DNA from: Candidatus Omnitrophota bacterium
GTDB taxonomy: Bacteria; Omnitrophota; Gorgyraeia; Zapsychrales; Zapsychraceae
NCBI GenBank assembly: GCA_050250375.1
Contig: JBFWOS010000001.1
Coordinates: 27,346-91,345, forward strand
Direction: 5' to 3'
DNA: 64,000 nucleotides
Shown: piece by piece, positions 1-64,000 of the stretch
Layout of the letters: every line of letters begins with the position of its first letter
Numbering within the stretch: position 1 is the stretch's first letter
The notes under the pieces: generated by a model
Databases searched by the model: none
What the model saw: the letters and a program-made list of their open reading frames with translations, nothing else
Told to the model about the DNA's origin: nothing
Translations under genes and position numbers: made by a program

Positions 1-1
1 T

Positions 2-565
2 GTTGGAGACAGCGGTCATGGTGATGTCAACCACCATGGCCTTCTTTTTCCAGAGCGGCACACTGATCTCGTGGTACGTGTACCGGTCGTACGGGAAACT
101 CAGTCCGTCGACAATATTGTTTTTGGCTTTGGCGACGTCCGACAGCAAAAGCCGGCTGTACCCCAGGTCCTGCAGGCGCTGGGCGAAATCCAGGGCCAGG
201 CTTTTGCAGAACTCGCCCAGGTTCTCCAGGACAAACTTCTGGTCGTCTTCATCGAATCCGCGCAACTGCAGGGATTTGAGCAGTTTCTCCACACTTTCCT
301 CTTCGATAAAAAAGATGATCGCGCCGGCGGCCTCGTCTTTGGCCTGGGATTCTTCCGAGGCGTAATAGTTAAGCCCGAACACGTAACAGGGGCCGTTGAA
401 TTTCTCCAGGCCCCCGACCCGCATCCGGCTGTTGTATTCGATAATCTCCCGCTCCGCCACCTGCGGCTGGCCGGATAATTCCAGATTGCATTTATTTTTA
501 AGCGTCTGCTCGATCAGTTTTTTTAGGGCATCGGCAATGGCCGTGTTTTCCGCATTGTCTGCCAT
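2..565 (-). CDS. hypothetical protein; 3' end runs past the window start
   Basis: My own translation of the reverse strand from the ATG at 565-563 gives a stop-free frame of at least 188 aa down to position 2 (MADNAENTAIADALKKLIEQ...PLWKKKAMVVDITMTAVSN). Not in the ORF track because it lacks an in-window stop. No family recognised. Confidence 0.5.
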   Translation of the reverse strand, partial: MADNAENTAIADALKKLIEQTLKNKCNLELSGQPQVAEREIIEYNSRMRVGGLEKFNGPCYVFGLNYYASEESQAKDEAAGAIIFFIEEESVEKLLKSLQLRGFDEDDQKFVLENLGEFCKSLALDFAQRLQDLGYSRLLLSDVAKAKNNIVDGLSFPYDRYTYHEISVPLWKKKAMVVDITMTAVSN

Positions 566-581
566 GAATCAAACTCCTGGG

Positions 582-989
582 TTAAACGTACCGCATCGGT
601 GACAAATTGATTTTCGCTTCCGAGATCAGCGTGATGATATCCCGCCGGCTCACCACCCCCATCAGGATACCGTCGCGCACGATCGGGACACGCCGGATAT
701 GCGTGCGCATAAAAAACTTGCAGACCTCCCGCGCGTCGTCATCCTCATGAAAACAAATGACTTCCCGAGACATATATTCTTCCACTTTGTGGTCTTCGTC
801 AACATTTTTTTCAAGTAATATACGCAATAAATCTTTTTCCGACAAGACCCCTACCACCAACCCGGATGAATTAACCACCGGCATCCCGCTGATTTTATGT
901 CTGGTCAACAAATGGAGCGCTTCAATAATCGGCATATCCGGCCTGGCTGTTACCACCTCTTTCGTCATGATTGATCCGACTGGGAACAT
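582..989 (-). CDS. CBS domain pair protein
   Basis: 135 aa. Two CBS-like repeats (IMTKEVVTARPDMPIIEALHLLTRHKISGMPVV... and ...REVICFHEDDDAREVCKFFMRTHIRRVPIV). Sits between neighbouring minus-strand genes. Confidence 0.75.
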   Translation of the reverse strand: MFPVGSIMTKEVVTARPDMPIIEALHLLTRHKISGMPVVNSSGLVVGVLSEKDLLRILLEKNVDEDHKVEEYMSREVICFHEDDDAREVCKFFMRTHIRRVPIVRDGILMGVVSRRDIITLISEAKINLSPMRYV

Positions 990-1027
990 AGTCCACCTCC
1001 GTGTTTGGCTGACAGTTTATCAAACGT

Positions 1028-1792
1028 TTACGTTTCGATTCGTATCCCGACCGGACAATGGTCCGATCCCGTCACGTCACTCAGGATAAAGGCCTCTTTC
1101 AACTGCGGCCGCAAATTTTCGGTCACGAAGAAATAGTCAATGCGCCAGCCGATGTTCCGTTCCCGGGCCCGCGTTTTGTAATCCCACCAGCTGTAATGGC
1201 CGGGGTCTTGGTTGAAATGCCGGAACGTATCGGTGTAACCGGCGTTGATAAACTTGCTCACCCAGGCCCGTTCTTCCGGAAGAAACCCGGTGGTCTTTTC
1301 GTTTTCCTTGGGGCGGGCCAGGTCGATCTCGGTGTGCGCGGTGTTGACGTCGCCGCAGACCACGACCTTGCGTCCGGCCTTGCGCTGTTTTTCGATGTGT
1401 TTAAAGAACGCGTCGTAAAATTCCATTTTAAACGGTACCCGTTTATTGCCGGACCCGCCGTTGGGATAATAAATATTATAAAGGAGAAACTCCCCGAAAT
1501 CCATGAATAGAGTACGGCCCTCGCTGTCGAACTGCGCCACCCCCAGGCCGGGTTCGTGTTTGACCGGTTTGTTTTTGGTAAAGACCGCCACCCCGCTGTA
1601 ACCTTTCTTTTCGGCCGAGGCCCAATAGGTGTGATACCCGGACGGTTCGAGGATATCTTTGGTTAACTGTCCCGGTTCCGCCTTGGTTTCCTGCAGACAC
1701 AGGATATCGGGTGATTCTTTCTGGAGCCATTCAAAAAATCCCTTTTTGGAAATGGCCCGGATGCCGTTTACGTTCCAGCTGATGATGCGCAT
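1028..1792 (-). CDS. xthA: exodeoxyribonuclease III
   Basis: 254 aa. Start MRIISWNVNGIRA, LCLQETK, and C-terminal SDHCPV are the hallmarks of the ExoIII/APE1 EEP nuclease family. Full length. Confidence 0.9.
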   Translation of the reverse strand: MRIISWNVNGIRAISKKGFFEWLQKESPDILCLQETKAEPGQLTKDILEPSGYHTYWASAEKKGYSGVAVFTKNKPVKHEPGLGVAQFDSEGRTLFMDFGEFLLYNIYYPNGGSGNKRVPFKMEFYDAFFKHIEKQRKAGRKVVVCGDVNTAHTEIDLARPKENEKTTGFLPEERAWVSKFINAGYTDTFRHFNQDPGHYSWWDYKTRARERNIGWRIDYFFVTENLRPQLKEAFILSDVTGSDHCPVGIRIET

Positions 1793-1819
1793 AACATTCC
1801 TCTCGCTAAAAATTAATAT

Positions 1820-1847
1820 TGTAAGGGCCGTTCGCGAACGGCCCCTA
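1820..1847. repeat. REP-like palindrome GTAAGGGCCGTTCGCGAACGGCCCCTAC
   Basis: Perfect 20-bp palindrome GGGCCGTTCGCGAACGGCCC between xthA and amrS. The identical 20-mer recurs at 53170-53197. Belongs to the dispersed GGAACGG/CCGTTCC family listed below. Confidence 0.6.
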
Positions 1848-1887
1848 CTTTTGATCTTTGATCCCGCTCTCCGCTAAACCTTTTGCG

Positions 1888-2967
1888 CTAAGCAAAATCC
1901 CCCAGCCTCACCGGAAGCCTGCGAGCTCCCCACTGGCCGGGTTTTTCATCGAAATGCCCGGGGATTCCCGTCCCGCATTTCGCACATTGATTTTTATTTC
2001 TTAATTGATACGTCCCCAGCACATACCAGTCGCGTTCGATCACGCGGGCCTGGCATCGGGAGCAATACGTGCTGCCCCCGTCCGGATCATGCACATTGCC
2101 GGTGTAGACATATTTTAACCCGTTGGCCAGCGCGATCTGCCGGGAACGGGTCAACGTCGCGGCCGGTGTGTTGGGTTTGTCCAGCATCTTGTAATCCGGA
2201 TGAAAGGCGCTGAAGTGCAGAGGCACATCGTCCCCGAGATTCTTGAAAATCCATTTGGTCATCGCGTCGATCTCTTCAGGGCTGTCGTTTTCATCCGGGA
2301 TTAAAAGGGTCGTGATCTCAAACCAGACCTTGGTCTCGTGTTTGAGATAGACCAGGGTGTCGAGTACCGGCTGCAATGCACTGAGCGTGATCTTTTCATA
2401 GAAACGGTCGGTAAACCCTTTGAGGTCGACATTGGCCGCGTCCATGTGGCTGTAAAATTCTTTTCTGGGTTCCGGGCAGATATACCCGGCGGTGACGGCA
2501 ACGGTTTTTATATCGAGTTTGTGACATTCCTTGGCGATGTCGATCGCGTATTCGGCGAAGATCACCGGATCGTTGTAGGTGAAGGCGACACTGCGGCACT
2601 GCAATTGTTTGGCGGCGCGGGCGATCGTTTCGGGTGAGGCCTGGTCGGTCAGGCGGTCCCATTCCCGGGATTTGCTGATGTCCCAGTTCTGGCAGAACTT
2701 GCAGCCGAGGTTGCAGCCCGCGGTGCCGAACGATAAAACACTGGTGCCGGGATAAAAATGGTTGAGCGGTTTTTTTTCGATCGGGTCCACGCAGAACCCG
2801 CTGCTGCGGCCGTAGGTGGTGAGGATCATTTCCCCGCCGATGTTCTGGCGCACAAAACAAAACCCGCGCTGGCCTTCGGCTAAACAACAATCACGCGGGC
2901 AGAGTTCACACCGGATCCGTCCGTCATCCAACTTCGACCAATACCGTCCCTTGAAATTCTGAAGCAT
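1888..2967 (-). CDS. amrS: AmmeMemoRadiSam-system radical SAM enzyme (AmrS-like)
   Basis: 359 aa. N-terminal RIRCELCPRDCCLAEGQRGFCFVRQN zinc-ribbon-like motif plus the radical SAM CNLGCKFC (CxxxCxxC). Overall similarity is to the AmrS/PflA-like family. Confidence 0.8.
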   Translation of the reverse strand: MLQNFKGRYWSKLDDGRIRCELCPRDCCLAEGQRGFCFVRQNIGGEMILTTYGRSSGFCVDPIEKKPLNHFYPGTSVLSFGTAGCNLGCKFCQNWDISKSREWDRLTDQASPETIARAAKQLQCRSVAFTYNDPVIFAEYAIDIAKECHKLDIKTVAVTAGYICPEPRKEFYSHMDAANVDLKGFTDRFYEKITLSALQPVLDTLVYLKHETKVWFEITTLLIPDENDSPEEIDAMTKWIFKNLGDDVPLHFSAFHPDYKMLDKPNTPAATLTRSRQIALANGLKYVYTGNVHDPDGGSTYCSRCQARVIERDWYVLGTYQLRNKNQCAKCGTGIPGHFDEKPGQWGARRLPVRLGDFA

Positions 2968-3054
2968 GATCCCATTTTACCACGATTCCCCCCCGATTTC
3001 GCTGGGAAATATGCTAAATTCGCAGATAAGGACATTTGCCTCGCCCACTTAAAA

Positions 3055-3169
3055 AAGTGGCCGCCCGGCCACTCTTCTGCCCATGAAATTCCGTCGTCCG
3101 GCGGAATTTGAATTGCGACCGCGCAGTCACAATTGTATCTTTGATCCCTGTCCCCTGATCCCCGATCCC
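3055..3169. repeat. 115-bp palindrome-bearing intergenic repeat, copy 1
   Basis: GTGGCCGCCCGGCCAC ... AATTCCG-tcgtccgg-CGGAATT hairpin ... GATCCCTGTCCCCTGATCCCCGATCCC. Near-identical to the copy at 4083-4197 (single indel). Related to the copy at 4598-4725. Confidence 0.85.
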
Positions 3170-3250
3170 TCTTTCCGGCGAATTAGGTACATTAGGTGTC
3201 CGTCACTTTATTTATTCCCATTTACAGGGCCCTACAATCATTAATCATCA

Positions 3251-4057
3251 TTAATCATCGTTAATCCCGAAACTAGTGCAAAATTTTTCAAGAATCTCTT
3301 CTATAGTCTTAAAATCAGTTATTATCTGCGGATGCAGAAAAACTACCCTGCTTTCTTCCACAGCATGCCGGAATGCTATACATGGCTCACCCACACAATC
3401 GATTTCTTCTTGTAGTTTTTTTACTCTCTCAAAATTCGAATCCCGACGAGACTGCTTATTAAGTTCATTTTGAAGAGATTGCAATTTCTGTTGTTGTTCT
3501 GGCGTAATAGATTCGCGAGGTAAATAAGGCGGTATTCTATGCGCTAATGTATCACGATATTCCTTTAAATAAGCATCATGCCATTCTTTGATATGCCCTA
3601 CACTTAAATAATCACGAAAATTGCTGGGCGCTAGCTCCTTAATTTCAGGATTAAAAAGATTCACATCAAATTTGTTAATCTTGACATTGCCGTTCTCATA
3701 AACTAAGACCCAAGCCAAATTATCTAGAAAACCAAATATATTGACAAAGAAAGAATGCAAATATATTGCAATGTCATGCAATTCATCCTGACTTAAAAAT
3801 GTGCCTCTGGCAAAAGGGAAAATAGAATAAATATTTTCTATACACCGTTCTATAATGGTTAATCTACGACACACTCCGTGCAACATATATTCCTTAGCTT
3901 TCACTTCTTTCAATAAATCAACAACTTGCATCGCCATTGACAACAACCGAGCATACCTCGATTTTAGATAGATCAATTCCTCTTCCATCTTTTGTACATC
4001 TTCTATTTTGAATCTTTGAGCAGGAGTTTTCATTATTTCCCTAAATTTCTTAAACAC
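3251..4057 (-). CDS. hypothetical protein (AT-rich, repeat-flanked cassette)
   Basis: 268-aa intact ORF. By eye its composition is clearly more AT-rich than its neighbours. It is bracketed by the direct repeats at 3055-3169 and 4083-4197. No recognisable domain. Confidence 0.55.
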   Translation of the reverse strand: MFKKFREIMKTPAQRFKIEDVQKMEEELIYLKSRYARLLSMAMQVVDLLKEVKAKEYMLHGVCRRLTIIERCIENIYSIFPFARGTFLSQDELHDIAIYLHSFFVNIFGFLDNLAWVLVYENGNVKINKFDVNLFNPEIKELAPSNFRDYLSVGHIKEWHDAYLKEYRDTLAHRIPPYLPRESITPEQQQKLQSLQNELNKQSRRDSNFERVKKLQEEIDCVGEPCIAFRHAVEESRVVFLHPQIITDFKTIEEILEKFCTSFGINDD

Positions 4058-4082
4058 ACACCGATTTTTCTGTCATTTTAGA

Positions 4083-4197
4083 AAAGTGCCGCCCGGCCAC
4101 TCTTCTGCCCATGAAATTCCGTCGTCCGGCGGAATTTGAATTGCGACCGCGCAGTCACAATTGTATCTTTGATCCCTGTCCCCTGATCCCCGATCCC
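4083..4197. repeat. 115-bp palindrome-bearing intergenic repeat, copy 2
   Basis: Direct repeat of 3055-3169. Confidence 0.85.
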
Positions 4198-4223
4198 TTC
4201 TGCAGGTGTGTGTCTATTTTATA

Positions 4224-4439
4224 TTAACGGGCCACCCATTCAATTTTACGGTGAGACTGGACACAATCACGCAAATAAAGGTTTATTAAATTCTGGTAGG
4301 GCACCCCCATCTCATCGGCCATGGACTTGAAATACTCAATAACATCATCCCCCAGACGGATGGTGACCGGCTTCTTGAGGCGGGCGGCATAAGGATTACG
4401 GCGCCCTTTCATCTTTGAAAAATCATATTGAGATCTCAT
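4224..4439 (-). CDS. brnA: BrnA-family antitoxin (CopG/RHH-like)
   Basis: 71 aa. DFSKMKGRRNPYAARLKKPVTIRLGDDVIEYFKSMADEMGVPYQNLINLYLRD matches the BrnA consensus (NPYA..LKK.VTIRLD.DV..YFK...YQTLIN). Confidence 0.8.
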   Translation of the reverse strand: MRSQYDFSKMKGRRNPYAARLKKPVTIRLGDDVIEYFKSMADEMGVPYQNLINLYLRDCVQSHRKIEWVAR

Positions 4440-4528
4440 ATTCTTCCCTCACTGTAATGTCGCGTTTCGTGTTTGGTGGCTTTCCTTGCCGAAATAATTC
4501 TGATTAAATTAGCCACCTCACCATTCAT
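4436..4528 (-). pseudogene. BrnT toxin remnant (C-terminal ~30 codons only)
   Basis: My own translation gives MNGEVANLIRIISARKATKHETRHYSEGRI*, which matches the BrnT C-terminal consensus (IRIISARKATKxERxxY). Its stop overlaps the brnA start as ATGA. Upstream, the frame is closed by a stop and replaced by repeat copy 3. Confidence 0.55.
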
Positions 4529-4597
4529 TATATTCAACAAATTTTAGAAAACAAGGGGTCAAGACCCTGCATAACCGCATCTCTGCTGTTTTCGGAT

Positions 4598-4725
4598 AAG
4601 TGGCCGGCCACTTTTCTGCCCAATTGGTGCCCCGGGGCACCAATTTGAATTTCGACCGGCCGGTCGAAATGTACGCAACAGATATGCTTGTTCCCTACGA
4701 TCCCTGTCCCCTGATCCCCGATCCC
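4598..4725. repeat. palindrome-bearing intergenic repeat, diverged copy 3
   Basis: Same architecture as copies 1 and 2. It has two perfect palindromes (CAATTGGTGCCCCGGGGCACCAATTG and ATTTCGACCGGCCGGTCGAAAT) and the same GATCCCTGTCCCCTGATCCCCGATCCC tail. Confidence 0.8.
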
Positions 4726-4840
4726 TACATTTACAAACGATTCTACCACGCTTAGCCCGGTTTTCCCGCAGAATTATCGTTGACTTTCCGGGTGTTTCGG
4801 TTAATATGATAATCTTACGTTAATTTCAATCATTATTTCA

Positions 4841-6667
4841 ATGCCTAAAAAACCATTTCAACCGAACCTGAACACCCCGGCTGACCTGCTTTGCAAAGAG
4901 GAACTCAACAAACTCGCGCAAAAAGGGATCTCACAAACGGGCCTGTACGATTCGTTCCGTGATACCGCCAGCGCGGATATCGCCTGGGAATCCGAACAGA
5001 TCGCCAAAAGCACCGGGATTTATCTGGAATTCGACCGCTCCTTCAAGGAGTCCGACAATCACTGGTATTACATGATCCGCATGGCGAATCCGGGCGGGGG
5101 TGTGATCTCGCGCAAACAATGGCAGGTAATCGACGGCCTGTCTGAAAAACACTGCCAGAACCCTTACGGCCTGCCGACCCTTCGTGTCACCAACCGGCAG
5201 ACCATTCAATTTCACTGGATCAAAAAAGAAGGCGTCGTTGACCTGGTCAAATCACTGGCGGAGGCCGGCTTTAACACGTTAAACGGCTGCGGGGACAACA
5301 CACGTAACGTGATGGCCTGTCCGCTCTCGCGCTTCTCGCCGGATTTTAACGCGCTGGACTGGGCGCGGCAGGCGGGATTATATTTTCAATTACCGCTGGA
5401 TCCGTTTATCAAGATCTTCGCGATTGATCCGAATCTTGTGCGCCGTCCGGAACATTCCTTTGCTTACGGGGACAATCTGTTAAACCGCAAATTCAAGATC
5501 GCCTTCACCTGCGTCCATGCCGATCCCGCGACCGGAAAACTGGCCCCGGATAATTGTGTAGAGATGCGCACACACGACATGGGTGTCGCGCCGGTCCTGG
5601 AAAATAATAAAATCGTCGCTTACCAGGTTTATGTCGGCGGCGGGCAGGGCGAACGAAACGGTAAACCGTCGATGGCGGCTTTAAGTGTTCCGCTGGCGAT
5701 CGTTTCCAAAGAACAGCTTTTACCGGTGATGGACGCGGTGGTCCACGTGCACAAACAGTGGGGCGACCGTCAAAGCCGTTTCTGGGCCCGGGTCAAATAT
5801 GTGATCAAAAAACAGGGTGTGGACTGGTACCGCGACCAGGTCTCTTCGCGTCTGGGATTTCCGCTGGAAAAACCGAATCCGGAACTGGACCACGGCGACC
5901 GCCACCTGCACCACGGTTGGCACAAACAGCCGGACACGGGACTGTACTCATTCGGCGCCTATATAGAGAACGGACGCCTGCAGGATGACAGCCAAAACGG
6001 ACGATTAAAAGCCATGGTCCGTCAAACCATGGAAAAGTTTGATGTTGAATTGTCGCTGACCCCGAATCAGGATCTGATCTTCAGCAACATCCCGGAAAAA
6101 CAAAAGTCAGAATTTGAAGATTATTTGAAAAGTTTCGGGTACGGACTACGCAATGGAAAGGCTTATTCTGCGTTACGCCTGCGTTCCGGGGCGTGTGTGG
6201 GACGCGACTCCTGCCGCCTGACGTACACCGATTCAGAAAAATTTGAACCGGAACTGATCGATGAACTGGAAAAACGCGGCTGGGGTGATATGACCGAATC
6301 CATCGGCATTACCGGCTGTGAACGGCAGTGTTTCCGTCCCGCGACCAAGACCATCGGGCTCGTCGGTTCAGGCATGGACCGTTACATGTTTAAGCTGTTC
6401 GGCAATGAAGCCGGCCGGCATCAGGGGGTTCCCCTGATCTCTTCGGATGGTCAAGAGATGCACTTGCGCTCGGTCCCCCGCGAACAGGTCGCGGTCGTGA
6501 TCGAGGCGTTGTTTCAAAATTTCAAAAAGAACGCGCAGACCGGTGAGGATCTCGGTGCGTTTCACCGCAGAATCGGCGCGGACGCCATCATCACCTATCT
6601 CAAAGAAAACCCGCCCACCGCAGAATCCATGACCAAACCGTTTAATACGGATTGTGTGATCGATTAA
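4841..6667 (+). CDS. nitrite/sulfite reductase family hemoprotein (CysI/NirA-like)
   Basis: 608 aa. Two-repeat architecture with cysteine clusters (RSGACVGRDSC and ITGCERQC) typical of the siroheme/4Fe-4S binding site. Confidence 0.7.
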   Translation: MPKKPFQPNLNTPADLLCKEELNKLAQKGISQTGLYDSFRDTASADIAWESEQIAKSTGIYLEFDRSFKESDNHWYYMIRMANPGGGVISRKQWQVIDGLSEKHCQNPYGLPTLRVTNRQTIQFHWIKKEGVVDLVKSLAEAGFNTLNGCGDNTRNVMACPLSRFSPDFNALDWARQAGLYFQLPLDPFIKIFAIDPNLVRRPEHSFAYGDNLLNRKFKIAFTCVHADPATGKLAPDNCVEMRTHDMGVAPVLENNKIVAYQVYVGGGQGERNGKPSMAALSVPLAIVSKEQLLPVMDAVVHVHKQWGDRQSRFWARVKYVIKKQGVDWYRDQVSSRLGFPLEKPNPELDHGDRHLHHGWHKQPDTGLYSFGAYIENGRLQDDSQNGRLKAMVRQTMEKFDVELSLTPNQDLIFSNIPEKQKSEFEDYLKSFGYGLRNGKAYSALRLRSGACVGRDSCRLTYTDSEKFEPELIDELEKRGWGDMTESIGITGCERQCFRPATKTIGLVGSGMDRYMFKLFGNEAGRHQGVPLISSDGQEMHLRSVPREQVAVVIEALFQNFKKNAQTGEDLGAFHRRIGADAIITYLKENPPTAESMTKPFNTDCVID

Positions 6668-6764
6668 TCGGCACAGCCGATGAACGCCTGTCCTCCCCTG
6701 ATTCCTTACTTGCGGAAATTCTGAATATATGATATCTTTTGATTATGATCAGGAGGCCTGAACT

Positions 6765-7010
6765 ATGACCATTACCATGACCAGTAAAAACCAAATCACC
6801 TTGCCCAAAAAAATCGTTGATGCCCTCCGCCTGCACAAAGGTTCGCTTTTTGATATTCATATTAAATCGAACCGTATCGAACTGATCCCCCTTGATGTTT
6901 CTCAAAGAGAATTTTCCGATGAAGAATATGAGAAACTCGAAACGATCTATCAGAAAGAAAAAGGATTGGCTAAAAAAGCCACCAAGAAAAATATCCGCAG
7001 CCTTAAATAA
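6765..7010 (+). CDS. AbrB/MazE/SpoVT-family antitoxin
   Basis: 81 aa. KNQITLPKKIVDAL looped-hinge helix motif. Sits immediately upstream of a small toxin-like ORF. Confidence 0.65.
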   Translation: MTITMTSKNQITLPKKIVDALRLHKGSLFDIHIKSNRIELIPLDVSQREFSDEEYEKLETIYQKEKGLAKKATKKNIRSLK

Positions 7011-7018
7011 AAAACGTT

Positions 7019-7321
7019 ATGCCGCTTCAACTATTCTTTCTACCTGCTTTTGAAAGAAGCTTTAAATCGCTGGATGCCGGACAAAAGAAAATCGTCCGGT
7101 TATTGTTAGAGGCGGTTGAAGCCTATTTTGCATCGGATTGTACTTTAGCGGAAGCACAAAAAATTGCCCCCCGTTTTTTCTACAAACAATTACGAAAACC
7201 GTTTTATGAAGCCGGGATTGAAGGAAAATTACGGATCATCCTCAGACGTGAACAATCACAATGTTTTGCTATTCTGGTAGGTAATCACGATCAGATCAAA
7301 CGGTTTCTGGCGGGCCAATAA
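7019..7321 (+). CDS. putative RelE/ParE-superfamily toxin
   Basis: 100 aa, 9 nt downstream of the antitoxin. N-terminal FLPAFERSFKSLDAGQKKI resembles the ParE/RelE N-terminus. The assignment rests on size and context. Confidence 0.5.
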   Translation: MPLQLFFLPAFERSFKSLDAGQKKIVRLLLEAVEAYFASDCTLAEAQKIAPRFFYKQLRKPFYEAGIEGKLRIILRREQSQCFAILVGNHDQIKRFLAGQ

Positions 7322-7333
7322 TTAACCATTATA

Positions 7334-7365
7334 CTGTAAGGAACGGCTTTAAACCATTCCCTGCC
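7334..7365. repeat. REP-like GGAACGG palindrome (imperfect); likely bidirectional terminator
   Basis: CTGTAAGGAACGGCTTTAAACCATTCCCTGCC sits between convergent gene ends. Confidence 0.45.
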
Positions 7366-7371
7366 GCCGGA

Positions 7372-7923
7372 CTATTCCTTCCACTTGTAACCTTTTTTCT
7401 CCAGCTTGGAGCGGATTTCTTTGACGTGTTTTTTGATCCACCAGTCCTCGTATTTGGAGAGGATAAAATTGATGTCGCGGTTCCATTCGGTGAGCGCGTA
7501 ATAATACAGCCTGATCCGTTCCGGGGACGTGGCCCGCGATTTCATAAACGAGGTGAGTTTGAAGATGACCGACCGTTCCCCGCGGTAGGGGATGGCGACA
7601 TTAACGAGGATATTGGTCCGTTCCTTAAAATCCATGTCCGTGATCTGGTAACCCAGCGCGTGCAGCCAGCTCTCGTTTTCGTCGTGCGTCTCGTTCTCAA
7701 AGACGAACTCGGGGAATTCTTTCACATCGGTGATCAGTTCGAGGTCTTCGCCCGGAGCGATCCGGCGTTTGTCTTCGCCGGGGATATGGACGCAGTACTG
7801 GGACTCCATCTCCCTGTTGCCGGTGAAGATCTCCTTCATCTTGGTCGTGCCGCTGATCCAGCCCTTGTATCCGTCGCGGACGTGTCTGACAGGCATTTTG
7901 TTTTCGAATTCCATTAAAAACAC
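7372..7923 (-). CDS. hypothetical protein
   Basis: 183-aa intact ORF. No recognisable domain. Confidence 0.5.
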   Translation of the reverse strand: MFLMEFENKMPVRHVRDGYKGWISGTTKMKEIFTGNREMESQYCVHIPGEDKRRIAPGEDLELITDVKEFPEFVFENETHDENESWLHALGYQITDMDFKERTNILVNVAIPYRGERSVIFKLTSFMKSRATSPERIRLYYYALTEWNRDINFILSKYEDWWIKKHVKEIRSKLEKKGYKWKE

Positions 7924-8339
7924 CTCTAAATGAAAATAAACTACAAATGATATCAGTAATTCGTAAAAACTAAGAAGTCGGAAAAATTTAGGTCCACTGG
8001 TTCAATAAAATGAACCCAGCTCCCCGCATCAAGATGCGGGGTATCTGACAACGGCTTTAGCTCGCTCGTATGAAACAATAACCTCGCCCTCGAGGACAAT
8101 CGGTTCATTCTGCGAAGCATACCCATCCTGCTACGCTCGAATGTTTTCACGTTCGAGCTTCGCAGAGATGATTCTGCCCGACGTCCAACCCCGATGCAAG
8201 CACCGGGGTATGCGAAGCAGAATCAATTGTTTACTGACCTCCATCCTCTTTCTTCTAAAATCTTTATTCTTCCCTCTTCCTTCTTATTTCTTACACTATA
8301 CAATCTTTCTAACGTTCTGACCACTCATCCCCATTCTGA

Positions 8340-9458
8340 TCACTGATCACTCTTAACAGCCCATCTCAGCCGCGCGCTTTTTGAGCGCGGATTATCATAT
8401 TGTTCCTGGAAGGACGCGCGGATAGGTTCAGGGTCAATCTCCGCATAAAGCCCGGCCTCTAAGCCTTCCTTAAAAAATGTGCTGACACGATTATCTTCCC
8501 CGGAATGAAACGTCAGGACCGCCGCGCGTCCTCCCGGTTTAAGACAATACGGCAGGTTGCGCAAAAACTGTTCCAGCACAGAAAACTCGTCGTTGACAAA
8601 AATCCGCAGGGCCTGGAACGTCCGGCGGACCGAACGGGTGACGTCATCCTCCGGCATCTCCCGGTTGGCCTTCCTCAAGGCCTTACGTACCGTAAACGCC
8701 AATTGCGCGGTGGTGAACAAATCGTCGCGGCGAAGATAAATCGCGTCGGCAATCTCCCGCGTAAACGGCTCCTCGGAATTCATCCACAGAATTTTCTCGA
8801 TTTCTTCCAGGCCTAATGTCTGAATCCGTTCGCTGGCGGGTTTGTCCAGCAGGGGATTAAACCGCAGATCAAGCGGTCCGGCCGTTTTGAACGTAAAGCC
8901 GCGCTGGGGGTTATCCAACTGCATCGAGGAAACACCCAGATCGGCCAGGACAAAATCAAATCCGCCGTCTACTTCCGTGAGCAGTTTGTGTGCCCCCGCG
9001 AAATTCATCGACCGGATGATCAGCTGTTCCCCGGAGAAACCCAGATTCCTTAGCCGGGCCTCCGTCCGCGCGATCTCAATCGAATCGATGTCGATGCCGT
9101 AAAGTTTTCCGCCCGGGGTGACCCGTTTGAGGAGTTCCTGCGCGTGCCCGCCGTAACCGAGGGTCGCGTCCAGGCCGACTTGTCCGGGCCGCGGATTAAA
9201 AAACCGCAGGATTTCCTGCACACAAATCGGACGGTGCGTTCCGGCCGGGGTCTGTCCGCTCTGAAGGACCTTCTCAACATCCTCAGCGTACTTGTCCGGA
9301 TTCAGCTCTTTGTATTTTTCCTCAAACCGCCTGGGATGGGTACCCCGGTAACGTTTGCGCCTCTGGTGCTGCGGTCCTTCCTGATTTTGATTCGGTTCGT
9401 TCATCGCGCGCTCAATTAAACTCGGTATATTTTTTGGCATTGCCTCTGGATTTTTCAA
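8340..9458 (-). CDS. rsmH: 16S rRNA (cytosine1402-N4)-methyltransferase RsmH
   Basis: GYGGHAQ, DLGVSSMQLD and FHSGEDNRV blocks align to RsmH/MraW. About 60 aa of N-terminal extension, so the true start may be internal. Confidence 0.85.
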   Translation of the reverse strand: MKNPEAMPKNIPSLIERAMNEPNQNQEGPQHQRRKRYRGTHPRRFEEKYKELNPDKYAEDVEKVLQSGQTPAGTHRPICVQEILRFFNPRPGQVGLDATLGYGGHAQELLKRVTPGGKLYGIDIDSIEIARTEARLRNLGFSGEQLIIRSMNFAGAHKLLTEVDGGFDFVLADLGVSSMQLDNPQRGFTFKTAGPLDLRFNPLLDKPASERIQTLGLEEIEKILWMNSEEPFTREIADAIYLRRDDLFTTAQLAFTVRKALRKANREMPEDDVTRSVRRTFQALRIFVNDEFSVLEQFLRNLPYCLKPGGRAAVLTFHSGEDNRVSTFFKEGLEAGLYAEIDPEPIRASFQEQYDNPRSKSARLRWAVKSDQ

Positions 9459-9795
9459 CCGGATATTTTTCGTTGTTGATTTTTATTTTCGCGTCAAACG
9501 CGCTGGGAAGGTCAATCCCGGTCTCATGGGCCAGCAGTAAAATATAGGCGTAGACATCGGCGAGTTCATGCGCCAGCTTGTCTTTTTTGTTTTCAGGCAA
9601 TTGGTTGTCATCCGTCCACTGGAATAATTCCAGGATCTCGGCGGCCTCAAGCGAAAGAGAGATCGCGAGATTCTTCGGTGTGTGATACTGTTTCCAGTCC
9701 CGTTCTTTCTGGAACAACAAGATTTTTTCCAAATGTTCTTTCACGGTAATCCTCCGTTGTTGAGTGATCGGTTCTGATCCCTGATCACCGATCAC
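9412..9795 (-). CDS. MazG-like nucleotide pyrophosphohydrolase
   Basis: 127 aa. EAAEILELFQW and ELADVYAYILLLA are the all-alpha NTP-PPase (MazG/HisE-like) motifs. Confidence 0.7.
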   Translation of the reverse strand: MIGDQGSEPITQQRRITVKEHLEKILLFQKERDWKQYHTPKNLAISLSLEAAEILELFQWTDDNQLPENKKDKLAHELADVYAYILLLAHETGIDLPSAFDAKIKINNEKYPVEKSRGNAKKYTEFN

Positions 9796-10544
9796 TGATC
9801 ACTGATAAATCTTCTCCCCCCGTACTCCCCCTTAAGCATATGCCGTTTACGGCCGAACCCGGGGGCCTTGGTCATCATAAATCCCTGTTGTCTTAATCCG
9901 CGGCGCACATCTCCGGCCGAGGTGAAGGTCGCGACCGTTGTCCCCGGACGGCTCAGGGCGCCGATCCCCACAAAGACATCGTCCGACCACATCTCTTTAT
10001 TTTTGGCCGGCGCGAATCCGTCCAGAAACCAGGCATCCATCGTGTAGTGCTCACGGCTCATGCGCTCCAGGCCTTTATTGACATGGGCAAAAATTAAATT
10101 CAGTTTCACCCGCCCGCCGGAAAACTCGACCGGCTTTCCCTCGGCGCCGATGGCCGGATACTGTTCGATCAGCGCGGCTGCGTACGTGTCCAGCTCCGGC
10201 CAGAGTTTTAACGCGCGCTCAAGGTCCGGTTTATTTAAAGGAAACTGGTCAATGGAAACGTAATGCAGACGCGCGTGGGCCGGGGCGTACTGCTCGAACA
10301 ATTGCCAGGCGCATAAAAAGTTGAGTCCGGTGCCGAACCCTGTCTCTCCGATGACAAACGGTTCGGCCGTTGATAAACAGTCAAAACGTTCCTTTAAATG
10401 ATTGCCCCCGCAGAAAACATGCAGGCCTTCATCATACCCGCTTTGCTGGCAGAAATATTTGTCATCGAACCGGACTGAATGCGGCAGGCCGTTTTCATCC
10501 CAGTGCAGGTCCGTATAAGAAACTTCGTTTTGGTCAGGGTTCAT
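9792..10544 (-). CDS. mnmC: tRNA mnm5s2U34 methyltransferase, MnmC N-terminal domain homolog (MnmD)
   Basis: ETGFGTGLNFL and DAWFLDGFAPAKNKEMWS...ATFTSAG are near-identical to the E. coli MnmC N-terminal SAM-MTase domain. Stand-alone at 250 aa. Confidence 0.85.
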   Translation of the reverse strand: MNPDQNEVSYTDLHWDENGLPHSVRFDDKYFCQQSGYDEGLHVFCGGNHLKERFDCLSTAEPFVIGETGFGTGLNFLCAWQLFEQYAPAHARLHYVSIDQFPLNKPDLERALKLWPELDTYAAALIEQYPAIGAEGKPVEFSGGRVKLNLIFAHVNKGLERMSREHYTMDAWFLDGFAPAKNKEMWSDDVFVGIGALSRPGTTVATFTSAGDVRRGLRQQGFMMTKAPGFGRKRHMLKGEYGGRRFISDQ

Positions 10545-10655
10545 AGAATTATCGTTTATTGTCTCGGAAAACTTGGAACCATAATAGCAGAAACGGACGG
10601 GGAATGGCTAGGAGAACTTTGACAGGGATCAGGGATCGGAGGGATGCTTTTATCC

Positions 10656-11042
10656 TTACAGGAATTTATCTGCGGAGGTGTTGAAAGTGACCGCCAGTTT
10701 CTTGGCCAGTTCTTTACTGATCCCGCGTCGGTCATGTTCGATATCCGAGATCTTCTGAATGGTCAATCCGCCCAAACGCTGGCCCAGCTCTTCCTGGGTC
10801 AAGTGATCACGCTCGCGGTAAACCTTAACGTTCTTTCCTAACGTCATCCGGGATTTTTGCTTTTTATACCAATCGGTCTGTGTAATATCCATCCATTCGT
10901 CCCCGTCTTCAATAATCTCGAACCGGCTCCCGAATTTCTCTTTCAAAAACCGGACAACAACCGATGGAATTGATCCTCGAATCTCAAAAATTTTTTCTTT
11001 AGTACGGGGCTTTTTCACGACTGCCAACATAATACACCTCAA
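10656..11042 (-). CDS. XRE-family HTH protein, putative HigA-like antitoxin
   Basis: C-terminal HTH_3 (LTQEELGQRLGGLTIQKISDIEHDRRGIS). Located downstream of, and overlapping, a RelE-like ORF. Confidence 0.65.
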   Translation of the reverse strand: MRCIMLAVVKKPRTKEKIFEIRGSIPSVVVRFLKEKFGSRFEIIEDGDEWMDITQTDWYKKQKSRMTLGKNVKVYRERDHLTQEELGQRLGGLTIQKISDIEHDRRGISKELAKKLAVTFNTSADKFL

Positions 11043-11295
11043 TTAAGACTGCACCCTTATCGTACCGCCAGCAAGCAACATACCGGTAGGTCAGGGGGCA
11101 ATGATATTCCCGGTCCGATAATTTACCGTAATTCGGCCAGGACGGTTGAACCGGGCCTGATTTTCTCAAGTCATCCACCAATTCAAAAAATGTGTGCTGG
11201 ATATGGCCCGGCAGATGATTTAATTGTCTCTCGAGTTTTCGTTTGATCTTAACTTCGTACATCATAAATATACCCTGTTTCGGGGTATAAGTCAA
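10999..11295 (-). CDS. RelE/ParE-family toxin (HigB-like; toxin-first order)
   Basis: 98 aa. YRYVACW...IEVYYVGSREKAPY resembles RelE/HigB. Confidence 0.6.
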   Translation of the reverse strand: MTYTPKQGIFMMYEVKIKRKLERQLNHLPGHIQHTFFELVDDLRKSGPVQPSWPNYGKLSDREYHCPLTYRYVACWRYDKGAVLIEVYYVGSREKAPY

Positions 11296-11439
11296 GGCGG
11301 GATTAAAAAAGAAACCCGCCCGATTATTCTAATCGAGCGGGTCTAAAAAGGGATACTTGTATTCTACGGAATAAGACTATTTTGTCAATCGATTCGTATG
11401 TGACACGTTAGAAACAGGCACGCCGGTTCCTACGTTCGA

Positions 11440-11994
11440 TCACTGATTACTGGGCAATATGCTTTCCAGTTTTTCTGTCACCGCCGCATCGAGCGGGTCA
11501 ACGGGTGAATCAAAACGGGCCACCACCTCACCCTCCGGACTGATGAGGAATTTGTTAAAGTTCCAGCTGATCTCCCCGGCAAACGCGGTCGATTCGGTTA
11601 AATACCGGTACAGCGGGTTAATGTCCGCGCCCTTGACGCTGGTCTTGGCAAACAGCGGAAAATCCGTCTTGTATTGGAGCAGGCAAAAATCCCTGATCTC
11701 TTCATTTGTGCCCGGTTCCTGAGCCTTAAAATTGTTCGCCGGAAACGCCAGCACCTCGAACCCGCGGTCTTTGTAGGTCTGGTAGAGCGTCTGGAGCCCC
11801 GCGTATTGTTTGGTGTACCCGCATTTCGAGGCGGTGTTGACGATCAATAACGCCTTGCCCTGGTAATCCGCCAGGTTCACCGATTCGCCGTCGATCCCGG
11901 TCATCGTGAACGAATGCACGTTGGTGTTTTGGGCTTGCACGCCCTTAGTGCTCAGGCACATCCCGAAAAATAAAAACATCATCAATAATTTCAC
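11440..11994 (-). CDS. glutathione peroxidase (signal peptide)
   Basis: NTASKCGYT and WNFNKFL are the Gpx signatures. N-terminal hydrophobic leader. Confidence 0.85.
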   Translation of the reverse strand: MKLLMMFLFFGMCLSTKGVQAQNTNVHSFTMTGIDGESVNLADYQGKALLIVNTASKCGYTKQYAGLQTLYQTYKDRGFEVLAFPANNFKAQEPGTNEEIRDFCLLQYKTDFPLFAKTSVKGADINPLYRYLTESTAFAGEISWNFNKFLISPEGEVVARFDSPVDPLDAAVTEKLESILPSNQ

Positions 11995-12019
11995 GTTGTT
12001 TTCCCTCCGTTTAAAAACC

Positions 12020-12048
12020 GTAGGGAACGGTTTTAAACCGTTCCCTAC
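12020..12048. repeat. REP-like palindrome GTAGGGAACGGTTTTAAACCGTTCCCTAC
   Basis: Perfect palindrome immediately downstream of the 12052-12744 gene. Terminator-like. Confidence 0.6.
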
Positions 12049-12051
12049 ATT

Positions 12052-12744
12052 TTATAGATGCGGCGAAAAATGGTATTGTTCGATCTTCTTGCGGTTCGCC
12101 ATCAAAAATTTCTCAAACTCCGGGGTGATCTGATAAACGCCGCGCGACGCCCGGTCAAACCAGAAATTATGATTGTTCTGCAAAATACGCGCGGCGTGTT
12201 CGATCTGGAGCTGGTCGTTCAGCTTTTTGGTGGTTGACGGGCCGTTCTCGTAAAGAAACAAGGCCAAGCGGATCGCCTTTTCTTTATACGCCGTGAACAA
12301 CGCCTCGCTGCGGCTTCCGGCCTGATTAAGATCAAGGCTGCGTCCGTCGAATTCTTTCAAGGCGCTTTTCTTTTTGGCGTAATTTTTATAACCCGCGTAC
12401 GGCCTGGGTTCAAATTCAATCTGTACGGTTTTTTTCCGGTCACGGATATCCAGCGTCATCAGTCCGCATTCCAGGCGCTTCAAAAGCCCGCACATCCTCT
12501 TGTATTCCTTCGGCCAGCGCCCGCCCTTGCCCAGCGGAATGTACGCGTAGACCTTGTCGGCGATCTTGCGGCGTTCGATCAGCTGGTAAACGAGTTTGAG
12601 GTTAAATCCGGTCTTCATCTCGACCGCGATCATCTCCCCGTCTTTTTTCGCCAGGATGTCAATGCCCTCCACTTCGGAATGGACGGTGTAACCTTCCCTT
12701 TCCAGAAACTTTTTCACCGGAGGATACATGTCGGTCTCACGCAT
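12052..12744 (-). CDS. hypothetical protein with putative PD-(D/E)xK nuclease core
   Basis: GIDILAKKDGEMIAVEMKTG gives a D..E.K motif arrangement. The rest is uncharacterised. Confidence 0.4.
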   Translation of the reverse strand: MRETDMYPPVKKFLEREGYTVHSEVEGIDILAKKDGEMIAVEMKTGFNLKLVYQLIERRKIADKVYAYIPLGKGGRWPKEYKRMCGLLKRLECGLMTLDIRDRKKTVQIEFEPRPYAGYKNYAKKKSALKEFDGRSLDLNQAGSRSEALFTAYKEKAIRLALFLYENGPSTTKKLNDQLQIEHAARILQNNHNFWFDRASRGVYQITPEFEKFLMANRKKIEQYHFSPHL

Positions 12745-13612
12745 GGCGGATAATCCTCTTTAGAACCAGATCTTTCCAGACCGGTAAACGCAGCAGCGTC
12801 TCTTCCGGCATAAACAAAATATAATAGGCCAGTAACTGCAGGCTGAAATAAATGAGCTGATGCATGGTCGCCGCGATCAACAGATGAAATCCAAGCCCCA
12901 CAGCCATCGCCCACCAGACCGTGCGTCTGTCCAGAAAGAAAAACGCGCCGAAGGTCTCAAACGCCAGCGCCAGGTACATCTGCACCGTCCAGGTCCATTT
13001 GGGCAGGACCCGCAGCATCCACGCCGCGATGTCCGTGCGGTACGTCCCCTGTACGTGCGTCCACAACACATCCCTGTAATTCAGCCAGTCCCCGTACATC
13101 ACCTTGCATGTCCCGGCCGTAAAATACTGGATGAACATCGTCAATTGTAAAGTGCGCAGCGGCCAGGCGGATTGACGCATAACGGTTTCGCCGGAATCAA
13201 GCGTGAACGGCCGCGCCGCGGGAGCCAGCGCCAGCACCGCGAATCCCGCGATATAAAGTTTGTTGATCGTAAACGCCGAGATGATATCCACCTGCTGGAC
13301 GTAAACCGCGCAAAAAAACAGGACCGCCATAAAGATGTTGCGGAATCGTCCCGTGAACACCCCCGCGATGCTGCCGAACAGCACCACCGCAAAGACCGGT
13401 ACCTGCCACGCCGATAAAAGCGGAAACGGTGTGATGTGGTACCAGTTGTTGGTGGCCTCCGTCAGATGAAACCCTTCCGCGGTCAGCCATTCCCCGGCGT
13501 AACGAAACCGTTCGAGCATATAAAGGAGAAACGTGAACACAAACGCCTTCTCGAACATCCGTAAACGGACCGGGTGCACCGGCGCAAACCAGAATCCGAG
13601 TAAAGTATCCAT
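12737..13612 (-). CDS. HTTM-domain (vitamin K-dependent gamma-carboxylase-like) membrane protein
   Basis: Polytopic, hydrophobic and aromatic-rich, with the HITPFPLL motif. Confidence 0.55.
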   Translation of the reverse strand: MDTLLGFWFAPVHPVRLRMFEKAFVFTFLLYMLERFRYAGEWLTAEGFHLTEATNNWYHITPFPLLSAWQVPVFAVVLFGSIAGVFTGRFRNIFMAVLFFCAVYVQQVDIISAFTINKLYIAGFAVLALAPAARPFTLDSGETVMRQSAWPLRTLQLTMFIQYFTAGTCKVMYGDWLNYRDVLWTHVQGTYRTDIAAWMLRVLPKWTWTVQMYLALAFETFGAFFFLDRRTVWWAMAVGLGFHLLIAATMHQLIYFSLQLLAYYILFMPEETLLRLPVWKDLVLKRIIRHA

Positions 13613-13614
13613 GA

Positions 13615-14223
13615 TTAAAGAACCTCGCGACGATGGGGTTCCTGAAAAAGGTGGGTAGAAATAATTTCCTGCTGATCCTCCGGAACGGTCTCCAGAGGCG
13701 GAACGGTCCAGTGGCCGGACGGTTTGGCCAGTTCCGGGGTTCCGACCTTATAAGTCACGCGCACAAAACGTACCTCTTCAACCGGAGATTCCAACGGGTG
13801 AAGCTGTTCATAACGTTGTTTGATAAACCCGGCCATGGCCTGGCGCAGCGGTAAGGCGTTCTCATTTTCGCGGGCGAGATCCAGCATGCGTTTCAGGCGG
13901 GTGCGGTAACCGAAGGGCTTGAGCCGTCCGTAATCCTCTTCGGGGACACTGCTCCAGCTTTCCTGGCCCTGCAAACGCACAAGGTAATAATAATTGCCCC
14001 AGGCTTTGACACGGTCGGGGAACAGACACGCGATGCGGTACATATTGTTCAGGTAGTTGGCCGCGTTTCTCGATGCGGCCTTGGAAAAACCCGCGCGGGT
14101 GAAGGCCTCCAGCGGAATCTGCCGTCCGCTCAAACCGACGTACGCGATCGGTAAAAGCCACAGACAGAAAAATGCATAGGCAAAAATATAATCCGCCGGT
14201 CCCGCGAGTTTTTGTTTATTCAT
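13615..14223 (-). CDS. hypothetical membrane-anchored protein
   Basis: I prefer the start MNKQKLAGPADY at 14223, which is 2 nt after the ppnP stop. The longer track ORF (to 14322) would overlap ppnP. Confidence 0.45.
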   Translation of the reverse strand: MNKQKLAGPADYIFAYAFFCLWLLPIAYVGLSGRQIPLEAFTRAGFSKAASRNAANYLNNMYRIACLFPDRVKAWGNYYYLVRLQGQESWSSVPEEDYGRLKPFGYRTRLKRMLDLARENENALPLRQAMAGFIKQRYEQLHPLESPVEEVRFVRVTYKVGTPELAKPSGHWTVPPLETVPEDQQEIISTHLFQEPHRREVL

Positions 14224-14497
14224 ATTCACACAAGTAAGCCGTGTCCTGGTCAACCTTGACCTTGAACTTGGACTGGGCCGGGATATCAAACGACGACCCG
14301 ATGCCGAAATCTTCCCACTCATTGTATTCCGGGAAAAATACAGACAGGGCCCCGGTCACGACCGTCATCGTCTCTTTAGTGTTGGTGTCGAACTCATATT
14401 CACCGGGTTTCATGACGCCCACGGTTTTTTTCCCCGCATCAGAATTAACGACAAATGATTTCACCTTTCCTTCAAAATACTCATTCACTTCTACCAC
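14216..14497 (-). CDS. ppnP: pyrimidine/purine nucleoside phosphorylase PpnP (DUF1255 cupin)
   Basis: VNEYFEGKVKS...GVMKPGEYEFDT...MTVVTGAL...YLCEYE aligns along its length to E. coli YaiE/PpnP. Confidence 0.85.
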   Translation of the reverse strand: MVEVNEYFEGKVKSFVVNSDAGKKTVGVMKPGEYEFDTNTKETMTVVTGALSVFFPEYNEWEDFGIGSSFDIPAQSKFKVKVDQDTAYLCEYE

Positions 14498-14713
14498 GTT
14501 ACTGCTCCTTTTTTTGTAGATCGTTCCAAATATGATGTTGGTTCACTGCGTTCGCTGGAAAACAGGACAACCTTCCGCCCGTTCCAAATGACTTATTCTA
14601 ATGCACAAGCGCCAAATTTCAAGTGACAAATGCGGGGCGCGGTTTAAACCGGATAGCGGACAAAAACCATTTTCCATAAATTAACGCCGCTGATCCACCG
14701 TCATGGTCCCCGG

Positions 14714-15556
14714 TCAGGTTTTCAACTTTCCCCCGCAGAAACGGCAGTACAGGGAATCGTCCTCATGTCCGGACAATTCGCAGCGCGGGCATTTTCTGGA
14801 CAGATTCATCGACCGCGCGGCCAGCGACAGCTCCACCGAAAAAATACCCGTGGGCACAACAATAATCGCGTAACCCATGATCATGATCAGCGAGGCCATG
14901 ACCTGCCCGAACACCGTCTGCGGCGCGATGTCCCCGTACCCGACGGTGGTGATCGTGACAATCGCCCAGTAAATGCTGCGCGGAATGCTCGTAAACCCGT
15001 TGGCCTCCCCTTCGACCAGGTACATCACCGTTCCCATAATCACGGTGATCGTCATGATCACCATCAGAAAGACCAGGATCTTGTCCTTGCTGGCCTTGCT
15101 CGCCTTGATGAGGACGTCCAGCTCCCCCAGATAGCGGCCGAGTTTTAAGACCCGAAAGACACGCAACAGCCGCAGCGCGCGGATCACCAACAGCGACTGC
15201 GCGCTGGTAAAGAATAATCCGAGATAGGTGGGGATCACCGCTAAAAAGTCAACGATGCCGAAAAAACTCAAGGCGTACCGGCGAGGTCTTTTCACACACA
15301 CCAGCCGCAGGACATACTCAACCGTAAACACAAACGTGAACGACCACTCCACGGCGTGCAGCAGCGGCCCGTGCCGCAGCCGGATCCCCTTCACCGATTC
15401 CAGGAGGACCACAAAGACACTGATAAAAATCGCCCACAACAGGGCCACGTCAAAGGCCTTGCCCGCGGGAGTCTCGGCCCCGAAAATAATCTCGAACAGT
15501 TCCGCCCGCCACGGAGCGGCATGCGGTTCAATGGGTCTGCTTTTAGTGTTTTTCAT
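14714..15556 (-). CDS. voltage-gated K+ channel family protein with C-terminal zinc ribbon
   Basis: S4-like RALRLLRVFRVLKL and the TTVGYGD selectivity filter. C-terminal CPRC...CRFCG. Start placed at MKNTKS (15556). Confidence 0.8.
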   Translation of the reverse strand: MKNTKSRPIEPHAAPWRAELFEIIFGAETPAGKAFDVALLWAIFISVFVVLLESVKGIRLRHGPLLHAVEWSFTFVFTVEYVLRLVCVKRPRRYALSFFGIVDFLAVIPTYLGLFFTSAQSLLVIRALRLLRVFRVLKLGRYLGELDVLIKASKASKDKILVFLMVIMTITVIMGTVMYLVEGEANGFTSIPRSIYWAIVTITTVGYGDIAPQTVFGQVMASLIMIMGYAIIVVPTGIFSVELSLAARSMNLSRKCPRCELSGHEDDSLYCRFCGGKLKT

Positions 15557-15612
15557 GGATTTACTTTTATACCATGACCCGGGGCAGGCGTCAATCACAC
15601 GGGGAAATAAAA

Positions 15613-15645
15613 AAGGCGCCTCGAATTTCTCGAGACGCCTTTTTA
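15613..15645 (-). terminator. rho-independent terminator
   Basis: GC hairpin (GGCGCCTCGA...TCGAGACGCC) flanked by A- and T-tracts, downstream of the first PEP-CTERM gene. Confidence 0.55.
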
Positions 15646-15662
15646 ACCAAAGACTTTAAAAA

Positions 15663-16448
15663 CTACGCTTTTCGTCTGCGTAAACAGGCCCCCATTAAAC
15701 CGCCACTTAAAAGAAACAATGACATCGGTTCAGGAACAACAGATGCGGCCGAAGATTCCACTTCAATATTCAGTGCGGGCGCTATTCGTAAAGGATCTTC
15801 TTTTGAAGTAAAATATTCAATCGAAGTATTATTCTGTACACGCGTCATAATCAGTGTTAACAGATTATCGGTATCGCTGTTAAAAAAATTCAACAAAGCA
15901 GGCGTTGATAAGGAAACTCGAAAACCATCAACCGTGGGTGGAAAATTTAGATTAAAAGATCCGATAAAAAGAACATCCGTATTCAAAACTCCTCCTGAAC
16001 TTCCGGTGTCATTCCCGGGTGCATTGTTCCATGTGAGTGTTGTTTCCCCCCAATTTTCCCCCGCATGTCCGTCATTCAGGCCATAAATATTGTACGTACT
16101 CGGATTGCTGGGAAGATTAACGGGAGGATTCTGACCGGCCCCATCCGTGCCCGCATAAGAAATCTCAAAGGCAATACTGATAATCGGATCGACAATACCG
16201 CTCGTATCAAATCGTAAATACCCTTTCCGGTTATTTCCATTCAATTGAAGATCATTCTTAATCCAGACTAACGGTTCAAGCCCATGGTTCACATCAGAGG
16301 CTCCGTTATTTTGAAAATCGGACAAAACATATGAATCCGCTCCATTTCCATAATCCGTATACAATAACATTGCGCTCGCCTGATTTGGTGTTGCTGTCAA
16401 CATTCCCATGCATAAAATGACTCCGGCGATCCAATAAGATTTTCTCAT
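15663..16448 (-). CDS. PEP-CTERM sorting-domain secreted protein
   Basis: N-terminal signal peptide. C-terminal VPEPMSLFLLSGGLMGACLRRRKA. Confidence 0.8.
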   Translation of the reverse strand: MRKSYWIAGVILCMGMLTATPNQASAMLLYTDYGNGADSYVLSDFQNNGASDVNHGLEPLVWIKNDLQLNGNNRKGYLRFDTSGIVDPIISIAFEISYAGTDGAGQNPPVNLPSNPSTYNIYGLNDGHAGENWGETTLTWNNAPGNDTGSSGGVLNTDVLFIGSFNLNFPPTVDGFRVSLSTPALLNFFNSDTDNLLTLIMTRVQNNTSIEYFTSKEDPLRIAPALNIEVESSAASVVPEPMSLFLLSGGLMGACLRRRKA

Positions 16449-16691
16449 AAAACTTTCCTTTCGAAATTATCCAGCGTTAGTTGATACTTTTGTTTTATAT
16501 AAACAGCAAGGACCTTCGTTCCGGGATAAATTGAAAATATAGATCTTGCGTGAATGAATAACTTTATCATTGATTCATTTTTTTGACAATATGACAATCT
16601 ATCCCACACTCGGACAACGAACCTAGCCTATCGTTCAATATTGATCACTGATCGCTGCGGACCGATCACTCATTCAAAATTTATTTTAAAT

Positions 16692-16724
16692 AAAAAAGGC
16701 GTCTCGATTATCGAGACGCCTTTT
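16692..16724 (-). terminator. rho-independent terminator
   Basis: GGCGTCTCGAttaTCGAGACGCC hairpin with flanking A/T tracts. Confidence 0.55.
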
Positions 16725-16744
16725 GTCAACGCGGTATGTCAGAA

Positions 16745-17458
16745 CTACGCTTTTCGTCGCCGGAAATACGCTCCCATCAGGCCGCTGCCGAATAAAAGCA
16801 TCGAGGCCGGTTCAGGTGTGACCACCGTGCGGTCAGCCGTAATATTAATATTGTCGATTTTTACGAAATCATTGTCGTCGCCGTCCAGCCAGAACGCGAT
16901 CCAGATCTTGGCCTGGTTCTCCGGCAGGGCAATGGTGGTATTCTGGACTGAGTTCGTGCTCCCAAGATCGGTCCAGAACCAGTTGCTCATTTTAGCCGCG
17001 TCAGCGGTTGAGTCCCTTAAATCTTTGGTGAGGCTGTTAAACCCGGTAATATCGCCGATAAAATAACCCGCTTTAAAACTGTCGTTGGTTTCAAGGAGAG
17101 TCGTGAACCAGTCAAACTGCAGCTGAACATTCGAATAACCGCTGGTGCTGAGGCCTATCAAAAGACCGGCGTCATCCATGGCCCAGCCGTGGGCGTTTTG
17201 GGATAAATCCAATAAAGGCCACGAAGAACGGCCGACATCCGCCGCGATTGAGGACGCGGATGAACCCGAACCGTCAAAACGCGCCGCGTACCAATTGTTG
17301 TCCGCACCGGGTGTCACCGGAACGCCCGGACCGAAAGGCGGCAATGCCGTTGAATGGGGGGCATTGTTGAAATCTTCATGAAATATGGTTACGGCCTGGG
17401 AATCGGTTGTCCCGCACAGCAAAACAACAACAACGGTTAAAAATATAAAATTCTTCAT
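16745..17458 (-). CDS. PEP-CTERM sorting-domain secreted protein
   Basis: Start at MKNFIFLTVVVVLL (signal peptide). C-terminal VVTPEPASMLLFGSGLMGAYFRRRKA. Confidence 0.8.
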   Translation of the reverse strand: MKNFIFLTVVVVLLCGTTDSQAVTIFHEDFNNAPHSTALPPFGPGVPVTPGADNNWYAARFDGSGSSASSIAADVGRSSWPLLDLSQNAHGWAMDDAGLLIGLSTSGYSNVQLQFDWFTTLLETNDSFKAGYFIGDITGFNSLTKDLRDSTADAAKMSNWFWTDLGSTNSVQNTTIALPENQAKIWIAFWLDGDDNDFVKIDNINITADRTVVTPEPASMLLFGSGLMGAYFRRRKA

Positions 17459-17484
17459 GCGGTTGCTCTCCTTATTAATGTAAT

Positions 17485-17515
17485 GTAGGGAACGGTCTCG
17501 ACCGTTCCGTACTAC
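17485..17515. repeat. REP-like palindrome GTAGGGAACGGTCTCGACCGTTCCGTACTAC
   Basis: Family member. Lies in the 5' leader of the second PEP-CTERM gene. Confidence 0.5.
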
Positions 17516-17712
17516 ATGAAAAATGGAGCAAAATCCATGCCCGAATGACAAATATTTACCAATAACAGACAAATAAACACAAAATCATCTTTCTTGTCCG
17601 GGACAAACCAGGACAAACAGGCGCAAAAACAGCCCGGCCTGCACCGTACCCTGTGGTGATTATTCAACAATGATGAAAAAATTAGGCATTGAAACAGGCG
17701 GGACCATCCGGG

Positions 17713-17735
17713 AGATAGGGCGCTGTCCCCTATCT
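17713..17735. repeat. AGATAGGG-cgctgt-CCCCTATCT hairpin repeat, copy 1 of 4
   Basis: Perfect 8-bp inverted repeat. Other copies at 26787-26809, 30431-30453 and 31923-31945. Confidence 0.6.
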
Positions 17736-17744
17736 AAACAAAAA

Positions 17745-17778
17745 AAGGCCGCCCCGAATGGAGCGGCCTTTGAATCAA
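17745..17778 (-). terminator. rho-independent terminator
   Basis: GGCCGCcccgaatggaGCGGCC hairpin followed (minus-strand sense) by a T-tract. Confidence 0.5.
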
Positions 17779-17793
17779 TCGATCAAAAAAACC

Positions 17794-27119: not shown

Positions 27120-27148
27120 GGCCAGGAGAAATCCTGGCCTTTCTTTTT
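27120..27148 (+). terminator. rho-independent terminator
   Basis: GGCCAGGAgaaaTCCTGGCC hairpin followed by TTTCTTTTT. Confidence 0.55.
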
Positions 27149-27191
27149 ATAACCATATTCCCCGCATGGAGAAAATGGTATTAATATTGAA

Positions 27192-27218
27192 ACTGTACGG
27201 AACGGTCGCGACCGTTCC
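27192..27218. repeat. REP-like palindrome CTGTACGGAACGGTCGCGACCGTTCC
   Basis: Perfect 20-bp palindrome, downstream of the 27368 gene end. Confidence 0.55.
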
Positions 27219-27367
27219 TTTTGATCCTTAATATCGCTCTACCCTATCCGCCTTACGCTCACCGCTCATCAATCCGGGTTACGGGGTGTGTCCCGGAATT
27301 CGATCCATCCCTCTTTACGCTCAACGCTGAAAAAGCCCGTCCCTCATTTATATTTCCTTCCCTTCCA

Positions 27368-29557
27368 TTACGGCCTGTCCCAATGTTCCTGGCCTTGGAC
27401 CGAGGTGTATTCTTTCTGGATTTGGGTGATGATTTTCTGAAAATCATTTTGTGACAAGTTGTTTCTGATTCCTGTGCCTGTGATGACACCTCTTCTTACC
27501 CGGTAGTCAAAGTCCTTGTATAAACTCGTGAATGCGACGTCCTTAAGCCACGCCGGCGGATAATAGGTCGTCGGTTTGATATCATTGATCTTAAGCCGCC
27601 AGGGTACGGTCGAAAAATTGCGGTGCTGAAGTTGAATAATCTCCGTCCAGGGGTTGATCTGCCATTGCCGCGTGTTGAACACATAGTCGTAAAGCCGCTC
27701 GGTGTTCGCTTGTGAGACCGGCACCAATTCCTGCAAAATACCCTGGCTGCTCGTCAGTTCACGGTCCATGGCCGCGTTAAAGACCGCCGGGGCCGTATCA
27801 TAATTGGAGGCTTTGATCGCGCGTTTGGCCGCCTCGATCCCGATGATATTCGACGGTATGTCTTCCGGTGAAAAGGACGAATTGTCCATGCCCATGCCAT
27901 CGACCCTCCAGGTCGACAACTCGTGCGCAATACCTTCGGCATATGCGATCGCGCCGGCGAGTTCCAGCATCGCTTCCTGGCCATACGGCTCGCGCGTGAC
28001 CAGGACCGAACCATCGTAAAGGTTCATACACATGTGCCCCGTGTTGAGCCCGTCAAAAATGAACTTCGTCATGTCCGCGTTGTCCCTGACATGTCCCAAA
28101 TCCACAAATCCGGCATTGAGTGTATAAAGAAATCCCGCTCTTGCCCCGCGCAAGTTCACCCCGTCGGCCGCCCATCCGGTCAAGCCCTCGCCTGTGCGAG
28201 CGTAGTAATGGCGCTCAATCTTGGCCGGATCCTGCGCGTCTGTTCCCAATATGCAGCAGCTGCGCTTATTAGGTTCAGCATCGGACGCGTTGTGCAGACC
28301 GGCGCATTGTTCCAGGCAATACAGGGCGCCGCGCCGCATGGGACCGCCGGCATGGGCCAGGCCGCACATGTCGCCGTTGGCGCGCTTGAGCATGTCGCTG
28401 GTCGGGTTTTCGCCGTCGCGTTTGCCATCGAACCAGTGAATCACTTTATAATCTTTGCCTGACTTATCGATCCGGTACAAAAGCCCGCTCTTGGGCCCTT
28501 TGGCGGAATAACTGTCAACGGCGGCCCCGTAAATATATCCGTCGGCGCCTTCCACCACCTGCGCGGACGGCAACACGCCGTTTCTCATGTCAAATTTATG
28601 CAGGACGTCCAGTTTCTTGGTGCGCGGGTCGAACTTGTATAAAACGCCGTATCCCCTGTTTCTGGAGTAACCGCCTGCCGCTGTTGTCCCATAGAGATTC
28701 CCGTCGCTGGCGCTCATGAGGCTCACCGGGCCCGAACCGTCCGCGGCATTGAACACATGGACCGTTTGAATATTCCGGGACCCCGGAGCCGTCTTATAGA
28801 TCGTCCCGTGAATGGTTTCGTCGGTATTTCCGGTGTAGGTGGTTCCGTACAACATCCCGTCCTGGCCCAGCGTCAGCGCGTTGGGATAAACACCGCCCTG
28901 CTTGTCCCCGAAATAATACAGCGCAAAGACCGGTTCTTGCCCGCCGTCCAGACGGTAGATCATGCCCCGTTTTTGATTATGCGTATAGGTGGTGACCCCG
29001 TACATCCTGCCGTCGGCCAGCACTAAACCCGTTTGCGGATACGATGGCCATGAATTCATGATCTGCTGCTTGGTATATTTCTCCGGAGGGGGCAAGGGGG
29101 GCAGTTTTCCATTTTTGAAACTGGCCTCGGTGCGGACTCCTTTATTTCCGGGGCTTACCGTGAAAATGGTGCCGGTATTAAGTTCACCGCCCCCGTAGGT
29201 CGTACCGTAAAACAACACGCCGCCCGGCCCTTTGGCCAATCCGCTCCTGGGTGAACTTCCGTCGGTGCCGTTAAAACTGTGGATGACCTGGGTCTCTCCC
29301 CGCGGGGTCACCCGGAACACCGTGCCGTGGCCGTATTCCCCGCCGCCGGGGGTGGTGGAATAAAGATTGCCTTCCCTGTCTTCGACGATGGCGTTTGGTT
29401 CTTCCGGCCAGATGGGGCCGTTCTCCCGTTCATCCTCGGCAAACCTGGCTTTCAGTTTAAAGGTCAGTTCGAGCGGCTGCGGCCCTTGTTGTTCCTGGGT
29501 AAAAGCGGGGGTGGTGAAAAGGAACGTGAACAAGAGAAAGGGAATAAGTGATTTCAT
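27368..29557 (-). CDS. secreted protein with N-terminal beta-propeller-type repeats and C-terminal uncharacterised domain
   Basis: Signal peptide MKSLIPFLLFTFLFTTPAFTQ. At least six repeats of the LYGTTxxGGxxxxGTIF type. C-terminal ~300 aa has no recognised family. Start placed at 29557. Confidence 0.6.
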   Translation of the reverse strand: MKSLIPFLLFTFLFTTPAFTQEQQGPQPLELTFKLKARFAEDERENGPIWPEEPNAIVEDREGNLYSTTPGGGEYGHGTVFRVTPRGETQVIHSFNGTDGSSPRSGLAKGPGGVLFYGTTYGGGELNTGTIFTVSPGNKGVRTEASFKNGKLPPLPPPEKYTKQQIMNSWPSYPQTGLVLADGRMYGVTTYTHNQKRGMIYRLDGGQEPVFALYYFGDKQGGVYPNALTLGQDGMLYGTTYTGNTDETIHGTIYKTAPGSRNIQTVHVFNAADGSGPVSLMSASDGNLYGTTAAGGYSRNRGYGVLYKFDPRTKKLDVLHKFDMRNGVLPSAQVVEGADGYIYGAAVDSYSAKGPKSGLLYRIDKSGKDYKVIHWFDGKRDGENPTSDMLKRANGDMCGLAHAGGPMRRGALYCLEQCAGLHNASDAEPNKRSCCILGTDAQDPAKIERHYYARTGEGLTGWAADGVNLRGARAGFLYTLNAGFVDLGHVRDNADMTKFIFDGLNTGHMCMNLYDGSVLVTREPYGQEAMLELAGAIAYAEGIAHELSTWRVDGMGMDNSSFSPEDIPSNIIGIEAAKRAIKASNYDTAPAVFNAAMDRELTSSQGILQELVPVSQANTERLYDYVFNTRQWQINPWTEIIQLQHRNFSTVPWRLKINDIKPTTYYPPAWLKDVAFTSLYKDFDYRVRRGVITGTGIRNNLSQNDFQKIITQIQKEYTSVQGQEHWDRP

Positions 29558-29761
29558 AGGCTCATCGGGGTTTCGGCGTGTTTTCCGCACAATTCTTTGA
29601 TCCTTGATCGGTTGGGGTGCAAAAAATTATTTGATCTGTCCCTTTTTGGGAACAGTCCCGTTCTCCGTTCTTTTGGGGGACCCATATAGCCGCCAAACAC
29701 TTCATACCGGAACGTTTGATTTTGACTGACCCACCAGTAAAGCGCATTGTTTTTGAGATGC

Positions 29762-30103
29762 TTAACTTTTGTTTAATTGTATCCACTTAAATTTCAGATG
29801 TTCGGAGAAACGACACCACTTTTTCCCTGTCTGTTCAATCCATTTCTGCGGGGACAAGACAAAATAATTGTTCCCCGCATAATTTCTAAACTGGTCGAAT
29901 TCGACCAGTTTAAAATCCGGGTTGTTTAACTTTTCCCACAGCCCTAAAAAGTCTATTGTACTTCTGCTGCGCATCCAGTTCTTAACGATGTCTGCCGGAG
30001 CGTCGCTATCGCGGTATTTCGCGATATCTGTTAAAGAAATGTAATCTAATTGTTTTATTAAAATTACCGATATCTCTTTACCTTGAACATCCAGCTTAAT
30101 CAT
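29762..30103 (-). CDS. KilA-N domain protein
   Basis: Starting at MIKLDVQGKEISVILIKQLDYISLTDIAKYRD...NWMRSRSTIDFLGLWEKLNNPDFK fits the KilA-N pattern. The longer track ORF extends into repeat B. Confidence 0.55.
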   Translation of the reverse strand: MIKLDVQGKEISVILIKQLDYISLTDIAKYRDSDAPADIVKNWMRSRSTIDFLGLWEKLNNPDFKLVEFDQFRNYAGNNYFVLSPQKWIEQTGKKWCRFSEHLKFKWIQLNKS

Positions 30104-30142
30104 TTTAGATCCTCTCTTTAATCGGTTAAGAGAGGAATCGAA

Positions 30143-30453
30143 GGGGATGAATATCTTTATACCATGCATGCGTGTGGGAGTCAATAAAACGTTCAATAAG
30201 GATCTTTTATAACCGGTTAAATACACTCAATTGCCTGAGTTTTTTAAAAAGGATTTTGTAGGTGGAAGGTAAGTTGGATTTTGGCATAATAAATTTTTTC
30301 TTTCACCTTAAACTTTAAACCTTAAACCCCTCGGTCCTGTTTTTTCTGGATATTTCTTCCTTCTTTCTTCTTACCTCTTACTTTCTTTCAGTTCTTTCCT
30401 TAATCCCAGATCCCTGTGCCCTGATCCCTAAGATAGGGCGCTGTCCCGTATCT
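30143..30453. repeat. leader/uORF repeat family B (contains an A-like core), copy 1
   Basis: GGGGATGAATATCTTTATACCATGCATGCGTGTGGGAGTC...GGATTTTGTAGGTGGAAGGTAAGTTGGATTTTGGCATAATAAATT... then a purine-rich tract and the AGATAGGG hairpin. About 270 bp repeated at 31665-31945 with a diverged middle. Directly upstream of the KilA-N gene. Confidence 0.8.
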
Positions 30454-30456
30454 TAC

Positions 30457-30687
30457 TTATCCCTTATCCCTTTTAAATATTTCTCCCACCCGATACCTCA
30501 CCTCCCCGCCGCAGGCGTTTAGGGCGCGCACGATCTTCTCCTGGATATTGGGAGACACCGGACGCCCCGCGCGCGCTTTACGCACCTGCTTGAACGTCAG
30601 CTGCTCGGTAGAGGCCTTGACAAGATCCTCATTCGTCAGCCCGCGCTCGGTTAAAATGATATCGATGGGTTGGGGTTCAGTTGTCAT
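30457..30687 (-). CDS. hypothetical small protein
   Basis: 76-aa ORF, 20 nt downstream of the Bro-N gene. No domain recognised. Confidence 0.4.
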   Translation of the reverse strand: MTTEPQPIDIILTERGLTNEDLVKASTEQLTFKQVRKARAGRPVSPNIQEKIVRALNACGGEVRYRVGEIFKRDKG

Positions 30688-30706
30688 GATTAATCAAAAA
30701 ACCGGG

Positions 30707-31576
30707 TTACGGTGTGTGTTCCTGGATCTGCTTCTTACCCAACTTCTTACTCTGAGAAGTTTCAAGATAGTTGTCGTTGCTCATAATCTTCTTACCCGTT
30801 TTATGCTCCAGGTCTACGCGGGCTTTACCGGCGACACTGCCGCCGTCAATAGCGGCTTCTTTATTCTGTGTAAATCCCTGAGTATCTTTGCTACGGGTGA
30901 TGGCTACCGTCGATGCCTCCCCCAGCATGGAAAAAATCAACTCAAGATCATTCATATGATCCCGTAAATTCTCGCGTTCCAGGCCTTTGAGTTTTTTATA
31001 TTCCGACGGAGTAACGCCAAAAGCGGCTTTGGAAATCTCCGCGGTTAAAATCGCGTATTCCCCCTGATTTTTGATCCCCCGATTGTTCCATTCATCGGTC
31101 AGCTCTTCCCGAACAGCTATCCCGCGCACCCGCTTTTCGATCCAGGCATCCGAATACCCCTTGGCCTTATAGATGGCCCGCATTCTCTTCATCGCCAATT
31201 CCGGATCCTCAATCTCCTGAATCCGTTCATACCCGACCCTGGCCAGCCAGCGTTTGAAGGGTTCGGCCTTATGAGACGGGATGGATTGAATAATACGAAA
31301 AATGCCTTCCGTATTAGCGCAGTCCGTTGGGTATGATTTACCGTCAGAGGCAGGCAACTTCAGTTGGTGACAAATTGTCACCAACTCACTACCTTCTTCT
31401 CTTAACCTCTGGGCCAATTTGTTCCAATATTTCCTTGCCTTCTTGATATCTGATTGATCCGTTAAGACTTGCACTACATCAACCACCGAAAACCACCACT
31501 CATTGTTGTGAATGACTTTCCGGATCTTTGTTCCTTTAAAAACAGCGATTTTTGTTAAAGACATTTCGTTGGACAT
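30707..31576 (-). CDS. Bro-N domain antirepressor-like protein
   Basis: KIAVFKGTKIRKVIHNNEWWFSVVDVVQVLTD is Bro-N. C-terminal region resembles the phage antirepressor KilAC type. Confidence 0.75.
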   Translation of the reverse strand: MSNEMSLTKIAVFKGTKIRKVIHNNEWWFSVVDVVQVLTDQSDIKKARKYWNKLAQRLREEGSELVTICHQLKLPASDGKSYPTDCANTEGIFRIIQSIPSHKAEPFKRWLARVGYERIQEIEDPELAMKRMRAIYKAKGYSDAWIEKRVRGIAVREELTDEWNNRGIKNQGEYAILTAEISKAAFGVTPSEYKKLKGLERENLRDHMNDLELIFSMLGEASTVAITRSKDTQGFTQNKEAAIDGGSVAGKARVDLEHKTGKKIMSNDNYLETSQSKKLGKKQIQEHTP

Positions 31577-31621
31577 AAAAATTTCCCCTTTCTTTTTTTG
31601 GCGTTGTATGGGGAAGAGCGA

Positions 31622-31650
31622 GTAGGGAACGGTTCAAAACCGTTCCTTAC
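31622..31650. repeat. REP-like palindrome GTAGGGAACGGTTCAAAACCGTTCCTTAC
   Basis: In the 5' leader of the Bro-N gene. Confidence 0.55.
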
Positions 31651-31664
31651 TATAGGGGATGAAT

Positions 31665-31945
31665 ATCTTTATACCATGCATGCGTGTGGGAGTCAATAAA
31701 ACGTTCAATAAGGATCTTTTATAACCGGTTAAATACACTCAATTGCCTGAGTTTTTTAAAAAGGATTTTGTAGGTGGAAGGTAAGTTGGATTTTGGCATA
31801 ATAAATTGTTTATTTTACGTTAAACGTTTAACCTTAAACCCCTCGGTCCTGTTTTTTCTGGATATTTCTTCCTTCTTTCTTCTTACTTCCTATTCTTTTT
31901 TTTCACAGATCCCTGATCCCTAAGATAGGGCGCTGTCCCGTATCT
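31665..31945. repeat. leader/uORF repeat family B, copy 2
   Basis: See 30143-30453. Directly upstream of the Bro-N gene. Confidence 0.8.
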
Positions 31946-32028
31946 TGTCGAAAAGGGGGGCAAAGGTGTACGTCCCTTTTTTATAAGCATAACGGTCATT
32001 CCTATCCCTTATCACTTATCCCTTTTCA

Positions 32029-33054
32029 CTACACCCGCCAGGCATATTTCCCTTCCAACAATAAATTATTCAAATACACATCCGTCGCCGGATCAGGTTC
32101 GTCCCCTTGCGGGATAAAGACATCCGCGAGGTACCGGGCATATTTATCGGGGCGGCTGGAGCGCATCACGATCAGCGCTGACTCCTTTAACAGCGACTGC
32201 ACAAACACCTTGGCCGCGTCCCCCTCTTTCGTGCCGAGTTCCGGCGCGTCGATATCCCGCAGGCGCAGGGTTTCGGTGTGCTCAAGGCGGAACCCCAGAT
32301 CAATGCGGACCTTGAGTGTGTCAGCGTCCACCACCCGTTCAATCACCGCCGCGTACGTGAACAGGTCTTTGGTCCCGCGCTCACTGCGTTTGAGCGAATA
32401 GCGGTCGGCCGCAGGATCAAAAACACTTTCAACAATCTCATCCGCCTCGAATTTCGATACGGCGCGCGCCGAAAGACGCTTGTAGATGTTGAAACCCAGA
32501 TCCAGCAGCCACTCGCGTTCATCTTTGCCCGCGCCCAGCTGCGGCCGCTGCACCAGCCGGTACGTGTACAATTGCCCGCGGGCAGGCGTCAATAATTTTT
32601 GCGGGGGAGCCGATTCATTTTTAATCGCGGCCGGTGTTCCTCTTGTGGACTTGATCCTCGCGGCCAGTTCATCCGCGGACCAGGCATGCTCAATGACCTT
32701 CTGTTCAAACAGATCCCGCTCATCCTCGTCGGAAATAGCGATCAGTTTGCGGTAATGGGTCCAGCTGAATTGTGGGCGGCCGCCCACAATCTTCAGGCGG
32801 GGGTACGTCTGCACAAACCGCACACAGCGGTGCAGCGTTGATATTTCGATCCCAAGATCCTTGGATAATCGTTGGACAACCTCCGTCCCATACTCCGCGC
32901 GATCCTTATTTTGTTTAATGTGCGTCTGGATCAGGTTCCCCGTCTCCCAGTAAATCTTCACCTTCTCGGCTTCAATCTTCTGCTGGCCAAGGATCAGCGT
33001 CTGTTTGACTTTTTGAAAGAGGGATTTGTAGGTGGAGGGGAGTTTGGTGGTCAT
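32029..33054 (-). CDS. DUF1016 (YhcG N-terminal) domain fused to a thermonuclease (SNase-like) domain
   Basis: N-terminus (STYKSLFQKVKQTLILGQQKIEAEKVKIYWETGNLI...) matches the YhcG/DUF1016 N-domain. C-terminus (VVDADTLKVRIDLGF...LRLRDIDAPE...KYARYLADV) matches staphylococcal-nuclease-like thermonucleases. Confidence 0.65.
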   Translation of the reverse strand: MTTKLPSTYKSLFQKVKQTLILGQQKIEAEKVKIYWETGNLIQTHIKQNKDRAEYGTEVVQRLSKDLGIEISTLHRCVRFVQTYPRLKIVGGRPQFSWTHYRKLIAISDEDERDLFEQKVIEHAWSADELAARIKSTRGTPAAIKNESAPPQKLLTPARGQLYTYRLVQRPQLGAGKDEREWLLDLGFNIYKRLSARAVSKFEADEIVESVFDPAADRYSLKRSERGTKDLFTYAAVIERVVDADTLKVRIDLGFRLEHTETLRLRDIDAPELGTKEGDAAKVFVQSLLKESALIVMRSSRPDKYARYLADVFIPQGDEPDPATDVYLNNLLLEGKYAWRV

Positions 33055-33133
33055 TAAAAAACTTTCGTAATTTTTATTGAGGATTAGGCATTTAAAAGCG
33101 TTCTCAATCTATTATCGGAATAAATACATTCTA

Positions 33134-34198
33134 TCACTTATTAATATTTTTGATTCTTTCTTTACCAGAAGTGAGGTTATTTAACACTTCAAAAAAATAA
33201 GTCTTACCGACTCCTTTCGAATAGGAGGAAGAGTGAAATCTTACTGGAGTTGTAAAGATAAGCTGCGTTTCTGGGTGACTTCTCCAAAAAAGATAGGATG
33301 CAAAAGCTTGCATTTTACTGCATTGTGGAGCTATCGCAACGTCATATTGGTACTTTATAACATTAAACTCTTCCTCAAGTTTCGAGAGAATTTCCTCAAA
33401 AAACAGTGTCGAAACTTCAACTTCACGGATATGCCATCGAGAAAGTAACTCAGCATGAATCGATTTTGAGAACTCTGTTCTCCATTGTAAGTTTTTGTGA
33501 GGAGATCTTCCCCAAATGGCAATTAATGTACTTGGAGCATACTGATTTATGAGTCCTTCTATTCTATGGGGCTCATAGCCAACAAAAATAACCAAACAGG
33601 TCTGAGATCCAGGCCTAAAATTCCCACCGAACTCGGGCAATATTTGGACTTCCTTTAGGCCTGCACTTTGAAGATAATCAGTCGCCAAATCAAATCTTTT
33701 TTTAACCAATTCCTTTTCTATTTTCTCAATATCCACTTTCTTAGGAAAATAATCTTTTGCCTCTGTGCAAACGATTGATACTTTCATCCCAATGGATAAG
33801 CATGAGTGAATGGAATATATAGCCCACAAATGGGTCATGCCAGATATGTCTATTAAGACAGATTCGTACGCAAATTCTGTTCGAATTCGCTCGATTTCTG
33901 ATTTTATTTTGAAGCATGTTTGGATTGGGCTATTTGAATTTACTACTAACTCTTTAGGATCTTCTCCCTGGATAGATTTAATCAAGTGTTTAAGTTTCTT
34001 ATAGTTGGGTTCATTATCTTGTTTCTGGCTCTCGTAACGAAATAACAACCATCGACCGATCTTACATTTTGCCTTCTTTAGACTTGCCGTAAATTTTAAC
34101 GCACGCTCTTCAAAACCTGCAGCACAGATGACTAGGTCTTCTGTTAGAGGCTTTTTATAATTAAATTGTAATGCCGTTATTTTGATGTCGTTCATCAT
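33134..34198 (-). CDS. hypothetical protein (last gene of RM-associated module)
   Basis: 354 aa, AT-rich. Start overlaps the stop of the upstream 951-aa gene by 4 nt. No domain recognised. Confidence 0.5.
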   Translation of the reverse strand: MMNDIKITALQFNYKKPLTEDLVICAAGFEERALKFTASLKKAKCKIGRWLLFRYESQKQDNEPNYKKLKHLIKSIQGEDPKELVVNSNSPIQTCFKIKSEIERIRTEFAYESVLIDISGMTHLWAIYSIHSCLSIGMKVSIVCTEAKDYFPKKVDIEKIEKELVKKRFDLATDYLQSAGLKEVQILPEFGGNFRPGSQTCLVIFVGYEPHRIEGLINQYAPSTLIAIWGRSPHKNLQWRTEFSKSIHAELLSRWHIREVEVSTLFFEEILSKLEEEFNVIKYQYDVAIAPQCSKMQAFASYLFWRSHPETQLIFTTPVRFHSSSYSKGVGKTYFFEVLNNLTSGKERIKNINK

Positions 34199-37050
34199 TT
34201 TTCCGGAAATAATGTGCCTTGCTGTGAGGCTACCTTCCCCTCAGCTAAATCTCGCAATTTTCTTCGATGTCGTTCAATAAACTTGGTAGGCTTTAGCAAA
34301 AGCTCTTCCAATCGATCCGTGCTTAGATATATATGATTTCTTACTCTATAAGTAATACCAAATGCAGGCGCGAATATCTTATTTAGGTCATATCGTCTTG
34401 ATAAGCCTATCTGAGCACGTGAAAATGTTACTCCCTCGTCTAACACTAATCCCCACTGAATTAACCCATCTAGAATTAATTTGGCTTCAGCGCTCAATGA
34501 ATCACCATCTAATCTTTCAAATGAAATGGTTTCATACCACCTATTTTCTTCCTCTGTCTTATATTCCACAAGATATCGTCTTGATAACTCACCTATCGAA
34601 CTTATAACTGAGAATAATGCATTACCCAAAGACGTATTGTCAACCTCACCCGGAATATTGGATAAAGCTTTGAATAGTGTCTTGGCATGAGTTCTCACGA
34701 CTACATCTTGATCTCTTAAAGAAACTTTTCCAGAACCGGGTTGTACGCTATTATGACTGAAAATTTGTTCGACCAACTCTAATAAAGTTCTTATGCTCCC
34801 ATGGGATATGCTTGAAATTATATTCCATCCGGCATAATAGGCTTTTCCCCGTGGAGGGCGTTTCTTTGTGGACTCTCCTTTTTTAGGTCTCCTAGCTCCT
34901 GGCTGACTTAACCCTCTCAGGAATTCTTCTGAGGATTGAGATTCCCCCAATATATTCACTATGCTTTCGTTAAAACCTGCCGACTTAAGCCTTGTATCAA
35001 TAACTCTGGCCATATACTTCGATAAATTCTTTGAAGTGTCTCGTTGAGTTTTTGTGGAGACTTCACCCAAATCAACATATGTTGCCTCATGCCTTGGATC
35101 AATGGCACGACCATCTGATGAATCTATCGTATACATGTATTTATCATATGTGATTTTAAAGCAGTGATTTTCTTGAACTGATCGTACTAATGAGTTTAGG
35201 ATTTTCTGCATTTCAAAATGCATATTACCTTGACTTGCATCATCAACCAAAATGAAAAACCTAGTACTTCGCAACTCGCCAAACAGCTGTTTTATTACAA
35301 AGAAAAAGGAATCCAAGTCTCTTTCATCAAAAAAATGACTAATTTTCCTTTCTCCAATCCTATACCAGTTAGCTATTATTGAACTCTCTTGCGCCACACA
35401 AACTGCAAGGATCTGATGAAATATGTTAATGGGATTTTCTGGGTCGACTAAAATTAATTTACCCAATCTTTCCTCAAGAAACTTAATTAAGAGTTGATAA
35501 TCATTAGGAATTTGAATTATGGGCCGCTTACTTACCGGATCGACACATTCTAAACCTTTCTTAATTTCCTCAAATGTTTTATTCCAAATCTTTAAAACTA
35601 AAATATGTTTCAATATTCTTTGAGTCTCTGGATCAAATATATCTTGACCAATGGCCTGTGGCGTAAACACCTTAAATTCTCCAAGTCTGCAAGTGAATAG
35701 AACACCAAATGAGTTCTGAAAATTATATCGAATTTGTTCAAGTCGTTCTCTAAGTTCTAGATCATCTTGGGATTGAATTATAACCTGTGGATTAAAAGCT
35801 AGTACTCTCAAATAATGAGATTTACCACAACCCCTAGGTCCGGAAATCAATGTATTTCCGAAGCGGGAAATGACATCAAACCTGGCTGCATCAGGCTCAA
35901 AAAGCTTATATAACTTACCTGCTGTAGGTATCCATTCTACACGTAACCATTCAAACGGCTTTTCAACTGGAACTTTAAAAAAATTTTCAGGCACTGAAGC
36001 TTCGGGCTGATTAAAAACACGCATTATTTCCTGGAATGAACTAAATTTATTCTCCATTAAATTCTGAAGGATGGAATACACCTTCTCACCCAATATATAT
36101 CTTGCGGGGTTTCCAGGACACTTCTCACATGCCAACAAGGCTACTTTTAGTAAATGATTTCTAAAATTCTCTAAGTCAGACTTGACTTCAAGTTGTGGCG
36201 ATGAAGAAGAAGGAATTCCAATAAAATCAATCAGCCAAAATTCTATATTTGACATCTCTACAGTTGAAACGCTTGTGAAATCAACCAAAATATTACGTTC
36301 GTGCAAATCTCCGTGTATTAATCCAGCTTTTTCAATCTCAGCCATAGCTCCACCGATTCTTTGTATAAATCGATCAAAAAATTTACTTGTTATATTCTCT
36401 TGAGATTTTAAAAATTCCAGAAATGTTTTTGCTGATACGGGAATATTTTCAAAAACCACACAATTCAGAACCACTTCTTTTCCCTCGGGCAACTCAATAT
36501 TCAATTCTCCCATTTCTATTACTTCGGGCAATGCTGGATGCTTTAATTTTGAGCGCATTACTAGAGCTCTTCTTAATTTCTCCCAAGAAACAGTTCCCGG
36601 CAAAAAAATCTTGAGAGTTCGGTCTCTGTCTAGCATTGTTTCTTTTGCTAGAAATGTATATGATGAGTTGCCTTTCCCAAGAAGGCTTTTAACCTCATAA
36701 CTATGTTTAAGTGGTTCACTAACTTTTTTGTCATCTGTTTTTACTGTTTTGCCAATAAGGAAATCTAAGGAAAATAGTTCAATAGTAAAATATTTATCGA
36801 TCCAATCGGCCAACTTAAACCCTTTATCTGTTCTAGTGATAATTCTATGCTTATCTAATAAATCTAACTCTGAGTCCAGTTGATCCCTACTTATTTCCAA
36901 ATTCTGCGCAATCTTACTTTCATTTTCATTCGGGAATTGATGCAAGTACAATAAAATTAAACGCTTAAAAGGATCACTCATCAAGGTAATTATATTCCCT
37001 TGACGCTCAGTACGTTTATTTGGTTCTTTCAAAATAATCCCAGAACTCAT
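34195..37050 (-). CDS. wHTH - protein-kinase-like - P-loop NTPase fusion protein (951 aa)
   Basis: N-terminal winged HTH. Glycine loop LLGKGNSSYTFLA, lysine in TLKIF, catalytic loop LIHGDLHERNILVD and WLIDF (Kdo/RIO/APH-like kinase fold). Then Walker A ISGPRGCGKSHYLRV and Walker B FILVDDASQ. Confidence 0.65.
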   Translation of the reverse strand: MSSGIILKEPNKRTERQGNIITLMSDPFKRLILLYLHQFPNENESKIAQNLEISRDQLDSELDLLDKHRIITRTDKGFKLADWIDKYFTIELFSLDFLIGKTVKTDDKKVSEPLKHSYEVKSLLGKGNSSYTFLAKETMLDRDRTLKIFLPGTVSWEKLRRALVMRSKLKHPALPEVIEMGELNIELPEGKEVVLNCVVFENIPVSAKTFLEFLKSQENITSKFFDRFIQRIGGAMAEIEKAGLIHGDLHERNILVDFTSVSTVEMSNIEFWLIDFIGIPSSSSPQLEVKSDLENFRNHLLKVALLACEKCPGNPARYILGEKVYSILQNLMENKFSSFQEIMRVFNQPEASVPENFFKVPVEKPFEWLRVEWIPTAGKLYKLFEPDAARFDVISRFGNTLISGPRGCGKSHYLRVLAFNPQVIIQSQDDLELRERLEQIRYNFQNSFGVLFTCRLGEFKVFTPQAIGQDIFDPETQRILKHILVLKIWNKTFEEIKKGLECVDPVSKRPIIQIPNDYQLLIKFLEERLGKLILVDPENPINIFHQILAVCVAQESSIIANWYRIGERKISHFFDERDLDSFFFVIKQLFGELRSTRFFILVDDASQGNMHFEMQKILNSLVRSVQENHCFKITYDKYMYTIDSSDGRAIDPRHEATYVDLGEVSTKTQRDTSKNLSKYMARVIDTRLKSAGFNESIVNILGESQSSEEFLRGLSQPGARRPKKGESTKKRPPRGKAYYAGWNIISSISHGSIRTLLELVEQIFSHNSVQPGSGKVSLRDQDVVVRTHAKTLFKALSNIPGEVDNTSLGNALFSVISSIGELSRRYLVEYKTEEENRWYETISFERLDGDSLSAEAKLILDGLIQWGLVLDEGVTFSRAQIGLSRRYDLNKIFAPAFGITYRVRNHIYLSTDRLEELLLKPTKFIERHRRKLRDLAEGKVASQQGTLFPEK

Positions 37051-37589
37051 TTTCCTCCTAATAATTCCATCTGTTTACAAGCAGCGACTCGTTTAACCTG
37101 ATCAATAATTCGAGTTGACAAATGACATTCAATAATATCTCGCTCTCCATCAAACCAATCTAATTTACCATTTAGCCCTTCGAAAATTTGTAGAATACCT
37201 TGCGCGCTATAACCATTTCTATGATTCTGATCAACACAAATCATCATCTTCACTGCAAATTTTCTATTTCCCGCAAAATCATGAGCCTCTCCAATAGCAC
37301 CAGGACTTACCATTAAATTTATGATATAATCATACTCCTCTATCAAAATTTCTTCGGCCACTTTTACATTCAACCCTCTTAAATTCATATCCTCTTTATT
37401 GATTATTTCTTCTGGAAAATCTGCATCATGATTTAACTCTTTAAGCTTCATCCTTATTTCACAACGCTTCGCATATAAGTCCCCTCCACTGATACCTGGA
37501 CCAAAAATTAATATTTTTAGCTTACAGCCATCATGAATTCTACTGGCTGCCGCACGCAATCTTTTTAGATGTTTGTTAGTCATAACCAA
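37047..37589 (-). CDS. hypothetical protein, possible flavodoxin-like NDT/SLOG-fold enzyme
   Basis: KILIFGP...DYIINLMVSPGAIGEAHDFAG loosely resembles the NDT-superfamily xGTxxExG nucleophile motif. Weak assignment. Confidence 0.35.
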   Translation of the reverse strand: MVMTNKHLKRLRAAASRIHDGCKLKILIFGPGISGGDLYAKRCEIRMKLKELNHDADFPEEIINKEDMNLRGLNVKVAEEILIEEYDYIINLMVSPGAIGEAHDFAGNRKFAVKMMICVDQNHRNGYSAQGILQIFEGLNGKLDWFDGERDIIECHLSTRIIDQVKRVAACKQMELLGGK

Positions 37590-37605
37590 AATATCACCAA
37601 GCTTT

Positions 37606-38754
37606 TCACTTAGGCCTCATTAATAAAATAAGTTCGCAGGATTCCTTTCTGGAATCTCTTTTGGTGTTATTTCCACCCAGCGTGCTAAACCTCATCTTTA
37701 CTTTTTCCTTCTCTTGAATATCAAAAAATTGCATTGCTGTGTTTTTAACTTCTTCTCCTGATAAACCGTTGCTGCATTCCTCATTAGGAAAAGTAAATAT
37801 AACTGTAGCCCCGGACTCAGCAAGGTTACTTAAGAGATCAATTAACGCCTGTTTTGATTGTCCTTTATTGCTAAAGCTTGATTGAGGTCTTTTGGATATA
37901 TCAGGGTAGCGCCCCACACCGGAAACCTTTCCACACTCTTTATTGGCAATGGTTTCCAGGACATGATAAAAGCGGCTGTATTGAACTCCGGAATAAGGCG
38001 GGTCCACAAAGACAAGATCGGTGGGTCTCAATTTCTTGGCCTCGTCAATAGCATTTGCCACGCGAGCCTCGCCAATAGTCCTTGCATGCAACTTTGATAC
38101 TTCCGACAATGTTCTTTTGCACACATCAACCGGGTCTTTTTGCCAGGATTCCAACAAAAATTTCTTGGCCGTTCTGGTGGGTTGGAACGGCTGTGCCGTG
38201 TGTCCGGGAGAAGCCGCGCACCGACTAGCAGCCATGATGACGGCAGCTAAGCTCACCTTTTGATGAGTCAATTCTTGCGGAACATATTTTAATAAATAGT
38301 CAAAGGTCAGCGCTTGCTGCGGGCTGTAATAATGCCCTCCATAGGCATTCCAGATGGGGCCAATTGTTGACCGCTCTTCACAGAGTTCACGACAATCTTT
38401 AACATATTGACCCATCCTGCGCTTATCAAGCTTTGCGCTAAGCTTTTCAGCGGATATCCATAACTTCGATTCCCGCCTTAAATCGTCCACCCGATTAAGC
38501 CAATTTTCAGTAAGCTCCGATTCTTCAATAACCCTATTTCTTCCAATAATTGATTCCGTCAGGATAACGGAGTATTTCTGCAAATCTATTGCAAGCACCG
38601 GTAAGTCGGTGTGTCGAGCCACATGACACGCAACAGCCCCTGCCCCGCAAAAAAGATCCACAATCCGTTTAGCGGATTTGGCTTCTTCATCAAGCAACTT
38701 TCCCAAACCATTGGTGAGCATATACCGTTTTGAGCCCATGTATTTCATATACAA
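37606..38754 (-). CDS. Dam-family DNA N6-adenine methyltransferase with C-terminal extension
   Basis: YMGSKR at the N-terminus, DLFCGAGAV SAM motif, and DPPY catalytic motif. 382 aa versus about 280 for canonical Dam. Confidence 0.8.
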   Translation of the reverse strand: MYMKYMGSKRYMLTNGLGKLLDEEAKSAKRIVDLFCGAGAVACHVARHTDLPVLAIDLQKYSVILTESIIGRNRVIEESELTENWLNRVDDLRRESKLWISAEKLSAKLDKRRMGQYVKDCRELCEERSTIGPIWNAYGGHYYSPQQALTFDYLLKYVPQELTHQKVSLAAVIMAASRCAASPGHTAQPFQPTRTAKKFLLESWQKDPVDVCKRTLSEVSKLHARTIGEARVANAIDEAKKLRPTDLVFVDPPYSGVQYSRFYHVLETIANKECGKVSGVGRYPDISKRPQSSFSNKGQSKQALIDLLSNLAESGATVIFTFPNEECSNGLSGEEVKNTAMQFFDIQEKEKVKMRFSTLGGNNTKRDSRKESCELILLMRPK

Positions 38755-40031
38755 ATTCCTGTTAAGCCAATACGTTCACAACCGGAAAGTATCAAGAGTT
38801 CCTTTGATAATTTGGTACGCAACTCAAATACATTGTTAATCAAAGATGCATCTTGGTTAACATTATTTATAGTATCGTTAACTTCACTCCACATATCTAA
38901 CAAAGGATCGGTACTTGTATTTTCCCAAAGACCTCGATCTATACCCAATGGTTCCCACCAAAATTCTAAATCTTTTTTAGTTGTAGCTGTACATTCCATC
39001 AAGCGAGAGACTGACCCCGTAGATAACCTTAAGAGCAACATCGCTCGACATAACATTTGTATATGATATTTTTCGTCAGTGTAAGTTCCATTTTTTCTTG
39101 CTTCTATTAAAAGACGCGATCCAGGCAGTTTATTAGTTGGCCCCGATAATAAAGTACTTAACCTCTGTGATTCATTCTTAGAAATCCCCAAATTCTGCAT
39201 GACTTTAATTAATTGCTTTTTTGGAATACTGCTTTTTGAGCCATGTAGAGATCTAAAATATTTTTGCAGGGCTCCCCTAAACAACAAAAAATCTATAACA
39301 AAACTATTATTTTTTGAAGGGGTAAATGAATTCCACATTTCTGTAATTAAATTAAGCACTTCCTTAATATTTAAAGAGTTATATGGGGTTAAGTCAGAAG
39401 GTCTATAGCTAGCCTCATTTCTTACAGTTCTATCTTTTTCTAATATTTTCAAATCATGAATCCAATTTTTCAGCCAATCTTCAGCAAGCCATCCAATTGG
39501 AGAGCTATACCCTCCCGTTAATTCAGTAAACCAATCTTTAAGACAAATTCCTTCAGGTCTAATTATTTCCTCAATTAAATGGATAGCATTTGGTGATTTG
39601 GCCCAAACTTCAAATGCTTCTACTACTGCGACATGTGTTCCCTTTCCCGAAATTTTATGAATTCTTGAACTATCGATAGTAAAATGAATTTTATCAAATA
39701 TTCCAATTCCCTCTGCTGCCAAGAGCGACATAACCGCCCTTAACTCTGCATAATAGGCAAAATGTTTAGTCCGACTCCTGTCGCCCAATGAATAAGATAT
39801 TAGTGCTTTCCCCAGAAAATCCCACCCATCTAAACAATGCAAAGGTGTGGAGGCAGCTATATATTTTTTTATATCCCGCCTAATGTTTCCGGCCTTACAG
39901 TCTATTGAAATTTTTTTTATACAATTCTTTCTGTATCGATTATTAAAAATCCATCTATTAAGCTTGAAATCCTTTTTTAGAAGTTCAAAATTTTTCTCAG
40001 ATTCTATTCTTGAAAATGCAGAATATGGCAT
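38745..40031 (-). CDS. hypothetical protein
   Basis: 428 aa, AT-rich, translationally coupled to its neighbours. No domain recognised. Confidence 0.5.
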   Translation of the reverse strand: MPYSAFSRIESEKNFELLKKDFKLNRWIFNNRYRKNCIKKISIDCKAGNIRRDIKKYIAASTPLHCLDGWDFLGKALISYSLGDRSRTKHFAYYAELRAVMSLLAAEGIGIFDKIHFTIDSSRIHKISGKGTHVAVVEAFEVWAKSPNAIHLIEEIIRPEGICLKDWFTELTGGYSSPIGWLAEDWLKNWIHDLKILEKDRTVRNEASYRPSDLTPYNSLNIKEVLNLITEMWNSFTPSKNNSFVIDFLLFRGALQKYFRSLHGSKSSIPKKQLIKVMQNLGISKNESQRLSTLLSGPTNKLPGSRLLIEARKNGTYTDEKYHIQMLCRAMLLLRLSTGSVSRLMECTATTKKDLEFWWEPLGIDRGLWENTSTDPLLDMWSEVNDTINNVNQDASLINNVFELRTKLSKELLILSGCERIGLTGICI

Positions 40032-40039
40032 AGTATTTT

Positions 40040-41545
40040 TTACCTATTAAAACCTAAATGTTCAAAAACATTTTTGGCAACCGTTCCCAATTCTGTTTTT
40101 TCAACCATCAAATGTCTCAAAAGTTGACGACGAAACTCTCTATAACCACTTCCTCCTCGAAAAGCTAATTTTCGCAATCTTTCATTTTCCTCTAAATTAG
40201 GAGCACCTGATGATCTCCAATCAAACTTTGAGAGGGACTGAGTTAAATTATCAATAAAATCTATAATTTTCTTTTTACGTTTTAGATCTTTAATGGCTTC
40301 GTTTACTGAAATTTCGGCATCTGGGACATCTGATAATTTCCATGATTTAAGGTTGAGACTTACTGCTTTTTCGAAGAAAATGTCGTTGGTCACATTCAAC
40401 ACAACTGAAACACCTTGATCATTATTGAGCAATGAATGTGGCCCATCAAATGCTGGGTCATTATTCTTTTGCTTTTTATATTTAATACCCCTTAAATCTT
40501 TTGCCCATCCCGAGTTATTGTCTTCAACAAAATATTTTATTCTGTTCCAAAGATATATCAGGAAGGCCGCTTGTTGTGTCCTTGTCCAGGGGATAATGAT
40601 CTTGTGTTCCCCGACTCTTGCGCCATAAAGACCCCCTATTGAAACACCTTTACCTTCGTATGACTTTATATAACTTTTGAGCAAAGCTCTAATCCAAGCA
40701 GCTTGGGTAACAGCCCCAGCGCCACCCTCCCCTAACATATTTATTCGATGATACCAAACACTTTCCTGTTCGTACCATAATGACTCAGTAATTTCCTGCG
40801 CTCTTGCCTCTCTATATACTTTGTGCCCCTCAAATCTATCAAGCCAATCTTCCGTTCGCAACAATGGATAAAGGTCATAGGCTAAACTTGGATTAATCCT
40901 CTTTGGTTTTATATTAATCGTCCAAAATAAATATGCCTGCCAACTAATATCTAACTCATGAAAAGCCACAACAGGAAGCTGATAGTTTTCATCATCCAAC
41001 TTGTCATCAAAGGCCAATAACCGATGTTGTCCATCTATTATTTCTATTGGATGTTTCTTCTTTGGCTTCCAGTTTTTCCCTTTAAAACTTCTAGGCAATA
41101 TAACTTCAATGTCTGTTGAATTCTCTTCAATTTCAATTAAATCATTCTTGTCAACAGCCATATCGTTTCTTTCATCAGCCTTCCCTAAAATATTTACAAC
41201 TATCGCTGTAGGAAGCCACCCTGGTTTTCTCAAATTATTAAAAACTTCTTCTTTCCTTTTCGAACCTGATAATTCTGACCATGGATATCCATATTTAATG
41301 TACTCACGTATATTTGCTGAACGAGATGGCTCATGTTGTCTTTGTATATGTTTATCACTGGTTCTTGAAATTCCAGATTTAATTCCGCGTCTATATACAC
41401 CTGATAATAGTTTTAACTTCTTAGCGGAAAGAGAAAAAACATAAAAGAACTCTTTTGGCTTCTTTCTTAAGTTTTCTTTCTTAAATTCGATACCTTTCCA
41501 TTCATTCAACCACTGATGGATTTTCAATGCCTTTATTTTTTCCAT
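40040..41545 (-). CDS. DGQHR-domain protein (DndB/DpdB-like, ParB/Srx superfamily)
   Basis: IIDGQHRLLAF motif. 501 aa. Confidence 0.75.
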   Translation of the reverse strand: MEKIKALKIHQWLNEWKGIEFKKENLRKKPKEFFYVFSLSAKKLKLLSGVYRRGIKSGISRTSDKHIQRQHEPSRSANIREYIKYGYPWSELSGSKRKEEVFNNLRKPGWLPTAIVVNILGKADERNDMAVDKNDLIEIEENSTDIEVILPRSFKGKNWKPKKKHPIEIIDGQHRLLAFDDKLDDENYQLPVVAFHELDISWQAYLFWTINIKPKRINPSLAYDLYPLLRTEDWLDRFEGHKVYREARAQEITESLWYEQESVWYHRINMLGEGGAGAVTQAAWIRALLKSYIKSYEGKGVSIGGLYGARVGEHKIIIPWTRTQQAAFLIYLWNRIKYFVEDNNSGWAKDLRGIKYKKQKNNDPAFDGPHSLLNNDQGVSVVLNVTNDIFFEKAVSLNLKSWKLSDVPDAEISVNEAIKDLKRKKKIIDFIDNLTQSLSKFDWRSSGAPNLEENERLRKLAFRGGSGYREFRRQLLRHLMVEKTELGTVAKNVFEHLGFNR

Positions 41546-41579
41546 AGTTTTCCCCTATATTTGTTATTCTACGGATTAT

Positions 41580-43103
41580 TTATGTTCTCTCAAACGCCTC
41601 CCGCAACACCGCTCGCATCAGCATTTCGGAGTGGTCTTTGCGTTCGGCGACTTGTTTATCAAGCTCACCGACCATGATCGTAAACTTATCCACCAGGTTG
41701 ACGATAACTTGTTGTTCAATCACAGAAGGGACAGGAACTACAAACTGTTCAAGATTGTATTTAGGAAGACCTTCCCGTCCAGCACCTGTAGTAGATTCGA
41801 ACATCACCTTTTGGAATTGCGGTGATAAAACTATTTTGTGCATAAATCCTTTAGACATTAAAATACTTCGAATAATACAAACGTGTTGACTTACATTTCC
41901 TTCTCTGAAATCTACTGGAATTAATGCACACCGCCCAAGAGATCCGCCAGTAATATTTAACAGTAAATCGCCAGCAATGACAGCTGTTCCTTTCATCTGT
42001 TTATGTACTTCGGAGGATATAAATTTTATATCGTCACAATCTAAGCCATCGTCATGAATATTCTGAGACCTAAAAAATAAAATTCCTTTTGTTGAGTAAT
42101 TACTCCCTTTCGGAGTACTTCCTGAACCAATCTTCGAACAAAGATCACCCAACCGACACCATTCCCACCCCTCCGGCAACTCAAAGGGTTTTTCTTCATT
42201 GGTTATTGGTGATAATGGTTTTTCTTTTTTAATTTTCCCTTCCTTAATCAGTCGTTCTTTCTCTGCCTTAATTCTCTCAAGCAACTTTGAGGCATGGTTT
42301 TCGCCGCTGATGAGTTTAGGATTTTCTTTGCGCCATTGGGCTGTCAATTTACCTTCAATGGCTTCCTGCAAAACAGATTGACGAAGATTGTAAAGCAAAG
42401 CTTCTTGAGTCTCGACTTCATCTTTAAATAACTGTCGTAAACAATTTATATTCTTAACTCTATTGAATTTCAATTTCGCTGTATGAAGGATTTCACTCCT
42501 TGAAAGCTCTCCTGTATTCTTATAATGTACAATCTTATTTTGCACGTCCACAGAACAGGCAGGAAACATTAGCTGTTTCATTTTCTCCGCATTTACATTT
42601 GGTTGCGCTGTCCCATTTTTCATTTCAAGAATTTGATTCCAAAAAAGATACGAATTCAAAAAAAGATAAATATATTCGGGATTAAAGCTGGCATTAACTG
42701 TCAACCGAATCAAGTAACTTGCGAACACGCAATTTGTTGGAATATTTTTGATAAATACTGTTTTACCAGTTGTACCACCTGTTCGCGTTATTAAAATATC
42801 CTCTTCATTTAATGAATACTTTTTTAGCTCTTTACAGTCACAAAAAGGTACAGACGGCCAATCTATTACGCCCTCAGTAATGTCGGTAATACGGAGCAAC
42901 TTGCTATTCCCATCAAGCTTTGCAGATGTAGTATAACCATACTGGGTCTTAGTTAGAGCATCCCCCAAAGGAATAAAATTCTTGTAAGTATCAGCAATGA
43001 TTTTCATTAATACCGTGTTATGTAGCTGCCTTAACTCTTCTTCGTTAGATTTAATAAATGTAAGTTTGCGATAGCCATACTCAGGAACAAAAGAATTAAC
43101 CAT
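41580..43103 (-). CDS. hsdS: Type I restriction-modification specificity subunit
   Basis: Two target-recognition domains separated by a conserved central coiled-coil (ELPEGWEW...). Conserved C-terminal region. Confidence 0.85.
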   Translation of the reverse strand: MVNSFVPEYGYRKLTFIKSNEEELRQLHNTVLMKIIADTYKNFIPLGDALTKTQYGYTTSAKLDGNSKLLRITDITEGVIDWPSVPFCDCKELKKYSLNEEDILITRTGGTTGKTVFIKNIPTNCVFASYLIRLTVNASFNPEYIYLFLNSYLFWNQILEMKNGTAQPNVNAEKMKQLMFPACSVDVQNKIVHYKNTGELSRSEILHTAKLKFNRVKNINCLRQLFKDEVETQEALLYNLRQSVLQEAIEGKLTAQWRKENPKLISGENHASKLLERIKAEKERLIKEGKIKKEKPLSPITNEEKPFELPEGWEWCRLGDLCSKIGSGSTPKGSNYSTKGILFFRSQNIHDDGLDCDDIKFISSEVHKQMKGTAVIAGDLLLNITGGSLGRCALIPVDFREGNVSQHVCIIRSILMSKGFMHKIVLSPQFQKVMFESTTGAGREGLPKYNLEQFVVPVPSVIEQQVIVNLVDKFTIMVGELDKQVAERKDHSEMLMRAVLREAFERT

Positions 43104-44529
43104 TCTGAACTGCTTCCTTAAGTTTCTTTAAAAGTTCTTCACTCTTGCAAAACGAATCATGAAGCGTGGCGACCAGCTCTGCGCTTGAATAGACGTGTTC
43201 CGCTTCAGGCATGTGTGGATTTTTAATGTCGAGGTTATACCCATTAGTTGCTATCGTTTCGATCGAAACTTTCCAGACCTGTTCGCTTTTTTTACGTTTC
43301 TTCCACCATTTCTTTAGACCATCGAATTCACTTTTCTGTATCGGTTTAGTCTTATTATAAGCCTTTACCCCTTCCGGCAATTTGTGTTCCCAATACCAAA
43401 CCTCTTTTGTAGGCTTGCCTTTGTCGAAGAATAGAAGATTTGTCGCAACGCTCGCATAAGGTTGAAAAACCGAATTAGGCAGACGCACTATCGTATGTAA
43501 ATTGCAATTCTCCAATAGATGTTGACGTATCCGTTGCTTAACTCCGTCTCCCGTCAGCGATCCGTCCGGTAGTACAATACCTGCGCGCCCCCCGTCTTTG
43601 AGATAACGGATCATCAACATTAAGAAAAGATCGGCACTTTCTGCGGTGCGGAAATTCTGCGGAAAATTGGTTTCGACTCCATCCGTAACCGAAGCACCAA
43701 AAGGAGGATTGGCAAGGATGACATCAACCCGGTCTTTTTGTCCGATGGATGTATATTCGCGATTAAGGCTATCAGTATAATCAATATTGGGGACTTCAAT
43801 GTCATGGAGGATAAGATTAGTGACGGCCAACATAAAAGGAAGCGGCTTAAATTCCATTCCGTGAATCGTTTTTTCAAGTTCCTTCAGGTCATCAACGCCC
43901 TTAACATCCTGCGTGCGAATATTCTCGATTGCACTCGTTAAGAAACCGCCGGTGCCGCAGGCGGGATCCAAAACTTTCTCACCTAACCTTGGATTTACCA
44001 TTTCCGTAATAAATTCGGTCAGAGCGCGCGGGGTGTAGAATTCCCCGTAATTGCCGGCGTTTTGAAGATCGCGCAGGATGGTCTCATAAATATCGCCAAA
44101 AACGTGACGGTCCTCGGCTTTGTTAAAGTCAATCTGGTTTAACGCGTTAATCACCTGGCGGAGGATGGTGCCGTTTTTCATATAGTTGTTTGTGCCGTCA
44201 AATATTTCACGGACAATAAGCGCGCGTTTATTGCCGGTGCTCACGTCTAAATTCTTTAGTTGAGGAATTAGTTTGCCATCAATAAAACTTTTCAGCTCAT
44301 CCCCCGTCATCCCCTCATCATCAGCGGCCCAATTACGCCATTGTAATTCCTTGGGGATCACCGAAACATATTTATTATTGATTAACTCCATTTCCTGATC
44401 TTTATCATCCAAAACCTTGAGGCTGATCATCCAGCCCAATTGTTCGATGCGCTGGGCGTCTCCAGACACGCCGGGGTCTCTGCGCATAATGTTTTGTAAA
44501 CTTTTAATGATACCGCCAAGATTCTTCAT
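43096..44529 (-). CDS. hsdM: Type I restriction-modification DNA methyltransferase subunit
   Basis: HsdM N-domain, DPACGTGGFL SAM motif and NPPFG catalytic motif. Confidence 0.9.
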   Translation of the reverse strand: MKNLGGIIKSLQNIMRRDPGVSGDAQRIEQLGWMISLKVLDDKDQEMELINNKYVSVIPKELQWRNWAADDEGMTGDELKSFIDGKLIPQLKNLDVSTGNKRALIVREIFDGTNNYMKNGTILRQVINALNQIDFNKAEDRHVFGDIYETILRDLQNAGNYGEFYTPRALTEFITEMVNPRLGEKVLDPACGTGGFLTSAIENIRTQDVKGVDDLKELEKTIHGMEFKPLPFMLAVTNLILHDIEVPNIDYTDSLNREYTSIGQKDRVDVILANPPFGASVTDGVETNFPQNFRTAESADLFLMLMIRYLKDGGRAGIVLPDGSLTGDGVKQRIRQHLLENCNLHTIVRLPNSVFQPYASVATNLLFFDKGKPTKEVWYWEHKLPEGVKAYNKTKPIQKSEFDGLKKWWKKRKKSEQVWKVSIETIATNGYNLDIKNPHMPEAEHVYSSAELVATLHDSFCKSEELLKKLKEAVQNG

Positions 44530-44538
44530 TAACTCTCC

Positions 44539-46944
44539 TTACGCAACGGCATAAAGCTCATGCTCCAACTCTTTGATGGCCAGGATGTATTGATCACGGC
44601 CGCCAAAGGATTGAATAATTTCCGTTGGTGTTCCCATTTGATTAAACGGCTCGATTTTTAAGACTGAAAGGTCTTCAATATTCTCAATGCCTTCATCCGC
44701 ATATTTATCCAACAGGGCGTTGAGAACGGCACGCGCTTTGTTGCCGTATTTGGTGAAATAATTGCGTTTTTTAACTCCTTCGGCTCTTTCTTTGCGTGTG
44801 AGAGCCGGCATATCCCAGGCGATATGACAAATCAGATCAAAAATATCTAAATCTTTCTTTGTTTCCTCCAACAAATTCTCCAGAATAATGCCTTTCGATT
44901 CTAGTTCTTCGACAATCGCTTGTTTTTTATGAGTGCTATTCCACCTGGCGAGAAATTCGTTCAAGGTGTGAAACTCTTTTATAATACTTCTTTTCGTATA
45001 GTCAATTAAGGTCTCGGTCATCAGTTTGCCGTTGGCATCCAAATGCTGGACACGTTCATTCAAAATGGACACATCCACGCCAGCGACAAAGATTTTTGGA
45101 CTCGGATCAGATGTTATTGGTCCCCCCCCCACAATTTCAGGCGGAGGATCATAGATGGTAGTTCCATCTCCTTCAAAATCAACAGGCTCATCGGTTTCAG
45201 GATCGATGACTTCCTGATCATCTAAAGGATCAATAACTACATCTGTTATCTCCTCATCTCCATTAATTTCTTTGATCATGACCGGATCTCCGTCAAACTT
45301 AGAGTCGGCAAAAAGATTGGTGACACTGCGAAAATCCATAATCGTAAAATATGTTTTATCGTATACTTCGTTAATACGCGTTCCGCGGCCGATAATCTGT
45401 TTGAACTCGGTCATGGATTGAATATTTGACTCAAGAACAATCAATTTGCAGGTTTGCGCGTCAACACCGGTGGTCATCAATTTTGAAGTGGTGGCAATGA
45501 CAGGATAAGTTTCTTCGGGATTAATAAAATTATCCACTTCGCGCTTACCTTCGTCATTATCGCCGGTTATACGCATGACATATTTATAGTTCTCCAAAAC
45601 CAAATCTGAATTTTCAATGGCCAGGGCTTGTCGCATCCGTTCGGCATGTTCGATATCTACACAAAAAACAATGGTTTTGTCAAAACGATTTGTCTTTCTT
45701 AAAAACTCAGTTATCTTCTTGGCCACTATTTTTGTCCGATCATCAATAACCAAATTTTTGTCAAAATCTTTAGTGTTATAGACCCGGTCTTCGACCTCGT
45801 TACCGTCTTTGTCTTTCTTGCCTAATTCCGGGCGCCAGCCTTCCAGATCGGTATTGATTCCGACTCGGATAACCTTGTAAGGCGCCAGAAACCCGTCCGC
45901 GATACCCTGCTTGAGCGTGTAGGTGTAAACAGGTTCACCAAAATAATCAATATTAGAAATTGTCTTTGTTTCCCGCGGGGTTGCAGTAAGTCCGATATGT
46001 GTAGCGGATTTAAAATAATTAAGAATCGCTTTCCACGCGTTGTCAGACGCCGCGCTTCCGCGATGGCACTCATCAACAACCACTAAATCAAAAAAATCAG
46101 GACGGAATTGTCTATACGCGTCCTTATCCTCATTATCATTTGTCAGTCCTTGATAAAGGGCTAAATAAATTTCGTAGGCTTTGTCAATCTGGTGTTTTTT
46201 GATAACAGTCATTTTTTCTTTAAAATGCTTAAAATCATTGCGCTTGGTTTGATCAATCAGAATGTTACGATCCGCCAGAAAAAGTATTCGCTTTTTCCTG
46301 CCGTTTTTCCAAAGCCGGTAGATGATTTGAAACGCCGTGTAGGTTTTTCCTGTGCCGGTGGCCATGACAAGGAGCACTCTATTCTGCCCGCGGGCGATGG
46401 CTTCAACAGTTCGATTAATCGCGATTTGCTGATAGTAGCGCGGGGAACGTCCTGAACCATCGTAAAAATAGTCGAATGAAGCGGCTTGTTCCTCCTCGGG
46501 AGTTTCAATATTTTTAAACTTTTTGTATATTTGCCATAATTCAGCGGGGGAAGGAAAATTGTCCAGGGAGTATTCTTTTTCGATCGGCATCGTGAGTCCG
46601 GAAAAATCATGCTGGATAAAGCCGTCGCCGTTAGAACTAAAGGCGAGCGGAACATCCAATATCTTTGCGTATCTTAAGGCTTGTTGTAACCCGGAACCTA
46701 CTGAATGGTTGTTATCTTTTGCTTCAATGACAGCGATGGGAATATTGGGTTTAAGATAGAGAATAATGTCGGCACGTTTTCGTTCGCCACGGACCGATTT
46801 TTTACCCTTAACAAAGATACGGCCGTCAGTAAAATACACTTCCTCACGAATCTGTTTTGATAAGTCCCAACCCGCTTTAAGTATGGCCGGCAAAATGAAT
46901 TGGGTGCAGATATCGCGTTCCGAGAGTTCTTTTTTGTTGGTCAT
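44539..46944 (-). CDS. hsdR: Type I restriction enzyme R subunit (EcoEI-like C-terminus)
   Basis: MTNKKELSERDICTQFILPAI N-terminal nuclease domain, TGTGKT and DECHR helicase motifs, and an EcoEI_R_C-like C-terminal domain. Confidence 0.9.
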   Translation of the reverse strand: MTNKKELSERDICTQFILPAILKAGWDLSKQIREEVYFTDGRIFVKGKKSVRGERKRADIILYLKPNIPIAVIEAKDNNHSVGSGLQQALRYAKILDVPLAFSSNGDGFIQHDFSGLTMPIEKEYSLDNFPSPAELWQIYKKFKNIETPEEEQAASFDYFYDGSGRSPRYYQQIAINRTVEAIARGQNRVLLVMATGTGKTYTAFQIIYRLWKNGRKKRILFLADRNILIDQTKRNDFKHFKEKMTVIKKHQIDKAYEIYLALYQGLTNDNEDKDAYRQFRPDFFDLVVVDECHRGSAASDNAWKAILNYFKSATHIGLTATPRETKTISNIDYFGEPVYTYTLKQGIADGFLAPYKVIRVGINTDLEGWRPELGKKDKDGNEVEDRVYNTKDFDKNLVIDDRTKIVAKKITEFLRKTNRFDKTIVFCVDIEHAERMRQALAIENSDLVLENYKYVMRITGDNDEGKREVDNFINPEETYPVIATTSKLMTTGVDAQTCKLIVLESNIQSMTEFKQIIGRGTRINEVYDKTYFTIMDFRSVTNLFADSKFDGDPVMIKEINGDEEITDVVIDPLDDQEVIDPETDEPVDFEGDGTTIYDPPPEIVGGGPITSDPSPKIFVAGVDVSILNERVQHLDANGKLMTETLIDYTKRSIIKEFHTLNEFLARWNSTHKKQAIVEELESKGIILENLLEETKKDLDIFDLICHIAWDMPALTRKERAEGVKKRNYFTKYGNKARAVLNALLDKYADEGIENIEDLSVLKIEPFNQMGTPTEIIQSFGGRDQYILAIKELEHELYAVA

Positions 46945-47175
46945 TTGCTTTTAAACTATGGATTGAGAAAATTGATTCATTTCTTTATATCATTATTTAA
47001 GCTTTGATTTTCTAATTTTTCCAAGTATTTTTTAAATTCAAAATGTATCTATATTACAATTTACCTCTCACCGCTCCACCTTCCCCTCTCCCCCCTTACA
47101 GGGATCGGGGATCAGTGATCATTGGTTGGCCCGTTATGCTCTTGAAGAGAATCATACTAAATTTTCTGTTTGTCG

Positions 47176-47616
47176 TCATCGGTCAACCTTTTCTTCGTCT
47201 CCAGGACACGCCGCAAACTCGCAATCCGGCGGGATTCTTCCTACGTAACTGCCGTCGGCGCATTGTTTGGCGTCCATTGTGCACGCATGCGTGCTCTTGG
47301 TGTTATGAGCAGGAGTGCAGCTGGATATAAATAAAGAAAGAAGAAGGAAGAAGAAAGAGGGGAGAAATTTATTGACCGTTGGGCTATTGGGTATATGGGT
47401 AAATGGGTATATGTGTTTATGCGGGGTTATGACTGTTGGGCGGATAAAGTCACACGTCACAAAGTCACATGTCACATGTGACTTGTGTCCTGTGACGTGT
47501 GACATTGCTTGACCACCGGTCACTGGTCCCTGATCCCTATTTTTTCCGCAAATTTTCATACAGAACCTTTCCTTCACGGTCAAAGATCGTGTCGCTGAGG
47601 ATCGCATTGTTTTCAT
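47176..47616 (-). CDS. hypothetical; Cys-rich C-terminal peptide preceded by repeat-C-encoded lipoprotein-signal-like segment
   Basis: The ORF spans repeat C. The repeat encodes ...NKFLPSFFFLLLSLFISSC (lipobox-like), followed by TPAHNTKSTHACTMDAKQCADGSYVGRIPPDCEFAACPGDEEKVDR. The true start is unclear. Confidence 0.3.
   Translation of the reverse strand: MKTMRSSATRSLTVKERFCMKICGKNRDQGPVTGGQAMSHVTGHKSHVTCDFVTCDFIRPTVITPHKHIYPFTHIPNSPTVNKFLPSFFFLLLSLFISSCTPAHNTKSTHACTMDAKQCADGSYVGRIPPDCEFAACPGDEEKVDR
47331..47506. repeat. repeat family C, copy 1 (open in one frame)
   Basis: Purine-rich tract, TTGACCGTTGGGCTATTGGGT..., then the perfect palindromes GTCACATGTGAC and GTGACGTGTGAC. The second copy is at 48160-48316. 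Confidence 0.8.
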
Positions 47617-49111
47617 AGACCACTTCGGCCATGAGATACCCGTCAGGATGGTAGATCCTGTTCGGTCCGTCCGGGAGGCCTTCCCGGGATGATATCGTCT
47701 CCATGAGCCGGCCGTCTTTATAATAATATGTGAGGGTCCCGGTCACGGGCTGGCCGGATTCATCAACCAGCCGGTTGTTTTTATAATGCATGACATGCGA
47801 CAGTTCCCCATCCGGGAAATACTCTTTGTAATCACCATCAAGCTGATAATTACGCGACGATCCGGAGGTCTTGATCACCCCGTTGGGATAATAAAGCGTA
47901 AACACGGACTCATTGCCGCCGATCGCCTGCGACAGGAAGGCGACTTTCCCGTCAGGATAATAACGGATGTGCCTGATTTGCTGGCGCTGGTTATATTTGA
48001 TTTCCTGCATCACTTCCCCGTTTTTGAAGTAATTACGCGCCACTGCTGTGCCGTCGTTTTCCTGGGTCATATCTGAAAGAAGATTACCGGAGTCGTCATT
48101 CACCCGGGAGTATGAAGCGGGGACGGCGGCATAGAGCAAAGGAGAAAAACTGGTTATCAATAAAGAAAGAAGGAAGATAAAAGAAGGAAGAAATTTATTG
48201 CCCGTTGGGCTATTGGGTTTATGGGTAGATGGGTATATGTGTTTATGGGGGGTTATGACTGTTGGGCGGATAAAGTCACATGTCACATGTGACTTGTGTC
48301 CTGTGACGTGTGACATTATCCATTCCTTCATCTTCATGAGCCTGCCGTTGGTGGCCTGCAGTTCGGCAAAATCCAGATACAGTGAAACGATAAGATTGAG
48401 CTGTTTTAATTCCGGTTCGGACAAATAGTTCTTGGCGATGACGGCATCCTGCGCGGTAACATAATTATTTTTTAAGCTGGTCAGCCCCATTAGAGGCTTA
48501 CGGCTGTCCGCGCGTTTCTCGATGATCTCGGCCGCGGTGTGGCCGTGAACGGCATAATGCATCTTATTTTGCACAGTGGCGAAGAATTCCTGGGTCAGTT
48601 TGTCGTTAACCTTGTAATCAATGCTGGTGGCGTAAATATCGGTCACTTTCTGGTAAAAATTGCGCTCACTGCTGCGGATGTCACGGATACGTTGTAGAAG
48701 TTCTTCAAAATAACGCGCCCGGCCTCCGCCTGCCTTAAGCCGTTCATCATCCAGCGTAAAGCCTTTAACGATATATTCCCTGAGCCGTTGGGTGGCCCAA
48801 ATGCGAAATTGCGTGCCCTGCAATGATTTCACACGGTACCCGACAGAGATAATGACATCCAGATTGTAATAATTGGTCGGTTTGGTAGAAAATTCGGAAT
48901 TTCCGAATTTTCTCATCGTTAGTTCCTCAGATAATTCTTTCTCTTGGTAGATATTCTGAATATGTTCATTAATCGTAGATTTTGATTTATCAAAGAGTTC
49001 CGCCATCTGGTCTTGAGACAACCAGACTGTTTCATCTTCAATCTTAACCCGTAGTTTTGTCTGCCCATCGTCAGTTTTGTAAATAATAATCTGCGGTTCC
49101 GGTTTTTTCAT
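47537..49111 (-). CDS. composite ORF: RhuM-family N-terminal region joined in-frame through repeat C to a MORN-repeat (YwqK-like) lipoprotein region
   Basis: Residues 1 to about 257 match RhuM/DinD-family proteins (IIIYKTDDGQTKLRVKIEDETVWLSQDQMAELF...). The repeat-C-encoded segment follows (HVTGHKSHVTCDF...NKFLPSFIFLLSLLITSF). Then MORN-like repeats (YYPDG..., YYKDGRL...). Likely a fusion created by the repeat insertion, or two genes. Confidence 0.5.
   Translation of the reverse strand: MKKPEPQIIIYKTDDGQTKLRVKIEDETVWLSQDQMAELFDKSKSTINEHIQNIYQEKELSEELTMRKFGNSEFSTKPTNYYNLDVIISVGYRVKSLQGTQFRIWATQRLREYIVKGFTLDDERLKAGGGRARYFEELLQRIRDIRSSERNFYQKVTDIYATSIDYKVNDKLTQEFFATVQNKMHYAVHGHTAAEIIEKRADSRKPLMGLTSLKNNYVTAQDAVIAKNYLSEPELKQLNLIVSLYLDFAELQATNGRLMKMKEWIMSHVTGHKSHVTCDFIRPTVITPHKHIYPSTHKPNSPTGNKFLPSFIFLLSLLITSFSPLLYAAVPASYSRVNDDSGNLLSDMTQENDGTAVARNYFKNGEVMQEIKYNQRQQIRHIRYYPDGKVAFLSQAIGGNESVFTLYYPNGVIKTSGSSRNYQLDGDYKEYFPDGELSHVMHYKNNRLVDESGQPVTGTLTYYYKDGRLMETISSREGLPDGPNRIYHPDGYLMAEVVYENNAILSDTIFDREGKVLYENLRKK
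48160..48316. repeat. repeat family C, copy 2
   Basis: See 47331-47506. Confidence 0.8.
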
Positions 49112-49398
49112 TTATCTTCCTCCAATTTTCCTAAATTTTCTTTTCCTGCGTTTATGTTTGCATTGATTGAATGCTTCTACCCGGCGCATGGATTGTTTAG
49201 GTTAATTGGGTATACCGTTTAAGGTTTAAGGCGTAACGTTTAAGGTTAAAAAGGTTATTATATCAATTCTTGAAAGATTTGGTCCTTGATTTCTTTCGTA
49301 TATCCTATCCGTTTACTTAGGCGTTGACAACATATGTATGTATATACTTTAATTAAACATTTAAGGATCGGGGCATCCCGGTCGGATGTTAAAGGCGG

Positions 49399-49548
49399 TC
49401 ACTGCCAGTGCGGGGGCCGCCTACTTTTTTGGTAAAATAACCAGGCCGCTTCCTTGGTATTTCCCCCTCCCAAAACAAAAATCGGGTAATCCTTGTCCAC
49501 AATCAGCAAATTGTGATCCCCGGATTCATCTAAGAACATAATTTTCAT
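49399..49548 (-). pseudogene. short ORF fragment (DUF3800-like N-terminus?)
   Basis: MKIMFLDESGDHNLLIVDKDYPIFVLGGG... runs 49 codons and ends. Below the ORF-track size cutoff. Weak. Confidence 0.25.
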
Positions 49549-49559
49549 ACCGTAAATCC

Positions 49560-49736
49560 TTAATTAACTTCGTATCCAATGCATAAAGCAACCGGTTCTT
49601 TTTTGGGATCGCCGTTTTGGGCGATCAGGTAACAGGCGTACCGGGTTAACATAATATCATCGACTTGCCTTTGCCCCCCCTTACCTAGGACGATCATTTT
49701 GTTGACGTCAACAAAATGATCGGAGATGTTCTGCAT
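49560..49736 (-). pseudogene. short ORF fragment with Bro-N/RhuM-like motif
   Basis: 58 codons: ...[24 protein letters not shown]. Preceded by the same GGCGCATGGATTGTTTAGGT repeat that precedes the RhuM gene. Confidence 0.3.
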
Positions 49737-50236
49737 GTCCGTCTCTTCCTTAATACAATGTTGTTTTTAATGCATTTTGGTCAGGGGGATTTTCTTCATT
49801 GATTTTACCCGGCGCATGGATTGTTTAGGTCAATAGGATATAGGGAACAGGCATCTCGGCCCGCAGCATTCGCTGCGAAGCGGCGAGACGGGCGCCTGTT
49901 CCGTACGAAATTGATATTGATATTAATTTTGTATTGTTTTTTGTTCGTTTTGATAAATTATTATACACAAAATTTTTCGCATTTCATCAGCAAAATGAGG
50001 GTTGGCACTATCCTTTCCGGGCTTTGTGCTATCTTTTTTCTACCTTTTGGGCGGATTGGGAGGATTTTAAGGGATCAGGGGTCAGGGATTAGGGATAATC
50101 TTGACCGTTGGGCTTATGCTGTTATTAGTTATTAGTGGTGAGTGATCTGTGATCAGTCGTTTGACCGTTGGGTTAATGCTGTTATCCAATCCAGGGATCT
50201 GATCACCCGTTTGCTGACCATCAATTACCCGAGTTG

Positions 50237-50632
50237 TTAGTCTGACTTATTTATCAATGACTTTAGGATTTGCGCAAACCCCTCTTTATCAAGATTTCCT
50301 GTAGCCAGTTTCATCATTCCATCGTACAATTTCTGATCCTGGTCAAGAATTTCAATGCCGTTTAATTCAAGAAATACCAGAGCAGCTGCCAGCCCTGTTC
50401 TTTTATTCCCATCGATAAAAGGCTGATTCTGGGAAATATGAAACGCATAGGCGGCAGCCTTCATGCTTAGATCGCCATGGAGGTAATCCCCCTGAAATGT
50501 TGCCTGCGGTTGTGACAACGCCGATTGAAGCATTTCCATATCTCTGAGTCCGGGTTTGCCGCCATATAAATCGAGTTGGTTTTGATGGATTTCAATGATT
50601 TCGGCGAGGGTCAGAAAAATAAATTCATTCAT
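50237..50632 (-). CDS. doc: Doc (death-on-curing) family toxin, Fic fold
   Basis: FIDGNKRTG matches the Doc variant of the Fic motif. Confidence 0.85.
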   Translation of the reverse strand: MNEFIFLTLAEIIEIHQNQLDLYGGKPGLRDMEMLQSALSQPQATFQGDYLHGDLSMKAAAYAFHISQNQPFIDGNKRTGLAAALVFLELNGIEILDQDQKLYDGMMKLATGNLDKEGFAQILKSLINKSD

Positions 50633-50639
50633 CGTTTGA

Positions 50640-50867
50640 TTATTTGGCCAATTTCTTTAATGTACCGGCATGGTTCTTATTGACTTTTGTCAGAGCAGTA
50701 CGAAAGGCCTTTTCTCTGGCCTTGTCCCGGACCGGAGAGATTATAATATTCGTCCCATCGGTTGACACTTCCAGCGGAGTATCTTTGTCAATCTTCAGGA
50801 TCTGTAAAATTGCCTTTTCAATGACTAGGGCCTGGCTGTTTCCGTGTTGGGTTAAAGTTTTGATCAT
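50640..50867 (-). CDS. AbrB/MazE-type antitoxin (Phd-like partner of Doc)
   Basis: 75 aa, directly upstream of doc with an 8-nt gap. Contains LTQHGNSQALVIEKAIL. Confidence 0.65.
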   Translation of the reverse strand: MIKTLTQHGNSQALVIEKAILQILKIDKDTPLEVSTDGTNIIISPVRDKAREKAFRTALTKVNKNHAGTLKKLAK

Positions 50868-50902
50868 TGGCCACCTCCAGAGTGTTAATACAACGTACTA
50901 AC

Positions 50903-50930
50903 AGTATATCACCAAAATATATGTTGTCAA
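50903..50930 (-). promoter_or_regulatory. sigma70-like promoter (TTGACA-16-TATACT) for the phd-doc operon
   Basis: On the minus strand: TTGACAacatatattttggtgaTATACT, about 35 nt upstream of a GGAGGTGG RBS and the ATG at 50867. Confidence 0.5.
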
Positions 50931-50950
50931 TGTACGGTGAGTTGTAAAAT

Positions 50951-51134
50951 AGAAGAAAGATGAAAGATGAAAGAAAAGTTATAAAAGTTTAAGGTTTGAC
51001 GTTTAAGGTTAAGGAACTAACAAGACACAAGTGACAAACAAATTCCATTGTTCAACATTCAATAACCAAACAGGATTATTTTTTGTTTGGATTTTGTTGT
51101 TTGTGATTTTTTTGTACCTTGTCTCTTGTTTCTT
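50951..51134. repeat. repeat family D, copy 1
   Basis: Purine-rich tract, AAAGTTTAAGGTT(TGACGTTTAAGGTT), then CAAATTCCATTGTTCAACATTCAATAACCAAACAGGATTATTTTTTGTTTGGATTTTGTTGTTTGTGATTTTTTTGTACCTTGTCTCTTGTTTCTT. Second copy at 52290-52460. Both lie upstream of TA-like operons. Confidence 0.8.
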
Positions 51135-51159
51135 TTAATTCTTCGAATGCAGGCATTTA

Positions 51160-51852
51160 TTAAGTCTTTTCTAATTCGTTTAATAGGCCGATATCTTCTG
51201 TTTGTCGCAAGGCATCAATTATCTTTTTCTGCCAATTAAAGGGTATCGTTTTATATGCTTTTTTAATACTGGATATCTGTTGATGGTTGATTAACGCCTT
51301 TAAAACAATCATCGCGGTCTCTTGATCTTTAATCGTTTTTTCTTTCTTAAGGCGTCTGGGAGCAATGATCAATTTATGCAATGCAAAATTAGCCGGATGC
51401 GGTAGTTTTATCGTCATCTGATCAATCTTCACTTGTATTATATTTTGCGTAAGCATCTCCAGAAATCGTAAGGCAGTCGCGTTGACTCCTAACGATGGTA
51501 ACGGGTACGGCTTTTCGCGGCCCCTTCCCCGTTCAGGAGTTAAGAATTCAAGAATCAATTCCGGATGGTCCAGTTTAATATATCCCTGAGCGCCTTTAAA
51601 CGTTGTAATAAACCCCAAATCTTTGAGTAATTCCGGAATATCCACCTTTACTTTTATGGATGCGGGATGATCAATCAAAAAATCGATATCCCGCGTAATC
51701 AACGTTATCTTTCTTAAATCATCCTGACCGGAAAAGTATTTTTCATAAAATACAACACACCAACTTCCGATCAGAATAAGTTCAGAAAGTATTTTCTGTT
51801 TATGAAAACGCTGCAATACATCAAGACACAGATCATATTGCTTCTTTTCCAC
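51160..51852 (-). CDS. nucleotidyltransferase-fold protein (possible AbiEii/MNT-like toxin)
   Basis: LIGSWCVV...ITRDIDFLI follows the GS-x(n)-DxD polymerase-beta NTase pattern. Confidence 0.6.
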   Translation of the reverse strand: MEKKQYDLCLDVLQRFHKQKILSELILIGSWCVVFYEKYFSGQDDLRKITLITRDIDFLIDHPASIKVKVDIPELLKDLGFITTFKGAQGYIKLDHPELILEFLTPERGRGREKPYPLPSLGVNATALRFLEMLTQNIIQVKIDQMTIKLPHPANFALHKLIIAPRRLKKEKTIKDQETAMIVLKALINHQQISSIKKAYKTIPFNWQKKIIDALRQTEDIGLLNELEKT

Positions 51853-52225
51853 GCAATGCTCCCTGAAGATATTTAATCTGTTTTTTCACTTGTGATAAAT
51901 GACTTCGGTATTTTGCCCGCAATTTCTTAGCATCGTCATACCTTTTGATTTCATCTTTTGGCAGTTTACCTTGATAGATGTGTTTTACTTTCTGACCGAT
52001 CCTTTTGACCAGATAATAATATTCGTTATTTTTGATGATCTTTTTGGATAAGCACCCTTCAGGCAGTTTCTTAAGGGCAGACTCATACTCTTTTTTCATA
52101 CGCAAAGAATTTTTCAACTCTTCCTTTAAAACCCCTTTTATAACACCTCTCATAACAGCCTCCTGGTTACCTAACAAACTATACTTAAATATAACTTGTT
52201 TGGTAACCCCTGTCAACTTTTTCAT
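51833..52225 (-). CDS. hypothetical Lys-rich small protein, putative cognate partner of the NTase
   Basis: 130 aa, overlaps the NTase start by 20 nt. No domain recognised. Confidence 0.35.
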   Translation of the reverse strand: MKKLTGVTKQVIFKYSLLGNQEAVMRGVIKGVLKEELKNSLRMKKEYESALKKLPEGCLSKKIIKNNEYYYLVKRIGQKVKHIYQGKLPKDEIKRYDDAKKLRAKYRSHLSQVKKQIKYLQGALRGKEAI

Positions 52226-52289
52226 GGCAGTTACCTAACAATAATATGAGATCAAATTGTTGTTGGGTATGTGTTTGGCATGGAGAAGA

Positions 52290-52460
52290 TAGCTGGGAGA
52301 AGAAAGAAAAAAGAAGAAACATTAAAGAAGAAATAATAAAAGTTTAAGGTTATGGATTCTAAACAAATTCCATTCTTCAACATTCAAAAACCAAACAGGA
52401 TTATTTTTTGTTTGGATTTTGTTGTTTGTGATTTTTTTGTACCTTGTCTCTTGTTTCTTG
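52290..52460. repeat. repeat family D, copy 2
   Basis: See 50951-51134. Confidence 0.8.
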
Positions 52461-52519
52461 TTACTTCTTAGATTTTCTTTCCTCTTTCTTCTTCCATCTT
52501 CCTTCTCATTAAGTTCTCA

Positions 52520-53080
52520 CTACTCCGTGTGGAATCCAATTTTCTTTTTTGGGTTTTCATCTTCTTTCATCAAACGACGGATAACTTCAAAAACCGCATG
52601 TATATCCTGATCGTGACCTTCTACCTTACTTTCCAGTTCTTTTAACTTTACTGCTAATTCTTTATGCAATGACAGCGTCTCGCGCAATTTAACGAATGTT
52701 CTCATTATTGCGACATTAACCGTTATTGCCCTGTCACTATTTAAAACTCCCGAAAGCATGGCAACCCCTTGTTCAGTAAAAGCATACGTCCGATATTTAA
52801 TATTCTTCCCTCTTTTCAAGATCGCAGATTGCGATCTTGGTTGATTTCTGTCTAATTCAGATGAGATTTCTTGTAATTTCAAAGATTCAGACTCATTCCA
52901 AGTCAATTGGAACATGAAATCATCAGGAAATCTTTTCTTATTGCGCTTAACCTGTTCATTCAATCGAAAGGTTGGAACGCCGTAAAGCGCTGCCAAATCA
53001 CGATCAAGCATGACTTTCTGACCTCGAATAAAAAATATTTTATTAGTAACAATTTCGGTGGAAATAATTTTTGAAGGCAT
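52520..53080 (-). CDS. ORF6N-domain protein, paralog 3
   Basis: MPSKIISTEIVTNKIFFIRGQKVMLDRDLAALYGV...FTEQGVAMLSGVLNS...KIGFHTE. Confidence 0.7.
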   Translation of the reverse strand: MPSKIISTEIVTNKIFFIRGQKVMLDRDLAALYGVPTFRLNEQVKRNKKRFPDDFMFQLTWNESESLKLQEISSELDRNQPRSQSAILKRGKNIKYRTYAFTEQGVAMLSGVLNSDRAITVNVAIMRTFVKLRETLSLHKELAVKLKELESKVEGHDQDIHAVFEVIRRLMKEDENPKKKIGFHTE

Positions 53081-53169
53081 TTATTCTCCCTTTTTTATAC
53101 GGGGAGATCAAGCGGGGGATATTTTTGAATTATACTCCGCGGTTCGGGAAATGGCAAATGTGTCGCGAT

Positions 53170-53197
53170 GTACGGGCCGTTCGCGAACGGCCCCTAC
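53170..53197. repeat. REP-like palindrome GTACGGGCCGTTCGCGAACGGCCCCTAC
   Basis: Same 20-mer as at 1824-1843. Sits between ORF6N #3 and the downstream MTase gene end. Confidence 0.6.
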
Positions 53198-53898
53198 GCA
53201 TTTTTCCTGAGGAAAAACGCCCCCAGGAAATTCTGCTCCGGGAAGGCGTCGATGAGGCGCTGGTTGCCGCAGAGATCCATGCCGGAGGGTTTGATCACGT
53301 CTTCTTCCAGTTTTTCCCGGTAGGCAAAGCGCAGGCCCTTGTCGAAGATGAGGACCTCACGGCCGTGGTCGTAATCGGTGGAGAACGCGGCGATGCCGCC
53401 GGGTTTGATCACCCGGCCGATCTCTTTCATCAGGGCGCGCCGGGCCGCGGAGGTGAGGTGTTCGATCACACATATAGAAAAGACCCGGTCGAAATGGTTG
53501 TCGGGAAACGGCAGGGGTTTTCCGCCTTCGAGGTCGTAGGCCTTGATGTCCCAGCCCATTTTTTCGCCGACGTAATTTGTATTAAAATTGATCCCGCAGT
53601 TGTTCCAGTCATTGTCGATGATGGACACTTTACAGCCCAGGCCGGCCAGGTAAAAATTAAACGCGGTTGAGGCCCCGCCGATATCAAGGACCGTCTCCCC
53701 CGGTTTCACCCCGGAATGACAGAAACACCACGCGTTTTCCCAGGCGTTTTTCTTTTCGGAATAGTCGGTGTACATGCGCGGGACAAACGAGGCGGCGGTG
53801 GCGGTGTATTTTAATCCTTTGGCGGTGAGCGTTTTCTTGACCGCCTCGATACCTTCGGTGATGTGTTTGATCCCGGGGAGATCAAGATCTTCATCCAT
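53194..53898 (-). CDS. class I SAM-dependent methyltransferase
   Basis: VLDIGGASTAFNFYLAGLGCKVSIIDND is motif I. I prefer the start MDEDLDL at 53898. The longer track ORF adds an Arg-rich, improbable N-terminus. Confidence 0.6.
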   Translation of the reverse strand: MDEDLDLPGIKHITEGIEAVKKTLTAKGLKYTATAASFVPRMYTDYSEKKNAWENAWCFCHSGVKPGETVLDIGGASTAFNFYLAGLGCKVSIIDNDWNNCGINFNTNYVGEKMGWDIKAYDLEGGKPLPFPDNHFDRVFSICVIEHLTSAARRALMKEIGRVIKPGGIAAFSTDYDHGREVLIFDKGLRFAYREKLEEDVIKPSGMDLCGNQRLIDAFPEQNFLGAFFLRKNA

Positions 53899-54141
53899 CC
53901 ACAGCGCGCTGCGGTTGATGTGGTCTTTCGGATTGGGGACATTCCCTCCGACGGGTACGGTCCATTCCCCGGGTTGATCCGGAACAATCCCGGACGGGCC
54001 CAGGCGCCTGGCGCGGCGTTCGCACGCGCGCGTCTGATGCTGACGGCAGGCCTTGCGGAACCTTAAAAAACAATAATAAGTAAACGGAAGATACGGCGGG
54101 TATACATCCTTGCGGTCGTTTTTCATGGGCGCGTTTTTGTT

Positions 54142-55518
54142 TTATTTAAGGACCGCAAGCATGTCTTCGACCTTGACGAATTTTTCCCTCGGCTTGCCCG
54201 TCTTCTGGCCGTTGGCGATCTCGGCGGCGTCGATCTTTTTCCAGTCGGCGAAGCGCACGACCTTCACCCCTTTATTCTTGAGAAAGTTCAGCAGTTCCGA
54301 AGAGTTGGGGTTGACACACGGCGTGAGGCTGCCCGTGTCTTCCAGGATCTTCTGCACGGTCTCTTCGGAATCGGGTTTGTTGGTCCCGATGACTCCCGAA
54401 GGCCCGCGTTTGATCCAGCCCGCGCAGTACAATCCCTGAACGACCGCGCCTTTATCCGTGATGCGCCCGGCCGCGTTTTCAAACACGCCGTTTTTCTCAT
54501 CAAACGGTACCCCTTCAAGCGGGATGCCGCGGTAACCGACACTGCGAAAAAAGATGTCGCAGGGCTGTTCGATCTTTTTGCCTGTCCCACGGGCCTTTTG
54601 ATTACCGGCCTCGCCCGACAGGCTGTTTTTTTCCAGGATGACTTTTTCGATCCGGCCCGCGCCTTTTAATTCCACCGGGCTTTTCTGGAAGTGGCAGTAA
54701 AATTTTTTGGGTTTGTCACCCTGGCCGCGTTCGGAGAATCCTTTAAGGATCTCGAAATTCTTTTTCTTGGGCGCGTTGCCGGGATCGGCCAATTCCTGCT
54801 GGCTGATTTCACTGATATTCATGTCGGCCGGTTCCACCACCGGGTCACAATGCGTGAGTTCCCCGAACTCGCGGATTTCCACCGGCGTAAACGCCGACTG
54901 CGCCGGACCACGCCGTCCGATCATATGGATCTCTTCGATCTTACTTTTTTTGAGAGCCTCAAGCGCGTGCTCGGCGATGTCCGTGGTTTGTAATTCCTCA
55001 ACGGATTTGGCTAATATACGGCAGACGTCCATGGCCACGTTCCCCTGGCCGATGATGACGGCCCTTTTTCCGGAGAGGTCAAACACGCGGTCGCGGTATT
55101 CGGGGCGTCCGTTGTACCAGGCCACAAATTCAGTGGCGGTGTGGCTGCCTTCCAGGTCTTCCCCGGGAATGCCGAGCTTGCGGTCGGTCTCGGCCCCGCA
55201 GGTAAAGAGGATCGCGTCATAAAATTTTTTAAGGTCGGTGACGGAGATATCACGGCCCACCGTCACATTCAAAAAGAATTCCACATTCTCGCGTTCCGCG
55301 GTCTTCTCATACACCTTGATGACATTTTTGATCTTGGCATGATCGGGAGCAACCCCGTAACGGACCAGGCCGAAAGGCGCGGGCAGACGGTCAAAGAAAT
55401 CTATTTTTATTTTTTTATCGGATTTGGCGAGGGCTTCGGCCGCGTAAAACCCGCTGGGGCCGCTGCCGACGATGGCGACACGTAAAGGACGAGCTTCTGT
55501 ACCGAGATTAGAGGACAT
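54142..55518 (-). CDS. FAD-dependent NADPH:ferredoxin/adrenodoxin-type reductase (FprA-like)
   Basis: [14 protein letters not shown] is the FAD GxGxxG motif, with a second NAD(P)-binding GQGNVAMDV. Start at MSSNLG (55518). Confidence 0.7.
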
Positions 55519-55679
55519 GCCTGCTCCTTTGATCAGATATGTTGGCCGGATTTTTATTACCGCTACTATATAATGGTACAAAATTCTTGTCAACATCCAT
55601 ATTTGGTAAAATCCTGCTTGACTTATACTAACGTTTTGATATTCTTATTCAAACAATAAAAATTTCTTGGAGCCCCTAA

Positions 55680-56816
55680 ATGCTGATTGGTGTACCAAAA
55701 GAAATCCATCCCGGTGAACACAGAACTCCCCTCATCCCTGCTTCCGTTGATCGTCTCGTTAAAAAAGGAATAGAAATCCAGGTCGAATCCGGCCTCGGTC
55801 TGTCGATCGGCCTGAAGGATGACGAATATACCAAGGCCGGCGCGAAGATCGCCGACCGCGAAACCGTTTTGACCACGTCTGATATGATCCTGCGTTTGCG
55901 TATCCCTCCCAAGGAAGAAATCGCGAGGCTTAAAAAGGGAAGTATCCATGTGAGTTTTCTGGATCCGTTTAATGAAGGTGTGCTGATTGACGAGTTTATC
56001 AAAAACAAGATCAGCGCGGTCAGTATGGAGATGATCCCGCGCACGACCTTCGCGCAGAAAATGGACGCGCTCAGTTCGCAGGCGAACCTGGCCGGTTACG
56101 TGACGGTCATCCTCGCGGCGGAACGTTCCAAAAAAATATTTCCGATGATGAACACCCCGGCCGGGACGATTGCCCCTACCCGTGTCTTTGTCATCGGCGC
56201 CGGTGTGGCCGGACTGCAGGCGATCGCGACCGCCAAACGGTTGGGCGCGCGCGTGGAGGCCTTTGACACCCGCCCGGTCGTTGAAGAACAGGTGCAGTCT
56301 TTGGGCGCGAAATTTATCAAGATCGATTTGGGCGAGACCGGACAGACCAAGGACGGTTACGCCAAGGCTTTAACCGAAGAACAACTCAAGATCCAGCGCG
56401 ACGGCATGGCCAAGGTCTGCGCTTCTTCTGATATTGTGATTACAACGGCCCAGCTGTTCGGACGCAAGGCGCCGGTCATCCTCACCAAAGAGATGGTCGC
56501 GCAGATGAAACCGGGCAGTATCATTGTGGACATGGCGGTTGAGTCCGGCGGCAACGTGGAAGGTTCAAAACTTAATGAGGAAGTGGACGTCAACGGGGTC
56601 ACGATCATCGGCCTGGGGAATCTGCCGGCCAAGGTCGCGGTGCACGCGAGCCAGATGTATTCCTCCAACCTCTTTAACCTGGTGGACACGTTCTGGGACA
56701 AAGACGCCAAGACATTTAATCTTGATACGGCGCACGAGATCTTTAAGGGCTGCCTCATCACCCACAACGGTGAACTGGTCAGCGAGATGATTAAAAATTT
56801 CAGGAACAAAGGTTAA
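55680..56816 (+). CDS. pntAA: NAD(P) transhydrogenase subunit alpha part 1
   Basis: Alanine-dehydrogenase/PNT N-terminal domain followed by the NAD-binding domain (VFVIGAGVAGLQA). Confidence 0.85.
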   Translation: MLIGVPKEIHPGEHRTPLIPASVDRLVKKGIEIQVESGLGLSIGLKDDEYTKAGAKIADRETVLTTSDMILRLRIPPKEEIARLKKGSIHVSFLDPFNEGVLIDEFIKNKISAVSMEMIPRTTFAQKMDALSSQANLAGYVTVILAAERSKKIFPMMNTPAGTIAPTRVFVIGAGVAGLQAIATAKRLGARVEAFDTRPVVEEQVQSLGAKFIKIDLGETGQTKDGYAKALTEEQLKIQRDGMAKVCASSDIVITTAQLFGRKAPVILTKEMVAQMKPGSIIVDMAVESGGNVEGSKLNEEVDVNGVTIIGLGNLPAKVAVHASQMYSSNLFNLVDTFWDKDAKTFNLDTAHEIFKGCLITHNGELVSEMIKNFRNKG

Positions 56817-56819
56817 CCT

Positions 56820-57134
56820 ATGGACCCGCAAACACTCGTCTTCTTATTTTTCGTTTTTATGCTCTCGGTCTTTCTCGGCTTTGAACTGATCGCCAAGGTT
56901 CCGGCCACCCTGCACACGCCGTTGATGTCCGGGGCCAACGCCATTTCCGGGATCACGATTGTCGGTTCGATTATCGCGGCCGGCGGCGAAGGGAATAATA
57001 TCAGCTTAATCCTGGGCGCGATCTCGGTCTGCCTGGCCACCATCAACGTGGTCGGCGGGTACATTGTCACCGACCGGATGCTGGCGATGTTCAAGAAAAA
57101 AGAAACACCCAAACCGGGAGCCGCCAAATCATGA
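56820..57134 (+). CDS. pntAB: NAD(P) transhydrogenase subunit alpha part 2 (membrane)
   Basis: 104-aa hydrophobic protein lying between pntAA and pntB. Confidence 0.8.
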   Translation: MDPQTLVFLFFVFMLSVFLGFELIAKVPATLHTPLMSGANAISGITIVGSIIAAGGEGNNISLILGAISVCLATINVVGGYIVTDRMLAMFKKKETPKPGAAKS

Positions 57135-58501
57135 GTAATTTCGCCATCAATTTAGCGTACATTGTCTCCGCGGTCCTTTTTATTTTCGGTTTAAAGATGT
57201 TGGGTTCTCCAGCCACTGCCCGTAAAGGGAACATGGTATCGGGAGTCGGTATGCTGCTTGCGGTGATTGCTGTCATGCTCACCAACGGTTTGTCATTCAC
57301 CAGCATCATCATCGCGATGCTGATCGGTACGGCCATCGGCGCGGTTGCGGCGAAAGTCGTGGCGATGACGGCGATGCCGGAAATGGTCGCCCTTTTTAAC
57401 GGCTCAGGCGGCGCGGCCAGTCTCCTCTTGGGATGGGCGGCGTATCATTACAACGGGCACATGGATATGTTTACAACCGTGACGACGATCCTTTCCGTTC
57501 TGATCGGCGGTATCACGTTAACCGGAAGTGTGGTGGCCTGGGGCAAGCTCAGCGAAAAGATCACCAGCAAACCGGTCCTTTATAAAGGCCAGCAGGTGGT
57601 CAATTCCCTAATCCTGGTGGGTGTCATCATCGGTTCAATCGTTTTCTGCCTGAACCCGTCTGAAAATTACCCGATCTTCCTTTTAATCGTCCTGGTTTCT
57701 TTTGTGCTGGGTGTGCTGGTTGTCATCCCCATCGGCGGGGCGGATATGCCGGTGGTCATTTCCCTCTTAAACAGTTATTCCGGTCTCGCGGCCTGCGCGG
57801 CCGGGTTTGTCATTCAAAATACAATCCTGATTGTGGCCGGGGCCTTGGTCGGCGCGAGCGGGATTATCCTGACGAATATTATGTGCAAGGCCATGAACCG
57901 TCCGTTGTCGAATGTGCTGTTCAGCGGGTTCGGGGCGGTGACCGAATCAGGCGCGGGCGCGGGTGTTAAAGGCGAGGCCAAACCGATTTCCGCCAAAGAC
58001 GCTTATTATGTGTTGGAAGCGGCCGGTTCCGTCGTGTTTGTCCCGGGTTACGGGATGGCGGTGGCGCAGGCCCAGCACGTGGTGCGCGAACTCGGGCAGC
58101 TGCTTGAGGCCAACGGTTCGGAAGTCAGTTACGCGATCCATCCGGTGGCGGGACGTATGCCCGGCCACATGAATGTCCTTCTGGCCGAGGCGAACGTGCC
58201 TTACGACCAGCTGGTGGAAATGGACGCGATCAATCCCACCATTGAAAATATCGACGTCGCCATTGTCATCGGCGCCAACGACGTGGTCAACCCCGCGGCG
58301 CGCCACGACAAGACCTCCCCCATTTACGGCATGCCGATCATCAACGTGGACAAGGCCAAGACGGTGTTTGTCCTGAAACGTTCGATGAACACCGGTTTCG
58401 CCGGCGTACAAAACGAACTCTTCTTTTACGACAACACCCGCATGCTCTTCGGTGACGCCAAAGAATCCATCGCGACCCTGGTTGCGGAATTCAAAAAATA
58501 A
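57131..58501 (+). CDS. pntB: NAD(P) transhydrogenase subunit beta
   Basis: Polytopic N-terminus plus a C-terminal NADP(H)-binding domain (GYGMAVAQAQ...). Overlaps the pntAB stop. Confidence 0.9.
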   Translation: MSNFAINLAYIVSAVLFIFGLKMLGSPATARKGNMVSGVGMLLAVIAVMLTNGLSFTSIIIAMLIGTAIGAVAAKVVAMTAMPEMVALFNGSGGAASLLLGWAAYHYNGHMDMFTTVTTILSVLIGGITLTGSVVAWGKLSEKITSKPVLYKGQQVVNSLILVGVIIGSIVFCLNPSENYPIFLLIVLVSFVLGVLVVIPIGGADMPVVISLLNSYSGLAACAAGFVIQNTILIVAGALVGASGIILTNIMCKAMNRPLSNVLFSGFGAVTESGAGAGVKGEAKPISAKDAYYVLEAAGSVVFVPGYGMAVAQAQHVVRELGQLLEANGSEVSYAIHPVAGRMPGHMNVLLAEANVPYDQLVEMDAINPTIENIDVAIVIGANDVVNPAARHDKTSPIYGMPIINVDKAKTVFVLKRSMNTGFAGVQNELFFYDNTRMLFGDAKESIATLVAEFKK

Positions 58502-58551
58502 CCGGATCCCCTTCTCTTATAATTAATAACGACAGGCTGGTTAAAACTGTT

Positions 58552-58959
58552 TTAGATGATCCGCTTGGCGGATTTTCGTTTGGTCGTGGTTTTGACAGCG
58601 GCCGCGCCGGAGGAAAAAGTCTTGGCGCTGCGCTTTTTGGTGGCGGTCTTGAGGAATTTGACGGCGATCAGGAACAATGTCCCTGATTTTTTTTCGGTTG
58701 AACGGATCACCTTGGCCGGACCCTGAAAAATATCCAGGACCCCGGACATGACCACCCGGATATCCAGGATATCGCCCTGGTCGTATTTGACCTCGCTGTA
58801 AAACGAAATCCCGCCCAGGCTCATGTCTTCGGTGGTGGAAAGATGTATGGATGTGTCGGTATTCTTGCGTGACGATTTGGCCAGTTTGAATTCAACACTC
58901 AGGACCCGTTTGGCGCGGATGTATTGCCTGCGTTCAATGCCTGTTTTCTGTTTGACCAT
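58552..58959 (-). CDS. PilZ domain protein
   Basis: RRQYIRAKR and DMSLGGISF are the PilZ c-di-GMP-binding motifs. Confidence 0.65.
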   Translation of the reverse strand: MVKQKTGIERRQYIRAKRVLSVEFKLAKSSRKNTDTSIHLSTTEDMSLGGISFYSEVKYDQGDILDIRVVMSGVLDIFQGPAKVIRSTEKKSGTLFLIAVKFLKTATKKRSAKTFSSGAAAVKTTTKRKSAKRII

Positions 58960-59036
58960 GACCTGCTTCCTTTTTCCCGATTTGGTTTTTCTTAGAATAA
59001 ATCCAACTCAATGCTTCGTCAAGCGATAACTTCCAT

Positions 59037-59522
59037 TTAATCTTTTGTCCCCGGGACATTGTATTCGAGTTTTAACGGGCCGGCCGGAAGATCAACGGAG
59101 GTTTGAACCTCGTACAGGACGTTCTGCATCAGGCACAGCCCCTGGTCGCCGGTCTTGCAATAATAAATCCCCAGCTTGATGTAATAGACCGGATCATCAA
59201 TCCGGCGGCCGATCACGTAATGGCGCGTGTCGACGAAGATCTCCCGTTTCAGGATCAATTCGCCTTCGCCGGAAAAAAATTCTATCTTTGGATTCGCCTC
59301 CACCAGCAATTCATGCCCCTGCGGAAATTTCAGATCCAGGCTCAAAAGGGTGATCTGGGCCGGATAGGTTCCGGGCAGCGTGATCCGTTCGCCTAAAAAA
59401 TTTTTCATGTCCAGCCGATCAATCTGCTGACCGGGAACCTCCAGGACTTCGGTCACGGTGTGACTGCAGGCCGTGTTAAAAACTAAAACCCCGAGCCATA
59501 AAATAAGTGTTGTCTTTTTCAT
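59037..59522 (-). CDS. hypothetical lipoprotein
   Basis: Start at MKKTTLILWLGVLVFNTACS (lipobox). The longer track ORF would overlap fumC. Confidence 0.5.
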   Translation of the reverse strand: MKKTTLILWLGVLVFNTACSHTVTEVLEVPGQQIDRLDMKNFLGERITLPGTYPAQITLLSLDLKFPQGHELLVEANPKIEFFSGEGELILKREIFVDTRHYVIGRRIDDPVYYIKLGIYYCKTGDQGLCLMQNVLYEVQTSVDLPAGPLKLEYNVPGTKD

Positions 59523-59532
59523 CACCCGTCTC

Positions 59533-60924
59533 CTATTCCTTCGGCCCCAGCATCTTTTCGGGGCGGACAATTTCGTCAAATTTTTCCGGTGTAAGCAGGT
59601 CGAGCGCGACCGCGGCCTCTTTAAGGGTGGTGTTTTCCTGATGGGCCTTTTTGGCGACCTTGGCCGCGTTATCGTAACCGATGTGGGGGTTCAAGGCCGT
59701 CACCAACATCAGGGAATGCTCGAGATGTTTTTTCACGTTTTCTTTATTCGGGACAATCCCGACGGCGCAATGGTCTTTAAACGCGGCGCAGGCGTCCCCT
59801 AACAACCGGATCGACTGCAGGAGATTAAAGATCATCACCGGTTTGTAGACATTCAGTTCAAAATTTCCGCTCGCGCCGGCCATATTGATCGCGACGTCAT
59901 TGCCCATTACCTGCACGCAGACCATGGTCATGGCCTCGCACTGGGTGGGGTTGACTTTTCCCGGCATGATGGAACTGCCCGGTTCATTTTCCGGCAGGCT
60001 GATCTCACCAATACCGCAACGCGGGCCGGACCCGAGCCAACGGATGTCATTGGCGATCTTATTTAGAGAAGCCGCCAGGGTTTTCAGGACTCCGCTGAAT
60101 TCAACCACCGCGTCATGCGCGGCCAGGGCCTCGAATTTATTTTCAGCCGTGATAAACGGCAGGCCGGACAGTTCAGCAATTTTCTTGGCCGCGGCAACGG
60201 CAAATTTAGGATGGGTGTTTAATCCCGTGCCGACCGCGGTCCCGCCCAGGGCGAGTTCGTACAAACGCGGCAGGGCGTTTTCGATCCTGATGAGTCCGTT
60301 CGTTAGTTGTTTGGCATACGCGGAAAATTCATTACCGAGGGTGACAGGCGTCGCGTCCATCAGATGAGTACGGCCGATCTTGATGATGTCTTTAAATTCT
60401 TTGGCCTTTTTATCGAGCGCGTCGCGAAGCCCAATGACCGCCGGAATAAGACACGCGTGGATCTGTTTGACCGCGGCCACGTGCATCGCCGCCGGGAATA
60501 CGTCATTCGAAGACTGCGCCTTGTTGCAGTCGTCGTTGGGGTGAATGGGTTTCTTGCTGCCCATGGTCCCGCCCGCGAGTTCAATCGCGCGGTTGGAGAT
60601 GACTTCGTTGGCGTTCATGTTGGTCTGCGTGCCGCTTCCGGTCTGCCAGACCGACAACGGAAAATGCGCGTTGAGTTTTCCTTCAATCACTTCATCGGCC
60701 GCCTGCACGATCAATTTCACTTTGCCTTGTTCGAGCAAACCCAGCTCCCCGTTGACCAGGGCCGCGGACTTTTTGATGATCCCCAGCGCCCAGATGATCT
60801 CTTCGGGAAAGGTCTCCACCCCGATCGGGAAATGGATCAGGGAACGCGCGGTCTGCGCCCCGTAATATTTATCAGCCGGGACCTTGATCTCGCCCATGCT
60901 GTCGGATTCGGTTCGGTAATTCAT
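59533..60924 (-). CDS. fumC: fumarate hydratase class II
   Basis: Collinear with E. coli FumC along its length, including [20 protein letters not shown]. Confidence 0.9.
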
Positions 60925-60944
60925 GGTTGTCTGGCTCCTTACGC

Positions 60945-61694
60945 CTATTTAGAAGTTGCTTTGTCGGTGAATACTTTCATCAAATCGATCGGGATCGGGA
61001 ACAGGGTGGTCGTGTTGTTTTCCCCGCCGATCTCAACCAGGGTCTGCAGATAACGCAATTGAAGCGCCATCGGATATTCCTGCATCAGTTTCGCGGCCTC
61101 ACACACCTTGGCGGCGGCTTCGAATTCCCCTTCCGCGGCAATGACCTTGGCCCGGCGTTCGCGTTCGGCCTCGGCCTGACGCGCCATGGCCTTCCTTAAA
61201 TCTTCCGAGATGTCCACGTGTTTGACTTCCACGTCGGTGACCTTGATGCCCCACGGGTCCGTGCTTTTATCGAGGATGGTCTGCAGTTTTTCATTGATCT
61301 TTTCACGGTTGGCCAAAAGGTCGTCAAAATCCATTTCCCCCAGGACACTTCTTAATGTGGTCTGCGCTTTTTGAGATGTGGCATACTGGTAATTCTGGAT
61401 CTCAACGTCCGCCTTGATCGGGTCAATCACCCGGAAATAACACACGGCGTTGACCTTGGCCGAGACGTTGTCTTTGGTGATAATATCCTGCGGAGGAACA
61501 TCAAGGGTGATAATTCTTGAGCTGATAATAACAGCGCGTTCAAACGGCCACATCACAAAAACAACTCCCGGACCGCGCGGCTTTTCAACAACCCGGCCGA
61601 GCTGGTAAATGACGGCCCGTTCATATTCATTGAGGATCTTGACCCAGTTCCACAATAAAAATAAAATGACTCCGATAAAGACGATAAATCCCAT
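60945..61694 (-). CDS. SPFH/band 7 (stomatin-like) protein
   Basis: N-terminal TM segment followed by an SPFH domain. Paired with the downstream NfeD gene. Confidence 0.85.
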
Positions 61695-61755
61695 AATGTA
61701 CTCCCGTTTATTTTTTTCTCAATCCCGTTCAGGACAGGATTGACGCGGTCTTCGT

Positions 61756-63333
61756 TTAAGAGGACCGTTCTGTTGATTTTTTCCGTACGGTCAAAAGCAT
61801 TCCCTTGGACGATTCAACGATCACTTTTTCACCCGTCTCAATGTCCTGCGCGGCGGTCGCGTTCCATAATTCGCCGGACACAAAAATCTTTCCCTCCGCT
61901 CCCTTTAAAATCGCGCGTTTGACCTCGCCCTCTTCCCCGATCAGCCGGTCAAAACCGACTTTGGATTTTTTGTGCTGGTTCTTGAGGAGATACGTGATGA
62001 CAAATAACGAGATCACGGTGGTCGACAGCGCGAAGCCGCCGATGATCACCTTGGAAACACGCATGACCGGGTCGGCCGAATCAAACAGCAGCATTGAACC
62101 CAGCACCATACAAATTATCCCGCCCAAGGTCAGCATCCCGAAAGCCGGCGTGTACGCCTCGGCAATCAAAAGGACCAGCCCCAGGATGGTCAGCGCCAGG
62201 CCCGCGTAATTCGTCGGTAAAGTCTGCATACTGTAAAACGCGAGGATCAGAAAAATAGCTCCGATGATCCCGGGCGCGCCGAATCCCGGATGGGTGACTT
62301 CAAATAATAAACCGTAAAACCCGAGGATCATCAGAAGATACGCGATGTTCGGGTTGGCCAGGATGTTAAAAAATTTCTGGCGGAAATCCATCGGGATGGT
62401 TTCGATGTGCGCGTGTCTGGTGTCCAGGACAACCTCATGCCCGTTGACATTCACCTTGTATCCGTCGAGTTTCACCATCAGTTCGCTTAGGTCGGTTGCG
62501 ACAAATTCAACCACTTTCTTTTCCAGGGCCTCGTCACTGGTGATCGAGTCGCTGTGCGCGACACTCTGCACCGCCCATTCCACGTTGCGGTTGCGTTCGA
62601 TCGCGATCGATTTGATAAACGCGACCGTATCGTTTAAAATCTTGCTGCTCATCGGGTCGTCATCCGGCTCAATCGGTTTTTCTTTTTTGGCTTCAACCGG
62701 CTGTTCTTTGGTCTCTTCGGCCGGGACAGACTGTTCCCCGGACGCGGTTTCGCCGGCCTTATCTGAATCCGATTTCTCCTGGGTCTCTGCCGGTTCTTCG
62801 CTTGAGTCCTGCGATTTCTTCTGTTCGATTTGTTTGGCCCGGATCTCTTCGAGCAAATCTTTCAATTCCCGCCAGTCGGATTTTTCTTTGGGGGCGGAAC
62901 CGCCGCCGAAATCCACCGGATGGGCCGCGCCGATATTGGTCGAAGGCGCCATCGCCGCGACGTGACTGGCGTAGGTGATAAAGACACCGGCTGATCCGGC
63001 GCGTGAACCGCTCGGTGACACGTAAACCACGATCGGCACCGGAGAGGTCAGCATCTTTTTGACAATGGTCCGGGTGGATGATAATAAACCGCCGGGGGTA
63101 TCCAGCTCAATGACCAGCATGCGCGCCCGGTCCCGTTCGGCGCGGTCAATGGCCTTGGAGATGTATTCGGCCGTGACCGGATTGACGGTGTCATCCTCGA
63201 GGCTGATCACATACACTTTATTGGACGGGTTCGAGCCGGCCGTTGAAAAATTCAGCAGGCCGAACGACACGGTGCATATTAAGGTATACAGAAATATTCG
63301 CCACTTTTTCTTAAACGGCATCTTTGCCCCCAT
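61756..63333 (-). CDS. NfeD-family membrane-bound ClpP-class protease
   Basis: N-terminal ClpP-like domain (VIELDTPGG), an acidic/lysine-rich low-complexity insert, and a C-terminal TM + OB region. Confidence 0.8.
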   Translation of the reverse strand: MGAKMPFKKKWRIFLYTLICTVSFGLLNFSTAGSNPSNKVYVISLEDDTVNPVTAEYISKAIDRAERDRARMLVIELDTPGGLLSSTRTIVKKMLTSPVPIVVYVSPSGSRAGSAGVFITYASHVAAMAPSTNIGAAHPVDFGGGSAPKEKSDWRELKDLLEEIRAKQIEQKKSQDSSEEPAETQEKSDSDKAGETASGEQSVPAEETKEQPVEAKKEKPIEPDDDPMSSKILNDTVAFIKSIAIERNRNVEWAVQSVAHSDSITSDEALEKKVVEFVATDLSELMVKLDGYKVNVNGHEVVLDTRHAHIETIPMDFRQKFFNILANPNIAYLLMILGFYGLLFEVTHPGFGAPGIIGAIFLILAFYSMQTLPTNYAGLALTILGLVLLIAEAYTPAFGMLTLGGIICMVLGSMLLFDSADPVMRVSKVIIGGFALSTTVISLFVITYLLKNQHKKSKVGFDRLIGEEGEVKRAILKGAEGKIFVSGELWNATAAQDIETGEKVIVESSKGMLLTVRKKSTERSS

Positions 63334-63335
63334 GA

Positions 63336-64000
63336 TTAATTATTCTGAAGATAATGCGTCAATAACCTCACCCCGGCGCCGGTTGCCCCGTGGCCGAAAT
63401 AAAGCCGTTTGGCATTTTCCACAAACGCGGTCCCGGCGATATCCAGATGGGCCCATTTGGTTTCTTCGGTAAACTGGCGTAAAAATTCGGCGGCGGTAAT
63501 GGTGCCTCCCGCTCCTTTGGGATACCCGAGGTTGCGGATATCGGCGATCTGCGATTTGACGGATTCCGCCAATTCCGGATAAATCGGCAGCCGCCAGAGT
63601 CGGTCGTCGGTTTCTTTGGCGGACCGGGTCAGGTGCTGGGCGAAGGACTCATCGGTCGTCACCAGCGCGGTATGGTTGTGCCCCAGCGCGACAATACAGG
63701 CGCCGGTCAGGGTGGCAATGTCAATCAGCCGTTCCGGTTTATAATTGCGGATGACGTAAGAAATCGCGTCAGCCAGAACCAGCCGTCCTTCCGCGTCGGT
63801 ATTGGCGACCTCCACGGTCTTCCCTGAATAACTGGTCAGGACCTCGCCGGGTTTGTACGCTGTTGAACCGGTAACGTTCTCGGCAATGCCGCAGACAAAC
63901 AGGATATTTTTTTTCAGGTTCAGCGCGATGGCGTTTTTCAGCGTTCCGATCACCGCCGCGGCCCCGCTCATGTCGAGCCGCATCGCCTCGATGTTTCCGG
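63336..64000 (-). CDS. pepA: leucyl aminopeptidase (M17), C-terminal part; gene continues beyond the window end
   Basis: NTDAEGRLVLADA is the M17 signature. The frame stays open to the right edge. Confidence 0.85.
   Translation of the reverse strand, partial: GNIEAMRLDMSGAAAVIGTLKNAIALNLKKNILFVCGIAENVTGSTAYKPGEVLTSYSGKTVEVANTDAEGRLVLADAISYVIRNYKPERLIDIATLTGACIVALGHNHTALVTTDESFAQHLTRSAKETDDRLWRLPIYPELAESVKSQIADIRNLGYPKGAGGTITAAEFLRQFTEETKWAHLDIAGTAFVENAKRLYFGHGATGAGVRLLTHYLQNN

Follow-up and report, generated by a model that had tools for sequence, protein, structure and literature searches.

The locus described here lies in a 64-kb window, the whole stretch of DNA that was analyzed, from a Candidatus Omnitrophota MAG. 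It holds remnants of Bro-N and DUF3800 genes, a fragment of a RhuM-family gene (rhuM′), a MORN_2/YwqK-like gene, a small Cys-rich lipoprotein gene, and two direct copies of a repeat of about 180–200 bp, here called repeat C. In relatives the order is Bro-N, DUF3800, MORN, and comparison with them indicates that the ancestral layout is Bro-N, DUF3800, MORN, and then a small Cys-rich lipoprotein gene that starts at an ATG overlapping the 3′ end of MORN. The locus comparison relies on blastn, a multiple DNA alignment being too broken by indels. The features are as follows.

49262..49466, minus strand: DUF3800 3′ end and intergenic region, 95–96% identical to relatives
49330-49302, minus strand: promoter-like TTGTCA-17-TAGGAT; relatives share the site with one spacer base changed
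49195..49261, minus strand: AACCTTA-type heptamer array between the conserved intergenic region and an ATGCGC start
49112..49189, minus strand: short ORF MRRVEAFNQCKHKRRKRKFRKIGGR (then a stop), beginning caatccATGCGC, at the position of the relatives' MORN start; its stop abuts the rhuM ATG
48317..49111, minus strand: rhuM′, the first 265 codons of a RhuM-family gene (tblastn, Pfam)
48140..48317, minus strand: repeat C copy 2, its parts in the order of copy 1
48316-48314, minus strand: copy 2, internal ATG
48175-48140, minus strand: copy 2, last ~36 nt, encoding FLLSLLITSFSP, the native MORN signal-peptide core
47537..48175, minus strand: MORN_2/YwqK-like exported protein, core FLLSLLITSFSPLLYAAVPA (48175-48116) and mature domain to the stop at 47537
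47176..47559, minus strand: small Cys-rich lipoprotein gene; ATG 47559 overlaps the MORN 3′ end, as in the related loci L021 and L007
47311..47507, minus strand: repeat C copy 1 (from direct-repeat comparison, arrays, frames and fold)
47506-47504, minus strand: copy 1, internal ATG
~47506-47446, minus strand: copy 1, hairpin-forming GTCACAY/GTGACNT heptamer array
47441-47429, minus strand: copy 1, head 1 GCCCAACAGTCAT
~47424-47388, minus strand: copy 1, CCCATAYA octamer array
47384-47372, minus strand: copy 1, head 2 GCCCAACGGTCAA
~47367-47331, minus strand: copy 1, polypyrimidine heptamer array
47319-47317, minus strand: copy 1, lipobox Cys codon, in the hydrophobic-core end 3′ of the polypyrimidine array
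47090..47145, minus strand: further head and heptamer-array module, AGCATAACGGGCCAACC and AATGATC ACTGATC CCCGATC CCTG, 3′ of the lipoprotein stop

The window retains the Bro-N and DUF3800 remnants, and the intergenic region follows the relatives up to 49262. A scan for sigma-70 promoters and terminators gave no more sites than in shuffled sequence, and Rfam, at gathering thresholds and at E ≤ 1, returned only a tRNA-Val elsewhere and a meaningless miRNA match.

The copies of repeat C, 830 nt apart and 93% identical, were delimited from two core pairs, one of 93% identity (D8, 47341-47461 and 48167-48287) and one of 100% identity (D12, 47461-47506 and 48272-48317), together with weaker homology (D14) that extends the repeat to 47311 and 48140. 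They differ by two indels, both keeping the frame, copy 2 being shorter than copy 1 by 15 nt in the heptamer array and by 3 nt in the pyrimidine array. Period-7/8 arrays run all along both copies according to TRF and are short and imperfect, with only 2–3 perfect units per array. Repeat C is built as a mosaic: first a hairpin-forming heptamer array, then two modules, each with a head and a short array, and last a native hydrophobic-core end. Fold energies of −32.5 and −43 kcal/mol were obtained for the hairpin, with z-scores between −4.3 and −6.2 and 0 of 200 shuffles as stable; that of copy 1 starts about 30 nt past the MORN stop, and a Shine-Dalgarno-like AAGGAA and the internal ATG sit within a −32 kcal/mol hairpin. 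Two sequences had been described as perfect palindromes in a first-pass annotation of this DNA; GTCACATGTGAC is palindromic and GTGACGTGTGAC is not, its complement GTCACACGTCAC being present in copy 1 only, where the pair forms the outer stem of the long hairpin. The hallmarks of a MITE or transposable element are missing from repeat C: there are no terminal inverted repeats, as every inverted repeat lies inside the heptamer array without pairing the two ends of the element, and no target-site duplication was seen in the flanks of either copy.

Arrays of this kind are common in the window, which has 35 with a period of 7 or 8, 23 of them intergenic and 4 touching ORFs at their 3′ ends only; the 8 within repeat C are the only ones that sit deep inside long ORFs. 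The 13-mer head was counted 9 times in the window, where 0.95 occurrences would be expected, and in every case an array of 3–5 units comes after it; the units vary (GATCCCT, ACCTTAA, TTCTTCC, GTCACAT and others). Modules with the GCCCAACGGTCAA-type head belong to a family that fills intergenic regions of the source genome. Stops occur in all frames of the larger intergenic mosaics (131–253 nt) and in all three frames of the module at 47090..47145, and two of the shorter single modules of about 56 nt have an open frame. Upstream of the MORN start, L006 and L021 carry AACCTTA-type arrays likewise.

Homology to RhuM detected by tblastn covers residues 1-265 (49111-48317) and breaks off precisely at the 5′ boundary of copy 2. 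The in-frame joining of RhuM to MORN at copy 2 had been recognized before, with a RhuM part put at about 257 aa instead of 265. On the 524-aa ORF, Pfam finds RhuM (PF13310, 311.5 bits against a cut-off of 33.7; profile positions 17-208 of 252) and then MORN_2, the RhuM domain being incomplete, without profile positions 209-252 and the C-terminal tail. The 265 aa of rhuM′ are 92% identical to the 331-aa RhuM protein P0160 and fall short of the usual RhuM length of 326–345 aa; the gene is indeed truncated at repeat C, as had been proposed, its last 66 codons missing, and tblastn found no match to these 66 C-terminal residues in the 64-kb window. Among the 120 best RhuM homologues listed of 7998 (E ≤ 1e-50), which are 261–375 aa long, PF13310 is the only domain; all MORN orthologues are without RhuM, and no other protein in our searches joins the two domains. 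A RhuM-MORN fusion free of the repeat, which would have marked the fusion as ancestral, was therefore not encountered in either set, and the comparison indicates that the fusion is not ancestral. A repeat insertion had been suggested as the cause of the truncation; the arrangement looks more like the product of a rhuM fragment joining the MORN gene within its repeat-filled 5′ part. We also considered that the rhuM C-terminus had been moved past copy 1 by a repeat-MORN-repeat cassette within rhuM, and rejected this as tblastn found no remnant in the window. The 261-aa RhuM protein P0163, a candidate for a second truncation at a like residue, was likewise rejected, since it owes its length to an unrelated TGG-to-TAG nonsense mutation, the gene being otherwise intact. 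Upstream of the closest full-length rhuM genes (L019 and L020) the sequence differs from that of the window, so these genes give no account of the 5′ junction of rhuM′.

The C-terminal ~200 aa of the same ORF are 75–81% identical to stand-alone MORN_2 proteins of 226–240 aa, and match MORN_2 (PF07661) with 54.4 bits against a gathering threshold of 29.6; the orthologues P0001-P0005 carry PF07661 too. Judged by dN/dS, which is 0.12–0.17 between the window and relatives and 0.12–0.24 across all pairs, the mature MORN domain is under purifying selection. Its hydrophobic core aligns gap-free with the native MORN cores of the orthologues, and a foreign origin of the hydrophobic end of repeat C is not supported, this end being the native MORN signal-peptide core. 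In the homologues, whose native N-termini had been singled out as informative, this core is likewise present without RhuM, and it is preceded by a variable number of repeat-derived codons, from 0 in L005, with its classical signal peptide, through ~33 in L007 and ~84 in L021 to ~105 in L006. All four of these leaders start ATGCGC, and the repeat-derived codons sit between this start and the hydrophobic core, open in the coding frame only (0 stops against 9 and 14 in the other two frames of L006, and 0 against 10 and 5 in L007). The leaders of L006 and L021 differ by one clean 60-nt in-frame module indel, and the L006 leader matches part of repeat C with 84% identity over 70 nt. All five MORN alleles are in frame, with indels that are multiples of three. 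The ORF at 49189 is possibly a relic of the MORN start and n-region, judging only by its position; after the ATGCGC it has no significant similarity to the relatives' n-regions and resembles a leader upstream of Bro-N. With a dS of 0.6–0.96 against relatives, the MORN gene is far more diverged than its 95–96% identical flanks, and the MORN segment may have been imported, complicating the order of events.

The small Cys-rich lipoprotein gene, which the public annotation does not include, has its ATG at 47559 in frame with copy 1. Its leader consists of MKICGKNRDQGPVTGGQA, repeat C and ...LFISS before the Cys, and the mature part is CTPAHNTKSTHACTMDAKQCADGSYVGRIPPDCEFAACPGDEEKVDR. The Cys-rich peptide already noticed after copy 1 proves to be a widespread domain, matched by 4987 proteins at E ≤ 1e-3, and its homologues are secreted or lipoproteins; Pfam, NCBIfam and PDB gave no family and no structure for it. 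In L021 the orthologue adjoins the MORN 3′ end with an overlapping ATG and has heptamer-derived codons between n-region and hydrophobic core. Both repeat C copies had been credited with a hydrophobic core and a lipobox-like end. The core is present in both; the lipobox pattern [LVI][ASTVI][GAS]C is found at the core end of copy 1 (...LLLSLF-I-S-S-C) and is absent from copy 2, where F replaces C, and the core of the L021 orthologue ends ...LLLLCLAQAS-C. A lipoprotein-type leader has a short charged n-region immediately ahead of the core and ~15–25 residues in total, whereas here 80 residues precede the Cys from ATG 47559, or 62 from the internal ATG at 47506, compared with 29 in the L021 orthologue. 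Both complete lipoprotein alleles are in frame, and the L007 lipoprotein ORF runs off the contig end. The two neighboring leaders share sequence in relatives as well. Of 26 positions compared between the core DNA of the L021 lipoprotein and that of L005 MORN, 23 match, a score reached by 0 of 2000 shuffles, and in L007 both leaders contain an identical 33-nt repeat in equal codon phase that is unrelated to repeat C. The shared hydrophobic-core DNA had no match in the window or in viral contigs. These genes are ancestral neighbors with cores already homologous in relatives, which does not support independent capture by two unrelated targets.

Both copies of repeat C are stop-free in one common minus-strand frame, in frame ahead of two exported-protein domains, and the peptide first read from them is correct. 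One plus-strand frame is also open, and the remaining four have 3–6 stops each. The openness of repeat C taken alone is weak evidence because at least one open frame is found in ~20% of mononucleotide shuffles of a single copy, because the polypyrimidine part can contain no stop in any frame, and because copy 2 is not independent of copy 1; it gains meaning only together with the leaders of the relatives. The copies differ at 13 codons, 5 of them synonymously and 8 non-synonymously, so the frame is conserved and the peptide sequence is not. There is no ATG, GTG or TTG between repeat C and either hydrophobic core, and both exported domains therefore need repeat C to be translated. From the open-frame statistics repeat C is very probably translated. 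The N-terminal half of each hydrophobic core comes from repeat C, with top hydropathy windows FLPSF(F/I)FLL..., and the spacer ahead of the core, at 45–65 residues, is far beyond usual signal-peptide geometry; export with such a spacer may be impaired, or may proceed in a signal-anchor mode.

The most likely reading is that repeat C forms part of a leader, is filled with repeats and translated, and was copied between two adjacent exported-protein genes. It would represent a coding stretch common to the leaders of the adjacent, co-oriented MORN_2 and Cys-rich lipoprotein genes, in a lineage whose signal peptides appear to tolerate repeats between their charged start and hydrophobic core. To the ribosome these repeats would be a low-complexity spacer to be read through, and the frame would, as the open-frame statistics suggest, be maintained by selection acting on the downstream exported domain. 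Gene conversion or duplication, aided by the homologous hydrophobic cores, may have swapped sequence between the two leaders, which would explain why repeat C stands in equal frame before both genes. Separately, rhuM codons 1-265 with their ribosome-binding site would have become attached precisely at the 5′ boundary of copy 2, and MORN would thus have been severed from its apparent own start, recognizable at 49189. The MORN product could then be made only as a RhuM′-spacer-anchor-MORN chimera or by initiation at the in-hairpin ATG at 48316. We consider this whole explanation, a translated leader patchwork with leader exchange and a separate joining of rhuM′, somewhat more probable than its opposite.

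An alternative explanation, which we regard as unlikely, is that repeat C is a non-coding intergenic mosaic, similar to REP/BIME or STRR elements, whose hairpin stabilizes or terminates the upstream transcript and whose open frame is incidental. The 524-aa and 146-aa ORFs would then be artefacts, and the MORN and lipoprotein genes would be dead or have unrecognized starts. The strong hairpin, which in copy 1 lies so close behind the MORN stop, the confinement of the remaining period-7/8 arrays of the window to intergenic DNA or ORF ends, the frequency of open frames in shuffles, the neutral look of the substitutions between the copies, and the decay of a locus in which Bro-N, DUF3800 and rhuM are all truncated are consistent with this. 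But it would not account for the dependence of both exported domains on translation through repeat C, the frame-preserving nature of both indels, the 33–105 repeat-derived codons of relatives that are open in the coding frame only, or the purifying selection on the mature MORN domain, and the larger intergenic mosaics, unlike repeat C, are stopped in every frame. The arrays could also act as a phase-variation switch in which gain or loss of one 7-nt unit toggles surface or periplasmic proteins, a possibility we judge quite improbable. The unit is not a multiple of three, arrays lie between start codon and core in two genes and several relatives, leader length differs among all relatives examined, and, as in opa (PMC3960869), the hydrophobic core is encoded partly by a pyrimidine repeat; however, the arrays, short and imperfect with 2–3 perfect units, should slip poorly, all alleles are in frame and differ by whole-module or multiple-of-three indels with no single-unit changes, and the same arrays are frequent in ordinary intergenic DNA. 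Distinctly doubtful, too, is a broader contingency reading in which undescribed head and heptamer-array mini-elements colonize intergenic DNA and signal-peptide n/h junctions, are translated at the latter, and act as opa-like switches or length modulators for exported proteins, switching through unit slippage and conversion between neighboring leaders in an uncultured, possibly host-dependent nanobacterial phylum.

Repeat C had further been suggested to be a mobile signal-peptide or 5′-exon-like module, giving genes a start codon and an export signal. This would fit the presence in each copy of its own ATG and hydrophobic stretch in frame before an exported domain, and the 93% identity of the copies, which implies a recent copying event, but we see no evidence of dispersal and consider it very unlikely. 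Just two copies are known, close together on ancestrally neighboring genes and lacking both terminal inverted repeats and a visible target-site duplication, their hydrophobic end is native MORN sequence, and the ATG is hidden within the hairpin. Further copies, a search for which had been proposed in the first-pass annotation, were found neither in the window, probed with three parts of repeat C, nor in scans of genomes, metagenomes and proteins. One exact 19-mer (TTATGACTGTTGGGCGGAT) had a single chance match, in a Bacillota coding region, among 185,579 species-representative genomes, a set that evidently does not include the source genome, and another (CATAAACACATATACCCAT) had 11 matches in JGI metagenomes, essentially all by chance. 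The repeat-encoded 70 aa gave zero candidates among 5.8 billion proteins, a weak null because the 524-aa protein is itself present in the searched collection. Two of the metagenome matches (L012 and L013) show octamer-like arrays and no repeat C. Least credible of all is repeat-induced misassembly of the rhuM′-repeat-MORN junction or of the duplication. The source is a MAG, and an independent Logan contig (L004) breaks within copy 1 at window position 47452; against this, the 524-aa ORF recurs unchanged on two NCBI contigs, one of 360 kb and one of 1.2 Mb, the 15-nt indel lies directly beside 46 identical bases so that 150-nt reads could separate the copies, and a truncated rhuM adjoining a repeat C copy stays true whatever the arrangement. 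We view repeat C as a local curiosity, not as a signal-peptide cassette that spreads.

Several known systems resemble the translated leader patchwork in part. In enterobacteria, REP/BIME elements are intergenic mosaics of a hairpin-forming palindromic unit and short motifs between co-transcribed genes. Repeat C is similarly modular and starts with a stable hairpin; it has no sequence relationship to them, lies inside coding sequence that is kept open, and has two copies in the window. Nostoc and Anabaena reportedly have conserved repeats of ~20 nt, nested or concatenated with tandem heptamer arrays, a likeness to the window modules by description only and in a different phylum, and we know of no account of their translation inside signal peptides. 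Cyanobacterial STRRs, long simple-sequence repeats and the TAACTGA repeats of marine Beggiatoaceae are alike in being 7-nt arrays abundant in intergenic DNA near start and stop codons and occasionally inside ORFs, then at the protein periphery; the window likewise has 7-nt tandem units at many, mostly intergenic loci, as in the STRR or LSSR type. To our knowledge, the unit sequences of STRR1-3 are not shared by the window arrays. The systems differ in that one unit sequence is used there and many in the window, in the conserved ~13–23-nt head (GCCCAACGGTCAA) in front of the window arrays, in the Omnitrophota host, and in the ~190-nt composite translated inside two signal peptides. TAACTGA is absent from the TRF consensus units of the window, and a full-text literature search found no paper combining “Omnitrophota” and “heptamer”. 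In Beggiatoaceae, reverse-orientation TAACTGA repeats are tolerated at the very start or end of proteins (MacGregor 2015, PMC4679880). In Neisseria opa, the 5′ region that encodes an exported protein's leader peptide contains pyrimidine-rich CTCTT coding repeats (PMC3960869), and repeat C likewise has a tandem unit that is not a multiple of three within a leader-peptide coding region. The opa tracts are long and perfect and switch frame at ~1e-3 per generation, whereas the window arrays are short and degenerate, and neither a long perfect tract with frame-shifting unit-number polymorphism nor any out-of-frame allele was seen among the alleles compared.

If the arrays did switch frames, they would constitute a contingency mechanism in the Omnitrophota, whose gene regulation is almost unstudied; otherwise the locus is a local rearrangement with a good explanation and modest wider significance. 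It suggests that tandem-repeat mosaics, usually deemed non-coding clutter, can persist as translated signal-peptide spacers, and that adjacent genes can keep their leaders alike through exchange of repeat sequence. For annotation, the public 524-aa “RhuM family protein” is a chimera in which a truncated rhuM is fused to a MORN gene, next to a conserved small lipoprotein gene that has gone uncalled.

Repeat C, two direct repeats on the minus strand (copy 1, 47311-47507; copy 2, 48140-48317), remains free of stops in one minus-strand frame common to both copies, as the first-pass annotation had reported and as alignment and stop counts per frame bear out. Repeat search and pairwise alignment gave 93% identity between 47341-47461 and 48167-48287 and 100% between 47461-47506 and 48272-48317, with weaker homology reaching 47311 and 48140, and two indels, of 3 nt and 15 nt, set the copies apart. 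One plus-strand frame is also open, and the remaining four hold 3-6 stops each. Taken alone, the open frame is weak evidence, because about 20% of shuffles of a single copy show one, because stop codons are impossible in the pyrimidine tract, and because the second copy is a recent duplicate and not independent. Thirteen codons differ between the copies, five synonymously and eight non-synonymously; what is kept is the frame rather than the encoded peptide, the pattern one would expect of a tolerated spacer. The repeat, in minus-strand reading, consists of four parts, in which "head" denotes a conserved 13-mer found before short tandem arrays:

Part 1, minus strand: GTCACAY/GTGACNT array, hairpin of -32 to -43 kcal/mol
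Part 2, minus strand: head and CCCATAYA octamer array
Part 3, minus strand: head and TTCTTCC-type pyrimidine array
Part 4, minus strand: about 36 nt entering the hydrophobic core of the downstream protein

Perfect palindromes had been described in both copies; one of them is a palindrome, but GTGACGTGTGAC is not, and its complement GTCACACGTCAC is present in copy 1 only, where the two pair as the outer hairpin stem.

The MORN_2/YwqK-like exported protein after copy 2 (hereafter MORN) has five close homologues, 56-81% identical. It had been suggested that their native N-termini be checked: the relatives' orthologues all start with ATGCGC (MR[V/T]L..K.F), carry cores of their own and have no RhuM part. 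The gene order in relatives' contigs L005 and L007 is Bro-N, DUF3800, MORN, and window 49466-49262, a stretch that begins at the DUF3800 3' end and stops some 20 nt short of the MORN start in those relatives, is 95-96% identical to both. Between the n-region and the hydrophobic core, the relatives carry repeat-derived residues as follows:

L005, P0003: 0 residues, an ordinary 229-aa precursor
L007, P0002: about 33 residues
L021, P0284: about 84 residues
L006, P0001: about 105 residues

The L006 leader has no stops in the frame that runs from the start into MORN versus 9 and 14 in the other frames, and the L007 leader none versus 10 and 5; since these modules are open only in the coding frame, they are what gives real statistical support to the reported openness of the repeat. 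Repeat modules evidently sit within the MORN signal-peptide coding region in this lineage and are held in frame. The L006 and L021 leaders are set apart by one clean indel, a 60-nt module flanked by CTTATCACT; the L006 leader also has a stretch with 84% identity to 70 bases of repeat C that take in the octamer array. The window core FLLSLLITSFSPLLYAAVPA aligns gap-free to orthologue cores PFLTLLLLFLAPAAHC, SLITLLLLFYAQAAYC and PLITLLILLLVSFALP, and the P0003 tblastn match begins at 48172, within copy 2, which argues that repeat C brings no foreign signal sequence. Its last 36 nt or so are the 5' half of the native MORN signal-peptide core, contrary to the proposal that the repeat had supplied a new signal peptide.

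Copy 1 precedes a small Cys-rich peptide, as first described, and homologues and synteny in L021 and L007 mark this as a real gene and, on present comparisons, an ancestral MORN neighbour. The 48 aa that follow copy 1 have 4987 matching cluster representatives (E<=1e-3). The module itself, of about 30 aa (CxxDAKxCxDGSxVGRxxPxCEFxxCP; 47179-47322, minus strand), corresponds to no family in Pfam or NCBIfam and to no structure in the PDB, and the gene is uncalled in the public annotation of the contig. Short homologues have a lipoprotein or Sec signal peptide directly before the module. The module is very widespread and is often found as a tandem of 2-12 copies within secreted proteins. In L021 the orthologue lies directly 3' of MORN (MNIRANNNDGALGAGPWGALLLLCLAQAS|CTPAHNPESTAPVACTMDAKQC...KVDR), its ATG overlapping the MORN 3' end and heptamer-derived codons lying between n-region and core; the L007 gene has the same MORN-overlapping start (MNICGKNSDQGSVIGDQ...). 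In the window, ATG 47559 (MKICGKNRDQGPVTGGQA...) shares its frame with copy 1 and the lipobox ...LFISS|C, and because no other start codon was found between repeat C and the hydrophobic core, an exported product needs translation through the repeat. GGTGGAGCGGTGAG stands directly after the MORN stop in L006 (1138-1165) and after the lipoprotein gene in the window (47060-47100, minus strand), on which ground L006 appears to have lost this gene through deletion between arrays.

Two genes thus have repeat C within their export signals, and, from the open-frame statistics in relatives, the repeat is very likely translated. Similar sharing is seen elsewhere: the L021 lipoprotein core DNA TTATTGCTTCTCTGCCTCGCGCAAGC matches the L005 MORN core at 23 of 26 positions, a likeness reached by 0 of 2000 shuffles, and L007 carries the same 33-nt heptamer mosaic, TCAGGGATCAGTGATCGGTGATCAGTTTTCTAA, which is not related to repeat C, in both its MORN and its lipoprotein leader (908-940, 1626-1658), in the same codon phase and with QGSVIGDQFS in each. 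The same repeat in the same frame before both genes thus recurs in the lineage, repeat C being this genome's case, and repeat-filled leaders are the rule for this gene pair. Gene conversion or duplication between the two leaders, which are adjacent and partly homologous, best accounts for the shared repeat and frame, and repeat C is most likely a locally copied, repeat-filled leader segment. No evidence was found for the reading first offered, a dispersed mobile signal-peptide module: probes for three parts of the element found only these two copies in the 64 kb, and there are no terminal inverted repeats. A MITE was ruled out by the same lack of terminal inverted repeats, and repeat C had no Rfam match.

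The 524-aa ORF that runs through copy 2 is a "RhuM family protein" in the NCBI annotation. RhuM homologues are 326-345 aa long, and the nearest (P0160, 331 aa, 92% identity) runs on ...MKMKDWIEKLDEFLK... where homology in the window ends, at ...MKMKEWI, nt 48317, the exact 5' edge of copy 2. The proposed truncation of rhuM at the repeat therefore stands, the 66 missing C-terminal residues being nowhere in the window by tblastn; the RhuM part, put earlier at about 257 aa, has 265 residues. A repeat-free fusion, which would have made the joining ancestral, was sought, and no RhuM-MORN fusion occurs among the best 120 of 7998 RhuM homologues (E<=1e-50) or the MORN orthologues, which argues that the fusion is derived and apparently unique. 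The fusion arose as a secondary rearrangement, within a defence locus that is itself decaying. By parsimony, the copy 2 boundary at the rhuM junction requires no coincidence if copy 1 was the template and copy 2 the copy. P0163, a 261-aa RhuM homologue (L020, 4001-4786), was rejected as a second truncation at the same place, having a TGG-to-TAG nonsense codon and a gene intact downstream; that codon lies two codons before the window's breakpoint, which is coincidence and not a shared event.

Directly upstream of the rhuM ATG (49111), a 25-codon ORF starting caatccATGCGC at 49189 occupies the position of the relatives' MORN start, after a conserved intergenic block and a heptamer array resembling those in L006 and L021. 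The bases after its ATGCGC have no significant similarity to the relatives' n-regions and resemble the leader upstream of Bro-N (window 49821, L005 4627). From its position, we read it as a probable relic MORN start that the rhuM fragment has separated from its gene. The motif (A)TCCATGCGC(CGGGTA) opens short upstream ORFs before Bro-N and rhuM in the window (49821, 49189, minus strand) and also the MORN gene in relatives; its L005 sites are 4627 and 6001, and it may represent a leader or regulatory module common to these genes. A promoter-like -10 element, AATTTTGTGTATAATAA, lies upstream (window about 49965, L006 1-17).

On sequence grounds only two routes to MORN are left, a RhuM'(265 aa)-spacer-hydrophobic segment-MORN chimera and initiation at ATG 48316, which has AAGGAA seven bases upstream; both the ATG and AAGGAA are inside the hairpin. 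Its mature domain has dN/dS of 0.12-0.17 between window and relatives and 0.16-0.24 among relatives, which implies purifying selection through most of its history. MORN coding sequence (47537-48128) is 79-83% identical to relatives, with dS of 0.6-0.96, against 95-96% for the DUF3800/Bro-N region (49262-49661) in the same relatives, which hints at exchange of the MORN segment by recombination and suggests a possible breakpoint in the repeat-filled leader. The region lies in a Candidatus Omnitrophota MAG, GCA_050181705.1 (JBFXCX010000004.1), and is identical on a 1.2-Mb contig of a second assembly; its neighbourhood is defence-type, with type I R-M, DndB-like, Fic/AbrB, Bro-N and DUF3800 genes:

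34195-46944, minus strand: defence-type run; ORC/CDC6-like 951-aa protein, D12-class methyltransferase, DndB-like, type I R-M HsdS/HsdM/HsdR
49399-49548, minus strand: DUF3800 remnant, 49 of 242 aa left, internal deletion of about 610 nt versus L005
49560-49736, minus strand: Bro-N remnant, 58 of 114 aa left, about 160 nt lost versus L005
50237-50867: Fic/AbrB-like pair

Deletion-driven gene decay is, from these remnants, frequent at this locus.

Tandem Repeats Finder placed 35 short arrays of 7-nt, sometimes 8-nt, units in the 64 kb, 23 purely intergenic, 4 overlapping no more than the final bases of an ORF, and 8 forming repeat C, the only ones deep inside long ORFs. This Omnitrophota MAG has STRR-like arrays with diverse units (GATCCCT, ACCTTAA, TTCTTCC, CTGATCA and others). 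No such array occurs in a 12.7-kb stretch of L005 whose flanks share 95% identity with the window. The 13-mer GCCCAACGGTCAA (consensus GCCYAACRGKCAW) occurs 9 times versus 0.95 expected, each time followed by an array of 3-5 units, and head and array look like a modular mini-repeat family, matched to nothing described. Modules are sometimes concatenated, as are two at 50190-50060. The larger intergenic mosaics (131-253 nt) have stops in all three frames; two shorter single intergenic modules do have an open frame. Mosaic families D1, D2, D3 and D5 reach 247 nt in 3-5 copies between minus-strand genes, with ACCTTAA and TTCTTAC arrays inside and stops in all frames; a short polypyrimidine motif of D3 has up to 9 copies.

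18725, 19358, 31987, plus strand: head (AACAGCATAA)GCCCAACGGTCAA, heptamer array follows
47372, 47429, 48198, 48255, 50101, 50161, minus strand: head (AACAGCATAA)GCCCAACGGTCAA, heptamer array follows
3143-3169, 18742-18768, 20928-21017, 26023-26099, 30305-30472, 49217-49247, 50070-50136, 52298-52506: example intergenic arrays
20845-21023, 25860-26112, 30142-30394, 31654-31910, 32989-33069: D1/D2/D3/D5 mosaics

Among described phenomena, the nearest are the heptamer direct repeats of Beggiatoaceae, Cyanobacteria and Bacteroidetes: most lie between genes and close to start codons, and the rare ones within ORFs sit at protein termini (PMC4679880). The closest functional analogy to repeat C is Neisseria opa, where a CTCTT coding repeat in the leader-peptide region drives phase variation (PMC3960869). 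Since the tracts here are both short and imperfect, with every allele in frame, frame switching by these arrays is only a possibility. A 99-nt direct repeat, 98% identical (51036-51134 and 52361-52459), flanks the DUF6788/NTP_transf_8 gene pair (51160-52225).
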